DNA from: Antedon mediterranea
Lineage: Eukaryota > Animalia > Echinodermata
Assembly (NCBI RefSeq): GCF_964355755.1
Contig: NC_092673.1
Location: 17,977,648 to 18,041,647, forward strand
Direction of reading: 5' to 3'
Length of the DNA: 64,000 nt
Part shown: positions 1-64,000 of the stretch, one piece after another
Layout: every line of letters begins with the position of its first letter
Position numbering within the stretch: position 1 is the first letter of the stretch
Notes under the pieces: model-generated
Told to the model about the DNA's origin: nothing
Database searches by the model: none
The model's input: the letters and a program-made list of their open reading frames with translations, nothing else
Made by a program: the position numbers and the translations under genes

Positions 1-453
1 ACTTTAAGTCGAAAATTTTAGCCAAAAACAACAATTTTGCGTAATTAACAGGTAAATTAATTTGATTACATTACGTCTGGAAAATCGTCGCGAGCGAATG
101 ATAAACAAAGATTTCAAACCATTATGCATGATGCTAATTAGGATTGTTTACAACTCGTCACGGTTGAGAAGGTGTTTTGACACAGATCGCGAGGAAGTTT
201 TATGATTATGCATACAGAGTAGCCAAACATGCGCGTTGCATTATAAGATGTGTTTTGATCGAAAACTTTGACTGGAAGTCAAAGTTATTTTTTTAACAAA
301 AAAACGTCTGTATTTCAGTTAAATGATTGAATTTTTTCCGACTAATTTTTGGTGAAAGTTTAATAACTACTATGATACTTCAAAATGAACCACTTTTTTT
401 GGAAATCTTTTTTTAAATATTTTTTTGGAATTGGTCAAAGGGAGAATACATCT
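1..453. mobile_element. Right part of a Kolobok-like MITE (paralog of 46188-46723)
   Basis: Near-identical to 46278-46723; ends ...AATACATCT followed by TTAA. Confidence 0.6.
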
Positions 454-685
454 TTAAATTTCCAAGACTCGTTCATCATTTCATTTGTAATAATTTGCCT
501 TTATTATTTTAATATTGTTTATACCCTTTTCAGTATATTAACCAATATATCCACGACACTTTATTATTTTATTTAGTCATCAAAGCATGCATTATGAATT
601 AAAAAATATTACATAGTTATGTTCCAAAATCAATAAATCTTATAATGTACTAGCCCAATTATTTATTCTTTGCCGCAAGTACTTC

Positions 686-1257
686 CAGTGTTCTCCCCAG
701 GATTCATATCAAGCATCACGCTTCCCCCCCCCCCCCCCGATTTTTGGTAATTGACACCCTAGATGGCCGGAAATTCATGCTGAATGACACCTCTAGTTTG
801 GTCGGAAACGACACTTATAGTGCACTACCTACTTTTACGCGATAAGAAAACAATTTTTCGTTCATTACGAATGTCCGGGGGAAGTCCCCAATTTAAAAAA
901 GGCCTACTCATCAGTAGGACAACTCTAATTGGCCGGAAATGACACTTCATAGCGCGCTAGCAAACAGTAAAACGATCGTAGCCTACTTTTTCCGCGGGTA
1001 AACATACGCGATAAGAAACATTTTTTGCGTTCATTACAAACGTCAGGGGGAAGTCCCCAATGACAAAAAATAGGCCTACTCGTCAGTAGGACAACTCTAG
1101 TTGGCCGGAAATGACACTTAGCGCGCTAGCAAACTGCAGAATGATCGTACTGTAGCCTACTTTTTCCGCCGGTAAACATACCCGATAAGGGGGATTAGTT
1201 CCCGATGAAATACAGCCCGACTAGTCAGTAGGACACCTTTAGTTGGCCGGAAAGGAC
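686..1257. mobile_element. Truncated hAT-like non-autonomous element (left part; paralog of 48262-49936)
   Basis: Starts with the same CAGTGTTCTCCCCAGG terminus as 48262 and shares its internal repeats; no right terminal inverted repeat (TIR) found. Confidence 0.55.
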
Positions 1258-1917
1258 ATTTTTTTGTCTTTTATGGGCTCGTCCCACTTTTATTTCAGTT
1301 TGCAGTAAAAATTAAAAACAAAGGTCATGTTCTCCATTTTTCTTGTCACATGCAAGTGACGCGTACATATTTATGATTATTGTTAAAACTTGTTTTATTT
1401 TAATGACATAGTATATTTAAAAGTGAATAAAAAAAAAATTTACAATTATTAAAAACATTTACTTATGACATACATACAATACAAACATGCTGAATATTGC
1501 GGATTTCATATAAATTATTAAAATTGTCTAGAAACATAATCAAGGGTTACATTTAAAATCACTTGAAATAAAAAAGGGCTACACATTTATATTAAAACTT
1601 ATACAGCATATGTCACACAAATATAAAATACAATTGTAAATCATAGGGAGAGAGATCAATCAATCAATCAATCAATAATTTTTATTTCTCAAATAAAAAC
1701 AAAAAAAAACAGTTAACATTTTCTAAAAATAATAGATAATAAATGAGAAAAAGGGGTACCCCACAGGAAGCTTAAGCTTTAAAATGTGGGGTCCTGGCAA
1801 CATAATTAAAAGTAAGGTAAGGTAAGAAATATATATAATATATGATAATGAACATAAAAAGACATTTAACTTAACAAATGCAGTTATTATTTGACTTAAG
1901 ACAGATATATGATCAAC

Positions 1918-4866
1918 TTAAATAATAATAGTAGAAACAAGGTATTCATGTAGTTTGAACTTAAATGAAGATATAAAATTAATAATTTTAATTTCATCTG
2001 GTAAAGAATTCCAAATTTTTGGTCCTTGAAAAGTTATATCATGCTTGCCAACCTCCGTGTTAAAACAATCATAAGCATAATCAAATTTATTTCTGGTATT
2101 ATAATTATGAACTGAACTAAAAGTTTGAAAATAAGTATCAAAAATTCTGGGCAGTTGATTATGTTTGAATTTAAACATAAATAAAGCAACATTTTTTGTA
2201 AGTAAGTCGTAAATATTAAGTGTATTAGATAAGACAAAAAGAGGAGCAGAATGGTGGAGGTAATGAACATTATAAACTGATCTTAAAGCTCTTTTTTGCA
2301 AAATATAAATACGGTTTAAATTAATTTTTGAAGTAAAACCCCAAACGGTTATACCATAAATTAAATGTGGCAAAAAGAGTGATTTATAAATTAATAGTAA
2401 AACGGAGGAAGGCAAGGCATGTTTGAGTTTATTGAGGACACCGACCACTCTTGATAGTTTTAATGAAATTGTATTAATATGAGAAATAAAAGATAAGTAT
2501 TCGTCAATAAAAATGCCAAGAAATGTTGTTGCTTTAGTTCTTTCAATTTCGCTGATGCCGTAATATAATTTAGGAATGTTGGGGGGGATTAGTTTATTAA
2601 CTGAACGAAAAATAATAAATTTGGTTTTTTTAATATTTAACGAAAGCTTATTTGATTTTAACCAGTTTGCAATTTTAGTAAGTTCTTGATTCATTAAAAT
2701 AATAGCTTGGTAGATGTCCTTATGATTAATAAATAAACTTGTATCATCTGCAAACATAACAATTTCAGCACAATCACTAATATAATTTAAATCATTAATA
2801 AATAACAGAAATAAAAGCGGACCAAGGATGGATCCCTGTGGAACACCACACGAAACTGGCCGCAGCTCAGAGACAATATCATTGATTGATATATATTGAT
2901 GTCTGTTACTTAAATAATTTTCAAACCACTTAAGTGGTATACCTCTTATACCATAGAAACGTAACTTATTAATTAAAATATCATGAGAAATACAATCAAA
3001 AGCCTTTGACAGGTCAATAAAAACTCCTAAAGTAAATTGTTTATTGTCAATAGCAGACAAAATATTATGGATTGAATGATGGATGGCATGTATTGTAGAA
3101 TGTTGGGAACGAAAACCAAACTGAGAATTGCTGAGGATGTTAAACTTTGTAAGAAATGAAATAGTTTGATCATAAACTATTCTTTCAAGTAGTTTAGAAA
3201 TAGTTGGCAAGATGGAGATGGGCCTATAGTTATTGATATTTGAGACCTCACCACCTTTATGGATGGGTACAACTTTAGCAATTTTCATTGCATTTGGAAC
3301 CACACCCTTTACTAAAGACATGTTCATTATGAATGTTAGTGGTATAGCTAATGCCAATGGACATATCTTTAGTATATATGGACCAATGTTATCAAAACCA
3401 GGAGCTGTTGTTTTTAAATTATTTATGTATGTTACTAATTCTTGTTCACATACAGGTTTGAAAAATAATGATGAAGGAAAATTACCCTGAAGGAAATCAT
3501 TGTAAGGTTGAACATTGCCATTGAATGGAGTATTCGAAAAAGAATTTGCAATATTTGAGAAAAATGAATTAAAAGCTTCGGCTTTTTCTTTGTCATTTGT
3601 ATATTCACATTGACCATTTATTAGTTTAGCTGGGAATGAATTTTTCCTTTTTCTACCCATTACATTATTAATTTCGCGCCATGTACTTTTCATATCACCT
3701 TCACATTTACCAAATACATTGTTATAGTGCTCTTGTTTACTATATCTAATAATACTATTTAGTTTGTTTCTATAACAACAATATTTTTTCCAATGTGAAG
3801 GTGATGACGAAGCTTTATATCTAGCATACAGCTTTTGCCTGGTTTTGATTGACTTGGCTATACCTTCAGTTATCCAAGGTGATTTGAGCTTGTTTGCTCG
3901 AGTACGAATATTTTGCAGTGGAAAATGTCTGTTTATACAATCGTTAAGGATGTTATTAAAACTAGAAAAAGCTATGTTTACATCACTTTGTTCAAGTACT
4001 TCATTCCAGCTTATGTTATTTACATTTTCAATGAATTCTTGTTTAGATCTATCATTGTAAATACGTTTCTTAATGAATTTAGGTGGTTTTTTTTTAATAT
4101 GGAAGGATGAGTTAATACAAAATGTGGGAAAATGATCAGATAAATCGACAGTAAATATTCCGGATGTGAAAGAGGGATACAAGGATTCAATATTACAGTA
4201 GATATTATCAATAATAGTAGAGCTATGCAAGGTAATTCGGGTTGGATTAGTAATAACAGGCTGAAATGAATGACTGAAAATATTATCAATGTGATCCTGG
4301 ACATATTGATCAGTACTAAGAAGGTTGATGTTAAAATCACCAGCTAAGTATGCCATTTTTTTATCTTCATTAATAATTTTCATGACTGATGATAGGTCCA
4401 TATTTAAGGTGTTAGCGTTGGTGTCAGGTGGACGGTATATAATTCCAGCAATAATATTTTTACCAGAGTTATTCTCAATTTCAATAAAAATTGATTCAGC
4501 TGACGTAATTAGGCTTGAGAGATCATATCTCCTTTTAAAGGCAACATGAGTTGAAACGTATAGTGCAACGCCACCACCTTTTTTATGTTCCCTGTTATTT
4601 AAAATAAGGTTGTAATTTGGAATGCTTAGAAGATTGGTGTCGGTAGAATCCTTAATCCAAGTTTCAGTAAGGGCAAGTAGAGTAAAACTATGATTTAAGG
4701 ACTGAATAAAGTTACAAAATTTATCAAACTTATTATTTAAACTTCTACAATTTAGATTTAATATTGAAAAGTTAGATGACGTTTCAGAACTATATATAGT
4801 ATTAAACAAATCTATATCATAATAACTTGAGCAATGATTGCAATCACCATTGACATTATTTTGCAT
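1918..4866 (-). CDS. LINE ORF2: APE endonuclease plus reverse transcriptase, 982 aa, open
   Basis: APE motifs (LNCRSL, LTETW, GDFN, IDNI, SDHFP); RT motifs (NYRPISIL, QFGFR, DLSKAFD, GVPQGSILGPLLF, FADDT, FLG). Confidence 0.95.
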   Translation of the reverse strand: MQNNVNGDCNHCSSYYDIDLFNTIYSSETSSNFSILNLNCRSLNNKFDKFCNFIQSLNHSFTLLALTETWIKDSTDTNLLSIPNYNLILNNREHKKGGGVALYVSTHVAFKRRYDLSSLITSAESIFIEIENNSGKNIIAGIIYRPPDTNANTLNMDLSSVMKIINEDKKMAYLAGDFNINLLSTDQYVQDHIDNIFSHSFQPVITNPTRITLHSSTIIDNIYCNIESLYPSFTSGIFTVDLSDHFPTFCINSSFHIKKKPPKFIKKRIYNDRSKQEFIENVNNISWNEVLEQSDVNIAFSSFNNILNDCINRHFPLQNIRTRANKLKSPWITEGIAKSIKTRQKLYARYKASSSPSHWKKYCCYRNKLNSIIRYSKQEHYNNVFGKCEGDMKSTWREINNVMGRKRKNSFPAKLINGQCEYTNDKEKAEAFNSFFSNIANSFSNTPFNGNVQPYNDFLQGNFPSSLFFKPVCEQELVTYINNLKTTAPGFDNIGPYILKICPLALAIPLTFIMNMSLVKGVVPNAMKIAKVVPIHKGGEVSNINNYRPISILPTISKLLERIVYDQTISFLTKFNILSNSQFGFRSQHSTIHAIHHSIHNILSAIDNKQFTLGVFIDLSKAFDCISHDILINKLRFYGIRGIPLKWFENYLSNRHQYISINDIVSELRPVSCGVPQGSILGPLLFLLFINDLNYISDCAEIVMFADDTSLFINHKDIYQAIILMNQELTKIANWLKSNKLSLNIKKTKFIIFRSVNKLIPPNIPKLYYGISEIERTKATTFLGIFIDEYLSFISHINTISLKLSRVVGVLNKLKHALPSSVLLLIYKSLFLPHLIYGITVWGFTSKINLNRIYILQKRALRSVYNVHYLHHSAPLFVLSNTLNIYDLLTKNVALFMFKFKHNQLPRIFDTYFQTFSSVHNYNTRNKFDYAYDCFNTEVGKHDITFQGPKIWNSLPDEIKIINFISSFKFKLHEYLVSTIII

Positions 4867-5060
4867 TGGAGTAAGTTAAAGACAAAAATAAAATTGAAAA
4901 AGAACAAAAAACAAATACCGTACAACTATAAGTATCAAAGCAAATCGACTTGTACTAAGTAATACGCACATGTATATTTGCCTAATTGGTAACTATGTGT
5001 GACAGCCGTCGCTCCATCAATAACAGCTAATGAACAGTACCGGTAAAGCCTTGCATCAAA

Positions 5061-5853
5061 CTACTTGTATAATTTTCCGTTTATGAACAGACTACCTTTG
5101 CGAAAGACCGGTTTATTTCCTTCCTTCCTTCCATGCCTTATGCATTACGTCACGGAGAGCTCTCTTCTTGGCTATATCAACAGCTGGTAAATCTTCCAGA
5201 ACAAACACATTCCCACCTTCCTTTGTTGTTGATTTTGCCTTTTTAAAAACAAGATGGCGCTCAGGTCGGTAAACAAACTTAGCGATGATGTGTCTGGGCT
5301 TATCATTCACAGACTTAGGATGTTTCCCTGTGCGATGTGCTAGTTCGATATTAATATCAGGTAGGTCCAGCTTATTTGTTATGTACTCTTTTAAGATGTC
5401 ATGCACATTTTCACCTTTACTTTCAGGAAGGCCTCCAAAACGCAGGTTAAAACTTCGGGAATAGCGTTCTAAGTTAATAATCTCCGTTTCTAGTCTCTCA
5501 ATAGTCGGTTTCATGTTAGTAGATATTTCAGTAGTCAAATGTAATACTTTGGTGGTAAGATCCATGTTTTTCTCTTCCAGTTCACTGATCAGTTTAGATG
5601 TATATGTAACCGATTTCTCCATATCTATTTGGCGAACTTCCATTGCTTCCACTCGTTCAATCAACTTATCCTGCTTATAAAGTAAGGTATCCAGCCGTCC
5701 ACTCAGTTTGTCAGTTAGCGTAACGATATCCTGTCTCAGAAGGTCAAGCCCTGTGCTAAGATCCAATTGTTGCTAAGGTATTTCAGCCTCGGTGGTAGGC
5801 CCAGGATTGTTTTTATTTTTACGAAGATTTGGGCGATTTGATGGTGTCGACAT
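5061..5853 (-). pseudogene. LINE ORF1 (coiled coil plus L1-ORF1-type RRM), disrupted
   Basis: LERYSRSFNLRFGGLPE...IELAHR...PRHIIAKF motif. ATG at 5853 is in frame but followed by TAG near 5775; a 4-bp GGAA duplication near 5120 shifts off the C-terminus KPVFRKGSLFINGKLYK*. Confidence 0.8.
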
Positions 5854-6539
5854 TATAAATAATACGTTTAAGTGATATAATTTCAATAGAATACGAATAA
5901 ATCAGTAGTATGGAGATAGCTGAAAAGTGAATTAGGTAATTTCGGAGCTACGGTTTTCTACTGCTTACCTTACCATCACAACGTTACAACGTTACTACTA
6001 CTACTATAATTTTAAACCGGAACCCCCCTTTAATGTTCATGCTCGACTCATTATAGAGGAGATCGGGCCTCCAGCCCTTGTAACCAAACATTTTTAAAAA
6101 CCCATAAAAAAGGTAAAAAAGAATTGACAAGCAGAGAGTCGACCCCTGCAACCCTGCCTCTAGGCCTATACCCTCATCAATACACCACCGATCCATCCAG
6201 CTTGTTTGATCGAATCAGGTTTTACTTTATATAATATGAATAGAGAACAAATGTATTATGTAAGCATTTTAACCAACCAATCAGAACTGAGTTGACGTTG
6301 TTTCTATACTGGTGTCACCACATAACAAACAGGCCTTCTATGGGGTTTCCCTGATCTCACAACATTCAAACACAGTGTTGTGGTCTTTCATTTTCAGAAA
6401 ACACAGTCTTTCATTTTCATGATGTATTAAATAACTACAATGCACTGTAAAGTTTGATGTGATGTGTAAAAAATGACTAAACTTTTCTATTTAATAATGA
6501 AATTTGTTTTAACAATTTGAGAACTTGGAATGCACATAG

Positions 6540-8302
6540 CAGGGGCGGATGCAGGATTTTGTGAGAGGGGGGGGGGGCAACTGTAGAAAGTCCACACCAA
6601 CTCAGCCCCACCATGGTTGGGGCTGAGGTGAGGCGATTTTGAAAATGTTACACATCTTGGTCGGAAATGGCACTCTCACGTTAAATAAATGTAAACAAAA
6701 ATTGATATTTTAAATATGAAAACTGAGGTACTAGCCTATTAAAGGGTAACATTTTCCCTATAGGCCTATTTTGAGTAAAAGCGTCACAACAGGGCATTTC
6801 GCGCAAGTCAGCGTTTGCACGTACATGGCGGAAAAAGGTGCTTGTCCAGGGCCGTCGACAGGAACTGTGGCGAAGCGAACTTTGTTAAATGACGCCCCAG
6901 ATGGCCGGAATAAAATGATACGCTCGCACATAAAATTCATGATAAATGGCACCTCTAATTTGCAGGAAAAGACACTCTTATATGTAGCATGCTACTTTTT
7001 CCCTCCAATAAACACACGTGACTAATTACAGGACGATATAACATTTTGTATTTTGTTTTGATTGTGTTGCGTTTGTTACATGCAAGGCACAAACAGAAGA
7101 TAGGCAATACAATGGATAAGTTATATACTCTAGTCTACGTTTTATTCTTCAAACAGAAAAGCAAAAGATAACAAAATCAATTAAAATGATTATAAAGATA
7201 AAGATTAATTAATAATATAAAATAATTATCAAAGTATAAGATGGTGGTAACACACAATCAAAATACATAAAGAAATTCAAGCCCAAGGCTAATATAAAGC
7301 TTTACTTCAGTTGTTCAAAACAGTCAAACAGACTCCTAGATACTTCAATAGACTTTAACAGCATTTAGTTTAGCTATGTCAGTATTCGTATTAGGACTGA
7401 TTAAATATGGTTAATGTACCACTATTTATATTCTTATGCAGGATATGTGGGGTGATCATAATGATCTCATCAAATAACTTAAAGATGATGAAATTGGTTT
7501 TAAGATGAAATTAAAATGACATCATCTTAGTATGAAGTTGTTGTAACAATTTCCTTATATGGAATATCAAACAAGTGTCTCTGACAACTTGAGTTATGAG
7601 CAGTCTCATAGGTACAATTACTAACAACCTGGTTACTGAACTTTGGTCTAGTCTACAACCAATATAATATATACAGTACAATACTACCGTATGGTAAAGT
7701 GATAATAATATACTAGTATAAATGTATCTCCTAACACATTCAAGTTCAAATGCGAACGTATATCTAATTTAATGCTTAATATAGCTCAATATTTATTTAC
7801 ATCAATTTGTTGAAGAAATTAAATATATAAATAGGTATTGATACAGTTGGGTGGGTGGCCTAGAAAAAAAATCGGTTGCTATACTGTATACTACAGTACA
7901 CAGTTACCACAGTTATTGTACTATTATTAACATATCCTATGATGATGATCTGTAGGTAACCACGGCGTTCCATTTTTGAGTATATACACTTTTATTTATG
8001 CTTGCTGACTGCCAGCGATCTAAACAATAGGTAGGCCTACGCGGTTATATGGCGGTGTCCTTTGTACGAATCGTTCGAGTATGGGTACGATACACGCGTC
8101 AATATCATGTTACATCCAGGGAAAATGCGTCTTGGGTACGTGAAAACAGGAAATTCATTTCACAACTCTTAGAAATTTAAAGACAGCAACAGCAATGGTG
8201 ACCTCTTTCCTTATGGTAGGATAATTTTTTTTATCCAGATTTATAAGGGGGGGGGGGGAAGAAGGCGTAAGGAGGGTGCACCCCCGTCTAGATCCGCCAC
8301 TG
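6540..8302. mobile_element. Non-autonomous DNA transposon with imperfect CAG-type TIRs
   Basis: Termini CAGGGGCGGATGCAG and CTAGATCCGCCACTG, flanked on both sides by CATAG (possible 5-bp TSD); no coding capacity. Confidence 0.55.
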
Positions 8303-8390
8303 CATAGAATATGATGATGGACCTATCTAATTTATAGGTCCATGGTATGATAAAGAAATTGGTACACTATTTAAAAAGTGTAATAAGGGA

Positions 8391-10320
8391 TCATCTCACA
8401 GTGTGTTGATTGACTTGGTACTGTAGACCATGCACTGTGGCTGCTGTGTACAATCTCACAGTGTGTTGATTGACTTGGTACTGTACACCATGCACTGTGG
8501 CTGCTGTGTACAATCTCACAGTGTGTTGATTGACTTGGTACTGTACACCATGCACTGTGGGTGCTGTGTACAATCTCACAGTGTGTTGATTGACTTGGTA
8601 CTGTAGACCATGCACTGTGGATGCTGTGTACAATCTCGCAGTGTGTTGATTGACTTGGTACTGTACACCATGCACTGTGGCTGCTGTGTACAATCTCACA
8701 GTGTGTTGATTGACTTGGTGCTGTACACCATGCACTGTGACTGCTGTGTACAATCTCACAGTGTGTTGATTGACTTGGTACTGTACACCATGCACTGTGG
8801 CTGCTGTGTACAATCTCACAGTGTGTTGATTGACTTAGTACTATACACCATGCACTGTGGCTGCTGTGTACAATCTCACAGTGTGTTGATTGACTTGGTA
8901 CTGTACACCATGCACTGTGGCTGCTGTGTACAATCTCACAGTGTGTTGATTGACTTGGTACTGTACACCATTCACTGTGGCTGCTGTGTACAATCTCACA
9001 GTGTGTTGATTGACTTGGTACTGTACACCATGCACTGTGGCTGCTGTGTACAATCTCACAGTGTGTTGATTGACTTGGTACTGTAGACCATGCACTGTGG
9101 CTGCTGTGTACAATCTCACAGTGTGTTGATTGACTTGGTACTGTAGACCATTCACTGTGGCTGCTGTGTACAATCTCACAGTGTGTTGATTGACTTGGTA
9201 CTGTACACCATGCACTGTGGCTGTACAATCTCACAGTGTGTTGATTGACTTGGTACTGTACACCATGCACTGTGGCTGTACAATCTCACAGTGTGTTGAT
9301 TGACTTGGTACTGTAGAACATGCACTGTGGCTGCTGTGTACAATCTCACAGTGTGTTGATTGACTTGGTACTGCTGTGTACAATCTCACAGTGTGTTGAT
9401 TGACTTGGTACTGTACACCATGCACTGTGGGTGCTGTGTACAATCTCACAGTGTGTTGATTGACTTGGTACTGTAGACCATGTACTGTGGATGCTGTTTA
9501 CAATCTCACAGTGTGTTGATTGACTTGGTACTGTACACCATGCACTGTGGCTGCTGTGTACAATCTCACAGTGTGTTGATTGACTTGGTGCTGTACACCA
9601 TGCACTGTGACTGCTGTGTACAATCTCACAGTGTGTTGATTGACTTGGTACTGTACACCATGCACTGTGGCTGCTGTGTACAATCTCACAGTGTGTTGAT
9701 TGACTTGGTACTATATACCATGCACTGTGGCTGCTGTGTACAATCTCACAGTGTGTTGATTGACTTGGTACTGTACACCATGCACTGTGGCTGCTGTGTA
9801 CAATCTCACAGTGTGTTAATTGACTTGGTACTGTACACCATGCACTGTGGCTGCTGTGTACAATCTCACAGTGTGTTGATTGACTTGGTACTGTACACCA
9901 TGCACTGTGGCTGCTGTGTACAATCTCACAGTGTGTTGATTGACTTGGTACTGTACACCATGCACTGTGGCTGCTGTGTACAATCTCACAGTGTCTTGAT
10001 TGACTTGGTACTGTACACCATGCACTGTGGCTGTACAATCTCACAGTGTCTTGATTGACTTGGGACTGTACACCATGCACTGTGGCTGCTGTGTACTACA
10101 ATCTAACAGTGTGTTGATTGACTTGGTACTGTACACCATGCACTGTGGCTGCTGTGTACAATCTCACAGTGTGTTGATTGACTTGGTACTGTACACCATG
10201 CACTGTGGCTGCTGTGTACAATCTCACAGTGTGTTGATTGACTTGGTACTGTACAACATGCACTGTGGCTGCTGTGTACAATCTAACAGTGTGTTGATTG
10301 ACTTGGTACTGTAGACCATG
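8391..10320. repeat. 60-bp tandem satellite, left block
   Basis: Unit GTGTGTTGATTGACTTGGTACTGTACACCATGCACTGTGGCTGCTGTGTACAATCTCACA, about 32 copies. Confidence 0.98.
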
Positions 10321-10518
10321 AGTAGTAGTAGTCCTACTTCAGACCCGACCTTGGTGTATTTCCTGATTACGTAATATCCGCCAGGTGTTTCTAATGTGAG
10401 GATACTGTTGTTGTTCCAGGCAGTGATATAGATGATCGTTACACGGATAGTCAGTCGTGGTTATAACAATGGTTAACAATAGGGATAGTATAAGACAATA
10501 GAGTATATCATTTCACTA

Positions 10519-11480
10519 GAATTGTTATATAGATTTGTTATATATTAATATACATTATAATATAAAATTAATAAATATTAAATAAAAATGATATGGTAAT
10601 TTAGTTGCTTGTGATGAGAACAAAATGGTTTACAATGGTTGAAGTCAATAGATGTTATGTTTCGGATTATAATACAATGGTTAACATAGGGTAAGGAAGT
10701 GAGACAATATAGTTTTTGTAAGATTTGAATTAGTCAGAGTCAATAAAGATGCACCTGGTTAATTAAAACTAGTTAATTGAGGTTTTTGCTTGATCTAAGC
10801 CGACATAATCCAAAGACATAAGTTTTTCGATCCGGATATTATAACAATGACTAAAACAAAAAGATAAGAATGAATGAAGTTAAATAATAAGTATGTCTTG
10901 ATTGAACTATACCGACAGGTAATTAACCATCTTCCGGATTTGTTAACAAAGGGGATAAATCGAAAGCAGTGACACGGGGGTGTTTGACATACTAAAGTTT
11001 AATGTGTGACGTCATGATGTTAGTTTCACTATTTTTGATGATTTTTGTTTTCCAATGTTTAGTTTTATTTTCATTTAAATTGGTTACGTTTACGAAAAGA
11101 TTTCTTTGTTTCCTTTTAAAATAAAACAAAAAGTGGGTAAAGAGGGAATTGTTATATAGAATTGTTATATATTAATATACATTATAATATAAAATTATTA
11201 AATAATAAATAAAAAATATTTGGTGATGATTTAGTCGTTTGTGATGAGAACAAATGGTATACAATGGTTGAAGTCAATAGGTGTTATGTTTCGGATATAA
11301 TATTACAATGGTTAACATTGGGTAAGGAAGTAAAAGATTGTTGTAAGATTTGAATTAGTCATGTACTTGGCGGTATTTTTAAAAAGGGGTACAATAAAAG
11401 ATGCTCCTGGTTTAATTAAAACAACGTAACAACATAAGTTATTTGATCAGGATATTATAACAATGACTAAAACAAAAAGT
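10519..11480 (+). repeat. Diverged ~340-bp direct repeat in the subterminal region (about 10519-10862 vs 11146-11478)
   Basis: Shared blocks GAATTGTTATATAGA...GTGATGAGAACAAA...GGATATTATAACAATGACTAAAACAAAA; mirrored in the right arm. Confidence 0.8.
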
Positions 11481-11976
11481 TAAGAGAATTTAGTACAGTT
11501 TTCATCAGTATGAACTTCTACAAACCAACAGCTGATTACGCCGATTCTAAAATAGCTGATAAGGCTAAGGCTAGTATGCAGCGAGTTATGAGAAAACGGT
11601 TTGATCTTTGATGATTTTGGATCGGACATTTTTTAAATTGAATGACATTGGGGAAGCTACTTAATGAAACAAAAGATACACGGCGCTTCGACACAATGTT
11701 CCGACAGGAAATACAACAATGACAATTGGCTGAAACAAATTTGGTAAATGCCGAATGTAATCCTTTGACTGTATATAACTCTCGAATATTTTGTAATATT
11801 TACCTCATTCTACAACGCTACAGAGCTCGACAAGACAGACAAAAAAAAAAACAACAACTAGTTACTATGGGTTCCGTGATTGAAATCAATGATCTTACTA
11901 TGGACTCTGATGTCGAAGAAGATGTTATATATATATAAGCAGTGATTCAGAATTTGAAGACGAAGACATACTAGCT

Positions 11977-12597
11977 ATGACTGGTGCCTATTTTACAGCA
12001 GAGGAGGAGGAAGAGATGAGGGAAGAGATGGGGGATATGACGTGTTTAATGGCGATTCAACCCCCACCTCCAATGAACGTTGATTTCAATAATGTATCTA
12101 ATACTGAAGAAGACGAACATTATATATCGAGAATAATTTCTGAAGAGGAGAGGATTGTATACGACGACACGTCATCGGTAGTTGACTACCACCTATTTCT
12201 GGCAAGAAAAGCCGATGTAGAAGATGAGGTAGAAGATGGGGTGTTTGCGGAAGAGTACCTGAACCCTGTGCTGGAGGCGGAGATTAAGAAAGAAACTACC
12301 GAACTTGAGTACAAAGAAATAATGAGAACAATTGAGAAGGTTTTCATAGAAGAATTTATATTCATTCTGAAGGACATGGTTGAACGTTATAACTTTCACG
12401 GCTCAAGATATGAACAACTCCTAACATTTTTTCGACCAATTCTGGCATTGAAACTTGTGGACAATAGCGCTACCCATTTTGAATGGGCGCTAAACTACTT
12501 TCATTTACGTTGTATAAATGTTGATGCGTTCGCTAAAGCCATAAAGTTGATTACAAATGATTCAGAACTTTTTAATAAGATTCTTTACCAATTGTAA
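11977..12597 (+). CDS. Maverick accessory ORF of unknown function, acidic N-terminus (206 aa; probably about 242 aa from ATG 11867 before a TA slippage)
   Basis: Open frame, more GC-rich than its flanks; the upstream frame joins it if 2 nt of the (TA)n run at 11926-11937 are removed. Confidence 0.6.
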   Translation: MTGAYFTAEEEEEMREEMGDMTCLMAIQPPPPMNVDFNNVSNTEEDEHYISRIISEEERIVYDDTSSVVDYHLFLARKADVEDEVEDGVFAEEYLNPVLEAEIKKETTELEYKEIMRTIEKVFIEEFIFILKDMVERYNFHGSRYEQLLTFFRPILALKLVDNSATHFEWALNYFHLRCINVDAFAKAIKLITNDSELFNKILYQL

Positions 12598-12850
12598 TTT
12601 GTACAAATTTAAAAAAATATCTTAACACTTTTTTAATTAATGTTACATATTTTTATAATTCTTATTTCTTTTCGGTAAATTTATTATTATTATGGTTGTA
12701 AATTATATTGAAATAGAATATGTGTTAAAATAAAGGTTGTGGTTTTTCTTTTAATAGCAACAACAACGAAAATGAATTTGATCTTTGCGTGTTATTTAAG
12801 TATTTTATTTATTTTTTAAATTTTCATTTTGGTGAATGAGGGTAATAAGT

Positions 12851-13090
12851 ATGGATGAGTACTTAAGAAAAGTATATTACGATCCTAAGCATCCTGATAG
12901 TTTTGGTGGTGTGGACCGACTTTATCAAAATGTAAAATACGATTTAAATATTACCAAGAGACAAGTTCAAGACTGACTGAGCAAGCTAGATACATATACA
13001 TTACACAAATCCATTCAACGTAAATTCAAACGAAACTGGGTGCTTGTAAGTGTTATTGATGAACAATGGGGAATGGATTTGGAAAAATAA
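12851..13090 (+). pseudogene. Maverick/Polinton retroviral-like integrase, N-terminal fragment
   Basis: Hand translation MDEYLRKVYYDPKHPDSFGGVDRLY...VQD*LSKLDTYTLHKSIQRKFKRNWVLVSVIDEQWGMDL fits the YYDP..P.SF.G...LY / YTLHKP.R..F.R / WQ.DL pattern; TGA at 12974; truncated just after the first catalytic Asp. Confidence 0.88.
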
Positions 13091-14600
13091 CGTGTATAAA
13101 ATTTGATTCAGACAAACTGTTTGACTTTAAATTTCCAAAAATCAAAGGAAGTCAATTTTGAAATAGTTGGTAGCATGGTACAAGGAATCGGACTGGAAAA
13201 AATAACAACAACTAATCCTAACAAAATAACCCGTAAACCAAAATCTCACTCTCTACCATTCAAAAATGATGTAGCGATTTTTTCAAGCGGTATTGTCATG
13301 AACGTATTGAAAAGAAAATAGTTTTATTGTCAATGATTTGTCAAGTGTTTTATTTTAATTTCAATTACTGTTGTATTGTATTTAGTTTTAACCGTTCATG
13401 TTGGCATGATCAATATTTGCTCAAACTCCATTTTATCGTTATGTTTGTAGTATTTTAGAGATTCCCGATCATCGTAATAATGATATAACTAGAATTCGTA
13501 ACCGTGTGTTAGATTCCACGCGTATTATATACATATTGTCTTACTTTAATTCCTTCTCTCGTTATTCACCCGATGTAGTTTGATCAAACAATTGTACCTG
13601 AGCCTGAAAGGTTAGTTGTTATGGTACAAGGAATCGGCCCGGAAAATAATTTGTTTTTCTTTTCTGTTAAATTATTATTATGTTTGTGAATTGTGTATTG
13701 CAATAGATTTGTTTAATGAAATTAAATTAATTAGGCCTATGTTTTGACTTAATTTACTGTCAGTGTAAATTTGTAAAAGTAGTTTTTCCTACTTTATTTC
13801 ACGGTAAATTTATTTATCGACTTAATTTAATTTGTTTTCTTTTCTGTTGTTGTTAAATGTAATTGCAGACACACATAATAAATGATTGTGATTATAAATA
13901 TTCTGTTTACTTCTTTTAATTTTAAACAGTACAATAGATCTGTAATGTAAAGTTATATTTTATATATAATAAGTAATATTACAAAAATAAACATACAAAA
14001 TGTATAAAGCATAGATTAATTAAATTTAAATACAATTTCTTTATTTCAACATGAATTTCATTTTCTACGTGTTTTCAATTTTAAATCTTTTAAGAAAGAC
14101 ACAATACGTACTGCTAAAAAAAATAAAACGCACACAAAAGAAAACAAATTTGAGACGCACGATATGTAACGACGGTTTCAATAAAAAGGCATATTATAAA
14201 TGTATTTTTACCAAATTTATAAAGTAAAGGGTTATTATTGAGAAATATACATTTTAGATAAATGATAACAGATCTAAAATTAATTAGAGATATCAATACA
14301 ATATGGTGTTCATAATAATTTGTTTTGATGACTAGATGAAACATCTGAAGACATTCAACAAAAAACAAGCGTTAACACCATACCAGTCACTAAGAATGCT
14401 ACTACTCTGAAAAAAACATCTCCCTTCCAGCACAGAAACAAATTCTGAACGAAAATAAAAAAATAAAAATAATTAGTAAACGAAACACGCGCATTATAAA
14501 TAAAATGAATAATTTAAGAATATTTGTTAAAATACCCACGAACAAAAAAAAAAAAGAAAAAGAAACATACTAACCGATTTATCGTCATTACGAAGTTCAA

Positions 14601-15404
14601 ACAAGGCCAACAGCCATTAAGTCGCGTGCTACAATGCATAGTGATACCGGACCGACAGACAAACAGACTGACAGACAGACAGACCGACAGACAGACGGAC
14701 CGACCGACATAGTGAACTATACTGACCGAAATTACTGAACATGTTTAAAAATGTTGAAATGTTTAAAAACATTTATATTGTTTTAATTTACACGTGCGTA
14801 GCCTGTCACATTTGACGTGCTCGTATAACGTAATTTCGAGTTGAAAATTAAGTCAAGAAAACAGAAATCGGGCAAAAAGTGTGCGCAATAACATTTAACG
14901 CGCAGTGCGCGCGCAAAAATCTGCGCACTCATGGCAATTTTGTAAACGCTTAAAATTGCCTGAAACGTACTCTTATTTCATCGAAAATAAATTTTGAAAA
15001 TTTTAAGCGCGCGTACGCATGCGTTACATGCGCTACGCACGTAATTGTATTGCCATATGATGATTTATGCCCTGAAATTTATGAGTACCAAATTTTATTT
15101 AATTGTGATTCATGGTTGTTAAGATATGATTACAAACGTGATTTCGTTAAATCGTGCGTAGACCGCGTAATTTTTTATTGCGCACCGTGAAAACATAACC
15201 ACATCGATTCCTGGCCATAAGGAATATTCTGTGAAAAATTGACTTAGCTAGATTAAACTGATATCAAGATAAGGTCATAAAGCGACAAAACGCATAGTGA
15301 TACCGGACCGACAGACAGACAGACCGACAGACAGACCGACAGACAGACAGACAGACAGACCGACCGACCGACTTAGTGAACTATAGAGTCGCTTCCACGC
15401 GACT
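14601..15404 (-). mobile_element. Helentron-associated non-autonomous element (HINE/DINE-1-like), left arm only
   Basis: 804-bp insertion absent from the right arm; inserted in an A/T run; subterminal inverted repeats AGTCGCGTG/CACGCGACT, terminal hairpin AGTCGC-TTCCAC-GCGACT, (GACA/GACC)n microsatellites. Confidence 0.75.
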
Positions 15405-15736
15405 AAAAACGAAAACTTTTCCTTGAAAAATCCACAAGAGACACGTTTTACATTTTCTAACTGCATTTCAGTGTCACATTGTTTCGCAACACATGTACAT
15501 ACAACGAGTCCTGTCACAAATCTGCCGACATTTATTTTTGTATCGCTCATCATTTGTTCTAATACATAATACAGCGCTTCCGAAGAAATATCTTTACACA
15601 ATTCTAACACATTAAAATTGTTTTCCAACTCTTTACAAGCACGAATAGTACTCTGGAGGATGGGTGAATCCAAAACAATTAACCCCGTCAATTTATATTC
15701 AATGTATGCTAAAACTACTTCCTCTAAATCAACCAT
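15275..15736 (-). pseudogene. Bcl-2-like ORF, left-arm copy disrupted by the HINE
   Basis: Matches the right-arm copy up to FFKEKFSF (one A/S change), then reads into HINE microsatellite (SVGLSVCL). Confidence 0.65.
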
Positions 15737-17401
15737 AACGCTCGACAAAACAAATGATAATGGATGTAATTACCAAGAAAGTTACAACTTAAAACATTTA
15801 TTTTTTGTTTTTAAAAAGAAGTTGTAACATAGAAACTAATTTTGTCAGGAAATGTGTTTTTATTATTTATGTGATTTATTTGTGTTTAGAAAGTTACAAC
15901 ATTAAGATTTAATTTTGTCAAAAAAAATGTGAACATACGGAGCCGAATGTAATTTTTAATCCTTAGTATAGTGAAGAGATTTTATAAAAAAAAAATAAAG
16001 AGCGAACGGAAACTAATGATTTTAGATTAGCCATATAGAAATTAAATGTTGTCAAGATAGTTGTCAAAAATAAATAAAATATATTATACTGAATTTACTT
16101 TGTACATTTATTTAATTTAGGCCGTAATTAGGGTTGTTGTTCATTTATGATTGTGAAAAATATACATACGAATAAAACAGCTATATATATATATAAAAAA
16201 AAAAATAATGATTCAGTGTTATAATTTTATTTACCTGTCATTATGTTAAATAAAACATATTCTAAATTAAATTTATATCATGTTAGATATATTTTCTAAT
16301 TACGTTTTTTCAATATAAATGTATTATTATGTTGTCGATAGTTGTGTAAAAAACGTAATTACAAACTCTACTATGACACGCATGTAAACACAAACAGTAT
16401 TTACTTCTCTAACTAAGTTTGATATTCGCCATAACACTATGTCATATCATCAAACGACTTGTTTTATTTTTTTTAAGTAATTATTTTCTAAAAGATTGTT
16501 AACAAATACCGAATTACCGGAGGAAGTCTGTCCGCTAATCACCGCGGTGAAAGGTGTTACTAAACGCCCAGTCATTGTCATTATACTGCGTTCTTAACTT
16601 GAATTTTCATATAAGTAGTTGAAAACAAAAATTTTAAAAATGTAACAAGATTCATGAAACAATTATTTTTTTTTTTATGTAACAAACTTAATGACAAAAT
16701 AAATTTTATGCAAAAAGATTCTTGACAAATTATTTTTATGTAACAAATTTAATGATAAAATAAAATTTATGTAAAAAGATTCTTGATAAATTATTTTTTA
16801 TTTAACGAATTTCATGACCATTTTGTTTTCTTATGTAACAAGTTTTTGATTCTGAAATTAATCGACATACTTATAAAGAATAAATCTATAATCACAATTA
16901 AATTTATAAACAAATAATGATATTTAATATTAGTATAATTATTTCCATACAAAAAGTATAAATAAATTCAAATATTTACACACAAAAATATTGCATAAAT
17001 GATATTTACAAAATAATTACAAAGGTTAAAAATAAATTCTCTTATTTACAAGAATATTACACAAATAATTCTTAAAAACTTAAACGAACTAGGCCTACTG
17101 AACAAATGGACTGAATGACAAAATATTTTTTTCAACAAAATAATTCTTTATGTTATATACGGTTGATAAAATCAATTGATGCAACTAATTCTTAGCAAAA
17201 TAATTTTCTGTTACAAATTTCTTGTAAAAAATAAATTTATGTAACGAATTTCTTTACAAATTAATTTTTATGTAACAAATATTTTGAAAAATTTATTTTC
17301 ATGTAACAAATTTATCTACAAAAATATTTTTATGAAACAAACTTCTTAACAAATTTATCTTATGTAACAAATTTCTTTACAAATTTATTTTTATGTAACA
17401 A

Positions 17402-17720
17402 ATGTTGTTGAAAATATTGTGTTTCAAAGGTTACAACAATAAATTTGAACATAAATGTAAATTCAGTTGTGAGCTATGTTGCTCCAATGATTGCACTCCT
17501 TCATTGGAATCAGTAACTATCATTTCATGTAATGAATGTAATCGTTCTTTTAAAAATCAAAAATGTTTTAACAATCACAAATCTTCAAAAAATGGTACAA
17601 AAAACGGTTTGTGATATTAAAAAAATCTGTAAGGAGTGCAATCGTTTCATTAAGAAGGATCATAAATGCAATGAATATACGTGTAAAGTATGTAATCTAA
17701 AAGTTTCATTGCATTTATGA
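17402..17720 (+). pseudogene. Fragment of the Cys-rich N-terminal region of Maverick protein-primed DNA polymerase B
   Basis: CFKGYNNKFEHKC..SCELC...C...CNECNRSFKNQKCFNNHK, a frameshift in the A-run near 17600, then VCDIKKICKECNRFIKKDHKCNEYTCKVC; spacing resembles the region preceding the exonuclease domain of animal Maverick pPolB. Confidence 0.7.
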
Positions 17721-19147
17721 TCCTTCTTAATGAAACGATTGCACTCCTTACAGATTTTTTTAATATCACAAACCGTTTGTGAAAATTTTTTTGCTAAGAA
17801 TTAGTTGCATCAATTGATTTTATCAACCGTATGTAACATAAAGAATTATTTTGTTGAAAAAAAACATTTTGTCATTCAGTCCATTTGTTCAGTAGGCCTA
17901 GTTCGTTTAAGTTTTTAAGAATTATTTGTGTAATATTCTTGTAAATAAGAGAATTTATTTTTAACCTTTGTAATTATTTTGTAAATATCATTTATGCAAT
18001 ATTTTTGTGTGTAAATATTTGAATTTATTTATACTTTTTGTATGGAAATAATTATACTAATATTAAATATCATTATTTGTTTATAAATTTAATTGTGATT
18101 ATAGATTTATTCTTTATAAGTATGTCGATTAATTTCAGAATCAAAAACTTGTTACATAAGAAAAAAAAATGGTCATGAAATTCGTTAAATAAAAAATAAT
18201 TTATCAAGAATCTTTTTACATAAATTTTATTTTATCATTAAATTTGTTACATAAAAATAATTTGTCAAGAATCTTTTTGCATAAAATTTATTTTGTCATT
18301 AAGTTTGTTACATAAAAAAAAAAAATAATTGTTTCATGAATCTTGTTACATTTTTTAAATTTTTGTTTTCAACTACTTATATGAAAATTCAAGTTAAGAA
18401 CGCAGTATAATGACAATGACTGGGCGTTTAGTAACACCTTTCACCGCGGTGATTAGCGGACAGACTTCCTCCGGTAACTCGGTATTTGTTAACAATCTTT
18501 TAGAAAATAATTACTTTAAACAAATAAAACAAGTCGTTTGATGATATGACATAGTGTTATGGCGAATATCAAACTTAGTTAGAGAAGTAAATACTGTTTG
18601 TGTTTACATGCGTGTCATAGTAGAGTTTGTAATTACGTTTTTTACACAACTATCGACAACATAATAATACATTTATATTGAAAAAACGTAATTAGAAAAT
18701 ATATCTAACATGATATAAATTTAATTTAGAATATGTTTTATTTAACATAATGACAGGTAAATAAAATTATAACACTGAATCATTATTTTTTTTTTATATA
18801 TATATATAGCTGTTTTATTCGTATGTATATTTTTCACAATCATAAATGAACAACAACCCTAATTACGGCCTAAATTAAATAAATGTACAAAGTAAATTCA
18901 GTATAATATATTTTATTTATTTTTGACAACTATCTTGACAACATTTAATTTCTATATGGCTAATCTAAAATCATTAGTTTCCGTTCGCTCTTTTTTTTTT
19001 TTTATAAAATCTCTTCACTATACTCAGGATTAAAAATTACATTCGGCTCCGTATGTTCACATTTTTTTTGACAAAATTAAATCTTAATGTTGTAACTTTC
19101 TAAACACAAATAAATCACATAAATAGAATAGTGGAAATTCACTCAAA

Positions 19148-22100
19148 ATGGAATCGTTGAAATTTAAGCCGCCTCCACCCTTCGATTTTGATGGTCCTAG
19201 TGTGTCTGCTGCTTGGAAAAGGTGGAAACAGAGATTTACATTCTTTCTGAAAGCGACTGGCAGTGCACGTAAAAGTGGTGAAATAAAGGTAGCAATTTTA
19301 ATTACTACACTGGAAGGGCGTGGCTTAGATATTTACAACAACTTTACGTTCACTGATCTTGTAGGCGAACCGGGTCAGGAAGATTATGTCCCAGCAGAGG
19401 ACAATAATGATTTTGATACAGTAATGTCAAAGTATGATGAATACTGTAATAAACGGGACCCGATAATGGCGTTACGAGCGCAATATTGGCAATATGAACG
19501 ACCCGAAGGTCAGGGTTTGGATGAGTTTGTGAATGACTTAAGAACAATGGCGGTGAATTGTAAATTTGTGGATCAAGACGGTACGATTCGTGATAAGCTT
19601 TTCTTCAGTGTAACAAATCCAGTGATGAAAATGAAAGTTATGGGCGATGATGGCAACGCTACACTTGATACTGTGATACACCGAATGAGAATTTTTGAGA
19701 GTTCTAGACGCGAGCTTGAAATGGCCGGTGTTGCAAGTGATTATAAGCCGAAGGTTCATGCATTAAGAAGAACCAAATCACATAAACAGACGCCAAGGGT
19801 TAGTGGTCAACAGAATCATCAGTTTACGGATGCAGCCAAAACTAAATGTAGCAGGTGCGGTTCTTCACATCTACCTCGTCAGTGTCCAGCTTATGGTAAA
19901 ACATGCTACGGGTGTAAGGGTTTGAATCATTTTCAGTCTGTGTGCACCAAACGTTTTTCCCGAGGACGCGGTCGTGAACGTGGAAGAGCTGTACATACAA
20001 TGGATGAACAGTATATTATTGCCGAAGGTGTAAGTGATCCTAATGACTTATACATTGACACTTTAACTGTTAAAGATAAAAATGAGTACTTTTATATTGA
20101 CACTCTAAGAGATAACGATGACAAGAACGCTTGGTTCTATGATGTGTTTGTGGGAGGTAATGTGTTAAAGATGAAGCTTGACACAGGAGCAGGTGTTAAC
20201 TGCATACCACTGGAAACATTTAGAAAGTTACCAGGACATAAGAACATTAAAGTATATCATTCTAAAACTAACCTATATAGTTATGGTGATGAAATTGTAA
20301 AACATATTGGTAAAGTTACTCTAAATGTAAAAGTTGATAACATCCAAAATGATTATGACTTCTTTATTACTAATGTTGATGGTCCACCTATACTTGGATT
20401 GAAAGCCTGTAGGGAGCTTGGTCTGATCAAACGTGGTAACAATATGATGTGTAGTGATAATGTGATAAATAATAAATATGTACATGCACTAACTAAAGAT
20501 TCTTTGATTCGAGAGAATCGTGATGTATTTACAGGTTTAGGTAAATATCAAGATCCTTATGACATCAAGTTGAAAAGTGGTGTTTCTCCAGTAGTCCATC
20601 CACCCCGCAGGGTGCCACTTAGTCTGCATACCAAGCTGAAAGAAAAACTTGACGATATGGAGAAGAGGGGCGTGATTAAACGGACCGACAAACCAACAGA
20701 TTGGGTCAACAGCCTAGTGATAGTGGAGAAACGAGACGGATCCTTGAGGTTGTGCTTGGATCCACGTGATTTGAACAAAGCCATTAGACGTGAACATCAT
20801 ATGATACCGACCGGTAAGGACGTAGTGAGTCAGCTGTCAGGTAAAACACTTTTCACTGTCTTTGACCAGAAAGATGCGTACTGGCAAGTTCCTCTTACTG
20901 ACGCTAGCGCAGATATATGTACATTCAATACTCCTTTTGGACGATACAGTTTTCTAAGAATGCCATTTGGTATCTGCAGTGCTAGTGAGGTGCTACAGAA
21001 ACGAAACCAGCAAATATTTGGTCATATACCTAACGTACACATAATATCTGATGATATGATTATAGCTACAGGTAGTGAAGCAGAGCATAATGCAACAGTA
21101 CAGAGGGTGATGGATACGGCCAGAGCGAACAATGCCAAATTCAATGGAAGCAAGCTTAAGTATAAACAGTCTGAATTGGTGTTCATGGGAAACGTGGTGA
21201 GTGCCGATGGACAGAAACCAGACGAAGAAAAGGTTAGAGTTATCAAAGAAATGCCTGACCCACAATGTAAATCTGACTTGCAACGTATAATGGGGATGCT
21301 TAATTATCTTTCACAATTCATACCTAATATGTCCAATGTGAGTGCACCTCTCCGGGAATTGCTCAAGAAAGATGTTGCATGGTTTTGGGGTCCAGAACAA
21401 GCAGAATCCCTGAGGCAATTAAAGGCGTTGATTAGTAGCAAACCAGTCTTAAGTTTCTTTGATCCACAGAAGCCAACCATTATCCAATGTGATGCATCAT
21501 CCACAGGGCTCGGAAGCTGTTTGCTTCAAGAGGGTCATCCGGTTGCGTTTGCCTCTAGGTCGTTAACATCAGCTGAAGTTAATTACTCACAAATTGAGAA
21601 GGAGATGTTGGCGATCTGCTTTTCTATACACAAATACCACCAATATGTATATGGCCGAGCTGTTGAAGTTCACACTGACCATAAACCACTCGAAACAATC
21701 ACACGTAAACCACTCCATAAAGCTAGTCCTAGAATACAACAAATGCTGCTCAAATTGATAAAGTATGAGCTTGATGTTAAGTATGTTCCTGGAAAGTACA
21801 TGTACATAGCTGATGCTCTCAGCAGAGCATATCCTGATAAGGTTGATCGTGATGCCCAACCCCTTGAACAGTTGAAATATAGGGTGCATAGTCTAGACGA
21901 AATATTGCCCATGAGTAAAGCAAAAATTGAAGAAGCAATACGAGCTACACAGGCAGATGTGGTACTCCAAACTCTAATTCTAACATGCAAAAGCGGGTGG
22001 CCTAAACATAGATGGGGTGCACCGGAGCAAGTTAGGCAGTATTGGCATCTTCGTGATGAGATACATGAAATTGATGGTCTTGTGTTTTTAGGTGAGAAGT

Positions 22101-23143
22101 TGATTGTTCCTAGCCAAATGAGAGCAGATATGCTGAATAAAATTCATGAAAGTCACCTTGGGATGGAGAAGTGTAAGGCGAGGGCCAGGTCTATTTTGTA
22201 TTGGCCAGGTATGACCAACGATATAGAATCAGTAGTGTCAAGGTGCCCTGTTTGTGTAAAGTTCATGCGTAGAAATCAACGGGAGCCGATGATTCCACAT
22301 AAGGTTCCTATGAGACCATGGGCTAAGCTGGGCGCGGATATATATACATTCGCTGGCAGAGATCATCTTATTGTAGTTGACTATTTTTCCAAATACCCGG
22401 AAGTAGTGACACTCACTAGCAAAACGGCTGGAGAAATCATCAAAAAATTGAAATCTATATTCTCAAGACATGGCATCCCTGAAATATTAATGACTGATAA
22501 CATGCCGTTCGCCAGCTACGAGTTCAAACGGTTTGCTAACCAGTGGGGGTTCGATTTAGTGACGTCCAGTCCGACATATGCCAGAAGTAATGGGCAAGTT
22601 GAACGTTTCGTCCAAACCATTAAGCAACTCATGAGGAAGTCCGTTGATGAGGGAAGCGATTTTCATCTTGCTCTACTAGACTATCGTGATTCACCAATTG
22701 CAGGGTTGAATTGTTCTCCTGCTCAGTTGTTGATGAGCAGAAAGTTAAGGTCAACACTTCCAGTCACACATACATTGCTGCAACCACAAGTTATTGTCGG
22801 AGCTAGAGATTTCCTTCAGTCACGTCAACAGTCTATGACAAAATATTATGATCGTGGTACACGTGTATTGACGAAACTAAGAAAAGGGGACAACGTGAGA
22901 ATATTGAAAGGACGGCAATGGGAACCTGCTGTTGTGGCTAAGGAACATGAGCTACCCCGTTCATATGTAGTGATGACCGAAGATGGAACGTCGTACAGAC
23001 GGAATCGACAACATTTATTAAACACTCAACAACCGGATACTTTGCAGAAGGGCGTACCAACTTTGCAGAAGGTACCGGAAGCACCACCCTTACGTAGAAG
23101 TGATCGTGTTAGTCGTCCACCGGATCGATTGGATTATAAATAA
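19148..23143 (+). CDS. Gypsy Gag-Pol polyprotein, 1331 aa, open
   Basis: Two zinc knuckles (CSRCGSSH..QC, CYGCKGLNHFQSVC), protease LDTGA, RT (LCLDPRDLN, RMPFG, ISDD), RNase H (CDASSTG, YSQIEKE, TDHKPL), integrase (H..H...CPVC, ADIY, TDN, SNGQVER), in PR-RT-RH-IN order. Confidence 0.96.
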   Translation: MESLKFKPPPPFDFDGPSVSAAWKRWKQRFTFFLKATGSARKSGEIKVAILITTLEGRGLDIYNNFTFTDLVGEPGQEDYVPAEDNNDFDTVMSKYDEYCNKRDPIMALRAQYWQYERPEGQGLDEFVNDLRTMAVNCKFVDQDGTIRDKLFFSVTNPVMKMKVMGDDGNATLDTVIHRMRIFESSRRELEMAGVASDYKPKVHALRRTKSHKQTPRVSGQQNHQFTDAAKTKCSRCGSSHLPRQCPAYGKTCYGCKGLNHFQSVCTKRFSRGRGRERGRAVHTMDEQYIIAEGVSDPNDLYIDTLTVKDKNEYFYIDTLRDNDDKNAWFYDVFVGGNVLKMKLDTGAGVNCIPLETFRKLPGHKNIKVYHSKTNLYSYGDEIVKHIGKVTLNVKVDNIQNDYDFFITNVDGPPILGLKACRELGLIKRGNNMMCSDNVINNKYVHALTKDSLIRENRDVFTGLGKYQDPYDIKLKSGVSPVVHPPRRVPLSLHTKLKEKLDDMEKRGVIKRTDKPTDWVNSLVIVEKRDGSLRLCLDPRDLNKAIRREHHMIPTGKDVVSQLSGKTLFTVFDQKDAYWQVPLTDASADICTFNTPFGRYSFLRMPFGICSASEVLQKRNQQIFGHIPNVHIISDDMIIATGSEAEHNATVQRVMDTARANNAKFNGSKLKYKQSELVFMGNVVSADGQKPDEEKVRVIKEMPDPQCKSDLQRIMGMLNYLSQFIPNMSNVSAPLRELLKKDVAWFWGPEQAESLRQLKALISSKPVLSFFDPQKPTIIQCDASSTGLGSCLLQEGHPVAFASRSLTSAEVNYSQIEKEMLAICFSIHKYHQYVYGRAVEVHTDHKPLETITRKPLHKASPRIQQMLLKLIKYELDVKYVPGKYMYIADALSRAYPDKVDRDAQPLEQLKYRVHSLDEILPMSKAKIEEAIRATQADVVLQTLILTCKSGWPKHRWGAPEQVRQYWHLRDEIHEIDGLVFLGEKLIVPSQMRADMLNKIHESHLGMEKCKARARSILYWPGMTNDIESVVSRCPVCVKFMRRNQREPMIPHKVPMRPWAKLGADIYTFAGRDHLIVVDYFSKYPEVVTLTSKTAGEIIKKLKSIFSRHGIPEILMTDNMPFASYEFKRFANQWGFDLVTSSPTYARSNGQVERFVQTIKQLMRKSVDEGSDFHLALLDYRDSPIAGLNCSPAQLLMSRKLRSTLPVTHTLLQPQVIVGARDFLQSRQQSMTKYYDRGTRVLTKLRKGDNVRILKGRQWEPAVVAKEHELPRSYVVMTEDGTSYRRNRQHLLNTQQPDTLQKGVPTLQKVPEAPPLRRSDRVSRPPDRLDYK

Positions 23144-23218
23144 ATGTATCAATAATTAACTTCATTTTATGTTTATTTTGCAGATATCATGTTTATTTTC
23201 AAACCATCCTATAATGTA

Positions 23219-23346
23219 TGAAACATATGAATGTGATCTAAGAAACAATTTGAAACATATGAATGTGGTCTAAGAAACAATTTGAAACATATGAATGTGA
23301 TCTAAGAAACAATTTGAAACATATGAATGTGATCTAAGAAACAATT
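23219..23346 (+). repeat. Four 32-bp tandem repeats in the Gypsy 3' UTR
   Basis: TGAAACATATGAATGTGATCTAAGAAACAATT x4. Confidence 0.95.
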
Positions 23347-23477
23347 TATGTTTAAGGAAAAGTAATATTATTTATTTATGAGAATGTGATATATCGTGTC
23401 TAATTTACTTTTGATATTAATTTTTTTTAAAAATAAAAATTAAACTTTAGAAATTTATTTTGTTAGAAAAGGAAAGA

Positions 23478-23613
23478 TGTCACATATGCTCTGTTAATAT
23501 GCTAATTATATTTGTTTGTTATTTGCAAATTATGCAAACTACGTTACGCTCGGTGAAGTAATAAAACAGTAGTTGAATTAAAAGAACCGTGTTGACGAGT
23601 CACACTTGTAATA
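23478..23613 (+). repeat. Short Gypsy 3' LTR (~136 bp)
   Basis: Starts TG right after the polypurine tract; AATAAA at 23560; ends TGTAATA (non-canonical) where Maverick arm sequence resumes. Confidence 0.7.
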
Positions 23614-23743
23614 TAATAAAAACACATTTCCTGACAAAATTAGTTTCTATGTTACAACTTCTTTTTAAAAACAAAAAAATAAATGTTTTAAGTTGTAACT
23701 TTCTTGGTAATTACATCCATTATCGTTTGTTTTGTCGAGCGTT

Positions 23744-24274
23744 ATGGTTGATTTAGAGGAAGTAGTTTTAGCATACATTGAATATAAATTGACGGGGTTA
23801 ATTGTTTTGGATTCACCCATCCTCCAGAGTACTATTCGTGCTTGTAAAGAGTTGGAAAACAATTTTAATGTGTTAGAATTGTGTAAAGATATTTCTTCGG
23901 AAGCGCTGTATTATGTATTAGAACAAATGATGAGCGATACAAAAATAAATGTCGGCAGATTTGTGACAGGACTCGTTGTATGTACATGTGTTTCGAAACA
24001 ATGTGACACTGAAATGCAGTTAGAAAATGTAAAACGTGTCTCTTGTGGATTTTTCAAGGAAAAGTTTTCGTTTTTTGAACTTCGTAATGACGATAAATCG
24101 GTTAGTATGTTTCTTTTTCTTTCTTTTTTTTTGTTCGTGGGTATTTTAACAAATATTCTTAAATTATTCATTTTATTTATAATGCGCGTGTTTCGTTTAC
24201 TAATTATTTTTATTTTTTTATTTTCGTTCAGAATTTGTTTCTGTGTAGGAAGGGAGATGTTTTTTTCAGAGTAG
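23744..24274 (+). CDS. Bcl-2-like protein carried by the Maverick derivative (uninterrupted copy)
   Basis: BH4-like LEEVVLAYIEYKL, BH3-like LQSTIRACKELE, BH1-like MMSDTKINVGRFVTGL (cf. NWGR) and a hydrophobic C-terminal tail; BH2 poorly recognisable; first ATG is 23744 (the ORF-track start is TTG). Confidence 0.7.
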   Translation: MVDLEEVVLAYIEYKLTGLIVLDSPILQSTIRACKELENNFNVLELCKDISSEALYYVLEQMMSDTKINVGRFVTGLVVCTCVSKQCDTEMQLENVKRVSCGFFKEKFSFFELRNDDKSVSMFLFLSFFLFVGILTNILKLFILFIMRVFRLLIIFIFLFSFRICFCVGREMFFSE

Positions 24275-25585
24275 TAGCATTCTTAGTGACTGGTATGGTG
24301 TTAACGCTTGTTTTTTGTTGAATGTCTTCAGATGTTTCATCTAGTCATCAAAACAAATTATTATGAACACCATATTGTATTGATATCTCTAATTAATTTT
24401 AGATCTGTTATCATTTATCTAAAATGTATATTTCTCAATAATAACCCTTTACTTTATAAATTTGGTAAAAATACATTTATAATATGCCTTTTTATTGAAA
24501 CCGTCGTTACATATCGTGCGTCTCAAATTTGTTTTCTTTTGTGTGCGTTTTATTTTTTTTAGCAGTACGTATTGTGTCTTTCTTAAAAGATTTAAAATTG
24601 AAAACACGTAGAAAATGAAATTCATGTTGAAATAAAGAAATTGTATTTAAATTTAATTAATCTATGCTTTATACATTTTGTATGTTTATTTTTGTAATAT
24701 TACTTATTATATATAAAATATAACTTTACATTACAGATCTATTGTACTGTTTAAAATTAAAAGAAGTAAACAGAATATTTATAATCACAATCATTTATTA
24801 TGTGTGTCTGCAATTACATTTAACAACAACAGAAAAGAAAACAAATTAAATTAAGTCGATAAATAAATTTACCGTGAATTAAAGTAGGAAAAACTACTTT
24901 TACAAATTTACACTGACAGTAAATTAAGTCAAAACATAGGCCTAATTAATTTAATTTCATTAAACAAATCTATTGCAATACACAATTCACAAACATAATA
25001 ATAATTTAACAGAAAAGAAAAACAAATTATTTTCCGGGCCGATTCCTTGTACCATAACAACTAACCTTTCAGGCTCAGGTACAATTGTTTGATCAAACTA
25101 CATCGGGTGAATAACGAGAGAAGGAATTAAAGTAAGACAATATGTATATAATACGCGTGGAATCTAACACACGGTTACGAATTCTAGTTATATCATTATT
25201 ACGATGATCGGGAATCTCTAAAATACTACAAACATAACGATAAAATGGAGTTTGAGCAAATATTGATCATGCCAACATGAACGGTTAAAACTAAATACAA
25301 TACAACAGTAATTGAAATTAAAATAAAACACTTGACAAATCATTGACAATAAAACTATTTTCTTTTCAATACGTTCATGACAATACCGCTTGAAAAAATC
25401 GCTACATCATTTTTGAATGGTAGAGAGTGAGATTTTGGTTTACGGGTTATTTTTTTAGGATTAGTTGTTGTTATTTTTTCCAGTCCGATTCCTTGTACCA
25501 TGCTACCAACTATTTCAAAATTGACTTCCTTTGATTTTTGGAAATTTAAAGTCAAACAGTTTGTCTGAATCAAATTTTATACACG

Positions 25586-25825
25586 TTATTTTTCCAAATC
25601 CATTCCCCATTGTTCATCAATAACACTTACAAGCACCCAGTTTCGTTTGAATTTACGTTGAATGGATTTGTGTAATGTATATGTATCTAGCTTGCTCAGT
25701 CAGTCTTGAACTTGTCTCTTGGTAATATTTAAATCGTATTTTACATTTTGATAAAGTCGGTCCACACCACCAAAACTATCAGGATGCTTAGGATCGTAAT
25801 ATACTTTTCTTAAGTACTCATCCAT
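25586..25825 (-). pseudogene. Maverick integrase N-terminal fragment, right-arm copy
   Basis: Reverse complement of 12851-13090 with the same internal TGA. Confidence 0.88.
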
Positions 25826-26078
25826 ACTTATTACCCTCATTCACCAAAATGAAAATTTAAAAAATAAATAAAATACTTAAATAACACGCAAAGATCAAAT
25901 TCATTTTCGTTGTTGTTGCTATTAAAAGAAAAACCACAACCTTTATTTTAACACATATTCTATTTCAATATAATTTACAACCATAATAATAATAAATTTA
26001 CCGAAAAGAAATAAGAATTATAAAAATATGTAACATTAATTAAAAAAGTGTTAAGATATTTTTTTAAATTTGTACAAA

Positions 26079-26699
26079 TTACAATTGGTAAAGAATCTTA
26101 TTAAAAAGTTCTGAATCATTTGTAATCAACTTTATGGCTTTAGCGAACGCATCAACATTTATACAACGTAAATGAAAGTAGTTTAGCGCCCATTCAAAAT
26201 GGGTAGCGCTATTGTCCACAAGTTTCAATGCCAGAATTGGTCGAAAAAATGTTAGGAGTTGTTCATATCTTGAGCCGTGAAAGTTATAACGTTCAACCAT
26301 GTCCTTCAGAATGAATATAAATTCTTCTATGAAAACCTTCTCAATTGTTCTCATTATTTCTTTGTACTCAAGTTCGGTAGTTTCTTTCTTAATCTCCGCC
26401 TCCAGCACAGGGTTCAGGTACTCTTCCGCAAACACCCCATCTTCTACCTCATCTTCTACATCGGCTTTTCTTGCCAGAAATAGGTGGTAGTCAACTACCG
26501 ATGACGTGTCGTCGTATACAATCCTCTCCTCTTCAGAAATTATTCTCGATATATAATGTTCGTCTTCTTCAGTATTAGATACATTATTGAAATCAACGTT
26601 CATTGGAGGTGGGGGTTGAATCGCCATTAAACACGTCATATCCCCCATCTCTTCCCTCATCTCTTCCTCCTCCTCTGCTGTAAAATAGGCACCAGTCAT
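26079..26699 (-). CDS. Maverick accessory acidic ORF, right-arm copy
   Basis: Protein identical to that of 11977-12597. Confidence 0.6.
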   Translation of the reverse strand: MTGAYFTAEEEEEMREEMGDMTCLMAIQPPPPMNVDFNNVSNTEEDEHYISRIISEEERIVYDDTSSVVDYHLFLARKADVEDEVEDGVFAEEYLNPVLEAEIKKETTELEYKEIMRTIEKVFIEEFIFILKDMVERYNFHGSRYEQLLTFFRPILALKLVDNSATHFEWALNYFHLRCINVDAFAKAIKLITNDSELFNKILYQL

Positions 26700-28355
26700 A
26701 GCTAGTATGTCTTCGTCTTCAAATTCTGAATCACTGCTTATATATATATAACATCTTCTTCGACATCAGAGTCCATAGTAAGATCATTGATTTCAATCAC
26801 GGAACCCATAGTAACTAGTTGTTGTTTTTTTTTTTGTCTGTCTTGTCGAGCTCTGTAGCGTTGTAGAATGAGGTAAATATTACAAAATATTCGAGAGTTA
26901 TATACAGTCAAAGGATTACATTCGGCATTTACCAAATTTGTTTCAGCCAATTGTCATTGTTGTATTTCCTGTCGGAACATTGTGTCGAAGCGCCGTGTAT
27001 CTTTTGTTTCATTAAGTAGCTTCCCCAATGTCATTCAATTTAAAAAATGTCCGATCCAAAATCATCAAAGATCAAACCGTTTTCTCATAACTCGCTGCAT
27101 ACTAGCCTTAGCCTTATCAGCTATTTTAGAATCGGCGTAATCAGCTGTTGGTTTGTAGAAGTTCATACTGATGAAAACTGTACTAAATTCTCTTAACTTT
27201 TTGTTTTAGTCATTGTTATAATATCCTGATCAAATAACTTATGTTGTTACGTTGTTTTAATTAAACCAGGAGCATCTTTTATTGTACCCCTTTTTAAAAA
27301 TACCGCCAAGTACATGACTAATTCAAATCTTACAACAATCTTTTACTTCCTTACCCAATGTTAACCATTGTAATATTATATCCGAAACATAACACCTATT
27401 GACTTCAACCATTGTATACCATTTGTTCTCATCACAAACGACTAAATCATCACCAAATATTTTTTATTTATTATTTAATAATTTTATATTATAATGTATA
27501 TTAATATATAACAATTCTATATAACAATTCCCTCTTTACCCACTTTTTGTTTTATTTTAAAAGGAAACAAAGAAATCTTTTCGTAAACGTAACCAATTTA
27601 AATGAAAATAAAACTAAACATTGGAAAACAAAAATCATCAAAAATAGTGAAACTAACATCATGACGTCACACATTAAACTTTAGTATGTCAAACACCCAC
27701 GTGTCACTGCTTTCGATTTATCCCCTTTGTTAACAAATCCGGAAGATGGTTAATTACCTGTCGGTATAGTTCAATCAAGACATACTTATTATTTAACTTC
27801 ATTCATTCTTATCTTTTTGTTTTAGTCATTGTTATAATATCCGGATCGAAAAACTTATGTCTTTGGATTATGTCGGCTTAGATCAAGCAAAAACCTCAAT
27901 TAACTAGTTTTAATTAACCAGGTGCATCTTTATTGACTCTGACTAATTCAAATCTTACAAAAACTATATTGTCTCACTTCCTTACCCTATGTTAACCATT
28001 GTATTATAATCCGAAACATAACATCTATTGACTTCAACCATTGTAAACCATTTTGTTCTCATCACAAGCAACTAAATTACCATATCATTTTTATTTAATA
28101 TTTATTAATTTTATATTATAATGTATATTAATATATAACAAATCTATATAACAATTCTAGTGAAATGATATACTCTATTGTCTTATACTATCCCTATTGT
28201 TAACCATTGTTATAACCACGACTGACTATCCGTGTAACGATCATCTATATCACTGCCTGGAACAACAACAGTATCCTCACATTAGAAACACCTGGCGGAT
28301 ATTACGTAATCAGGAAATACACCAAGGTCGGGTGTGAAGTAGGACTACTACTACT

Positions 28356-29668
28356 ACCATGCACTGTGGCTGCTGTGTACAATCTCACAGTGTGTTGATT
28401 GACTTGGTACTGTACACCATGCACTGTGGCTGCTGTGTACAATCTCACAGTGTGTTGATTGACTTGGTACTGTAGACCATGCACTGTGGCTGCTGTGTAC
28501 AATCTCAAAAGCCCCTTTCTCACAGAGTTGTGTGCCAGGAATATTGCGGGAATATACCATTACCATGCCGGTATGGTTTTCTGTGAGAACGGGTCGTCTT
28601 GACATCATGCCGGCACCATGCCGGCATCGACATGACCTGCTTTAGACCTAGTAATATTCTAGGGATATTCCCCGCAATGCCAGAAGGGCATTCTGTGAGA
28701 ACGTATCGCCGTTATATTCCGGGGTTCCCCGTCGAGGCTTTGACACCTTGCGCGGTCAAGTGTATCACTTTGGCGCCTATTCAATTCAATTAACAATAAT
28801 AATGTCGAACTGGAGGGATAATGAGATAAGAGAGCTGCTTAAAATAAGGGGACAAGAAGAAATTTGTAGTATAATCTATAGGCCGCTAGGCTAGGCCATT
28901 AGCTCTTTGTTTGTAATGTTGGTGCCATGACCTTTCGTCGCCTTGTAAATTGTAGGCCTACAGCCTTCTAAGGTGTTTTACAGATTGCCGATGACGGCAA
29001 ATTAATTGCTATACCTGTATAATATATGCACAATATACTGTACATAGCATGTATTGCATAAATATGCTATAAAGGAAGATAATAATCTGTAACTTAACAT
29101 TCGCCGCCATATCATCGCTAGACAAAAATAATAACAATAAAGGACGCCCTCAATAATTATTTTGTCAGAGACTTTTTATTGGCCGAATATGCCCGACTCC
29201 TTTCTCACAGAAAGCCGGCATATACCGGTTATATTTCCGGCACGATAGTCCGATGAGAATGGGTATATGCCGGTAACGATACCGGCACGACGCCAGCACT
29301 GTACCGGTATATTGCAGGCACATCTGTGAGAAAGGGGCTCTAGTGTGTTGATTGACTTGGTACTGTACACCATGCACTGTGACTGCTGTGTACAATCTCA
29401 CAGTGTGTTGATTGACTTGGTGCTGTACACCATGCACTGTGACTGCTGTGTACAATCTCACAGTGTGTTGATTGACTTGGTACTGCACACCATGCACTGT
29501 GGCTGCTGTGTACAATCTCACAGTGTGTTGATTGACTTGGTACTGTAGACCATGCACTGTGGCTGCTGTGTACAATCTCACAGTGTGTTGATTGACTTGG
29601 TACTGTACACCATGCACTGTGACTGCTGTGTACAATCTCAGAGTGTGTTGATTGACTTGGTACTGTAC
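28356..29668. repeat. 60-bp satellite, right block (interrupted by a MITE)
   Basis: Same unit, orientation and phase as 8391-10320. Confidence 0.95.
28510..29339. mobile_element. MITE with Harbinger-like TIRs inserted in the satellite
   Basis: TIRs AGCCCCTTTCTCACAG / CTGTGAGAAAGGGGCT; internal TGTGAGAA repeats; TSD not clean, so the superfamily is uncertain. Confidence 0.65.
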
Positions 29669-29706
29669 TATGGCACGCCAGGACGGACATAACTATCTCA
29701 AGTTGA

Positions 29707-29945
29707 CCTCGCTCGTGTTATGTAGACATCGCTCGTGTTGAGTTTAACACATCGCTCGTGTTATGTTGACATCGCTCGTGTTATGTTGACATCGCGCGTG
29801 TTGAGTTTACACATCACGCGTGTTGAGTTTTTACACATCGCGAGTGTTGAGTTTTTATACATCGCGCGTGTTGAGTTTTTACACATCGCGCGTGTTGAGT
29901 TTTTACACATCGCGCGTGTTGAGTTTTTACACATCGCGCATATCG
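29707..29945. repeat. ~24-bp minisatellite
   Basis: CATCGCGCGTGTTGAGTTTTTACA and shorter variants. Confidence 0.9.
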
Positions 29946-32900
29946 AGTTTACTATTATTAGGCCGTCCAAGCCTGCCTCCTACACGTATGTTTCCTAGAG
30001 AATTTCGCGACTTGACGCATGCGCATTAACGCGCCGTTTAAAAACCACGCGCACTTGTTTATTTTGCGTAACGGTCGATTGAATTTGGATCAACAAATGG
30101 CCTAGCATTTTTCATAGCCTTTCTATAAATATTTGACCTTAAGACAATTTATTTATTTTCCTTTATACTTTTTTAATCAAAATATCTAAAAACACGAAGA
30201 AAAAAACAAAGCGGAATATACCTGTTATTTATCTTACTTTTAGTCTCAATTTTACTCAAATTTTAAACCAAAAATCGTACAATTTTCAAACTTTTCTAAA
30301 AAAAATTCGGAAGTTTTTTGTGAGGTCAGGTATTCTCATACATATTCATGATTAATTGAACTAGTCACGTGGTTTAAAGGTTTTAGAGAAACAATTGACG
30401 GTGTGGAGTTGTGATGGAACAAAAAACGAGGAATTTTCACTATTTTCTCTGTAAAATAGGCCTACAGTTGTTATTGAGTATGTTAGCGATCAACCAAACA
30501 CACTCAAGTATTTTAAATGCTACCATGCCAGGTAATTCTCATCACATATCTTAAATATACCGACTAGGCCTAGATTTGAAGGCCTAGGCCTACATACAAG
30601 TTTTAAAAGACTGGAGTTTGGGGATATCCACCCATGTGCGAGGCATATCGTTAGGTGTTTTTGTGGAATGTGGTCCGAATTATACACATTTTCATAATTT
30701 ATTGTTTGTTATAGCTTAAATTGTTTAAGAACTAATGTTTTGCAGTATATCTTTATAGTTCATTAATGTTAATATTGTTTTTATATCGTTAAAATTATTT
30801 CAGCTCCTTATATCATTACACTGACCTCCCCGTCTTTAATAATAGTATAATCCACTTGTTGTATAAGTAACGCTAGGTTTGGGTTATTCCATTTTGGTAA
30901 CAGGCAACATTTTATTTTAAACATTGTACAGTATTTTTATTTTATAATTATGCATACAATTAATATGTATTAATTGCAATTTTATTACCAATAAATTACA
31001 CATAACACTGGTTTTATTTTTTATTATATTTTTTTAAAGGTATGTCTGGAGTCAGATGAAATGTGTATTTATTGCATGAGGCAATTTTTCCGAATGATCA
31101 GAAAATATGGTACCTGTACAGTCGACTAATTTTCCAGCTGTTGAAAAAGCACTGTCAAATGGTGAATGGAATAGACGCGATATTTAACTGTAGTTGACGG
31201 CTCCAGAAAATTATATCATGTTATAATATAAAATATATTGTAATTGTTACGAATACGATGTATCTCTAATATGATTTTAATTTGTGATGAGAAAAATAGT
31301 TAGGCCTATAAATATTGTCATTGTTTTTAGTAATGAATTTTAATATCTACAGTATTAACAATATTAATCTATTAATAATTATTAAATATATTTATTATAA
31401 GAGTATATAAAAGGAGGCAATTGTATATTTGATCTAGTCACATGATTTTTAGGCACATGTTCTGCATACTGAAATAGGTTTTGTATATGGTTGTCCATTC
31501 TGAAATAAACAAAATCTACATTTATTTTAATAATAAATGAAACTTTTTAATGCCTACTATAAACCTATAAAATTGAAAACATTATTTACAATTTATTATT
31601 TAAAAATGTGAATACATACAAACATTTAAGGTATATTTTTCTATGGGTACATCTACTGTAGGTCTTGCCTATTATTATTAATACATTACAGATAAAAAAA
31701 GAAATAATAATAGAAATAATAATAGTGTATGTTTATATAATAAACATACATAAATTACTATCTTGCATAATTTCATTATTGAGACGCACAGCCAGGCAAT
31801 TTAATTAATAAAGTTACAGTATTTATTATGATGATTGTGTACAGTACTGTATCTATAGTATTGTAGGCCTAGCCGCCAGCGCGCGCGCGCCTAATAATAG
31901 CCTAGACGCGCCTATGCTTTAACACAGGCATGTCTATTCTGCTGTGTCAAATAGCCTAAATTCAATCAAATTATACTCCCTTGAAATAATTGTTTCTCTC
32001 TCGTGTTAATTAAAATTAGATGCACTAACAAGATGATATACCACTCTGCATAGTTTGAAAAACTTCGAATTAATTGTAATTTAACATTTTAGATGACTCA
32101 TTTTACTTCCGAAATTTTTGAAGCGAGAATGTTCATTTACTGTTTTGCATAGCAATGTTTGAAATGTTATAGTATTTAAAATATTATATAAACATTTTTG
32201 AAATATACATTTGTTTTAAGAAAATAAGTTTAAAAACTAGATTTGAACTCGTCACTACGGACGAGTTAGGTTATCCGCAGCGCAAAAGCCGCGCGCACGT
32301 CATACGTTAGAATATTGCGCGCAGAAAAACGATTATGCCATTGAAATAATGTTAGTGCGCTCTCTATTTTGCGTCACGTCTGAGTATATACGGTATACAC
32401 TATATAATGTACACGTACTACATACAGTGCAGAATAGGTGAAAATAAGGGACCCAAGTTATTGACGCTTTTGCACATGATGACGTCATCACAATTTAAAA
32501 AATGGTAGATTATGCGAAAGATAATTGATTGGCCTAGACAATATAAAAAAATGGGGGGAAATGGAATACGGATAAGTGGCGATGCGCTCTATTTAATGTG
32601 ATGAGCTATGCGAAAGAGACAAAAATCCTATATTTTATATTCGAGTGGCCATACGATGACGTCACAATGTCCGGTTAGCCATATCGATGCATGATTTGAT
32701 ATTTACAACTCATCTACTTCCAGAATCTGAAATTTTAAAAATTTTCACCTCAAAGTTTAGAATCTATGACTTTTTAAAAAAAGGCATAATTTTCACGAAT
32801 TTTTGAACTTTTTCATCAAAAACGCGCGCAAATTGTTCAATTCTACGTGCTCGTATGACGTGATTTTAAGTTGAAATTGTTTGAAAGTTGGTAAATTTAC

Positions 32901-34149
32901 TAGAAAAGGCTGGAAAAACAAAAATCAAACAAAAAAAAGATGTTTTTGCGCTACGTGCGCACGCGCGCGTAAAAAAATTGCGCATGCCTGGGAATTTTTG
33001 AAATGCACAAAATGACATGAAACGCGTAGAAAGTTGATTAGAAATTGATTTTTTGCATTTTGAAATTTTAAACGCGCGTGCGCGCGTAACCTCCTAAGAA
33101 ACATGCCATTTTTAATCCATAGAAAGTTTGCGCTTGATATGACTTAAATGTTCACCAAGTTTCAATACAAAATGACTTTCGCTTTTTAATCTATGATCAA
33201 TCATTTAAATTCATAAAACCGCGCGTAACTTACGCTGCGCAACTCAAAATTCATAAAAAAAAAGTTTCTTGCACATCTACAGCTACAGGGCAATCTTTTG
33301 ACAAAGTTATACATAGTAGAGCAGTTAAGGCCATAAAAAAAGCCAAGTTGTGCACTTTATTACCAAAGCATGAAACTTGCCACAAAGTTTCTTTGATGTA
33401 TATAGATTCAAAATATCGGGGGGTGCCAAGTGTCCAACGTCCGGTATGGCGGCCATCTTGATTTCAAAATGGCCACCATAAAAACAAAAAGTGTTCATAT
33501 CTTGGCAACTATAAACAGTAGAGACTTGATTCTGGTGTTAAATTGTTCACAAACCACATATTTCTATTTGCTCAAAGAAAAGTTTTGTCAAAAAATGACC
33601 GGAAATGACGTTTCTTCCAGTTTGACCTTTGACCTCTTATCTGTATATCTCGGTAACTACTGATCATTTTCAATCGATTTTGGTGTCATTTTGTTCAGAA
33701 TAGAGACATTTATATTTGTAGTAATGAAACATTTTCACATAAAATGACTGGAAATACAATTTATAACCTTTGACATATATAATTATGTGAACATACTGTA
33801 TGTGGTTTACATTGGTATAAATGCACCTAATTTGTTTTACCGAAATAAATGACACTTAATGCAAAAATGACCAGGAATTTATTATTCTGAATTTTTGACT
33901 TTTGATGTGATAGGATAGGCGTAAAGTATGACAGATCACTGAGAAACAGCAATCACTGAGCTCATGCCGACTTGTTTGCTAAACTGTGATGTGTCAATCG
34001 TTATATAAAAGTTTTGGTCCTCCCTCCTTCATCTTTTCTTTTTTTTTGTAATGTATTATACCATATGAACAATTGTCTGAAATAAAAGTTGAATTGAATT
34101 GTTAGATGCCATTTGGAAATATTTTTGATGTAAAGTAGCATTCTTTCGT

Positions 34150-34390
34150 TCGGAAAGTTCTCATTTTCATGAGTTAAGAGAACACCGTCTTTCAAAGTAC
34201 TTACTACAGTAGACCTACTTTCATTAGTCAGAAACTCAGATAATTCTTGGTCATTTTCGTTGCATCTAAACAAATGTACTCAATTTTTATGGTAATGAGC
34301 CTTTGCTGTAAACCATCAGAATCCTTTTCCTCGATTTTCTCTAGTCATTGATTTTTTAGCAAAATCCGAACCAAATCAATTCGTAAAAGA
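34150..34390 (-). pseudogene. Degenerate Academ-type transposase fragment
   Basis: Frameshifted reading RIDLV...KSMTRENRGKG...KN*..LFRCNENDQELSEFL resembles the RID.VFD.Y...S.K...R..RG...NW..FL...ENK.EL..FL block. Confidence 0.55.
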
Positions 34391-34562
34391 CATCTCAATA
34401 TAATTATTCAAGTAATCCTCAAATTAGTGACATGGACCTACAATATACTGTTCTGTACAAGACCTTTTTAGGCATCCACCTGTGGACTTTCACTTTGAAG
34501 GTCTTGGTCTCCTAATCATACAAGAAACAATGTCTGATTTAATCAATCAAAGTAGTGGGTCC

Positions 34563-36742
34563 AGACCATCCACAGACAAAGAAGGGGGTATAAGACCATC
34601 CACAGACAAAGAAGGGGGTATAAGACCATCCACAGACAAAGAAGGGGGTATAAGACCATCCACAGACAAAGAGGGGGGTGTAAGACCATCCACACACAAA
34701 GAAGGGGGTATAAGACCATCCACAGACAAAGAAAGGGGAAGGCCATCTACAGACAAAGAAGGGGGTGTAGGACCATCCACAGACAAAGAAGGGGGTGTAA
34801 GACCATCCACAGACAAAGAAGGGGGAGTAGGACCCTCCACAGACAAAGAAGGGGGTGTAAGACCATCCACTGACAAAGAAGGGGGTGTAAGACCATCCAC
34901 TGACAAAGAAGGGGGTATGGGACCACTTACAGACAATTTTTGCCAATTTTAATTGTATGTCTGTGATATTTTATGTACTGATGCCGAAATAAATCAAATC
35001 AAAGGGGGTATAAGACCATCCACAGACAAAGAAGGGGGTGTAAGACCATCCACAGACAAAGGGGTGTAAGACCATCCACACACAAAGAAGGGGGTATAAG
35101 ACCATCCACAGACAAAGAAAGGGGTGTAAGGCCATCTACAGACAAAGAAGGGGGCGTAGGACCCTCCACAGACAAAGAAGGGGGTGTAAGACCATCCACT
35201 GACAAAGAAGGGGATATAGGACCACTTACAGACAAAGAAGGGGGTATAAGACCATCCACAGAAAAAGAAGGGAGTGTAAGACGATCCACAGACAAAGGGG
35301 TGTAAGACCATCCACACACAAAGAAGGGGGTATAAGACCATCCACAGACAAAGAAAGGGGTGTAAGGCTATCTACAGACAAAGAAGGGGGCGTAGGACCC
35401 TCCACAGACAAAGAAGGGGGTGTAAGACCATCCACTGACAAAGAAGGGGGTATAGGACCACTTACAGACAAAGAAGGGGGTATAAGACCATCCACAGACA
35501 AAGAAGGGGGTGTAAGACCATCCACAGACAAAGAAGGGGGTGTAAGACCATCCACACACAAAGAAGGGGGTATAAGACCATCCACAGACAAAGAAAGGGG
35601 TGTAAGGCCATCTACAGACAAAGAAGGGGGTGTAGGACCATCCACAGACAAAGAAGGGGGTGTAAGACCATCCACAGACAAAGAAGGGGTGTAAGACCAT
35701 CCACAGACAAAGAAGGGGGCGTAGGACCCTCCACAGACAAAGAAGGGGGTGTAAGACCATTCACTGACAAAGAAGGGGGTATAGAACCACTTACAGACAA
35801 AGAAGGGGGCGTAGGACCCTCCACAGACAAAGAAGGGAGTATAAGACCATCCACAGACAAAGAATGTGGTGTAGGACCATCCACAGACAAAGAAGGGGGT
35901 GTAGGACCATCCACAGACAAAGAAGGGGATGTAGGACCATCCACAGACAAAGAAGGGGGTATAAGACCATCCACAGACAAAGAAGGGGTATAAGACCATC
36001 GACAGAGAAAGGAGGGGGTGTAAGACCATCCACAGACAAAGAAGGGGTGTAAGACCATCCACACACAAAGAAAAAGGTGTAAGACCATCCACACACAAAA
36101 AAGGAGTGTAATACCATCCACACACAAAAAAAAGAGGTGTAATACCATCCACAGACAAAGAAAAGGGTGTAATACCATCAACAGACAAAGAAAAGGGTGT
36201 AATACCATCAACAGACAAAGCAAAGGGTGTAATACCATCAACAGGCACAGAAGGGGGTATAATACCGTCCACAGACAAAGAAAGGGGTGTAAGACCATCC
36301 ACAGACAAAGAAGGGGGCGTAGGACCCTCCACAGACAAAGAAGGGGGTGTAGGACCATCCACAGACAAAGAAGGGGGTGTAAGACCATCCACTGACAAAG
36401 AAAGGGTATAGGACCACTTACAGACAAAGAAGGGGGTATAAGACCATCCACAGACAAAGAAGGGGGTGTAGGACCATCCACAGACAAAGAAGGAAGTGTA
36501 GGACCATCCACAGACAAAGAAGGGGTGGAAGACCATCTACATGCAAAGAAAGGAGTGTAAGACCATCCACACACAAAGAAAGGGGTGTAATACCATCAAC
36601 ACGCACAGAAGGGGGTGTAAGACCATCCACAGACAAAGAAGGGGGTATAAGACCATCCACAGACAAAGAATGGGGTATAAGACCATCCACAGACAAAGAA
36701 TGGGGTATAAGACCATACAGACAAAGAAGGAGGAGTAGGACC
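34563..36742. repeat. 30-bp minisatellite inside the Academ-like element
   Basis: GACCATCCACAGACAAAGAAGGGGGTATAA and variants, about 70 copies. Confidence 0.97.
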
Positions 36743-39700
36743 ATATTAACCGAGGAAGCATACAAAAAGAAGATACAATCAAAATACCACTTGGAAAACA
36801 ATAAATTGTAGAATAACTGAGGCTTGATTGTTGAAATATAAAGGGTTCTTTGTAAGGTCATTAATAATATATTGATATAAACACGATCATCATACTTTTC
36901 ATTTGACATTCAAATACAGTCTATCTCGAAAAGAAGCTCATACTATCACCTTTTCTAGGTTTTACGGTATTCCATAACATGTATGTTATTTCCTCTGTCA
37001 AACTATTAAAACTTTTAGCGAATCAGAAGGTGCCAACATCATTGAACTAATGGTACCACCAAGCACAATGTTTACCAATTTTATGTACTATATACAATTT
37101 AAGTCCATTAATAATTTAATATAATTAATCAGGTCAAAGTTCAAAGACCAACAAAAACCACATACAGTATATTCACCTAATTAAAAATCAATAAATAAAT
37201 GTCAAAGGTCATAAATTGTATTTCCGGTCATTTTATGTGAAAATGTCTCATTACTACGAATATAAATGTATTTATTCTGAACAAAATGACACCAAAATCG
37301 ATTGAAAATGACCAGTAGTTACAGAGATATACAAATACGAGGTCAAAGGTCAAACTGAAAGAAACGTCATTTCCGGTCATTTTTGGACGAAAATTTTCAT
37401 TAGAGCAAATAGAAATATATAGTTTGTGAACAATTTGAGACCATAATTAAGTCTCTCATGTGTATAGTTGCCAAGATATGAACATTTTTTGTTTTTATGG
37501 TGGCCATTTTGAAATCAAGATGGCCGCCATATCGGACGTTGGACGCTTGGCACCCCCCGATATTTTGAATCTAAATACATTAAAGAAACTTTGTGCCAAG
37601 TTTCATGCTTTGGTAATAAAATGCACAGCTCATGTCATTAACTGCTCTACTAACAATCATATGTTTGCCAGAGTTAGAGATACGCTGCGAACAAAATTCG
37701 TGGAAAGAAAGAAGAACATAGAAAAAAAAAAAAAAAAAAAAAAAGAAAAACTAGATTTGAACTCGTCACTACGGACGAGTTAGGTTATCCGCATCGCAAA
37801 ACCCATGCGCATTACACCTAAGTTAGAATATTGCGCGCAGAAAAACGATTATGCCATTGAAAAAATGTTAGTGAGCCCTCTATTTTGTGTCGCGTCTAAG
37901 TGTGTACGGTATACACTATATACTGTATACGTACTACATACAGTGCAGAATAGGTGAAAATAAGTGACCAAAGTTATTGACGCATTTGAACATGATGACG
38001 TCATCACAACTTTAAAAATGGTGAATCATGCGAAAGATAATTGATTGATCTAGACAATATAAAAAAATTGAGTGAAATGGAATAAGGATAAGTAGAGATG
38101 CGCTCTAATAAATTGACGAGCTATGACGAAAGAGAAAAAAATCCTATATTTTTTATTCGGGTGGCCATACGATGACATCACAATGTCCAGTTAGCCATAT
38201 CAATGCATGATTCGAGAAAAACAACTCATCCACTTCCAGAATATGTAATTTTAAAAAAGTTCACCACGTAGTTTAGAATTTATGACTGTTTAAAAAAAGG
38301 TCTAATTTTGACGATTTTTTGAAGTTTTTCATCAAAAACACGCGCAAATTATCCAATTCTACGTGCTCGTGTGACGTGATTTTAAGTCGAAATTGATTGA
38401 AAGTTGGTAAAATTACTAAAGAAGGCTGAAAAAACAAAAATCTAGCAAAAAAAAGATGTTTTTGCGCTACGTGCGCACGCGCGCGTAAAAATATTGCGCA
38501 CGCGTGGGAATTTTTGAAATGCTCAAAATGACATGAAACGCGTAGAAAGTTGATTAGAAATGAATTTTGCGCATTTTGAAAATTTAAACGCGCGTGCGCG
38601 CGTTACTTTATTAGAAACATGCCATTTTTAATCCATAGAAAGTTTGCGCATGATATAATTTAAATTTTCACCAAGTTTCAATATAAAATGACTTTTGGTT
38701 TTTAATTTATGATCAATCATTGAAATTCATAAAATCGCGCGTAACTTACGCTGCGCGACTCGAAATTCATAAAAAAAAGTTTCTTGCACATCTACAGCAA
38801 CAGGGCAATCTTATGACAAAGTTATAGAATCTGATGTTAGCTAGAATTAGAGATACGCTGCGAACAAAAATCGTGGAAAGAAAGAAGAATAAAGAAAAAA
38901 AAAACTAGATTTGAACTCGTCACTTCGGACGAGTTAGGTTATCCGCAGCGCAAAAGCCACGTGCACGTCATACGTTAGAATATTGCGCGCAGAAAAACGA
39001 TTACGCCATTGAAAAAATGTTAGTGCGTTCTCTACTTTGCGTCACGTCTAAGTGTATACGGTATACGCTATATACTGTATACGTACTACATACAGTGCAG
39101 AATAGGTGAAAAGAAGTGACCAAAGTTATTGACGCTTTTGAACATGATGACGTAATAACAATTAAAAAAATTATAAATCATGCGAAAGATAATTGATTGA
39201 CCTAGACAAAATAAAAAATTTGAGGGAAATGGAATACGCATAAGTGGAGATGCGCTCTATTAAATGTGACGAGCTATGACGAAAGAGACAAAAATCCTAT
39301 ATTTAATATTCGAGTGGCCAAACGATGATGTCACAATGTCCGGTTAGCCATATTGATGCATGATTCGAGAAAAACAACTCATCTACTTCCAGAATGTGTA
39401 ATTTTAAAAAAGTTCACCACGTAGTTTAGAATTTATGACTGTTTAAAAAAAGGTCTAATTTTGACAAATTTTTGAAGTTTTTCATCAAAAACGGGCGCAA
39501 ATTATCCAATTCTACGTGCTCGTGTGACGTGATTTTAAGTCGAAATTGATTGAAAATTGATAAATTGACTAGAAAAGGCTGAAAAAACAAAAATCAAGCA
39601 AAAAAAATATGTTTTTGCGCTACGTGCGCACGCGCGCGTAAAAAAATTGCGCACGCGTGGGAATTTTTGAAATGCTCAAAATGACATGAAACGCGTAGAA

Positions 39701-40047
39701 AGTTGATTAGAAATTGATTTTTCGTATTTTGAAATTTTAAACGCACGTGTGCGCGTAACTTTCTGTAAAACATTCCATTTTCTCTCCATAGAAAGTTAGC
39801 GCATGATATGACTTAAATTTGCACCAAGTTTCAATAGAAAATGACTTTTAGTTTTTAATCTATGATCAATCATTGAAATTCATAAAATCGCACGTAACTT
39901 ACGCTGCGCATCTCCGAAATCGTCCAAAAGCTTGGCTGCACATCTACAGCAATAGGTCAATCTTATGACAAAGTTACTCAATCTTATGTTAGCCAGAAGA
40001 TAGAGATATGCTGCGGACAAAATTCGTGGAAAGAAAGAAGAACATAG

Positions 40048-40078
<31 letters not shown>

Positions 40079-42469
40079 TCCTGACAATAACAAGGGGTTA
40101 TCCGCCAAGTGCGGATAACCAAAAAAAAAAAAAAAAAAAGATCCTGACAATAACAAGGGGTTATCCGCCAAGTGCGGATAACCAAAAAAAAGATCCTGAC
40201 AATAACAAGAGGTTATCCGCCAAGTGCGGATAACCAATAAAAAAGGTTTAATGTTTTATATCATTGAGGAGTTTTTTAAAACTTATTTTACGTCTTTTAT
40301 ATGTATGGAATCGTCTTTCAGCGTCGCGTGTCCAAAACGTTCATAATGTTTTATACATAGCATATTTTCTTATATATTATCTTATCCATTGTATAGTATT
40401 GTATGTTTTTAACTGTTGTTATTTTTATTGTAATTTGAACCTTGGAAGGCAAATTTCATTTACTGTGTATTTGACAATAAATTTTAACTTAACTTAACTT
40501 AACTTAACGTTTTGTGTGAAAACTTTCAATTAACACGCTTCGCTGCTTCGACGCCCTCTATAGTTTTGCTTTGCCAGTTAACTTCCCTATATTTGCATTG
40601 CGGGAGAACATACGTGCCTAGTAGCTAGACATAATTTCTGTCATGAGACTGGGTCAGGACTAGGCTATGGGCTTAGCTAGGCTAATCCTGATTTTTACAC
40701 CAGGCCTAGGCCTTCTAGGCGGGCTGGGCCTGGTCATAATTAGTAATAAATGAATCATTTAATCTAATAAATTCACCCAATAGATCTATGATTCCTTCAG
40801 TGCATTCATTAAACGCCATATTTACTCTGATTTCTCTCTCGAAGGGACGGACGGGACATTCTAGCCACGCCTCATCTCCTCTCTGATTCAAGATTCAATT
40901 TAATTTGTCAATTAAAATGGAAATAATATGAGTACATTAAAATGTATATTAATAAAAGTATTACTATAAACACTATTTATATTATTTAAAACAATCAATA
41001 TATTAAAAACAGACTTGAATTGACCCAAATATTTAGTGTCCGAACCCCCTCTTGACAGATCCTTGCTACGGCCCTGAGATTTGTGATAGTATGTGTACGA
41101 CAAGTATCTGTCATCTATTATCAGATATCAATTGTCTGGTCAAATTGTCAACTAGATGCTGTCTTATGATTACCTCATCCTTTGGAAGAAACATAAAGTT
41201 GTGAACAACATAAATACACATTTTATATGTCAAGTAGGATAATTGTAGGTGCTGTATCATGGCTACTGTACATCTGAATTCAGTTTCCAGTTTCACCGTC
41301 AAAAATACTTTTTCTTTTTTGTTTTTATTGACATTAATTTATTATGCCTTAAAAGTTTAATTTGTTATTTTGAATATTAGTATTTCTAATCTACAGTATA
41401 CTACAAAGAATTGTGTTGTTTTTTGTGTGTTAGATTGTGCACATAAGGCGTGTGTATTGTTACCTCACAAAATAAAACTGATAAGAAATTTAATTTCATT
41501 ATGCAATTATTTTATCTTAATTAGTCAGTAAAACATTTTTTCATGGCTTAGACTTAGAGCACTCTTCATACTCATGAAGATTTGGATGTATAAGTTTCAT
41601 CTGATTAACAAATTGTAACATGCATTGATAGTTGACAAACATTTTGTGGTTTTAATAAATGAAATAATTTATTATATTATAATATAGGGTAAATTACACA
41701 GAAAAAAGTCATGTGATGATGTGCGTTTGCCTAGCCTTGTTGAAGGTGCAATTTCACCTTGACTTGAAACCCCAGGGCAATTTTTAGTCATTGTTATCTT
41801 TCAGGTTTTAGACACGCAAGTGATTATTAATTTCAATAGACCATATCATAAAAACCCATCAAAAACTGTGTTTGTGAGTTGTATCTTTTATTTTCCTTTG
41901 AATAGGCTGACATGCAAGACTGATTAGGAAGCATAGTTGGTACTGTGTATAACAATAAATACCTTGTAGGCTGTTAGCGTCCTTTGATGTAGAGCTGTAC
42001 AATCCCATTGCTGGACCAGTGGATGGAGGATTCTTTTCCAGACAAATGACATCATTTTATGGTTACCTACTGCACATTATTTATCAATTCATTAGTGTGA
42101 CTGTGAGTATTTTTTTCATTTCATTATAGTAATTTGATTTTTAAGCTAGTAGAGCTCTTTGTATGAAGGTTTAAACATGGAGCTATAAGTAATAGCTCCA
42201 TCAGTGGTTTAAAGCTAGTCAGTAATAATACAACACAATGGTTCATTCCACAAACAGTAGCCAAAACATATTTTGGTTTAGAATCCAGCAGAAATATGAG
42301 TGTGAGAATAAATGCTTATTAATTCTTTTTATTGTGGTTTTCTGTCTTTAAATTAACTTATGATTGCCATGTTTATACTGAGACTATCTTACCTATTAAA
42401 CAAACAATATTATTTATGTAATTATAGAATCAGGGACGTTTCCGATCAATCATTAAAGGAAACAATTAA

Positions 42470-42873
42470 AGGACAACTTGACCGAGCACCAAATTTTAAC
42501 AACGTATTAGGGATGTACATATGATTTCAGAACCATCGCGAGATTAAGGATATCGCCGCACGTGCTCGTCATATAGCCGTAAATTGCTATGATGTCACAG
42601 GTGCATCGCAACATTTACGTCATGAGTTTTCTGCCAAAGTCTGGCAAATCACGAACATTTTTAGTAAACACACTTTGTAAATAAATCGTAAAAAATATAA
42701 ATGTTAATATTTTTTATTGTTTCTTTTGCTTATCTGAACTCTAATCACAGAAATTTACGGCGACGGCTGTACGGCGAACGCGTGCGGCGATATCCTTAAT
42801 CTCGCGATGGTTCTGAAATCATACGTACATCCCTAATACGTTGTAAAAATATGGTCCTCGGTCAAGTTGTCCT
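42470..42873. mobile_element. Kolobok-like MITE with ~95-bp TIRs
   Basis: TTAA|AGGACAACTTGACCGAG ... CTCGGTCAAGTTGTCCT|TCAA. Confidence 0.7.
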
Positions 42874-43409
42874 TCAAATAGTTTTTTCCTCCATAGTCCA
42901 ACTTTCTATTCATTTGCTGTTGTTGTGTTCTTCATCTTGAGTACTGATATTCATAAATAAACAATACCAAATTGCAACCAATCTTATTGTATTGTCGTTA
43001 CTTCTGGTGTGTGCTAACTATTAGGAATCTATATCAGGGTCATTTGATGGTAAAATAAAGTCTCTACAGACGTTTTAGTCACATTGTGTATGCAAACATT
43101 GAGAAATGGGGTCGAGGGTCAAATGTTGTACTTCCGGTCATTTTTTTCGTAAAATGTTTTATTAGAGCAAATATAAATATATACATTTTGAATAAATCAG
43201 TGGAAAAATCAACTCTCTTGGACTTGTAGTTTTTGAGATACTGTATGATAACCCTGTAATTTCACCCTAATTTGCATATTTAAGCTAATTTGCATATCAT
43301 CGGGATGAGTGACAGAGGTGTGATGCTCAAATTTTGATCTCCTCATCACATGTGACCATTTAAAAAAGAAAATCTCTGTTTGCAATTTGTTTCACTCAAA
43401 ATTGACTAG

Positions 43410-43678
43410 CCTAATCCCATCACTCACTACACAGCCAATCCCATCACTCACTGCACAGCCGATCCCATCACTCACTGCACAGCCAATCCCATCACTCACT
43501 GCACAGCCAATCTCATCACTCACTGCACAGCCAATTCCATCACTCACTGCACAGCCAATCCCATCACTCACTGCACAGCCGATCCCATCACTCACTGCAC
43601 AGCCAATCCCATCACTCACTACACAGCCAATCCCATCACTCACTGCACAGCCAATCCGATCACTCACTGCACAGCCAA
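43410..43678. repeat. 24-bp minisatellite
   Basis: CCAATCCCATCACTCACTGCACAG, about 11 copies. Confidence 0.95.
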
Positions 43679-45435
43679 CCACTATTCTTTCCAAACATGG
43701 TCAATTCTCCTCTACAGTATTAGTTTTGTGTGTGATTTGTATTTACTTCTAGGTTGGTCCTCATTTTATGCTTTGTCTTATTTGTATGGCATTTGATGGA
43801 ATAAATGTTTGTTGAATTGAATTGAAGTCCTGGGTGAGCTATTGCACCATTGGTGACCTCTAAAACTTTGGGTACAGTAACTCACTGACAGACTATAGTA
43901 ATCTACAGTTTAAATTCTGCAGACACTGAAGTTTGGACTGAAATATTGGAATCTAACAATGAGTAATCTAACCAGGCAGTTTTCTTGGGTGGTTTATAAG
44001 TTGTATTAAAGTCCAGTAATTGTTGTTACAAATAACTACATATCAATATCAATCCATGTGTTATTACAACATAGAAAGAATGTTGTAAACATTTTAAAAT
44101 AAAGATTATAGATCCAATATGTGCTTCTACATGTTCACAAGTATTCCTTACATCATTGACAAACAATTTAATCATTATCATCGTCAAATTGACCTTTCAC
44201 CTGCATTTAGATTAATATTTTTTCAAATTTTAATTTTTCCTTTTCTCTTCATGTCAAGCAATTTCAGTTGTAATAAACTGCTGTGTGTTCTATTTATTAT
44301 CTTTGTTTAACATTAGAATACAATGTTAATATTAAATCTATGGTAAAGATTATCTATAAACAATTGTATAACAGGAACTCAATAAAACAAAACAAACTAA
44401 TCAATTAATTTTTTTTAATAACAATTTTTACCCAGGATTTCTGTATAAATGTTATAATGAACTTTGACTTGTATTAATTGAGAATACCTGTTTTTAATCC
44501 CACTATCAGAAAGGATTACATAATTGCAGCCAATAAAAATCTAATTCAAACCAAATTAATAATAATATGTCTCAGAACTTACTTACAGTAGACAGATTAA
44601 TTAACAATTGCAAAATGATGTTTTAAGCATTTTATAGCAATTATTTATAATAAAAACTAGATTTGAACTTGTCATGGTAATGAGTTAGGCTATTGCACAA
44701 CGCATTGTAACACACACATACTATTATGTGCAATTGTACGAACAGCATAGCCGTAGGCCTAATCCATTTCAGTCGATCAAAGGGGTATTTCTACCGTTCA
44801 ACAAGCGTCAAAATTTGACCGTAATAGCATTGTAAACAGTTTAGTTGATGGTTAGTTTTTATTTTACGCAACTCGCGTTTATTTAAACATTTGAATATGA
44901 TGACTTTTTCAAAATGAAAAATAAATTCATATGTCTGAAAGATACTTGTTTGAGTAAATTGGAAGAAAACTGATAAAAATTAAGTAAGGCAATAAGATGA
45001 TGTAGCTGCTCACAATTAAAATAGTGAGATAGATAGTAGTTTTTGTTTCATTATGCAATGATAAATAAAAAAATAAAATTAATGTGAAGTAGGATTGCCC
45101 TTCCCATGGATTTATTTTTTCCTTCTTGATATAACTTACCAATAATTAACCAGTTTATAGGCCAATAAATAATATTATAAATACTATTATCACAATATAA
45201 AATGGCATAGTAGGCCTCTACTAACCAAACAGAGTCTCCCTAATTAGCCTTTAGTGAAAATTGTTTTTTATACCTAAACAATTCCTTCAAAATACACATT
45301 ATTATCCTAAAGCACAAATTATTATTAATTTGCACTTTTTTTTTATAAAGCTAACATTATTGTTATTGGTAATTTGTGCATCGTTATTTTACAGTGGCAA
45401 TTCTACATGTTATCCTATTTCTTATAGAATTACTT

Positions 45436-45887
45436 TACATTTACCTACTCAATGTGCAAGGTGTCCTTTAAATTGAGTAAATGGCTCAGCTCAGAGATAT
45501 ATAAAGAGTTACAACATTGAATGATTACATTTACCTACTCAACGTGCAAGGTGTCCTTTAAATTGAGTAAATGGCTCAGCCCAGAGATATATAAAGAGTT
45601 ACAACATTGAATGATTACATTTACCTACTCAATGTGCAAGATGTCCTTTAAATTGAGTAAATGGCTCAGCCCAGAGATATATAAAGAGTTACAACATTGA
45701 ATGATTACATTTACCTACTCAATGTGCAAGGTGTCCTTTAAATTGAGTAAATGGCTCAGCCCAGAGATATATAAAGAGTTACAACATTGAATGATTACAT
45801 TTACCTACTCAATGTGCAAGATGTCCTTTAAATTGAGTAAATGGCTCAGCCCAGAGATATATAAAGAGTTACAACATTGAATGATTA
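45436..45887. repeat. 90-bp tandem repeat, five copies
   Basis: TTACCTACTC recurs at 45441, 45531, 45621, 45711 and 45801. Confidence 0.97.
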
Positions 45888-46187
45888 GAAGCCATTTTTG
45901 TGTCAAAGAATTTGCACGCTCCATGCGCACTTGTTTATTTTGTATAGCGTTTTCCTGTAGTTCATGCATTATTTTTAGATCTATGAAATAATGCTTAGAT
46001 TCCGTTTTTATTTTAGTAATTTATTTTATTAATGGTCTTAATTCGGTAGCCTATATGTATTTTTTATAATGAACAAAAAAAAAAATGCTACATGCAAGTT
46101 GGGATAAATCAAGTCATATAACACACATATTCATCCCTCTTTATGGCTCTGTGTTTGTAACACAAACTGCTCCACCAACTTTATTAA

Positions 46188-46723
46188 AGATGTATTGTCC
46201 CTTGAAACACAAAAAAATGAAGGTCAAAATATTCTAAATTTAAATTGGCCATATCAAAGTAATATTAAAGTTATACACTTTAAGTCGAAAATTTTAGCCA
46301 AAAACAACAATTTTGCGTAATTAACAGGTAAATTAATTTGATTACATTACGTCTGGAAAATCGTCGCGAGCAAAAGATAAACAAAGATTTCAAACCATTA
46401 TGCATGATGCTAATTAGGATTGTTTACAACTCATCACGGTTGAGAAGGTGTTCTCACACAGATCGCGAGGAAGTTTATGATTATGCATACAGAGTAGCCA
46501 GACATGCGCGTTGCATTATAAGATGTGTTTTGATGGAAAACTTTGACTGGAAGTCAAAGTTATTTTTTGAACAAAAAAACGTCTGTGTTTCAGTTAAATG
46601 ATTTTTTTCCTGACTAATTTTGGTGAACGTTAATAACTATTATGATACTTCAAAATGACCCACTTTTTTTGGAAATCTTTTTTTTAATATTTTTTTGGAA
46701 TTGGTCTAAGGGACAATACATCT
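46188..46723. mobile_element. Kolobok-like MITE
   Basis: TTAA|AGATGTATTGTCCC ... GGGACAATACATCT|TTAA. Confidence 0.75.
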
Positions 46724-46753
46724 TTAAATTTCAGAGACTCGTTCATCATTTCA

Positions 46754-48053
46754 TCTATATATAAATTTACGTAAGGGCAAAATTCGGTAAATCGCGCCTT
46801 ACTTCTAGAATTTTTACTCGATGGTATATAAAGTTGGTTCGTACTTTCGGTACTGATTTTAACCACCTGATGTAACCCTGTTTACTAATTAAATTAAGTT
46901 AGATAATAAGTTATTGACGGTTAAAACGAATTTAGGTTCCAAGATTTGCCCCAAATAGGGGTGTTTTCCGACCGTGGTATACACTGTATAATGGATGTCC
47001 GTCTTGAAAAATACCCGCCACAAAAATGCGAGGAGGCTTCGCATTTTCCTATCTCCTCCTACGATAATTGTTTTTAATATCTGAAAACCGGTTGAACAGC
47101 TAGAGTACACCATCATAATGTTGAAGACAGGCCGATTTTCTTTAAAAAATACTATTTTGATAGATTTAATATACGATTATACAAATCTATTGATTTGCGA
47201 TGAATGGAACATCCCAATCTCTCAGTCTGCCAGAGTTTGGTTTAACACAAGTACTGTAGGTAAATTTATGAGCCCTTGGTTTAACACATACGGTAGGTAA
47301 ATATATGGGCCCTTTGAGAATAAACTTGCGAGATTGTGGATAGGCTCTACTGTTAGATATATAAACACATTATTATATACAAATAAACTTTATACTGACA
47401 GTTCTTTCTCAACGTTTGTACCAAATATAAACGTCGTAGTGGTGTATCGTGACATGGTACTTTAATATTTCAATCGATTATTACAGTGACAGTTTTAACT
47501 AAACTAAATAAAGAATGTTCTCTAATATAATTAGGAATCTCTTGCCATACACGGGGAAAATTAGTGTACAATGAATATTTAAAATAAATAAATAAAATAA
47601 AAAAAGTATTAAATCGCAAATGTTTTACTGTATTTAGAGGTATATTATTTATAGGCCTATAAAACATGAAAAAAATATTTCGTTACTGAGTGGATAAAGA
47701 ATATATTTAAAAATTGTTCCTCTTTGTACCTATCCGCTTTCCCATCCCTCAACCCTAATGTTACATACAAAACACAAATTGGGTTTCTTTAAATGAGTTC
47801 AAATCAAAAACTTGGACTCATTTTGTGATAAGTTTCTCCTTCGGAAGTAATTCCCAGGGTGCTAATTTTAGTTGACTACATAAATCATCGTGTCTATTTA
47901 TTCGTTTCTGTAAACGACAATGTATAGGCCTATAGTCCTGCGGTACGTACATTTGAAATCGCCAGTTTTGTTACGCTGAAATTACTGTGTATTCGAGAAC
48001 CATCTGTGGGCACGACCTAGATGGTACGCGAGCGAAGCGAGCGTACCATCTAG
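46754..48053 (+). mobile_element. Non-autonomous canonical Helitron (1.3 kb)
   Basis: 5' TC, 3' CTAG, inserted between A and T with no TSD; 3' hairpin CTAGATGGTACGC...GCGTACCATCTAG; empty site TCA|TTTGTAA in the paralog at 481-490. Confidence 0.9.
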
Positions 48054-48261
48054 TTTGTAATAATTTGCCTTTATTATTTTAATATTGTTTATACCCTTTT
48101 CAGTATATTAACCAATATATCCACGACACTTTATTATTTTATTTAGTCATCAAAGCATGCATTATGAATTAAAAAATATTACATAGTTATGTGATGTTTT
48201 GTTCCAAAATCAATCAATCTTATAATGTACTAGCCCAATTATTCTTTGCCGCAAGTACTTC

Positions 48262-49936
48262 CAGTGTTCTCCCCAGGATTCACATCAAGCGTCACGCTTC
48301 TGTCCCCCTGATTTTTGGTAATTGACACCCTAGATGGCCGGAAATGGTACTATCGCACGTAAAATTCATGCTGAATGACACACCTAGTTTGGTCGGAAAC
48401 GACACTTCATAGTGCACTACCTACTTTTACGCGATAAGACAACAATTTTTCGTTCATTACGAATGTCAGGGGGAAGTCCCCAATTTTAAAAAAGGCCTAC
48501 TCATCAGTAGGACAACTCTGTAGTTGGCCGGAAATGACACTTCATAACGCGCTAGCAAACAGCACGATCGTAGCCTATACCGCTCCATAATCTCTTTGCT
48601 TTTCTTCTTTATACTAACAAAAATATCTTTTTTTAATATTATAATAAACAAAAAATTATTAAATAATATTTATCGCATAATATACAATCTAGGATAATTT
48701 AATTAATTGATATAAAAAAATTTATTAAATAAATAACATCATTTGAATAAAAGAACAAATCACATATCTACACATAATCAAACATCGTATACTCTATCTC
48801 TAACAATTTTTTCAATCTTCTATCGACTAAAGCCGAAGTATAGTCGTTATCTCGGAACCGTTCTATGGTTACCACTAGGTAGGCTTACTTCATCAAAGCT
48901 TCTATGAATGGATGTACTAGTTGGGAGCAGAAAAACTAGTAGACCATACCCAGTACCATTTTTTATTACGATCAATCGGGAAATACCGCTGTTAAACATA
49001 CGCGATAAAAAACATTTTTTTGCGTTCATTACGAACGTCAGGGGGAAGTCCCCAATGACAAAAAAATAGGCCTACTCGTCAGTAGGACAACTCTAGTTGG
49101 CCTGAAATGACACTTAGCGCGCTAGCAAACTGCAGAATCATCGTACTGTAGCCTACTTTTTCCGCCGGTAAACATACCCGATAAGGGGGAAGTTCCCGAT
49201 GAAATACAGCCCGACTAGTCAGTAGGACACCTTTAGTTGGCCGGAAAGGACACTTCATAGCGCGCTAGCAAACAGCAGAACAATCGTAGCCTTCTTGATT
49301 GGAATGCAATGTATTATATGATCGATGCAGCTAGCAAATGAATTGCGCCTTGCAATTTAATCGTTTTTTATGGTGTGTGCGTACGTAACCGACGAAAGAG
49401 TAATTAAATGTTACCAATCCATAGAGAGTCAATTAATTCAGTGTGGTACCGTATTGCAAATATCATTAATATATTTATGTTAATGTAGGCCTACATAACA
49501 TTTTTACAAGAAAAACAATACAATCATTATTTTAACTGAAAACTTTATTTACAATATACAAGTTACCGCATTTTAAACGATTCAGACAACAGCCAATACT
49601 AGAGATCGAAATAGAAACATAGCAGCAACAAAACATGAGTTTACATCTCTCGGTGGCGGCCAATGAAAGTGCGTCTCAGTCGCAGTAACACTTTGTTACG
49701 CAGTCTTGTGTTTCTTGGCTTGTGGTCATGTCACGTGTCTCGTATGCAGTAGGCACTTTATGCATGCCTCAGCTCTAGAAAGTACCTGTTATTAATCTAT
49801 TTTTAGAAAGGTTGTGGTTGATATTTTTAAGCGTCACGGATAAGGTTTTAAGCGTCACAGCCGACCGTAAAGCGTCACGGCAGAGAACCCAAGCGTCACG
49901 ATACGGTGACGCTTCAAGGGCCTGGGGAGAACACTG
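48262..49936. mobile_element. hAT-like non-autonomous element
   Basis: Perfect 16-bp TIRs CAGTGTTCTCCCCAGG / CCTGGGGAGAACACTG; subterminal AGCGTCAC repeats; TSD degenerate. Confidence 0.7.
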
Positions 49937-52103
49937 AATTACATTTTTTTAAATATAAGAAAAGGTTTAAAATATTTTGTTGCTCCTAATCTATACTTTA
50001 CATGGGTTAATGGAGATAATTTTGACACAATTTGATCTGTATATCACATGACTTTTAAGTTTAACCCAATGTCGTAACTCTTTGTATGGCACTGGCTCTG
50101 CCCATAATTTGTTCGTTTACATTGGTTAATATGAATTATGATATCTTCCTAACACTATCTTTGTTTATATGAAGATAGATAGGTAAACACGATTTATATT
50201 TTCTATTCAATAGGCTAGCATGCAAGACTGATTGGGAAGTCATGTGACGCACAGAAGCAGTGACAATTATAAACACCTTATTATAGTCAAGTAGCGTCTG
50301 TTGATGTAGAGCTGAATAGTCAGACTGATTTACCAGTGGATGGAGGATTGTTTCCAGAGTAGGGTACCAACAAAGTGTGAGTTTTTATATTATTTTAACA
50401 GAATATTTAATTTAACTTTACATAATTGTGTTTTGTTTTATGACAATTACAGAAATAGCAATACTTTGTTTGGAAATGTTGGTTCATGGCAACCCAGTTG
50501 CATCCATTGAAGTGTTTCTCAACTATTTTATTTTTACAGCAAAAATTGCAATACAATTAAATTACAGATTTTAATTCGAAATTCAGAAGCTTAAAAGCTA
50601 ATCTTGGTGAACACTACAAGGGTGATAACTATCTTTTGCTCAAATTCGAAGTTCGACTTCAAAAAGTGCTAGTTCGAGCTACGGGGCTCAAGTAGCTCTC
50701 CCACCCAATTTTGTCGGGGAATATAATATACTGCACATCGTTCACGTTCACTTCGTAGTTTCAGCACCTAGAAAACCGCGACGTTCAATTGACCGTGAGT
50801 ACGTCAGAGGGCTATTATGCACTTTATGCATTCATTATTGCCAGAGACCTAACTACTAAACAAAAGAATGCACTTGTCTGGCCTTTGTACGAATCGTTCG
50901 CGTTACTTTGTGTACTGTGTATCGACATACGCTACAGCAAAAACAAGTTATGTTAATTATTCGTATGTTCACCAATTTTTTAATTTACAATTAACCCTCT
51001 GTACCGTGGGGCACCTAAAATAAATATTTCATACATTAGTAAACAAAAACATGCTATTTTCGCTTAGCCAACAACATCTTATTATAGTTTAGTTATTAAG
51101 TTTTCAATGTCCTGTATGTCATGAACTTCTCACCATACTCAAAGTCCAGATGGTAAGCATACATACACTTGCGAGGTATACTGATTTTCGCGACTGAAAA
51201 TGGTCTATGCTTGCGGACACACAACACCCACCCACCCCAATTAACCACTTTTTTAAGCCTCTAGGCCCGATGTTTTCAAATTATAAGATGCAATTTTTGA
51301 AGACCTGCAGGTCTAGTTTTCAAAATTTTCTTAGGTACTTATAAATTTCATTTCATATTTCGAAGCACAATAAGTGCATTTTCCAGGACCTATAAACAGC
51401 TCTAATTTTCAAAAATGTTCCTGCCTGTGGGTACGTTTTACGTTTGTGTATATTTTCTATGCTACAATATACTCGATAAATATAGGCATATTTTGAACTT
51501 TAAAGGTCACTTCATTCTTAAAATTGAAATGGATTGCCACAGTCATCATTGCGCATCGGTTTTTTGCACGCAGTATTTTATTTAATTATGCATTATGAAA
51601 AATGGAAAAAGTGGCTACCCTAAATCTGATTAAAATGGCCTCAAAAGACGCTAGAACGCGTTACTTCCGGGGGCTTTGCCCTCTAGACCCCCTGGCGGCC
51701 CCCTTGCACCCAGCCTAGAGAGAGATTAAAAACATTTTTGACCAAGTAACTGATATGTTTTTCTGATAATCGCAATTGCCTAGAGGGATGTTTTTGCTGG
51801 TTTTTTTGGGTTTAAAGTATTAAGTGGGCCAAACTGAATGGCAGCCATTTGTTGTGTATTAATTAAAGAAAAGTCATAATTGCCATTTGGGAAAATGATT
51901 CAACAAAACAATGTTTCCAGTTGTTGATTTTTCAATCAATTATTATGAACAAAATAATTTTTTAATATTTAAAGATGAGACCATTGCCAGTTTAATATCA
52001 ACTTGGTGATAAACTTAGATTTTACAATCGCACAATGTACACAATATGCTCTATTTGTTTAATAACAAGTATAAAAGTATAATATGTTGTAATGCTAGCA
52101 CAG

Positions 52104-53843
52104 GAGTCATCTTCATTCAGTAACACCAGCATACAGGTCATCTTCATTCAGTAACACCAGCATACAGGTCATCTACATGCAGTAACACCAGCATACAGAT
52201 CATCTTCATTCAGTAACACCAGCATACAGGTCATCTACATGCAGTAACACCAGCATACAGATCATCTTCATTCAGTAACACCAGCATACAGGTCATCTTC
52301 ATTCAGTAACGCCAACATACAGGTCATCTTCATTCAGTAACACCAGTATACAGGTCATCTTCATGCAGTAACACCAGCATACAGGTCATTTTCATGCAGT
52401 AACACCAGCAAACAGGTCATCTTCATTCAGTAACGCCGGCATACAGGTCATCTTCATTCAGTAACACTGGCATACAGGTCATCTTCATTCAGTAACACTG
52501 GCATACAGGTCATCTTCATTCAGTAACACCGGCATACAGGTCATCTACATTCAGTAACACCAGCATACAGGTCATCTACATTCAGTAACACCAGCATACA
52601 GGTCATCTACATTCAGTAACACCAGCATACAGGTCATCTTCATTCAGTAACACCGGCATACAGGTCATCTTCATTCAGTAACACCGGCATACAGGTCATC
52701 TTCATTCAGTAACACCGGCATACAGGTCATCTTCATTCAGTAACACCGGCATACAGGTCATCTTCATTCAGTAACACTGGCATACAGGTCATCTTCATTC
52801 AGTAACACCAGAATACAGGTTATCTTCATTCAGTAACACCAGCATACAGATCATCTTCATTCAGTAACACCAGCATACAGATCATCTTCATTCAGTAACA
52901 CCAGAATACAGGTTATCTTCATTCAGTAACACCAGCATACAGATCATCTTCATTCAGTAACACCAGCATACAGATCATCTTCATTCAGTAACACCAGCAT
53001 ACAGATCATCTTCATTCAGTAACACCAGCATACAGATCATCTTCATTCAGTAACACCAGCATACAGATCATCTTCATTCAGTAAAACCAGCATACAGATC
53101 ATCTTCATTCAGTAACACCAGCATACAGATCATCTTCATTCAGTAATGCCAGCATACAGATCATCTTCATTCAGTAACACCAAGCATACAGATCATCTTC
53201 ATTCAGTAACACCAGCATACAGATCATCTTCATTCAGTAACACCAGAATACAGGTTATCTTCATTCAGTAACACCAGCATACAGATCATCTTCATTCAAT
53301 AACACCAGCATAAAGATCATCTTCATTCAGTAACACCAGAATACAGGTTATCTTCATTCAGTAACACCAGCATACAGATCATCTTCATTCAGTAACACCA
53401 GCATACAGATCATCTTCATTCAGTAACACCAGCATACAGATCATCTTCATTCAGTAACACCAGCATACAGATCATTTTCATTCAGTAACACCAGCATACA
53501 GATCATCTTCATTCAGTAACACCAGCATACAGATTATCTTCATTCAGTAACACCAGCATACAGATCATCTTCATTCAGTAATGCCAGCATACAGATCATC
53601 TTCATTCAGTAATGCCAGCATACAGGTCATCTTCATTCAGTAACACCAGCATACAGATCATCTTCATTCAGTAAAACCAGCATACAGGTCATCTTCATTC
53701 AGTAATGCCAGCATACAGATCATCTTCATTCAGTAATGCCAGCATACAGGTCATCTTCATTCAGTAACACCAGCATACAGGTCATCTTCATTCAGTAATG
53801 CCAGCATACAGATCATCTTCATTCAGTAATGCCAGCATACAGG
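52104..53843. repeat. 31-bp minisatellite
   Basis: CAGCATACAGRTCATCTTCATTCAGTAACAC, about 56 copies. Confidence 0.97.
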
Positions 53844-53998
53844 TGCAATTGAATTGTCGTAGCCTTTAATGCAAAGGTTTCTGTCTGATGAAATTATCTT
53901 TTACATTTCATATTTTCAGAACAGAATGTGTAGGCTTACTTTTACACTAGAAGCTATCAGTATTAATAATTGTTAAATGAACACACTGTATTTTTTAA

Positions 53999-54006
53999 AT
54001 GGAAAG
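53999..54006 (+). CDS. Putative first coding exon of an ankyrin-repeat gene (ATG GAA AG)
   Basis: ATGGAAAG|GTACGT donor; phase 2 matches the next exon and gives MERNKLEEAL... Confidence 0.45.
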
Positions 54007-54250
54007 GTACGTTTGTTTTTTATTTCAAATCCAACAAAAATAACCAGCTCCAATATGTAACTGTTAAAAACAAATTAAAATGTTTGAATAGTTAGCAATA
54101 CTTTAAAACTTTCTTAAAAGATTATGAAATCATAAATATTACAATTAAAGGGCTCATTCTCATCAAATATAATGATGATATTGATTATTTCCATCAATTG
54201 TTATTTTCATAAAATAGTGTAATAATTCATTATTTCTTACATTTTAACAG

Positions 54251-54344
54251 GAACAAATTAGAAGAAGCTTTGTGGTGGAGTGATTTGCAAACAATTAAAC
54301 AAATCTGTAAGACGCAACCAGATCTTGTGAAATCTATCAATAAG
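54251..54344 (+). CDS. Ankyrin-repeat gene exon (N-terminal capping repeat)
   Basis: TTTTAACAG acceptor, AAG|GTATTT donor; NKLEEALWWSDLQTIKQICKTQPDLVKSINK ends in phase 0 like the downstream exons. Confidence 0.65.
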
Positions 54345-54489
54345 GTATTTAAAACAAGATGTACATTATTTTTATAATATTATCAAAGAAGAAATTTAAT
54401 TAAAGTTTAAAATTATAGAGATTGTAATTTTCTTTATTAGTTATTATAACATATTTTTATATAATGATTTACAATTATTTTGCAATATC

Positions 54490-57400
54490 ACACTAATGAT
54501 GTTGGTATGACCTGCATGCACTGATTAACAACATTAGGCTAAAAATAATAATATAAATACACACTGATGATGGGGATAACCTGCATGTACTGATTAACAA
54601 CATTAGGCTAAAAATAATAATATAAATACACACTGATGATGGGGGTATAACCTGCATGTACTGATTAACAACATTAGGCTAAAAATAATAATATAAATAT
54701 ATATATATATATTATTTTATCTAAGGGGTTGCAAACAATTCAGATTCTGCCGCTGATTGCTAGTGAACAGGGGGAGGGAGAGAAAGAGTTAGAAGAAGTG
54801 AAATAAGCCGTGACGTATAATAAACATCATATAAAATAATAATATAACTAACGAATGCGTATAATATAATAATGTTGTATGTTATAAAGTAAAGTAAATG
54901 CGTTTAATATAATACAATTATATTATAATATAATGTATTTTATTAATAATATAATAGTAAATGTTCATAATATAATGCCAAAACCGAATAATATAGTACA
55001 AAAAGTCAATAATTTGTTACATTTTTCACATAATATGTTAGAAATAGATATAATAATATAATGCTAAAACCAAGTAATATAATGCAAAACGTATAATTCA
55101 TTACAATACAATATATAATATAATAAAAATATGATATAATAATATAATATTTTGAATACTTCAGACAGCTGAGGCTTGCCATAATGGAGGTATAACCTGC
55201 ATGTACTGATTAACCACATTAGGCTAAAAATAATAATATAAATACACACTGATGATGGGGGTATAACCTGCATGCACTGATTAACCACATTAGGCTAAAA
55301 ATAATAATATAAATACACACTGATGATGTAGGTATAACCTGCATGCACTGATTAACCACATTAGGCTAAAAATAATAATATAAATACACACTGATGATGG
55401 AGGTATAACCTGCATGTACTGATTAACCACATTAGGCTAAAAATAATAATATAAATACACACTGATGATGGAGGTATAACCTGCATGTACTGATTAACCA
55501 CATTAGGCTAAAAATAATAATATAAATACACACTGATGATGGAGGTATAACCTGCATGCACTGATTAACCACATTAGGCTAAAAATAATAATATAAATGC
55601 ACACTGATGATGGGTATATAACCTGCATGTACTGATTAACCACATTGCTAAAAATAATAATATAAATACACACTGATGATGGAGGTATAACCTGCATGTA
55701 CTGATTAACAACATTAGGCTAAAAATAATAATATAAATGCACACTGATGATGGGTATATAACCTGCATGTACTGATTAACCACATTGCTAAAAATAATAA
55801 TATAAATACACACTGATGATGGCGGTATAACCTGCATGCACTGATTAACCACATTAGGCTAAAAATAATAATATAAATACACACTGATGATGGAGGGTGT
55901 CACGAAACCTAAGACCACGAAAGCTAAGACCCCCTAAGACCTAAGATCACGAAAGCTAAGACCCAACACCTAAGATTACAAATACTAAGATATACTACAG
56001 CTTAAAAACAATACTTGTTTATCCATGCATAATTTTAAACACAGTAGGTTTCATTTATTACCATAAATATAATTTAATACTACCGCAAAACATAGATAAA
56101 CTCACATTATTTTCGCCCGTTGAGTAAATGTATATTTTTTCTTTACAACAAACAAACTTGACGGGTTGTTTGTTTGTATATATTTACTCCATTGTGTTGG
56201 TTCAGAGGATGTTTTTCTTACGCACCTGCCTTTCTTGTATTTTGACTCCAAATTTGTTGACTAACTTTATCCAGAACACCACACTTTAAAATTAGGACTT
56301 ATAAGTACTTTCAGAAGGAGAAACACATAATAACAAATAAATAAATCCTTTAAATTTATGATTTTACAGATGTGTTTCTTTGTATACTGTAATGTAACTC
56401 CTCGAGCTCCCCATGCTCAATGTTTTTGTTTCTATGGAGCGCCAAAAGAGCAACAATAATAGTACAAGTATAAAAACAGAAAGAAAACGAAACAAAAAAA
56501 CTTATCATGATTTTTAAATTAAAATTTATTTGCCAGTATTTATTTCTTCGTACTTGCATGATTATACTATTATCATTACAATTTTAATTTTACATTGTTC
56601 CATCCACACTGTAGATGGACTCCACAGAGTTTTCAGCCCTCTATATAATTTTTGCTCTTTTGACGTTCCATAGAAACAAAAACATTGAACATGGGGTAGG
56701 CCTACTGTACTGTAGGCTAGTCATTTTGTGTGCGAGAAAAACGTCTGTAAAATCATCAATTAAAAATGTATTTGTTACTTTTTATGTGATTCTTTTTCAT
56801 GAAAGTGCCAATTCTAAGGTGTGGTATTCAGAATAAATGTTGGGAGTTAAAATACAAGGCAGGTGCGAAAGATAAATATTTGTAATCTTAGTTCTTTGGT
56901 CTTAGCTTTCGTGATCTTAGGTCTTAGGGGGTCTTAGCTTTCATGGTCTTAGGTTTCGTGACACCCTGATGATGGAGGTATAACCTGCATGCACTGATTA
57001 ACAACATTAGGCTAAAAATAATAATATAAATACACACTGATGATGGAGGTATAACCTGCATGTACTGATTAACAACATTAGGCTAAAAATAATAATATAA
57101 ATACACACTGATGATGGAGGTATAACCTGCATGCACTGATTAACCACATTAGGCTAAAAATAATAATATAAATACACACTGATGATGGAGGTATAACCTG
57201 CATGCACTGATTAACCACATTAGGCTAAAAATAATATTAATATAAATACACACTGATGATGGAGGTATAACCTGCATGCACTGATTAACCACATTAGGCT
57301 AAAAATAATAATATAAATACACACTGATGATGGGGGTATATAACCTGCATGCACTGATTAACAACATTAGGCTAAAAATAATACTATAAATACACACTGA

Positions 57401-57962
57401 TGATGGAGGTATAACCTGCATGCACTGATTAACCACATTAGGCTAAAAATAATAATATAAATACACACTGATGATGGGGGTATAACCTGCATGTACTGAT
57501 TAACCACATTAGGCTAAAAATAATAATATAAATACACACTGATGATGGAGGTATAACCTGCATGCACTGATTAACCACATTAGGCTAATAATAATAATAA
57601 TATAAATACACACTGATGATGGAGGTATAACCTGCATGCACTGATTAACCACATTATGCTAAAAATAATAATATAAATACACACTGATGATGGAGGTATA
57701 ACCTGCATGCACTGATTAACCACATTAGGCTAAAAATAATAATATAAATACACACTGATGATGGGGGTATAACCTGCATGCACTGATTAACCACATTAGG
57801 CTAAAAATAATAATATAAATACACACTGATGATGGGGGTATAACCTGCATGCACTGATTAACAACATTAGGCTAAAAATAATAATATAAATACACACTGA
57901 TGATGGAGGTATAACCTGCATGCACTGATTAACAACATTAGGCTAAAAATAATAATATAAAT
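54490..57962. repeat. 71-bp intronic minisatellite with interruptions
   Basis: CTGATGATGGAGGTATAACCTGCATGCACTGATTAACCACATTAGGCTAAAAATAATAATATAAATACACA; period 71 (57009, 57080, 57151). Confidence 0.96.
55895..56966. mobile_element. MITE, probably Mutator-like, inserted in the 71-bp satellite
   Basis: TIRs GGGTGTCACGAAACCTAAGACC... / ...GGTCTTAGGTTTCGTGACACCC with CTAAGA subrepeats; 10-bp TSD TGATGATGGA (8 bp if the termini are AGGG/CCCT). Confidence 0.8.
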
Positions 57963-58178
57963 AAATCAAAGCTTAGCAGAATCTAAATGAAGCATACAAG
58001 ACATGATTTTGTGAAAAATGTTACAATTAGAGAAAAAGTAAAGACTTGATTACAATAAACCAAATAAAAAACTAAATAGTTAATATGATTTATGAACTGA
58101 TTTAAAGTGTACAGTTACCTATCAAATAACATAAATCTTTAATTTTCTCAATGAAAAATCTTCATAATAGTAACCTAC

Positions 58179-58465
58179 AATAATAATAATATCCTGGATT
58201 TATATAGCGCCTAATGTTTTGAAACCTCTAAGTGCTGAACATTATTACCCCAGTCATTTTCGTGATCAAACACCTATGGAAACATACTCCCATAATGCAG
58301 CTAGTAATAAGCGCAAAGTTGTGTCTTGATCTAACCGGGTTCCCAATTATACACCTGGGTGGAGAGAGGCAAACGTAAGTAAAGTATCTTGCCTAAGGAT
58401 ACAAGCAATGCGGCGAGAGTTGGATTCGAAACTCGATCTCACGATCAGCAGTCCAACGTCCTTAC
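58179..58465 (-). mobile_element. tRNA-derived SINE
   Basis: Minus strand: tRNA-like head with B-box GTTTCGAATCC, a CCTTAGGCAAG core motif, L2-like tail GGCGCTATATAAAT and an (ATT)n end. Confidence 0.7.
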
Positions 58466-58974
58466 AATGTTGTTAACATTTTTATGACCTTAAAACAAAT
58501 ATAAATTGCTCATTATTACTGTATGTACTTTAAGATAGTGATTGACAATGGTCTAATTAATTATAAATAGGAAATAAAATGGGACACGCTACATTGACTA
58601 TTAATAAAATAACAAATTAAAAAATGTTTATGTTAAAAATAGAATCTGATTTCAATAAAAAAGGATTATTAATTGTTAATAACCTGCTCCCGCCCTTTAC
58701 TTATACTTTACAATAAAATACTTCTGTCAGTCTTATCACATACAGTATGAATATGGCCTTAAAGAGATCCTTTTCCAAACAAACATTTTGCACAAAAGGA
58801 AGAGAAATGTAAATAATGTTTAGTTTAGTAAAAACGTTTGAGCAATGCAATTTCAAAAAGAAATTTAATATGAAATTATTCTTTTCAAACAGTGCCGTAT
58901 CTTATCTTATGACTTTTTGGAAAAAATGATTCTATTAAAGTTGCCAGTTAAAATTTGATATACTGGTAATTAAG

Positions 58975-59397
58975 TGCACACAGATGGTTCTCGAATACAT
59001 AAACTTCGGTAAAGTTCATAAAGTCGCACTGTACACAAAGCAAATAAATACAGATATGATGGAATTTATGTAGTCAAATATAATTGTCATCCTGAGAATT
59101 ACCTTAATTTTGTTTATTGCATGGTATTGTTCACCAAATTCCTGTCTTGGTACATTTGATGATGGAATGGTATCAGGCTTCATGATATGATATTATTTTC
59201 ATTGAGGCAAATGGTTTAACCTAAATTTGTTTTAATCGTTAATATCTAATATCTTAATAGCTTAATTATGATAATGGTTTCATTGGGTGTTAAAAATCAG
59301 TACTGAAAGGAGGTACCAACTTTTCTACCATTGAGTAAAAATTCTAGAAGTTGCACTTAATTTACTGAAATTTCCTATTACCTAAATTTATATATAA
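58975..59397 (-). mobile_element. Old degenerate copy of the 46754 Helitron family
   Basis: Reverse-complement similarity to both ends of 46754-48053 (TATATAAATTTA...TTCTAGAATTTTTACTC; GTATTCGAGAACCATCTGTG). Confidence 0.65.
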
Positions 59398-60568
59398 ATT
59401 CATTAAACTTCTTATTGGCCTCATATTTTGAATGCTGAAAATTTTATGAAATATGTATTTTATTAATGTTCAAATTTTGTGTTTGATATTGTACAGTAAG
59501 TAGATTTAATTACTAATAACTTACATTAAGTAAATAGGCTAACAATCACTAGATCTGATCCATGGTAAGATATAGTGACGTGTCTCGTACAGCATGGGGC
59601 ACCAGTAGCATTGCAAAATAAGGTAATGTACAGGGATTTGCTAGTGTAATAGGCTAACATTCTGTAGATATGCTGTGGTAAACCATTAAATGAGAGAAAA
59701 AAATAAACATACTAACAAAAATCAAACTTGATTAAAACAAACCAAATAAAAATAATAACTAAATAGTTTATATGATTTATGATAACTGATTTAAAGTATA
59801 CAGTTACATATCACATAACATATCTTTAATTTTCTTAACTAACAAAAAAATCTACTTGTAATTTTTTTATATTCAGGTGAATCAGTATAATTTTGTTTAC
59901 ATATTTTTGACTGTAAAAGAAATATAAATTGGTCATATGTAGCTGTAAAGATAACAATGATTGACAATGGTCTAATTAATTGTAAAGATGAAGTAGAATG
60001 GGACAACTACATTGATTAATAATAAAATACGGTAACAAATAAAAAATGCTTATGTCAAAAAAATTAATAGAATCTGATTTTAATAAAAAATAATTATTAA
60101 TTAATTACCTGCTCCCTCCCTTACCTTACAAAAAAATGCTTCTGTAATAGTAATAGGCTAACAATCTTTAGATCTGATCCATGGTAAGATATTCTATTTT
60201 GTTCTCATTTATCAATCATGTCAATTAGGATTATTGACCACATTATTTAGCAGTAATTCTTGCTATGTGGTTTGGGTTGACAAAAAAAACCCCCAATTTC
60301 ACATAATGTCTGTTGTCAGTATTATACACCAGTAACATTGCAAAAGAAGGTAATGTACAGGGATTTGCTAGTGTAATAGGCTAACATTATATAGATATGC
60401 TGTGGTAAACCATTCTATTTTGTTCTACTCATTTATTAATAATGATAATTATGATTATTTATCACAATATTTAGCAGCAATTGTTGTTGTTTGTATTGAC
60501 AAAAAACAAACAATTTCACATAATGTCTGTTGTCAGTATTTATAAACTTCATTATGATTCCTTTCCAG

Positions 60569-60676
60569 GATGGTGACCCTCCATTACATTCATATCTGAA
60601 GAGTGGATATACACCTACCTTAGAAATAGTGACTTGTCTCATTCAGCAGGGGGCACCAGTAGCATTGCAAAATAAG
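60569..60676 (+). CDS. Ankyrin-repeat exon (phase 0-0, 36 aa)
   Basis: TTTCCAG acceptor, AAG|GTAATG donor; DGDPPLHSYLKSGYTPTLEIVTCLIQQGAPVALQNK. Confidence 0.8.
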
Positions 60677-60899
60677 GTAATGTACAGGGATTTGCTGGTG
60701 TAATAGGCTAACATTCTATAGATATGATGTGGTAAACCATTCTATTTTGTTCTACTCATTTATTAATAATGATAATTATGATTATTTACCACAATATTTA
60801 GCAGCAATTGTTGTTGTTTGTATTGACAAAAAAACAAACAATTTTACATAATGTCTGTTGTCAGTATTTATAAACTTCATGATTTTGATTCCTTTCCAG

Positions 60900-61004
60900 G
60901 ATGGTGACACTCCATTACATGTACATCTGAGGAGTCTATACCCTACCTCAGAAATAGTGACGTGTCTCATTCAGCATGGGGCACCAGTAGCATTGCAAAA
61001 TAAG
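60900..61004 (+). CDS. Ankyrin-repeat exon (phase 0-0, 35 aa)
   Basis: TTTCCAG acceptor, AAG|GTAAAT donor; DGDTPLHVHLRSLYPTSEIVTCLIQHGAPVALQNK fits G.TPLH...IV..LL..GA. Confidence 0.85.
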
Positions 61005-61565
61005 GTAAATGTACAGGGATTTGCTAGTGTAATAAGCTAACATTATATAGATCTGCTGAAGTAAACCATTTAATGAGAGAAAAAAGTAAGCACATTAACA
61101 AAAATCAAATTTGATTAAAACAAACCAAATAAAAAAATAACTAAATAGTTATATATGATTTATGATCTGATTTAAAGTTTACAGTTACCTATCATATAAC
61201 ATAAATCTTTAATTTTCTTAATGAACAAAAAAATCTATTTTTTTTTATATATTCAGTTATTAATTAACAATTATTGATAATGGTCTAATTAATTGTAAAT
61301 ATGAAATAAAATGGGACAACTACTAAACAAAAATTAATAGAATCTGATTTTAATAAGAAATGATTATTAATTAATAATGATTATTAATTAATAATGTGCT
61401 CCTTCCCTTATCTTACAAAAAAAATGCTTCTGTCAGTCTATCTAGCTAATTATAAACATGGCCTTAAACTACATCTGGAGATCCTTTTCCAACCTAGGAT
61501 CTTTTTGTGCAAACATTTTTTGATCTTCATCGAGGCAAATGATAAATTTGTTTTGATCGTCAATA

Positions 61566-62500
61566 TTCATTCATTCATTCATTCATTCAGGCTTATCGCC
61601 TGACTTTATTTACTTTAGGCCTCTGGCCCCTAGTAATTAATAAAATAATAATTACATTGAAAAATAAAGCAATTTATGGTCACAAGATAAATGAATTAAT
61701 TAATTTTGTTCTCTAAGCAAAACATATATCTTAACTTATAAGCATGATAAATATATTTAGATAGATTATCAATAATTATTGGATCCTGTGATGAAATTAA
61801 ACGGCAGAATTTAAAAGTATTTGAATTTTCAAATAATAAAGAAGGTATAAATTTTTTCTGATTTCCTTGTAACGAGAGCAAACTGTAACAAAATGATATT
61901 CACCTTCAACTTCATTTATATCACATATTTTACATAACCTATTGTTGCGCTCTATTCTTTTCCATCTTCCCTTTTCTACCTCTAGTTGAAGTGTGCCCAG
62001 TCTTAGTTGACTTAAAGCTCGCTTATATCTAGTATCAAGGGTCTGTAGTAAGTATCCATCTACTCCGAAATTGTTTTTGAACATTTTATAATATCTTAAT
62101 TTTGAAGAAATATTGATGCTTTCATGAAAGGATTGGCGTTCCATATCGGTTAGCCTTTCTTTTATTTTATTAATTATATGAAATTTATCAAGGACATTAT
62201 TTTGTGAAAACCATGTTTCCATGACCAATAGAGCATAACATATGTTTTACATCGCTTACCCAACAATTACTATTATTTTGCGCTTTATGAAGTTGAGATT
62301 TATAACATTTCTTCGCATATCTGTCCTCGTTCATATTTACTAGTCTTACCCAATAACGGATAACATTGAGTACACCTTCGATTGATAAAGAGAATCGTCT
62401 ACATGCTCCTCTAATTGAAACATTTGTGGCTCATTTCCCGACCCCTAAAACATATCTACAGAAATTATTTTGAATATCATTGTAAGTGCCAAATCCAAGC
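61566..62500 (-). mobile_element. 5'-truncated RTE-X-like LINE fragment
   Basis: C-terminal ORF2 motif KLRYY..FK...YL...RALSQLRLG...LEVEKGRW...RLCKIC...VEGEYHF...C..Y (61797-62228); (TGAA)n tail; left ORF frameshifted, 5' boundary approximate. Confidence 0.75.
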
Positions 62501-62531
62501 TAGGTATACTGTGCTTGTGTTCACTGAAGGG

Positions 62532-64000
62532 TGTCAAGTGAACAGGTGACCAACCATATGGGTTATGCTAATGAGGGCATAGCTTGCTTGGGCTGTGGCT
62601 GGCAGTTGGATAGTTAGGCTTGTTGGGTAAGGACCTAGCAAGCACAAAAGGCTTATTTAGAAGCCTAAGCTGGCCTAGCTCTAGAAGTGGTAGATGTACC
62701 AAGGCTTACTTAGAAGCCTAAGCTGGCCTAGCTATAGAAGTGATGTACCAAGGCTTACTTAGAAGCCTAAAGGTGTAGTACAGTAGTAATTGATATAGTG
62801 TATAGCTATAGCTGCACATGTTATCCAGGCATATCTTTGGTAAGCAATTGAGACTTATCTTATTATTATTATAGTTATTTTGAACCAAGAATTATTTATA
62901 TTGTATTGTTTTATCTATGACTTATTTAGATACTTATGTAAGGTCTATTATTATTGTATAGAATTATTTATGTTGTACTGTATGATAGATACCGTATATA
63001 TTATTTGTAATCATTATTTATTTGTTATAGTAAATCGGATCAAGTCGGAGAACAATTAAATTCCGCATTTGCAAGAAACCTGTTTGTGCAGTTATAAAAT
63101 TTACAAAGACATATCCACGATGGCTGAAGCTGCTTCAGAGAAATCAGTTAGAGTAAAACGTAAGACCGAGAAGGGTGCAGAGTATGAAAAGGAATGAAAG
63201 TTGAAAGGAATCAAAGAGTTGTGGCGTCGTGTTAAATTTGTGTCAGAAGCGTTGAAAGCTTCTTTGAATAAGGAAGTTACAAGAGAAAATCTGATTAAGG
63301 TGCATCAAGATTGGTTAATGGTGTATGGTGAATTTATGTTCCTTCATGATGAAATTTGTGGCTTGCTGAACGAGGAAGAGAAAATAATGTATAATGAATG
63401 GTTTGAAGACAAAGATGTGTGGTTGGCAAACTTAAAGGCTAAGGTAGAGGATTGGTTTGCGGTGCTTGAGGTAGAGCAGTCTGCGGCGGTAAATTCTCAT
63501 CGCTCCGCAAGCAGGAAATCAACTAACAGTTCAAAATATTCTAAACGATCACTAAGTGCTTCTGTGATTCAAGAAGAGCAAAAACATGCAGAGTTGCTAG
63601 CCAGGCAGAGGAGTCTCACAGAAAAGCAGAGAATTCAACAGGAAGAGTTCAAACTGAAACAAGAAGAGTTCAAACTCAAACAGTTAAAAGAAGAAAACGC
63701 TTTAAAAGAAGAGATAGACGTCGCCGAAGCAAGATTGAATGTTGCAAGGGATTTCGCAAGCGGAAGTGGTTCTGGTAGCCACAAAAGTACGTCATCAATG
63801 GAAGGGTTTCTAGATAGTGCATACCGACGAAATGTGTTATCGTTTGGTCCAGCGGATCCTGCTACTATTCCTGTATTAGATTTAGACCCATTGGATCCTG
63901 TTGTAGTCCCTGTTGTTCCTGGTGATGTAACACAAGCCTTTGCTCCAGCCGATCATGTTACAATTCCTGTGCTAACGTCAGTTGTTCCTGTGGTAGTACC
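62532..64000 (+). mobile_element. 5' part of a BEL/Pao-like LTR retrotransposon
   Basis: Candidate LTR starting TGT at 62532 (boundary uncertain) followed by a gag-like frame from 63120. Confidence 0.6.
63120..64000 (+). pseudogene. BEL/Pao Gag N-terminus with one premature stop
   Basis: MAEAASEKSVRVKRKTEKGAEYEKE*KL... (TGA at 63195), then open to the window end; Ser/Arg-rich tract and AELLARQRSLTEKQ coiled coil as seen in BEL gag. Confidence 0.6.

Follow-up and report, generated by a model that had tools for sequence, protein, structure and literature searches.

A fold-back palindrome derived from a Maverick/Polinton in the genome of Antedon mediterranea

The question raised by this locus is how a palindrome of 18 kb came to lie, bounded by a target-site duplication (TSD), inside a host satellite. 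The window analyzed is a 64-kb stretch of contig NC_092673.1 of Antedon mediterranea. The palindromic insertion occupies positions 10321-28355 (18,035 bp), and when two inserts confined to one arm each (803 bp and 4,487 bp) are subtracted, an element of 12,745 bp remains. A host 60-bp satellite (8393-10320, forward strand) forms the left flank; it resumes on the right (28356-28507, forward strand), beyond which the DNA is unique. The initial annotation had reported (AGT)4 termini and a duplication of ACCATG with the orientation and phase of the satellite kept, and both were borne out. The copies of this perfect 6-bp TSD lie at 10315-10320 and 28356-28361 (both forward strand), a hexamer of this type occurs once per satellite unit, and the element begins with (AGT)4 (10321-10332, forward strand) and ends with (ACT)4 finishing at 28355. 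Maverick/Polinton ends are recognized by (AGT)2//(ACT)2 or (AG)3//(CT)3, and (AGT)n-type ends with a 6-bp TSD are given for Mavericks in the available text of a published survey (PMC8097293); the ends and duplication found here are of this kind. The 64-kb window contains a single pair of element ends, and one copy of the palindrome is known here.

The arms were paired by Self-BLAST and global alignment. The outer pairing joins 10321-14604 to 28355-24071 (99.8% identity), the middle pairing 15405-15866 to 24075-23613 (99.4%) and the inner pairing 15864-17208 to 19125-17781 (99.0%), giving a paired core of 6,085 bp in addition to a perfect apex stem of 74 bp. The 18-kb inverted repeat and the core of about 12.7 kb described earlier were recovered, with about 6.1 kb of arm paired. 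Relative to the right arm, the outer segment of the left arm (10321-14601, forward strand) has 6 substitutions and 1 indel, and the inner segment (15405-17208, forward strand) has 11 substitutions and 5 indels. The right arm consists of an inner segment (17781-19125) and of middle and outer segments (23613-28355) with the (ACT)4 at their end, all on the reverse strand. An old internal direct duplication (10519-10869 and 11146-11485, 77%, spanning 10519-11485 on the forward strand) is mirrored in the right arm, and two AT-rich arrays of 31-bp tandem units (16671-16818 and 17134-17418, spanning 16671-17418 on the forward strand) lie further in. Palindromes are a recognized class of assembly artefact, and 8 of the 17 arm substitutions lie within or next to homopolymer runs, as an assembly error or a chimeric read could produce. 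However, the right flank is no mirror of the left: past the element the satellite keeps its forward orientation and its phase, the duplication amounts to exactly 6 bp, the two arms carry different inserts, and a gap of 393 bp is one-sided. An artefact was rejected as very improbable.

The arms meet at an apex (17602-17778) composed of a perfect 74-bp stem (17602-17675 paired with 17705-17778) and a 29-nt loop (17676-17704); its folding gave z = -24, with 200 shuffles as the control. It sits within a remnant of the pPolB gene, at the 3' end of the Cys-rich piece. The 393 bp at 17209-17601 (forward strand) are found in the left arm only, with no mirror, and the right-arm junction of this gap (17778/17781) falls at a common ACAAA pentamer. 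The element is self-complementary from one terminus and has its hairpin junction inside parental sequence, as is expected of a snap-back product. Judged from this arrangement, the fold-back origin proposed by the initial annotation is well supported, the apex lying inside the pPolB remnant.

Two other origins for the arms were also rejected. Long gene-bearing TIRs could have arisen by gradual expansion, this copy then being internally deleted; butterfly polintons carry the core genes hexon and adenain in TIRs of about 2 kb, according to the available text (10.1101/2025.02.07.637071), and the gradient of identity from termini to center is compatible with expansion in steps or with panhandle correction. 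Against this history, which was judged improbable, stand the 29-nt loop by which the arms are joined midway through a disrupted pPolB frame, the 74-bp perfect central stem, which is not expected after internal deletion, and the vertebrate TIRs, which measure only 46-1,447 bp in the accessible part of the published record (PMC8097293). Head-to-head joining of two family copies, by a nested inverted insertion, recombination between TIRs and a deletion, would allow arm differences from the outset, and inversions in C. elegans are driven by Polinton copies and their TIRs. It would need two breakpoints within 29 nt of one position in two copies, and the arms are only 0.14-0.6% apart, which makes it hardly credible.

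The Maverick homology of the element consists of remnants of three genes, 43-95 codons each. An N-terminal integrase remnant (12851-13081, forward strand; mirror 25595-25825) shows 79% identity to P0001 (rve) over 77 aa, contains one in-frame stop and ends abruptly past residue 77. A C-terminal pPolB remnant (13109-13237, forward strand) aligns with the L005 polymerase ORF at residues 854-895 with a best E of 3e-7; the pPolB search gave 18 matches, as compared with 0-7 across 20 shuffles. A frameshifted remnant of the Cys-rich region of pPolB was found at 17420-17702 (forward strand; sum E 3e-11 against L037:3035-3745). Whole-ORF pPolB profiles recovered no remnant in the element; with profiles of 150-aa windows, remnants were found by 3 of the 14 windows, and reversed frames gave none. 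The earlier statement that no ATPase is recognizable was wrong, as an N-terminal remnant of an A32-like packaging ATPase is present in each arm (16429-16578, reverse strand; mirror at about 18413-18562). This remnant has a degenerate Walker A motif and two stops, and it was matched with E 2e-6 by a 37-sequence profile, reversed frames being without a match. For the other ORF families of L005, 6 of 7 profiles had no match below E 0.2 in the element and the seventh matched the integrase remnant only; Pfam named none of the scanned L005 ORFs, whose capsid and protease identities are presumptive. All three remnants are truncated or broken, and an intact autonomous gene set is absent. Taken with the ends and the TSD, these sequences support the annotated identity of the element as a Maverick/Polinton derivative. 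The stops are identical between the arms, and because the two arms share these broken fragments, gene decay preceded the fold-back.

Two further ORFs are carried by the arms. An acidic ORF of 228 codons (11911-12597, forward strand; mirror 26079-26765) is identical in both and probably represents the 3' portion of a gene with a frameshift; no homologue was found among 122 word-sharing candidates, in viral contigs or in the Atlas. An ORF of 176 codons with a hydrophobic tail (23744-24274, forward strand) is open in the right arm, and its left copy is split by the 803-bp insert. This ORF is weakly Bcl-2-like: it scored 21.7 bits against Pfam PF00452 (E 3e-4; cut-off 31.4), its best PDB sequence match was fowlpox FPV039 (E 0.076), and its Atlas neighbors were Bcl-2-like (at most 0.89). 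A single-sequence model was of low confidence (pLDDT <50 over residues 1-115) and had no Foldseek match at E 0.001, with 9 of the 11 listed PDB rows belonging to the Bcl-2 family. Nothing was found in the viral library or viral contigs, and none of 135 word-sharing candidates was homologous; a phmmer match to P0002, a Sushi-repeat protein, was rejected as spurious. Bcl2 homologues have been reported in adintoviruses, as far as the available text goes. A reading of selection from the intactness of these ORFs was dropped, as the acidic ORF seems to carry a frameshift at its 5' end and low-complexity sequence makes up the Bcl-2-like tail.

The first 656 bp of the arms differ at one position, and the element can be described as having fresh ends on decayed genes. 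This bears on the history in which an autonomous Maverick inserted long ago, decayed on site and folded back afterwards. Such a course would explain the decay without a helper, and the TSD would be inherited. If a decay of 3-10% per copy is assumed, the chance is 0.28-0.01 that the terminal 21 bp remain identical between the ends and 0.69-0.28 that the TSD remains perfect, while no more than one difference over 656 bp has a probability of <1e-15; owing to this improbable match, the rejoining would have to be confined to the last few tens of bases, and the history was considered quite improbable.

The differences between the arms are unevenly spread, with 6 substitutions in 4,281 positions of the outer arms and 11 in 1,801 of the inner arms (stratified P 0.006). 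They are also rich in transversions, the ratio being 4:13, whereas six pairs of control repeats gave a value near 1:1. One event with neutral divergence afterwards does not account for this pattern unless conversion or error-prone synthesis is added. Three differences were polarized by eye against the 31-bp units, and the odd allele lay twice in the left arm and once in the right, a tiny sample that does not suggest one error-prone strand.

The insert in the left arm (14602-15404, 803 bp, no strand assigned) contains a duplicated subterminal module and a GACA microsatellite; a clear TSD was not found, and we take the insert to be Helentron/HINE-like. The right arm alone contains a Ty3/Gypsy insert of 4,487 bp (19126-23612, forward strand) with a gag-pol frame open over 1,338 codons (19127-23143), a purine tract and a single LTR-like 3' end starting at 23479. 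It has neither a 5' LTR nor a 4-6-bp TSD, its junctions overlap by 3 bp, and a second copy of the 137-bp LTR-like piece is absent from the window. Normal Ty3/Gypsy integration, which leaves two LTRs and a 4-6-bp TSD, was rejected. The insert has the look of an incomplete cDNA that was captured, and this suggests that a chromosomal break was repaired here. Both had been annotated as later insertions; they are later than the fold-back, though not necessarily later than integration.

A further account is a fold-back in place. Here, a decayed, ordinary-ended, non-autonomous Maverick would have inserted recently, and a chromosomal break would then have primed its own repair, with the left arm copied in reverse and the end rejoined within the right TIR; such a one-off rearrangement keeps the TSD and involves no mobile palindrome. 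At the sequence level it fits as well as the preferred account, and host repair would suit the microhomology at the 393-bp gap, the Gypsy fragment without 5' LTR and TSD (cDNA capture is known at breaks) and the greater frequency of arm differences near the apex. However, a second rare event is required at the same locus, and the few polarized alleles give no hint of one error-prone strand; this explanation was considered somewhat unlikely.

The preferred account is that the palindrome folded before integrating and was inserted as one unit, in trans, by a helper integrase; on the evidence of the sequence, its probability is put at roughly 0.6. The TSD does not prove this order, because an in-place fold-back landing in the right-hand TIR also keeps it. 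The parent was a non-autonomous mosaic with short scraps of integrase, pPolB and ATPase, the breaks of which are common to both arms. The form of the apex suggests that a 3' end that was broken or had stalled primed itself via a short inverted match, leaving the 29-nt loop, and was extended to the terminus by a helper pPolB or a host polymerase, which are not separable here. The product would have had two identical ends, each supplying a signal for priming and integration, and at about 13.1 kb at birth it would have been near the lower size limit of intact Mavericks. Helper proteins would then replicate it, might also package it, and would insert it with a 6-bp duplication of the target. The 393-bp loss bounded by microhomology and the two one-arm inserts, whichever came first, widened the spacer and would stabilize the palindrome, and the outer arms may have been homogenized more often than the inner ones. 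The account gains support from the core length of 12,745 bp, which is close to the 12,723 bp of the smallest intact vertebrate Maverick, though this match may be due to chance. Against it weigh the single copy seen, the uneven and transversion-rich differences between the arms, the sign of break repair given by the Gypsy insert, and the lack of a close autonomous relative among the sequences searched.

Ordinary inverted repeats of 0.37-1.0 kb were found in 7 of the 22 compared Maverick loci of at least 7 kb. The arm DNA had no match in 63 fetched Maverick loci. These are only distantly related (integrase identity to P0001 of 31-57%) and cannot represent the helper; they are probably short-read assemblies, which would hide palindromes, and the absence of palindromes there carries little weight. 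The terminal 18-mer had no match and P0001 no locus in the viral contigs, and no autonomous close relative was found among viral contigs, word-sharing candidates and fetched loci. No comparable element was found in the literature searched, the nearest being the butterfly polintons with their 2-kb gene-bearing TIRs. As far as the available portions of the sources describe them, adintovirus-type Mavericks/Polintons (PMC8097293, PMC8502044) share with this element the (AGT)n ends, the 6-bp TSD, the rve, pPolB and A32-like ATPase genes, here as remnants, and perhaps a Bcl-2-like accessory ORF, and its core length lies at the bottom of their range (12.7-24.6 kb). In contrast, no core gene is intact here, the other gene families of a full-length relative are unmatched, one end occurs twice, and the inverted repeat of about 6.1 kb is fourfold the longest of the vertebrate TIRs (46-1,447 bp) and closes in a hairpin. 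In autonomous elements the TIRs reach about 1.5-2 kb and enclose a unique center that holds the genes; here, the 29-nt loop takes the place of that center. Butterfly polintons are alike in doubling core genes within long inverted repeats and in having non-autonomous, polB-less forms with Gypsy or LINE cargo that are apparently still mobile; the part of the report available describes a large unique center and intact genes (10.1101/2025.02.07.637071), whereas this element is nearly all repeat with a central fold-back junction. Snap-back genomes of AAV (PMC8235507) and other snap-back defective viral genomes likewise comprise a terminus with adjacent partial genes, are self-complementary and would need a helper, but those of AAV are transient packaged molecules, while the present element sits in a chromosome, flanked by a TSD, and had an already decayed parent. 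Fold-back junctions at yeast DNA breaks, in the accessible text, have stems from 4 bp, one class with loops of 25-44 nt (PMC7467729). Short-stem self-priming, a loop of tens of nucleotides and secondary rearrangement near the junction are common to both; here, the inverted segment ends exactly at a mobile-element terminus and is bounded by a TSD. The novelty of this copy is that the turning point is still preserved.

A wider and more tentative reading, held at somewhat under even odds, is that Mavericks recurrently spawn snap-back satellites that integrate in the germ line: a deleted, half-length derivative would double by fold-back and then be copied and integrated by a helper. Doubling would restore two functional ends and a packageable length of 13 kb, and this copy would be a near-birth record, with its hairpin apex, stabilizing deletion and Bcl-2-like cargo.

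To our knowledge, no replication cycle of an animal Maverick has been directly observed. If the preferred account is true, a fold-back product bounded by a TSD is the fossil of a free, end-primed replication intermediate, and copying and integration need only two copies of one end. A size floor of about 13 kb among such palindromes would give indirect evidence of packaging. Fold-back would also be a route to gene-poor giant foldback elements, and the locus serves as a warning that palindromes of this kind are readily thrown out as assembly errors.

The palindromic insert claimed by the initial annotation was borne out by self-comparison of 10321-28355, which consists of three inverted blocks with identities of 99.8, 99.4 and 99.0%. 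Two inserts interrupt the blocks, one of 803 bp in the left arm and one of 4,487 bp in the right; the element is 18,035 bp long, or 12,745 bp once both are subtracted. It starts with (AGT)4 and finishes with (ACT)4, ACCATG flanks it on either side, and the host 60-bp satellite, with one ACCATG-type hexamer per unit, continues beyond it in the same orientation and phase, so that the earlier claims on termini, duplication and flanks were likewise confirmed. This end motif and length of TSD are those described for Mavericks (PMC8097293). A fold-back read artefact, which should have given a mirrored flank, was rejected, as the flank observed is non-mirrored. The same satellite contains an 830-bp MITE-like element (28510-29339), located 150 bp to the right of the Maverick derivative; its terminal inverted repeats are 26 bp long, and their motif recurs in its interior.

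A 46-codon piece of the arm matched one protein, the rve integrase P0001. The integrase remnant (12851-13081 and its mirror) is 79% identical to P0001 across 77 residues, and one in-frame stop is common to the two copies. With P0001 as query, 63 loci were obtained from metagenome contigs, and the arm was compared with their ORFs. One of these loci, L005, encodes a pPolB, an A32-like ATPase and an rve-chromo integrase within 668-bp inverted repeats; these are the TIRs of an apparently near-complete 15.5-kb Maverick (384-15912 of the contig), the genes of which are all on one strand. The initial annotation had reported no recognizable ATPase; an N-terminal ATPase remnant was found on the minus strand at 16429-16578 (profile E 2e-6; 0 matches for reversed frames), with two stops in both arms. 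A C-terminal scrap of pPolB (13109-13237) matched 18 ORFs at E ≤0.001, as against 0-7 in 20 shuffles, its best six matches all mapping to the L005 polymerase, and the Cys-rich region of pPolB was recognized at 17420-17702 (sum E 3e-11). Profile search with seven other ORF families of L005 gave no independent match in the arm. Related AT-rich 31-bp tandem arrays (16671-16818 and 17134-17418) lie between the ATPase and pPolB remnants.

Whereas the integrase, pPolB and ATPase genes of L005 are collinear on one strand, the element holds scraps of less than 100 codons in another order and in both orientations. Since the breaks are common to both arms, decay and scrambling preceded the fold-back, or the last homogenization of the arms. 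Judged by its ends, TSD and gene remnants, the element is classed as a Maverick derivative and autonomous membership is excluded. A direct duplication near the terminus (10519-10869 and 11146-11485; 77% identical), each copy of which retains vestiges of a short reading frame, is older than the fold-back, and a short direct repeat within the arm (12655-12717 and 13646-13707; 77%) adds to the signs that the arm had been rearranged internally at an earlier stage.

A 176-codon ORF (23744-24274 and 15275-15769, the left copy being split by the 803-bp insert) showed a weak resemblance to Bcl-2 in Pfam, PDB sequence search, Atlas and Foldseek, no score reaching its threshold; its greatest likeness, also under all thresholds, was to viral Bcl-2 proteins. 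Bcl2 homologues are already on record in adintoviruses (PMC8502044). For a 228-codon acidic ORF, no relative was found in the Atlas, word-sharing candidates or viral contigs.

The centre is more than a spacer between two arms: the left arm continues through 393 bp that have no mirror (17209-17601) to a perfect 74-bp stem closing on a 29-nt loop (17676-17704), and the apex sits at the end of the Cys-rich remnant. On the right side, the stem is followed directly by the counterpart of 17208, the switch falling at a shared ACAAA pentamer. The simplest reading would be a near-perfect palindrome of ~13.1 kb with a 29-nt loop, from which 393 bp on one side were subsequently deleted; the effective spacer would then have become 572 bp. 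It has been reported that palindrome instability falls as the spacer lengthens (PMC7999016). A fold-back origin of the palindrome is well supported. The initial annotation had invoked pPolB template switching, which is one option for the junction; fold-back inversions in yeast have loops of comparable size with short stems (PMC7467729), and host repair could therefore have produced it just as pPolB could.

The arms differ by 17 substitutions (a mismatch at 14602, at the insert boundary, was left out), of which the outer 4,281 bp hold 6 and the inner 1,801-1,804 bp the other 11 (Fisher P 0.003; 0.006 when stratified by homopolymer context, neither stratum being significant alone). Eight of the 17 are in or adjoin runs of four or more, and the ratio of transitions to transversions is 4:13; six control repeat pairs from the window, taken together, give 153:158. 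Uniform ageing after a single event predicts no such gradient. Its source could be end-biased correction within a self-annealed free form, as in adenovirus panhandle repair, gene conversion between the arms in the chromosome, or error-prone synthesis near the apex. An old history in place, with insertion, decay and fold-back at the locus, is unlikely because fresh ends and TSD coexist with decayed genes (assumed decay 3-10%). A recent ordinary insertion that folded back at the locus, rejoining in its own right TIR, is the less probable of the two readings that remain. We favour, at a probability of roughly 60%, formation of the palindrome in a copy that was free or earlier, followed by integration in trans.

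Both inserts are younger than the fold-back. In the left one, a subterminal module that bears a GACA microsatellite is duplicated; the insert resembles Helentron-associated elements. The right one (19126-23612), a Gypsy gag-pol whose frame is open over 1,338 codons, starts 22 bp upstream of its first ATG and ends ~135 bp inside a single LTR-like sequence that is preceded by a purine tract; the junction overlap is 3 bp, and neither a 5′ LTR nor a TSD was found at its borders. This span would match an unfinished reverse transcript, possibly captured, and retrotransposon cDNA is known to be captured at breaks (PMC11724301). As polintons carry inserted cargo of Gypsy or LINE type (10.1101/2025.02.07.637071), either insert may precede integration. 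Elsewhere, 32218-33816 and 37147-40057 hold three dispersed retroposon-like repeats of ~1.1-1.2 kb (88-90% identity), two of the three followed by 29-nt A runs, together with an inverted 0.5-kb pair. A decayed reverse-transcriptase fragment lies at 2947-3264 (minus), and further long tandem arrays at 34563-36744, 52106-53844 and 55184-57963 have periods of 30, 31 and 71 bp.

The observation is real, and the palindromic form departs from published Mavericks. Searches of the open literature gave no Maverick that is palindromic over its whole length, though a curated Repbase entry may exist. The nearest published cases are polintons with 2-kb gene-bearing TIRs (10.1101/2025.02.07.637071), protist virophages, whose terminal palindromes are short, and the snap-back genomes of AAV (PMC8235507). 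No non-autonomous copies were reported for lizard Polintons (PMC3014272). The build resembles that of a snap-back genome, and the element probably depends on a helper. The core of 12,745 bp is close to the 12,723 bp of the smallest intact vertebrate Maverick (PMC8097293), a match that may hint at a packaging floor. The particular value of the element lies in its apex, which is preserved within a polymerase remnant.

Follow-up and report, generated by a model that had tools for sequence, protein, structure and literature searches.

A palindromic non-autonomous Polinton derivative in Antedon mediterranea with a polymerase-gene hairpin at its centre

The window, that is, the whole stretch of 64,000 nucleotides of Antedon mediterranea DNA that was analysed, contains one long palindromic element inserted in host satellite DNA. 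No second copy of the element or of its centre occurred elsewhere in the 64,000-nt window. Its outer features are as follows.

10315-10320, plus strand: left copy of the target-site duplication, ACCATG, 6 bp, in phase with a 60-bp host satellite
10321-28355, no strand: palindromic non-autonomous Maverick/Polinton derivative of 18,035 bp, or 12,743 bp minus two one-sided insertions (from its ends, target-site duplication and arm alignment)
10321-16296, plus strand: left arm up to the inferred arm boundary of an abundant family, mirrored at 18693-19125 and 23613-28355
14600-15404, no strand: 805-bp insertion in the left arm only, interrupting the left copy of the Bcl-2-like frame (arm alignment)
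19126-23612, plus strand: piece of a Gypsy-type LTR retrotransposon (4.5 kb), right arm only, with one open 1,338-aa frame (Pfam)
23711-24274, plus strand: Bcl-2-like open frame, 187 aa stop to stop, carried as arm cargo (Pfam PF00452)
28356-28361, plus strand: right copy of the target-site duplication, ACCATG, after which the satellite resumes in phase

The element begins with (AGT)4 at 10321 and finishes with (ACT)4 ending at 28355. Its arms pair as 10321-15866 with 23613-28355 and as 15864-17208 with 17781-19125, giving about 6.1 kb (4,741 + 1,345 aligned bases) with 17 substitutions in all and independent insertions on each side. Because each arm carries an insertion of its own, sequence present on one side only does not have to reflect a deletion here. 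The open frames of at least 150 aa comprised the Bcl-2-like frame (twice), a 228-aa frame of no assigned family (twice), the Gypsy frame and one frame antisense to it. The match of the Bcl-2-like frame to PF00452 (E 6.6e-4, 20.6 bits) lay under the cut-off of 31.4, and none of 135 candidates was a homologue of it. No LTR pair was found around the Gypsy-type piece at 19126-23612. Pfam searches of eight open frames found no Polinton integrase, packaging ATPase, protease or capsid, the sole integrase being that of the Gypsy piece. Three proteins were without PHROGs matches, and the IMG/VR and metagenome pattern scans returned no match.

According to published descriptions, the virus-like Maverick/Polinton transposons have (AGT)2 / (ACT)2 end motifs and a 6-bp target duplication (PMC8097293), and the terminal inverted repeats of intact vertebrate members measure 46-1,447 bp (PMC8097293, PMC10748475). 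The present element shares the (AGT)n/(ACT)n ends, a perfect 6-bp duplication and a piece of the protein-primed DNA polymerase gene (pPolB), whereas it has no intact core gene, its arms reach about 6.1 kb, and pPolB is represented by a 288-bp central insert. It has the duplication and the ends of an autonomous member, and lacks the short terminal inverted repeats (about 50-1,500 bp), an intact PolB and, among the frames searched, the core genes. A long palindrome bounded by Polinton ends, cleanly inserted and with many copies, the element is a non-autonomous Polinton derivative. In the public runs X1, X5 and X8, the depth of its backbone contigs exceeded that of the pPolB contigs by a factor of about 4 to 10, although depth does not equal copy number.

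The centre of the element consists of the following parts.

16297-17208, plus strand: mirrored share of the spacer of the putative family, mirror at 17781-18693, with 8 substitutions in 912 bases
17209-17417, plus strand: left-only backbone, comprising the remainder of the family spacer (31-bp minisatellite) and 8 nt at 17410-17417 (repeat search, contigs)
17417-17704, plus strand: captured pPolB piece of 288 nt, from the Cys-rich region just N-terminal to the exonuclease domain (protein match, contig ends)
17602-17675, plus strand: left half of the hairpin stem (inverted-repeat search)
17676-17704, plus strand: loop of 29 nt, the final bases of the captured pPolB piece (alignment, folding test)
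17705-17778, minus strand: right half of the stem, a fold-back copy of 17675-17602, without counterpart in contigs of the parental gene
17779-17781, no strand: jump joint, 2 extra bases and then the mirror of 17208 (arm alignment, contigs)

An earlier note, made from the sequence of the window, had described a perfect 74-bp stem closing a 29-nt loop, followed by a jump of the right arm to the mirror of 17208 that leaves about 390 bp in the left arm only. Both descriptions were borne out. The inverted-repeat search and alignment of the window showed the 74-nt stem to be 100% complementary, bounded by the mismatches 17601/17779 on the outside and 17676/17704 on the inside, whereas 500 base shuffles of 17200-17800 gave a longest perfect inverted repeat of 22 nt (mean 11.8). 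Past the stem, two bases (17779-17780) precede the point at which the right arm becomes the mirror of 17208, and global alignment of the arms placed a 391-nt gap opposite the left arm, with 2 further unpaired bases (391-393 bp left-only). This left-only stretch is composite, with 17209-17417 being non-coding backbone, mostly the 31-bp minisatellite, and 17418-17601 being pPolB. No stable fold of their own was found at the turn or at 17390-17440 (z-scores of +0.56 to -0.36 in all four stretches), and positions 10000-29000 contained no Rfam matches.

Judging from its protein matches, the Cys-rich piece is pPolB, as had been proposed. Its reading frame is disrupted at an A-run near 17600-17605; read through with X at the break, it matched P0002, a protein recorded from the crinoid Anneissia japonica (residues 362-457; 64% identity over 96 aa). 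P0002 continues into exonuclease motifs at 488 and 563, located with patterns that we take to be those of the domain. It has no PolB Pfam match, because its sequence stops within the exonuclease domain, and no useful PDB match. When the first 61 aa of the piece were used as a query, 37 matches were obtained, and PF03175 (DNA_pol_B_2) lay downstream in 6 of the 11 scanned, these being nine of the longest and the two top ones; the five blanks were all of 781 aa or less. A shared-word search found no homologue for the 61-aa piece alone and 1 among 10 candidates for the read-through with X. In tblastn searches with five pPolB relatives, the window matched at 17417-17714 and at the stem mirror, with no other pPolB trace. 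The loop had previously been placed in the middle of the Cys-rich fragment; the pPolB match at 17417-17704 puts it instead at the 3' end of the piece, approximately 30 codons ahead of the exonuclease motif. At 17417 the pPolB piece and the backbone overlap by 1 nt.

Eleven public runs were listed, nine of them with part of the stretch, and the contigs of six were compared (X1 and X4 to X8). Contigs of the pPolB gene reach 17704 in X4, X5 and X6 (organism C) or 17705-17706 in X7 and X8 (organism D); beyond this point those of X4, X6, X7 and X8 diverge, while that of X5 ends there with 4 unaligned letters. Since the parental contigs diverge past 17704-17706, the 74-bp hairpin is absent from the parental gene and the loop marks the turn. 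The occurrence of the hairpin in intact parental elements, which would have told against a turn at the loop, was therefore not observed, the contigs passing 17704/17705 without it. A pre-existing inverted microhomology had also been predicted at about 17705. Support for it was weak: in the observed register, the exact inverted pairing at the turn amounted to 0 nt in organism C and 1 nt in organism D, although a looser match offset by one base is possible. A contig of X8 (2,493 nt, depth 200) matches the window at 17417-17705 only and has other letters at both flanks, and the pPolB piece is a foreign insert at 17417. The donor looks young, as a contig of X5 (organism C) showed 0 substitutions over 17488-17704 and a single gap, at the A-run. 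The contigs extend the pPolB gene, yet none among those listed joins pPolB to element ends.

Summed contig depth at 17417 dropped approximately 10-fold in all four runs of the first set and several-fold or more in all four of the second, and contig depth was 0 at 17708-17739 in all four runs of the second set. Among the contigs listed for six of the 11 runs (32 of 628 and 32 of 69 pieces), none bridged any of the three joints, which are read from the assembly alone. Because contigs drop rare variants, a single-copy joint that is missing from them is not thereby absent from the genome. A depth of 79.8 (X7) and 19.8 (X8) at about 17747-17771 was considered as joint support and rejected, since it equals that of two long diverged pPolB contigs, mapped in a tie on the stem.

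These gaps leave some room for an artefact of assembly or library preparation, in which two loci were joined or amplification produced a chimera. Whole-genome amplification yields inverted chimeras with a skipped stretch, and the unbridged joints in the contigs listed for six runs would fit such an origin. On the other hand, the exact 6-bp duplication keeps the phase of the satellite at either end, and the arms, with 17 substitutions and insertions acquired independently, are no read-level mirror of each other; a single-copy joint, moreover, need not show in contigs that lose rare variants. We consider an artefact very improbable.

The deeper backbone contigs offer a different view of the palindrome. 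In three of four runs (X1, X7 and X8), they turn at 17417 onto the opposite strand at 16288 with 8 letters shared, and the contigs with this turn have depths of 10.7 (X1), 4,132 (X7) and 2,042 (X8). Contigs of X4, X5 and X6 likewise leave the window at 17417, and no other continuation after this position was present among the contigs listed. The 8-mer at 17410-17417, with which the second arm of the family starts, inverts 16289-16296 exactly; 7,097 bases contain it a single time on each strand. From these contigs we infer an abundant family with an arm to 16296, a spacer at 16297-17409 (1,113 bp) and a second arm from 17410. The evidence for this layout comes from short contigs (136 nt across the joint), none of which spans arm, spacer and arm. 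The contigs of organisms A and D depart from the window at 16365, which implies a different spacer on that side, and the layout is firmest for organism C. Relative to the family, the present copy has 912 bp more of mirror (16297-17208), a spacer of 572 rather than 1,113 bp and a new hairpin-bearing insert of 361 bp.

Because the turn of the family lies at 17417 and leads to the mirror of 16288, the long arms are likely older than this centre, which likely represents a late remodelling of an already palindromic element. The proposal that the loop marks a template switch therefore held in part: parental contigs continue differently there, as expected of a turn, but the loop is probably not the birthplace of the long palindrome. 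Two candidates were considered and rejected. An origin of the long palindrome inside pPolB is countered by the abundant family with its own turn at 17417/16288, and descent of the family from this copy would demand that the pPolB joint coincide with the family turn to the exact base.

The reading that we prefer, and to which we give an even chance, is that the centre was made by one growing strand through three serial template switches, namely a capture, a fold-back and a jump, on a likely already palindromic, gene-poor satellite element. The three joints and the match of each piece are observed in the window, whereas the steps between them are a reconstruction. The strand would have copied the left arm and the spacer and halted 8 nt into the second arm, at 17417, the point at which a re-formed panhandle stem would confront a polymerase coming out of the loop. 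A full-length relative would then have supplied its pPolB gene as the next template, for 288 nt. Folding onto itself at 17704, across the 29-nt loop and with scarcely any pairing, the strand would have added 74 nt. Finally, it would have slipped at the A-run and landed approximately 390 nt back on its own strand (17208-17218), from where copying outward through the spacer into the arm would restore the second end. The 391-bp asymmetry would accordingly be sequence skipped in this last step rather than a product of later repair, and the resulting 572-bp gap between the long arms would aid survival as a by-product.

The three joints each have 0-4 nt of shared sequence and all lie within 365 bp. 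Such closeness and such short shared sequence suit one unsteady synthesis, and a take-off at the arm boundary may suit a stall at a re-formed panhandle stem. Against the three-switch reading stand the unbridged joints, the more diverged inner mirror and a pairing at the turn below the 2-11 nt reported from yeast.

The jump joint can be parsed in several ways. In one parse, a word shared with the mirror of 17218-17215 is followed by a 4-nt gap; this word measures 3 nt with the letters of the window and 4 nt with the letter read at 17218 in 4/4 runs. Other parses are a shortened T-run with a blunt join, or a short templated patch from 17609-17616. None of them dates the gap, and the joint is equally compatible with a later deletion.

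A deletion of this kind had been proposed in the earlier note as a symmetry-breaking change that stabilises the palindrome. In that scheme, amended here to include the capture, capture and fold-back gave a near-perfect 7-kb palindrome with a 29-nt spacer, which was later stabilised by the loss of approximately 390 bp from the right arm. A direct shared word of 3-4 nt at the jump, frequent in end-joining deletions, is in keeping with this, and the element also took other one-sided changes later (the 805-bp and 4.5-kb insertions). As reviewed in PMC8701086, long palindromes with short spacers are unstable and become stabilised by asymmetric deletions; deletions made up 93% of 118 rearrangements and conferred 25-fold more stability. 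Wild-type yeast stably maintains 6-kb inverted repeats whose spacer is 280 bp (PMC7999016). The centre-break deletions of the mouse transgene line described in PMC8701086 likewise remove sequence from one side, close to the centre of a palindrome several kilobases long in an animal genome. However, those deletions sit in the junction and destroy the central symmetry (PMC8701086), whereas the present gap begins 74 bp from the loop and the innermost perfect stem of 74 bp with its 29-nt loop is untouched. Relative to the family, moreover, the copy gained 912 bp of symmetry instead of losing it. The deletion also requires two events where one would do, and its intermediate was not seen among the contigs listed for six runs. 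A stabilising deletion is therefore possible but, in our judgement, unlikely.

The divergence between the arms bears on a further alternative. The mirror of 16297-17208 carries 8 substitutions in 912 bases, compared with 9 in 5,174 aligned bases for the left arm at 10321-16296 and its mirror (Fisher p 0.0017, with a partition picked after seeing the data; p 0.017 after removal of two doubtful sites). An alternative split, at the Gypsy insertion, gave 9/1,345 versus 8/4,741 (p 0.005). Six of the eight inner differences lie at homopolymer edges, and in the outside arms only 2 of 978 such edges differ; homopolymer context alone is nevertheless insufficient, as it predicts 1.6 inner differences versus the 8 seen. 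The runs read the right-arm letter at five of the eight inner sites, and at the other three no other letter was present among those listed. One-strand copy-back predicts an equal rate of inner substitutions and in-place repair a lower one, and neither fits the excess.

A ready-made pPolB hairpin of 361 bp, end-joined head to head between two family molecules that had broken at 17417 and at about 17208, respectively, with arms later evened by conversion, would account for the greater divergence of the inner mirror (8/912) than of the outer arms (9/5,174). The right-arm letter in the runs at 5/8 sites would then mean that each half has its own variants. Such an event would also fit the capture of folded fragments at breaks in yeast, with 0-4 nt of end homology (PMC11724301). 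Three molecules would have to take part, however, and the outer arms would have to be converted afterwards; the 6/8 inner differences at homopolymer edges perhaps reflect slippage or consensus error, and a similar excess appears if the split is placed at the Gypsy insertion. We regard this alternative as quite unlikely, though more probable than an artefact.

The distant inverted templated insertions at yeast double-strand breaks (Yu et al. 2024; PMC11724301) provide a close comparison for the three-switch reading. Both systems have two inverted pieces of one locus, here 17418-17704 forward and 17675-17602 reversed. The inverted overlap is 74 bp here versus medians of 50 and 150 bp in yeast, the gap is 29 nt versus 2-20 or 30-119, and the homology at the outer joints is 0-4 nt in both. 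In contrast, 0-1 nt pair at the inner turn in this copy, as against 2-11 nt in yeast, and the flanks here, 17417 and the mirror of 17208, are non-neighbours in the putative family, whereas yeast flanks are the two ends of one break. The yeast insertions arose in RPA, Rad27 or Dna2 mutants.

As for the copying enzyme, we lean slightly towards the element's own protein-primed polymerase over host break-repair synthesis, because the donor is a Polinton polymerase gene. The strand-switch products of phi29 are reportedly palindromic, a result attributed to Esteban et al. in 1997. The protein-primed polymerase of phi29 switches strands in vitro (cited in PMC5910420). In copy-back or snap-back viral genomes, the polymerase restarts on the nascent strand and regenerates one end, producing a helper-dependent palindrome (PMC13506859). 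The present element differs from these in being integrated in the germ line, in having a foreign stretch before the turn and in showing two self-switches, and either pPolB or host repair synthesis could have left such a sequence. A more specific version of the three-switch reading, tentative and somewhat doubtful in our view, is that the centre records extrachromosomal Maverick replication, with a stall of the protein-primed polymerase at the base of the panhandle of the satellite element, a hop to the polymerase gene of the helper, two snap-backs, completion of a new hairpin genome and its integration.

Neither fold-back inserts nor copy-back genomes are new as kinds. The novelty lies in the anatomy: a likely helper supplied the polymerase-gene sequence of the hairpin with which the centre of a satellite element was rebuilt. 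The titles and abstract openings of the literature searched, a scope with key subscription papers outside it, contained nothing on the centres of palindromic non-autonomous Polintons. The replication of animal Maverick/Polinton elements is modelled on phage and adenovirus biology with little direct evidence, and joints of this kind belong to the few traces of the path taken by the copying strand. The centre is likely a single-copy fossil of switching between a satellite element and its likely helper. Its value is moderate, given that it is one copy with assembly-only joints and that host repair can yield the same shape. If many centres share the arm-spacer take-off and captures of helper genes, the panhandle model and gene capture by template switching would become testable from genomes alone. 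Should the replication-based version hold, the centre would provide direct sequence evidence of satellite and helper Mavericks being copied side by side and swapping templates. It would also suggest how such elements acquire cargo, the Bcl-2-like gene and the Gypsy piece without LTRs being examples. Polintons in which transposon cargo replaces polB are still mobile (bioRxiv 10.1101/2025.02.07.637071).

The jump at the palindrome centre (joint 17779-17781), where the right arm resumes as the mirror of 17208, lands within the second of two arrays of a 31-bp repeat. These arrays are listed here with the cargo, the inserted pieces and the host satellite of the element:

8393-10320, 28356-28507 and 29342-29668: 60-bp satellite, host of the insertion
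11911-12597 and 26079-26765: acidic frame of 228 aa, identical in both arms
14371-15769 (-), left arm, and 23711-24274 (+), right arm: Bcl-2-like cargo frame, weak Pfam match
14600-15404: 805-bp insertion, left arm only, target an A-run
16671-16818 and 17134-17418: AT-rich 31-bp repeat arrays within the inferred spacer of the family (the element's abundant relatives)
19126-23612: Gypsy-type piece with a single open gag-pol frame of 1,338 aa (RT, RNase H, integrase)

At 16040-16042 and 16365, contigs from several public sequencing runs diverged from the window on one or both sides; therefore, family members have different segments there. The segment at 16041 is missing from both arms of the window copy. 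Additionally, the runs from organism D, one of the organisms sequenced in these runs, contained a minor opposite-strand joint at 16160/17358 (depth 72 and 23). Within the pPolB region, they also showed a short skip (17603-17658, depth 88). These minor joints suggest additional centre variants of the family.

The right-arm copy of the Bcl-2-like reading frame is open, and the left-arm copy is interrupted by the 805-bp insertion; none of 135 candidates was a close homologue. The acidic frame matched no family in Pfam or PHROGs. The 805-bp insertion, which contains a direct repeat (14633-14721 / 15289-15385, 86% identity) with two GACA microsatellites, presumably resembles non-autonomous Helentron-type elements.

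The Gypsy-type piece starts only shortly upstream of its gag-pol frame and overlaps its flanks by only 3 nt, and no LTR pair was found at 19126-23612. This piece looks captured or truncated, rather than inserted by its own integrase.

Around the element, the 60-bp satellite keeps its phase when the array restarts beyond the target duplication. Elsewhere in the window, a LINE-type open frame (1918-4875 (-), 985 aa) encodes endonuclease and reverse-transcriptase domains. At 33346-37630, inverted repeats of ~91% identity flank a 30-bp tandem array (34563-36744); this is another foldback-like element.

Follow-up and report, generated by a model that had tools for sequence, protein, structure and literature searches.

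Results

Organization of the locus

The window considered here, a stretch of 64,000 nucleotides of Antedon mediterranea DNA, contains at positions 23744-24274 (+) an intronless open reading frame (ORF) that begins with an ATG and runs for 176 codons, just as a sequence-only reading of this DNA had described it. Its first 120 codons (23744-24103, +) make up a Bcl-2-like core with predicted helices 1-6, the residues NVGR at codons 69-72 and a coding-like base pattern, and they are followed by a T-rich tract and a 55-codon hydrophobic tail (24107-24274, +).

The ORF lies in the right arm of a giant palindrome of about 18 kb (10321-28355), a whole Maverick-derived element that is inserted inside a 60-bp tandem array. 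Mavericks are recognized by (AGT)2//(ACT)2 ends and a 6-bp target-site duplication (PMC8097293), and the element carries both the Maverick/Polinton end motif, as (AGT)n//(ACT)n, and the flanking 6-bp duplication (10315-10320, + and 28356-28361, +). The palindrome centre (17602-17778) consists of a 74-bp perfect stem and a 29-nt loop (17676-17704), and beside this hairpin lies a segment of 393 bp present in the left arm only (17209-17601), which makes the centre asymmetric, in a way that could stabilise a long palindrome. The arms are 99.6% identical (24 differences in 6095 aligned columns, 0.39%) and share the same order of parts, which begins at the outer end with a 206-codon ORF and continues inward through an integrase 5' remnant, a PolB C-terminal piece, the Bcl-2-like gene, a packaging ATPase piece in the opposite direction and a PolB zinc-finger region, inside which the DNA folds back. 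When the native left arm was block-shuffled 500 times, no shuffle gave an ORF of at least 176 codons, and 20 shuffles gave one of at least 120 codons.

Additional features of the arms were observed. Their inner part (15864-17208 against 17781-19125) is more diverged than the outer part (13/1347 against 11/4748; Fisher p 6e-4, or p 0.008 for substitutions only), an excess that could result from arm-to-arm correction starting at the ends or from faster change in a centre with 22% G+C. Each arm also holds a sub-terminal direct duplication of 350 bp with 77% identity (10519-10869 and 11146-11485 in the left arm, with mirror counterparts in the right), and AT-rich degenerate tandem repeats of 31/61 bp (16670-16820, 17130-17420 and 18140-18320) lie between the ATPase and PolB remnants, possibly marking a promoter or origin region.

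Different insertions have disturbed the two arms. The right arm alone carries a Gypsy-type retrotransposon (19126-23612, +) with an open 1331-codon gag-pol ORF (19148-23143) and a 3' end that looks like an LTR and is preceded by a purine tract; no second LTR was found within the window and its target duplication is not clear. Only about 130 bp lie between the Gypsy 3' end and the Bcl-2-like start, and the insertion separates the right copy from the rest of its upstream DNA. In the left arm, the gene is represented by a 5' piece covering codons 1 to about 110 (15405-15736, -, with the start at 15736) and by a 3' piece that reaches a stop after a short hydrophobic run (14527-14604, -), and between them an 800-bp insertion with (GACA)n tracts (14605-15404), presumably Helentron/HINE-like from its resemblance to such elements, splits the copy near codon 110. 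Because the Bcl-2-like gene is mirrored in both arms, it belongs to the element and neither to the Gypsy nor to the flank, and the different insertions lead to the same conclusion regarding the Gypsy, since the left copy is without it. Outside the element, at 1918-4866 and 5113-5643 (-), the window holds an ordinary open LINE-type ORF2 (endonuclease and reverse transcriptase, 982 codons) with an L1-like ORF1 upstream.

Remnants of Maverick core genes

An rve integrase, a protein-primed PolB and a packaging ATPase of Maverick type are all present as remnants, and the element is not an intact Maverick, since all three recognisable core genes are fragments. The integrase and polymerase had been described as decayed, which they are, and the packaging ATPase has likewise survived only as a fragment. 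The integrase 5' remnant (12851-13090, +; mirror 25586-25825, -) is 79% identical to an rve protein (P0002), contains an internal stop and is cut before the catalytic core. A short PolB C-terminal-like piece (13100-13240, +) abuts it and matches a DNA_pol_B_2 ORF at 7476-7601 of Maverick locus L005 (E 7e-4). The N-terminal remnant of the packaging ATPase (16453-16593, -; mirror 18398-18538, +) matches Adeno_IVa2 with E 0.024, and the N-terminal zinc-finger remnant of PolB (17399-17717, +), which is in two frames and cut by the fold-back point, corresponds to L005 4744-5063. Among the 63 Maverick loci fetched with the integrase, the ATPase piece matches 25 and the PolB pieces match 9 (zinc-finger remnant), 2 and 3 (C-terminal-like piece); L005 carries DNA_pol_B_2, Pox_A32 and rve, and another locus, L002, carries Pox_A32. 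A tblastx comparison of the left arm with the 63 loci returned integrase and PolB pieces only, and no trace of a capsid or protease was detected by this comparison or among 81 native fragments searched against Pfam (0 matches). Two of the loci contain small ORFs similar to adenovirus protein X (PF05829; L013 3692-3994, E 2e-4, and L017 2977-3300, E 1e-5) beside the A32 ATPase, as in adintoviruses.

The acidic 206-codon ORF (11977-12597, +; mirror 26079-26699, -) is identical in both arms and gave no family or relative in any search. It may represent only the 3' portion of a longer acidic gene (11868-12597, +; mirror 26079-26808, -): in both arms alike, a frame upstream is closed at a (TA)n run near 11930, and the frame of the ORF itself is free of stops from 11911 onward.

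Probable kinship of the ORF with Bcl-2 proteins

PF00452, the family proposed as a check by the sequence-only reading, ranked first with each of three readings of the gene, namely the whole ORF (E 6e-4, 20.8 bits), the left-arm 5' piece (E 1e-4, 23.2 bits) and the core (E 3.2e-4, 21.6 bits), with scores that remain under the curated cut-off of 31.4 bits, and the ORF is best filed on these profiles as Bcl-2-like and not as a formal PF00452 member. By comparison, Bcl-2 matches were absent from 149 background ORFs of the integrase-related loci (0/138 at E <= 0.001, these being what was left of 165 after removal of near-duplicates and of those already scanned, and 0/11 at E <= 0.01), as well as from the 81 native arm fragments searched against Pfam.

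The BH segments that had been read into the ORF fared unequally. BH1, a motif of the NWGR type whose Gly-Arg opens helix 5, is present as NVGR: N69-V70-G71-R72 aligns with the NWGR of fowlpox FPV039, the better of two PDB sequence matches (E 0.076 for the whole ORF and 0.031 for its core); Asn, Gly and Arg are unchanged and Val stands in place of Trp. At the BH3 position, the ORF shares A-C-K with FPV039, but it lacks the Gly-Asp pair of a canonical BH3. Helix 1 looks BH4-like by eye, but the Pfam BH4 profile gave no match to the ORF. No match covers BH2, the PF00452 alignment spanning only model positions 15-79 of 100. BH2 is dispensable in some viral members, as the putative Bcl-2 of tiger frog virus, ORF145R, is described as having only BH1 and a membrane segment (PMC11209288). 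Moreover, the Arg of the NWGR motif forms a salt bridge with the BH3 Asp and the Asn hydrogen-bonds ligands (PMC5691656), and both of these residues are kept in NVGR; changes in the motif can nevertheless abolish BH3 binding, mouse Boo having an altered motif and binding nothing (PMC5691656).

In the ESM Atlas, seven of the eight rows displayed belonged to Bcl-2, E1B-19K, poxviral Bcl-2-like, Pox_B6 or M11L families (scores 0.85-0.89), six of those being Bcl-2-type by name, and nine of the ten best family matches had a family or clan in common; with scores below 0.9 and a recognition of 1857, this result was rated as a lead only. Homologue searches gave nothing usable, so no alignment could be built and the two AlphaFold models were therefore single-sequence ones, with pLDDT 38-45 over the core and a helix spacing that fits helices 1-6 at low confidence. 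When the low-confidence core model was compared with the PDB by Foldseek, Bcl-xL occupied four of eight rows, all with E > 4 (best E 4.4), and fold searches with the same model in BFVD and VIA-align returned nothing clear. Given the low confidence of the core models, the three fold searches are uninformative and a missing fold match is no evidence. Overall, Pfam, PDB sequences, the Atlas and Foldseek all put Bcl-2 proteins first, and these four readings, which depend partly on each other and of which none is strong singly, suggest the Bcl-2 clan. The ORF is thus very probably a divergent Bcl-2 homologue.

Close relatives were not encountered. Two homologue searches with the Bcl-2-like protein produced 135 candidates, none at E <= 0.01, and 3 candidates, none at E <= 10; PHROGs gave no match, and related loci were absent from metagenome and viral contigs and from the 63 integrase-related loci. 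The sole match among 1.84 billion representatives, a repeat protein of 2100 amino acids that we take from its pattern to be sushi-like, was rejected, having matched through cysteine spacing. As none of the collections searched yielded a close relative, whether cellular or viral, the ORF does not appear to be a recent capture of a host paralogue, and as far as its sequence indicates, the gene is an old or fast-evolving lineage.

The T-rich tract and the state of the two copies

The T-rich tract (24110-24132) differs in length by one base between the arms. In the left arm, the sequence past the insertion, taken as it stands, reaches a stop 25 codons beyond the insertion edge, after a short hydrophobic run, whereas the frame of the right arm continues to codon 176; the shorter left-arm version with a simple tail-like end that had been anticipated is therefore what the DNA contains. 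A hydrophobic run after the core, also anticipated, exists in both arms, with tail lengths that are very different between them, but the long right-arm tail looks non-coding in composition. Its codons 122-176 have a first-position G+C of 0.24 and a purine content of 0.42, against 0.43 and 0.62 in codons 1-120 and 0.50 and 0.67 in the 206-codon ORF; the tail is 55% T, and 33 of its 55 residues are F, L or I. The last 55 codons of the right copy are therefore likely to be a read-through beyond the T-tract into non-coding DNA. The claim that the gene is open while the other genes are decayed holds for the right arm only, the left copy being split, and both copies in the window are probably dead, the right one probably out of frame at the T-tract.

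Related copies in sequencing runs

The right arm was partly present in 18 of 20 listed runs from 8 studies, and at least half of its words were present in 5; one of the runs may be the source sample. Four runs from four studies (organism labels A, B and C) cover 29-30 of the 30 bins of the right arm. A contig of one run, X9 (organism label C), spans 24955-25768 and bridges the integrase cut near 25586, which shows the same integrase truncation in another sample. The element is a member of a family and not a one-off. More divergent copies, about 85-89% identical, were found over part of the Bcl-2-like gene in another run, X6. The T-tract stretch was passed over as a repeat when the runs were compared with the right arm, and none of the runs listed is recorded as RNA, X5 being RNA only by guess. 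Contig depths of run X6 on 23620-28355 range from thousands to tens of thousands (1449 records), compared with depths of 5-160 in run X9; high copy number or free replicating forms are both possible sources of such depth, between which contig depth cannot discriminate.

The coding differences visible in these comparisons, drawn from the 40 of 214 substitutions that were listed, amount to five core substitutions and one arm difference. They comprise 1 synonymous and 5 non-synonymous changes, close to the neutral expectation of 1.2 and 4.8. Three of the five core substitutions are common to all four runs against the window, so the visible substitutions mostly record drift of the window copy, and the dN/dS check suggested by the sequence-only reading gave a neutral-like outcome without power, because only six differences are visible and most are private to the window copy. 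Regarding indels (12 of 74 listed), the 891 coding bases in the long pieces of run X9 are free of them, whereas at least 10-11 events fall in the roughly 2040 non-coding bases (p about 0.02 by length). For the Bcl-2 part alone this deficit gives p 0.25-0.29, and it is confounded by homopolymer runs (1 against 10). Within the Bcl-2-like gene, the long pieces of run X5 (codons 30-119) and of run X9 (codons 1-90) are without indels. Between X9 and the window, 13 of 394 letters differ around the gene and 7 of 814 in a mostly non-coding piece. In 2000 simulations, a neutral frame of 120 codons stayed open in 82% at 0.39% divergence and in 34% at five times that divergence; the open frame of the window copy follows from its being young and short.

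Discussion

We consider it fairly probable that the locus records a viral-type Bcl-2 accessory gene which came from a parent Maverick, was carried in both arms of a helper-dependent fold-back element and served to delay apoptosis, the copy in the window being dead. A parent Maverick with such a gene would have lost its machinery through deletions, and, in the course of end-primed strand-displacement copying, a switch at PolB to its own nascent strand as template would have produced two copies of one end. The resulting palindrome would retain, at either end, the cis signals for being copied and integrated, with its cargo doubled, and would need the enzymes of a helper to spread. By homology, helices 1-6 would form a Bcl-2 core whose groove on helices 2-5 binds host BH3 motifs, the Asn, Gly and Arg of BH1 gripping the Asp of the BH3 ligand, and a short hydrophobic tail would anchor the protein to membranes, so that apoptosis might be delayed while the helper replicates. 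After insertion, the window copy would have drifted neutrally, with the left gene split and the right one probably thrown out of frame at the T-tract.

The same element may, in addition, keep the gene because it benefits from it, the doubled gene of the fold-back satellite keeping helper-copying cells alive and carriers out-replicating losers, which we regard as possible but far from established. Each recognisable core gene is cut or absent, and both arms have a Bcl-2-like core that is whole from the start codon on; the covered codons of the long X5 and X9 pieces, the divergent copies in X6 that extend over part of the gene and the weak indel deficit in coding DNA are consistent with retention under selection. 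These observations have to be set against the shortness of the gene compared with the long core genes, since deletions would spare a short gene more often, against visible differences that look neutral (1/6 synonymous), against the higher density of differences around the gene in X9 and against the probable damage of both window copies. The anti-apoptotic cargo retained by the defective element, as the sequence-only reading had it, stands as far as a Bcl-2-like gene native to the Maverick derivative is concerned, while its retention by selection is in doubt, as the differences fit neutrality and the arms are only 0.39% diverged.

A functional 176-codon protein whose long hydrophobic tail makes two passes, with damage confined to the left arm, is rather unlikely. 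The frame is open to codon 176, shuffled tail DNA being free of stops over 55 codons in 186 of 5000 trials (one frame), and hydropathy is near +2 across codons 121-170; however, 55 residues are far longer than a tail anchor, the T-rich codons have a non-coding-like composition by position, and in the other arm the same DNA falls in a different frame, where a short hydrophobic run leads into a stop.

A Bcl-2-fold protein with a non-apoptotic role, as an antagonist of signalling or autophagy like those of the poxviral Bcl-2-like families, is improbable. The unmatched BH2, the missing BH1 Trp and canonical BH3, and the Atlas rows with Poxv_Bcl-2-like and Pox_B6 clusters would suit such a role; on the other side stand the Asn, Gly and Arg of BH1, aligned with FPV039, a BH3-domain binder, the hydrophobic run after the core in both arms, and the putative iridovirus Bcl-2 with only BH1 and a membrane segment (PMC11209288). 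A likeness to Bcl-2 arising by chance in an orphan helical ORF is very improbable: scores below the Pfam cut-off, fold matches without significance and a search of 1.84 billion representatives that found only one unrelated repeat protein would agree with it, but Pfam, PDB sequences, the Atlas and Foldseek all rank Bcl-2 first and none of the 149 control ORFs matches. Finally, although fold-back reads are generally able to yield near-perfect giant palindromes, and although the right copy lies closely behind the Gypsy LTR-like end and a planarian Gypsy-like element with a BCL-2 domain has been described (PMC6431247), an assembly artefact, a gene of the Gypsy or a recent host capture is hardly credible, because the arms carry different insertions, 24 differences, an asymmetric centre with its 393-bp left-only segment and a matching 6-bp duplication at the outer ends, the left Bcl-2-like copy has no adjoining Gypsy, and no host-like Bcl-2 was found by sequence search.

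If the gene is indeed the anti-apoptotic cargo of a helper-dependent fold-back element, the finding touches on what Mavericks are. They are suspected to be viruses, although no particles have been observed, and the high copy numbers of their defective members are unexplained, according to the available text of PMC8097293. A helper-dependent snap-back genome that integrates, has spread over several samples and carries host-control cargo would be the expected product of a viral life cycle. More speculatively, fold-back Maverick satellites might be heritable defective-interfering viral genomes that have shed their machinery and have kept and doubled an anti-death Bcl-2 for the helper's host cell, perhaps a germ cell, in which case the present element would be an intermediate stage with the fragments of its parent and the PolB pivot still visible. 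Since these fragments and the pivot are still readable, the family permits a direct test of selected against hitch-hiking anti-death cargo.

Comparison with known systems

A Bcl-2 gene in a Maverick is not new, because Bcl2 and IAP homologues of adintoviruses have been published (Starrett et al., 2021, PMC8502044), with 'Bcl2' labelling three places in the text of Supplementary Fig. S2 of that article as available; regarding Bcl-2 in Mavericks, the present locus makes the modest contribution of one very divergent example to a published observation. Like the adintoviruses or animal Polintons described there, the element combines a compact Bcl-2-like accessory gene with an rve integrase, an FtsK-like ATPase and a PolB in a Maverick/Polinton, a likeness by description and not by sequence, but adintoviruses appear as whole elements in the published maps, whereas here a gene-stripped palindrome carries two copies. 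With avipoxvirus FPV039/CNP058 and other viral Bcl-2 proteins (PMC5691656, PMC11209288), the ORF shares N-x-G-R at the start of helix 5, A-C-K at the BH3 position and a compact core; it departs from FPV039 in the Val that replaces Trp in BH1 and in the unmatched BH2, and its sequence identity is marginal (E 0.03-0.08).

Most vertebrate copies of Mavericks are reported to be defective (PMC8097293, PMC6431247), and the element resembles Mavericks and their defective copies in its (AGT)2//(ACT)2 ends, its 6-bp duplication and its length of about 18 kb with insertions. It is unlike them in that its inverted repeat extends over the entire element, at about 7 kb per arm, with the fold-back inside PolB, and in that a capsid or protease remnant went undetected. 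Palindromic, foldback or non-autonomous Polintons were not found in the literature by title or the start of the abstract, in a search that had most subscription journals and Repbase outside its range, and the string 'palindrom' has no occurrence in the available text of PMC8097293 and PMC11131425.

The snapback genomes of AAV (PMC8235507) are similar in that one end is copied back into a palindrome, that they depend on a helper and that they may tune helper gene expression. They belong to another class of virus with another mode of replication, and in the account available they are packaged in particles and carry no anti-death cargo, unlike the present element, which is a germ-line insertion with target duplications. 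Beyond its Bcl-2 gene, the more unusual feature of this element is the complete fold-back palindrome that carries it.
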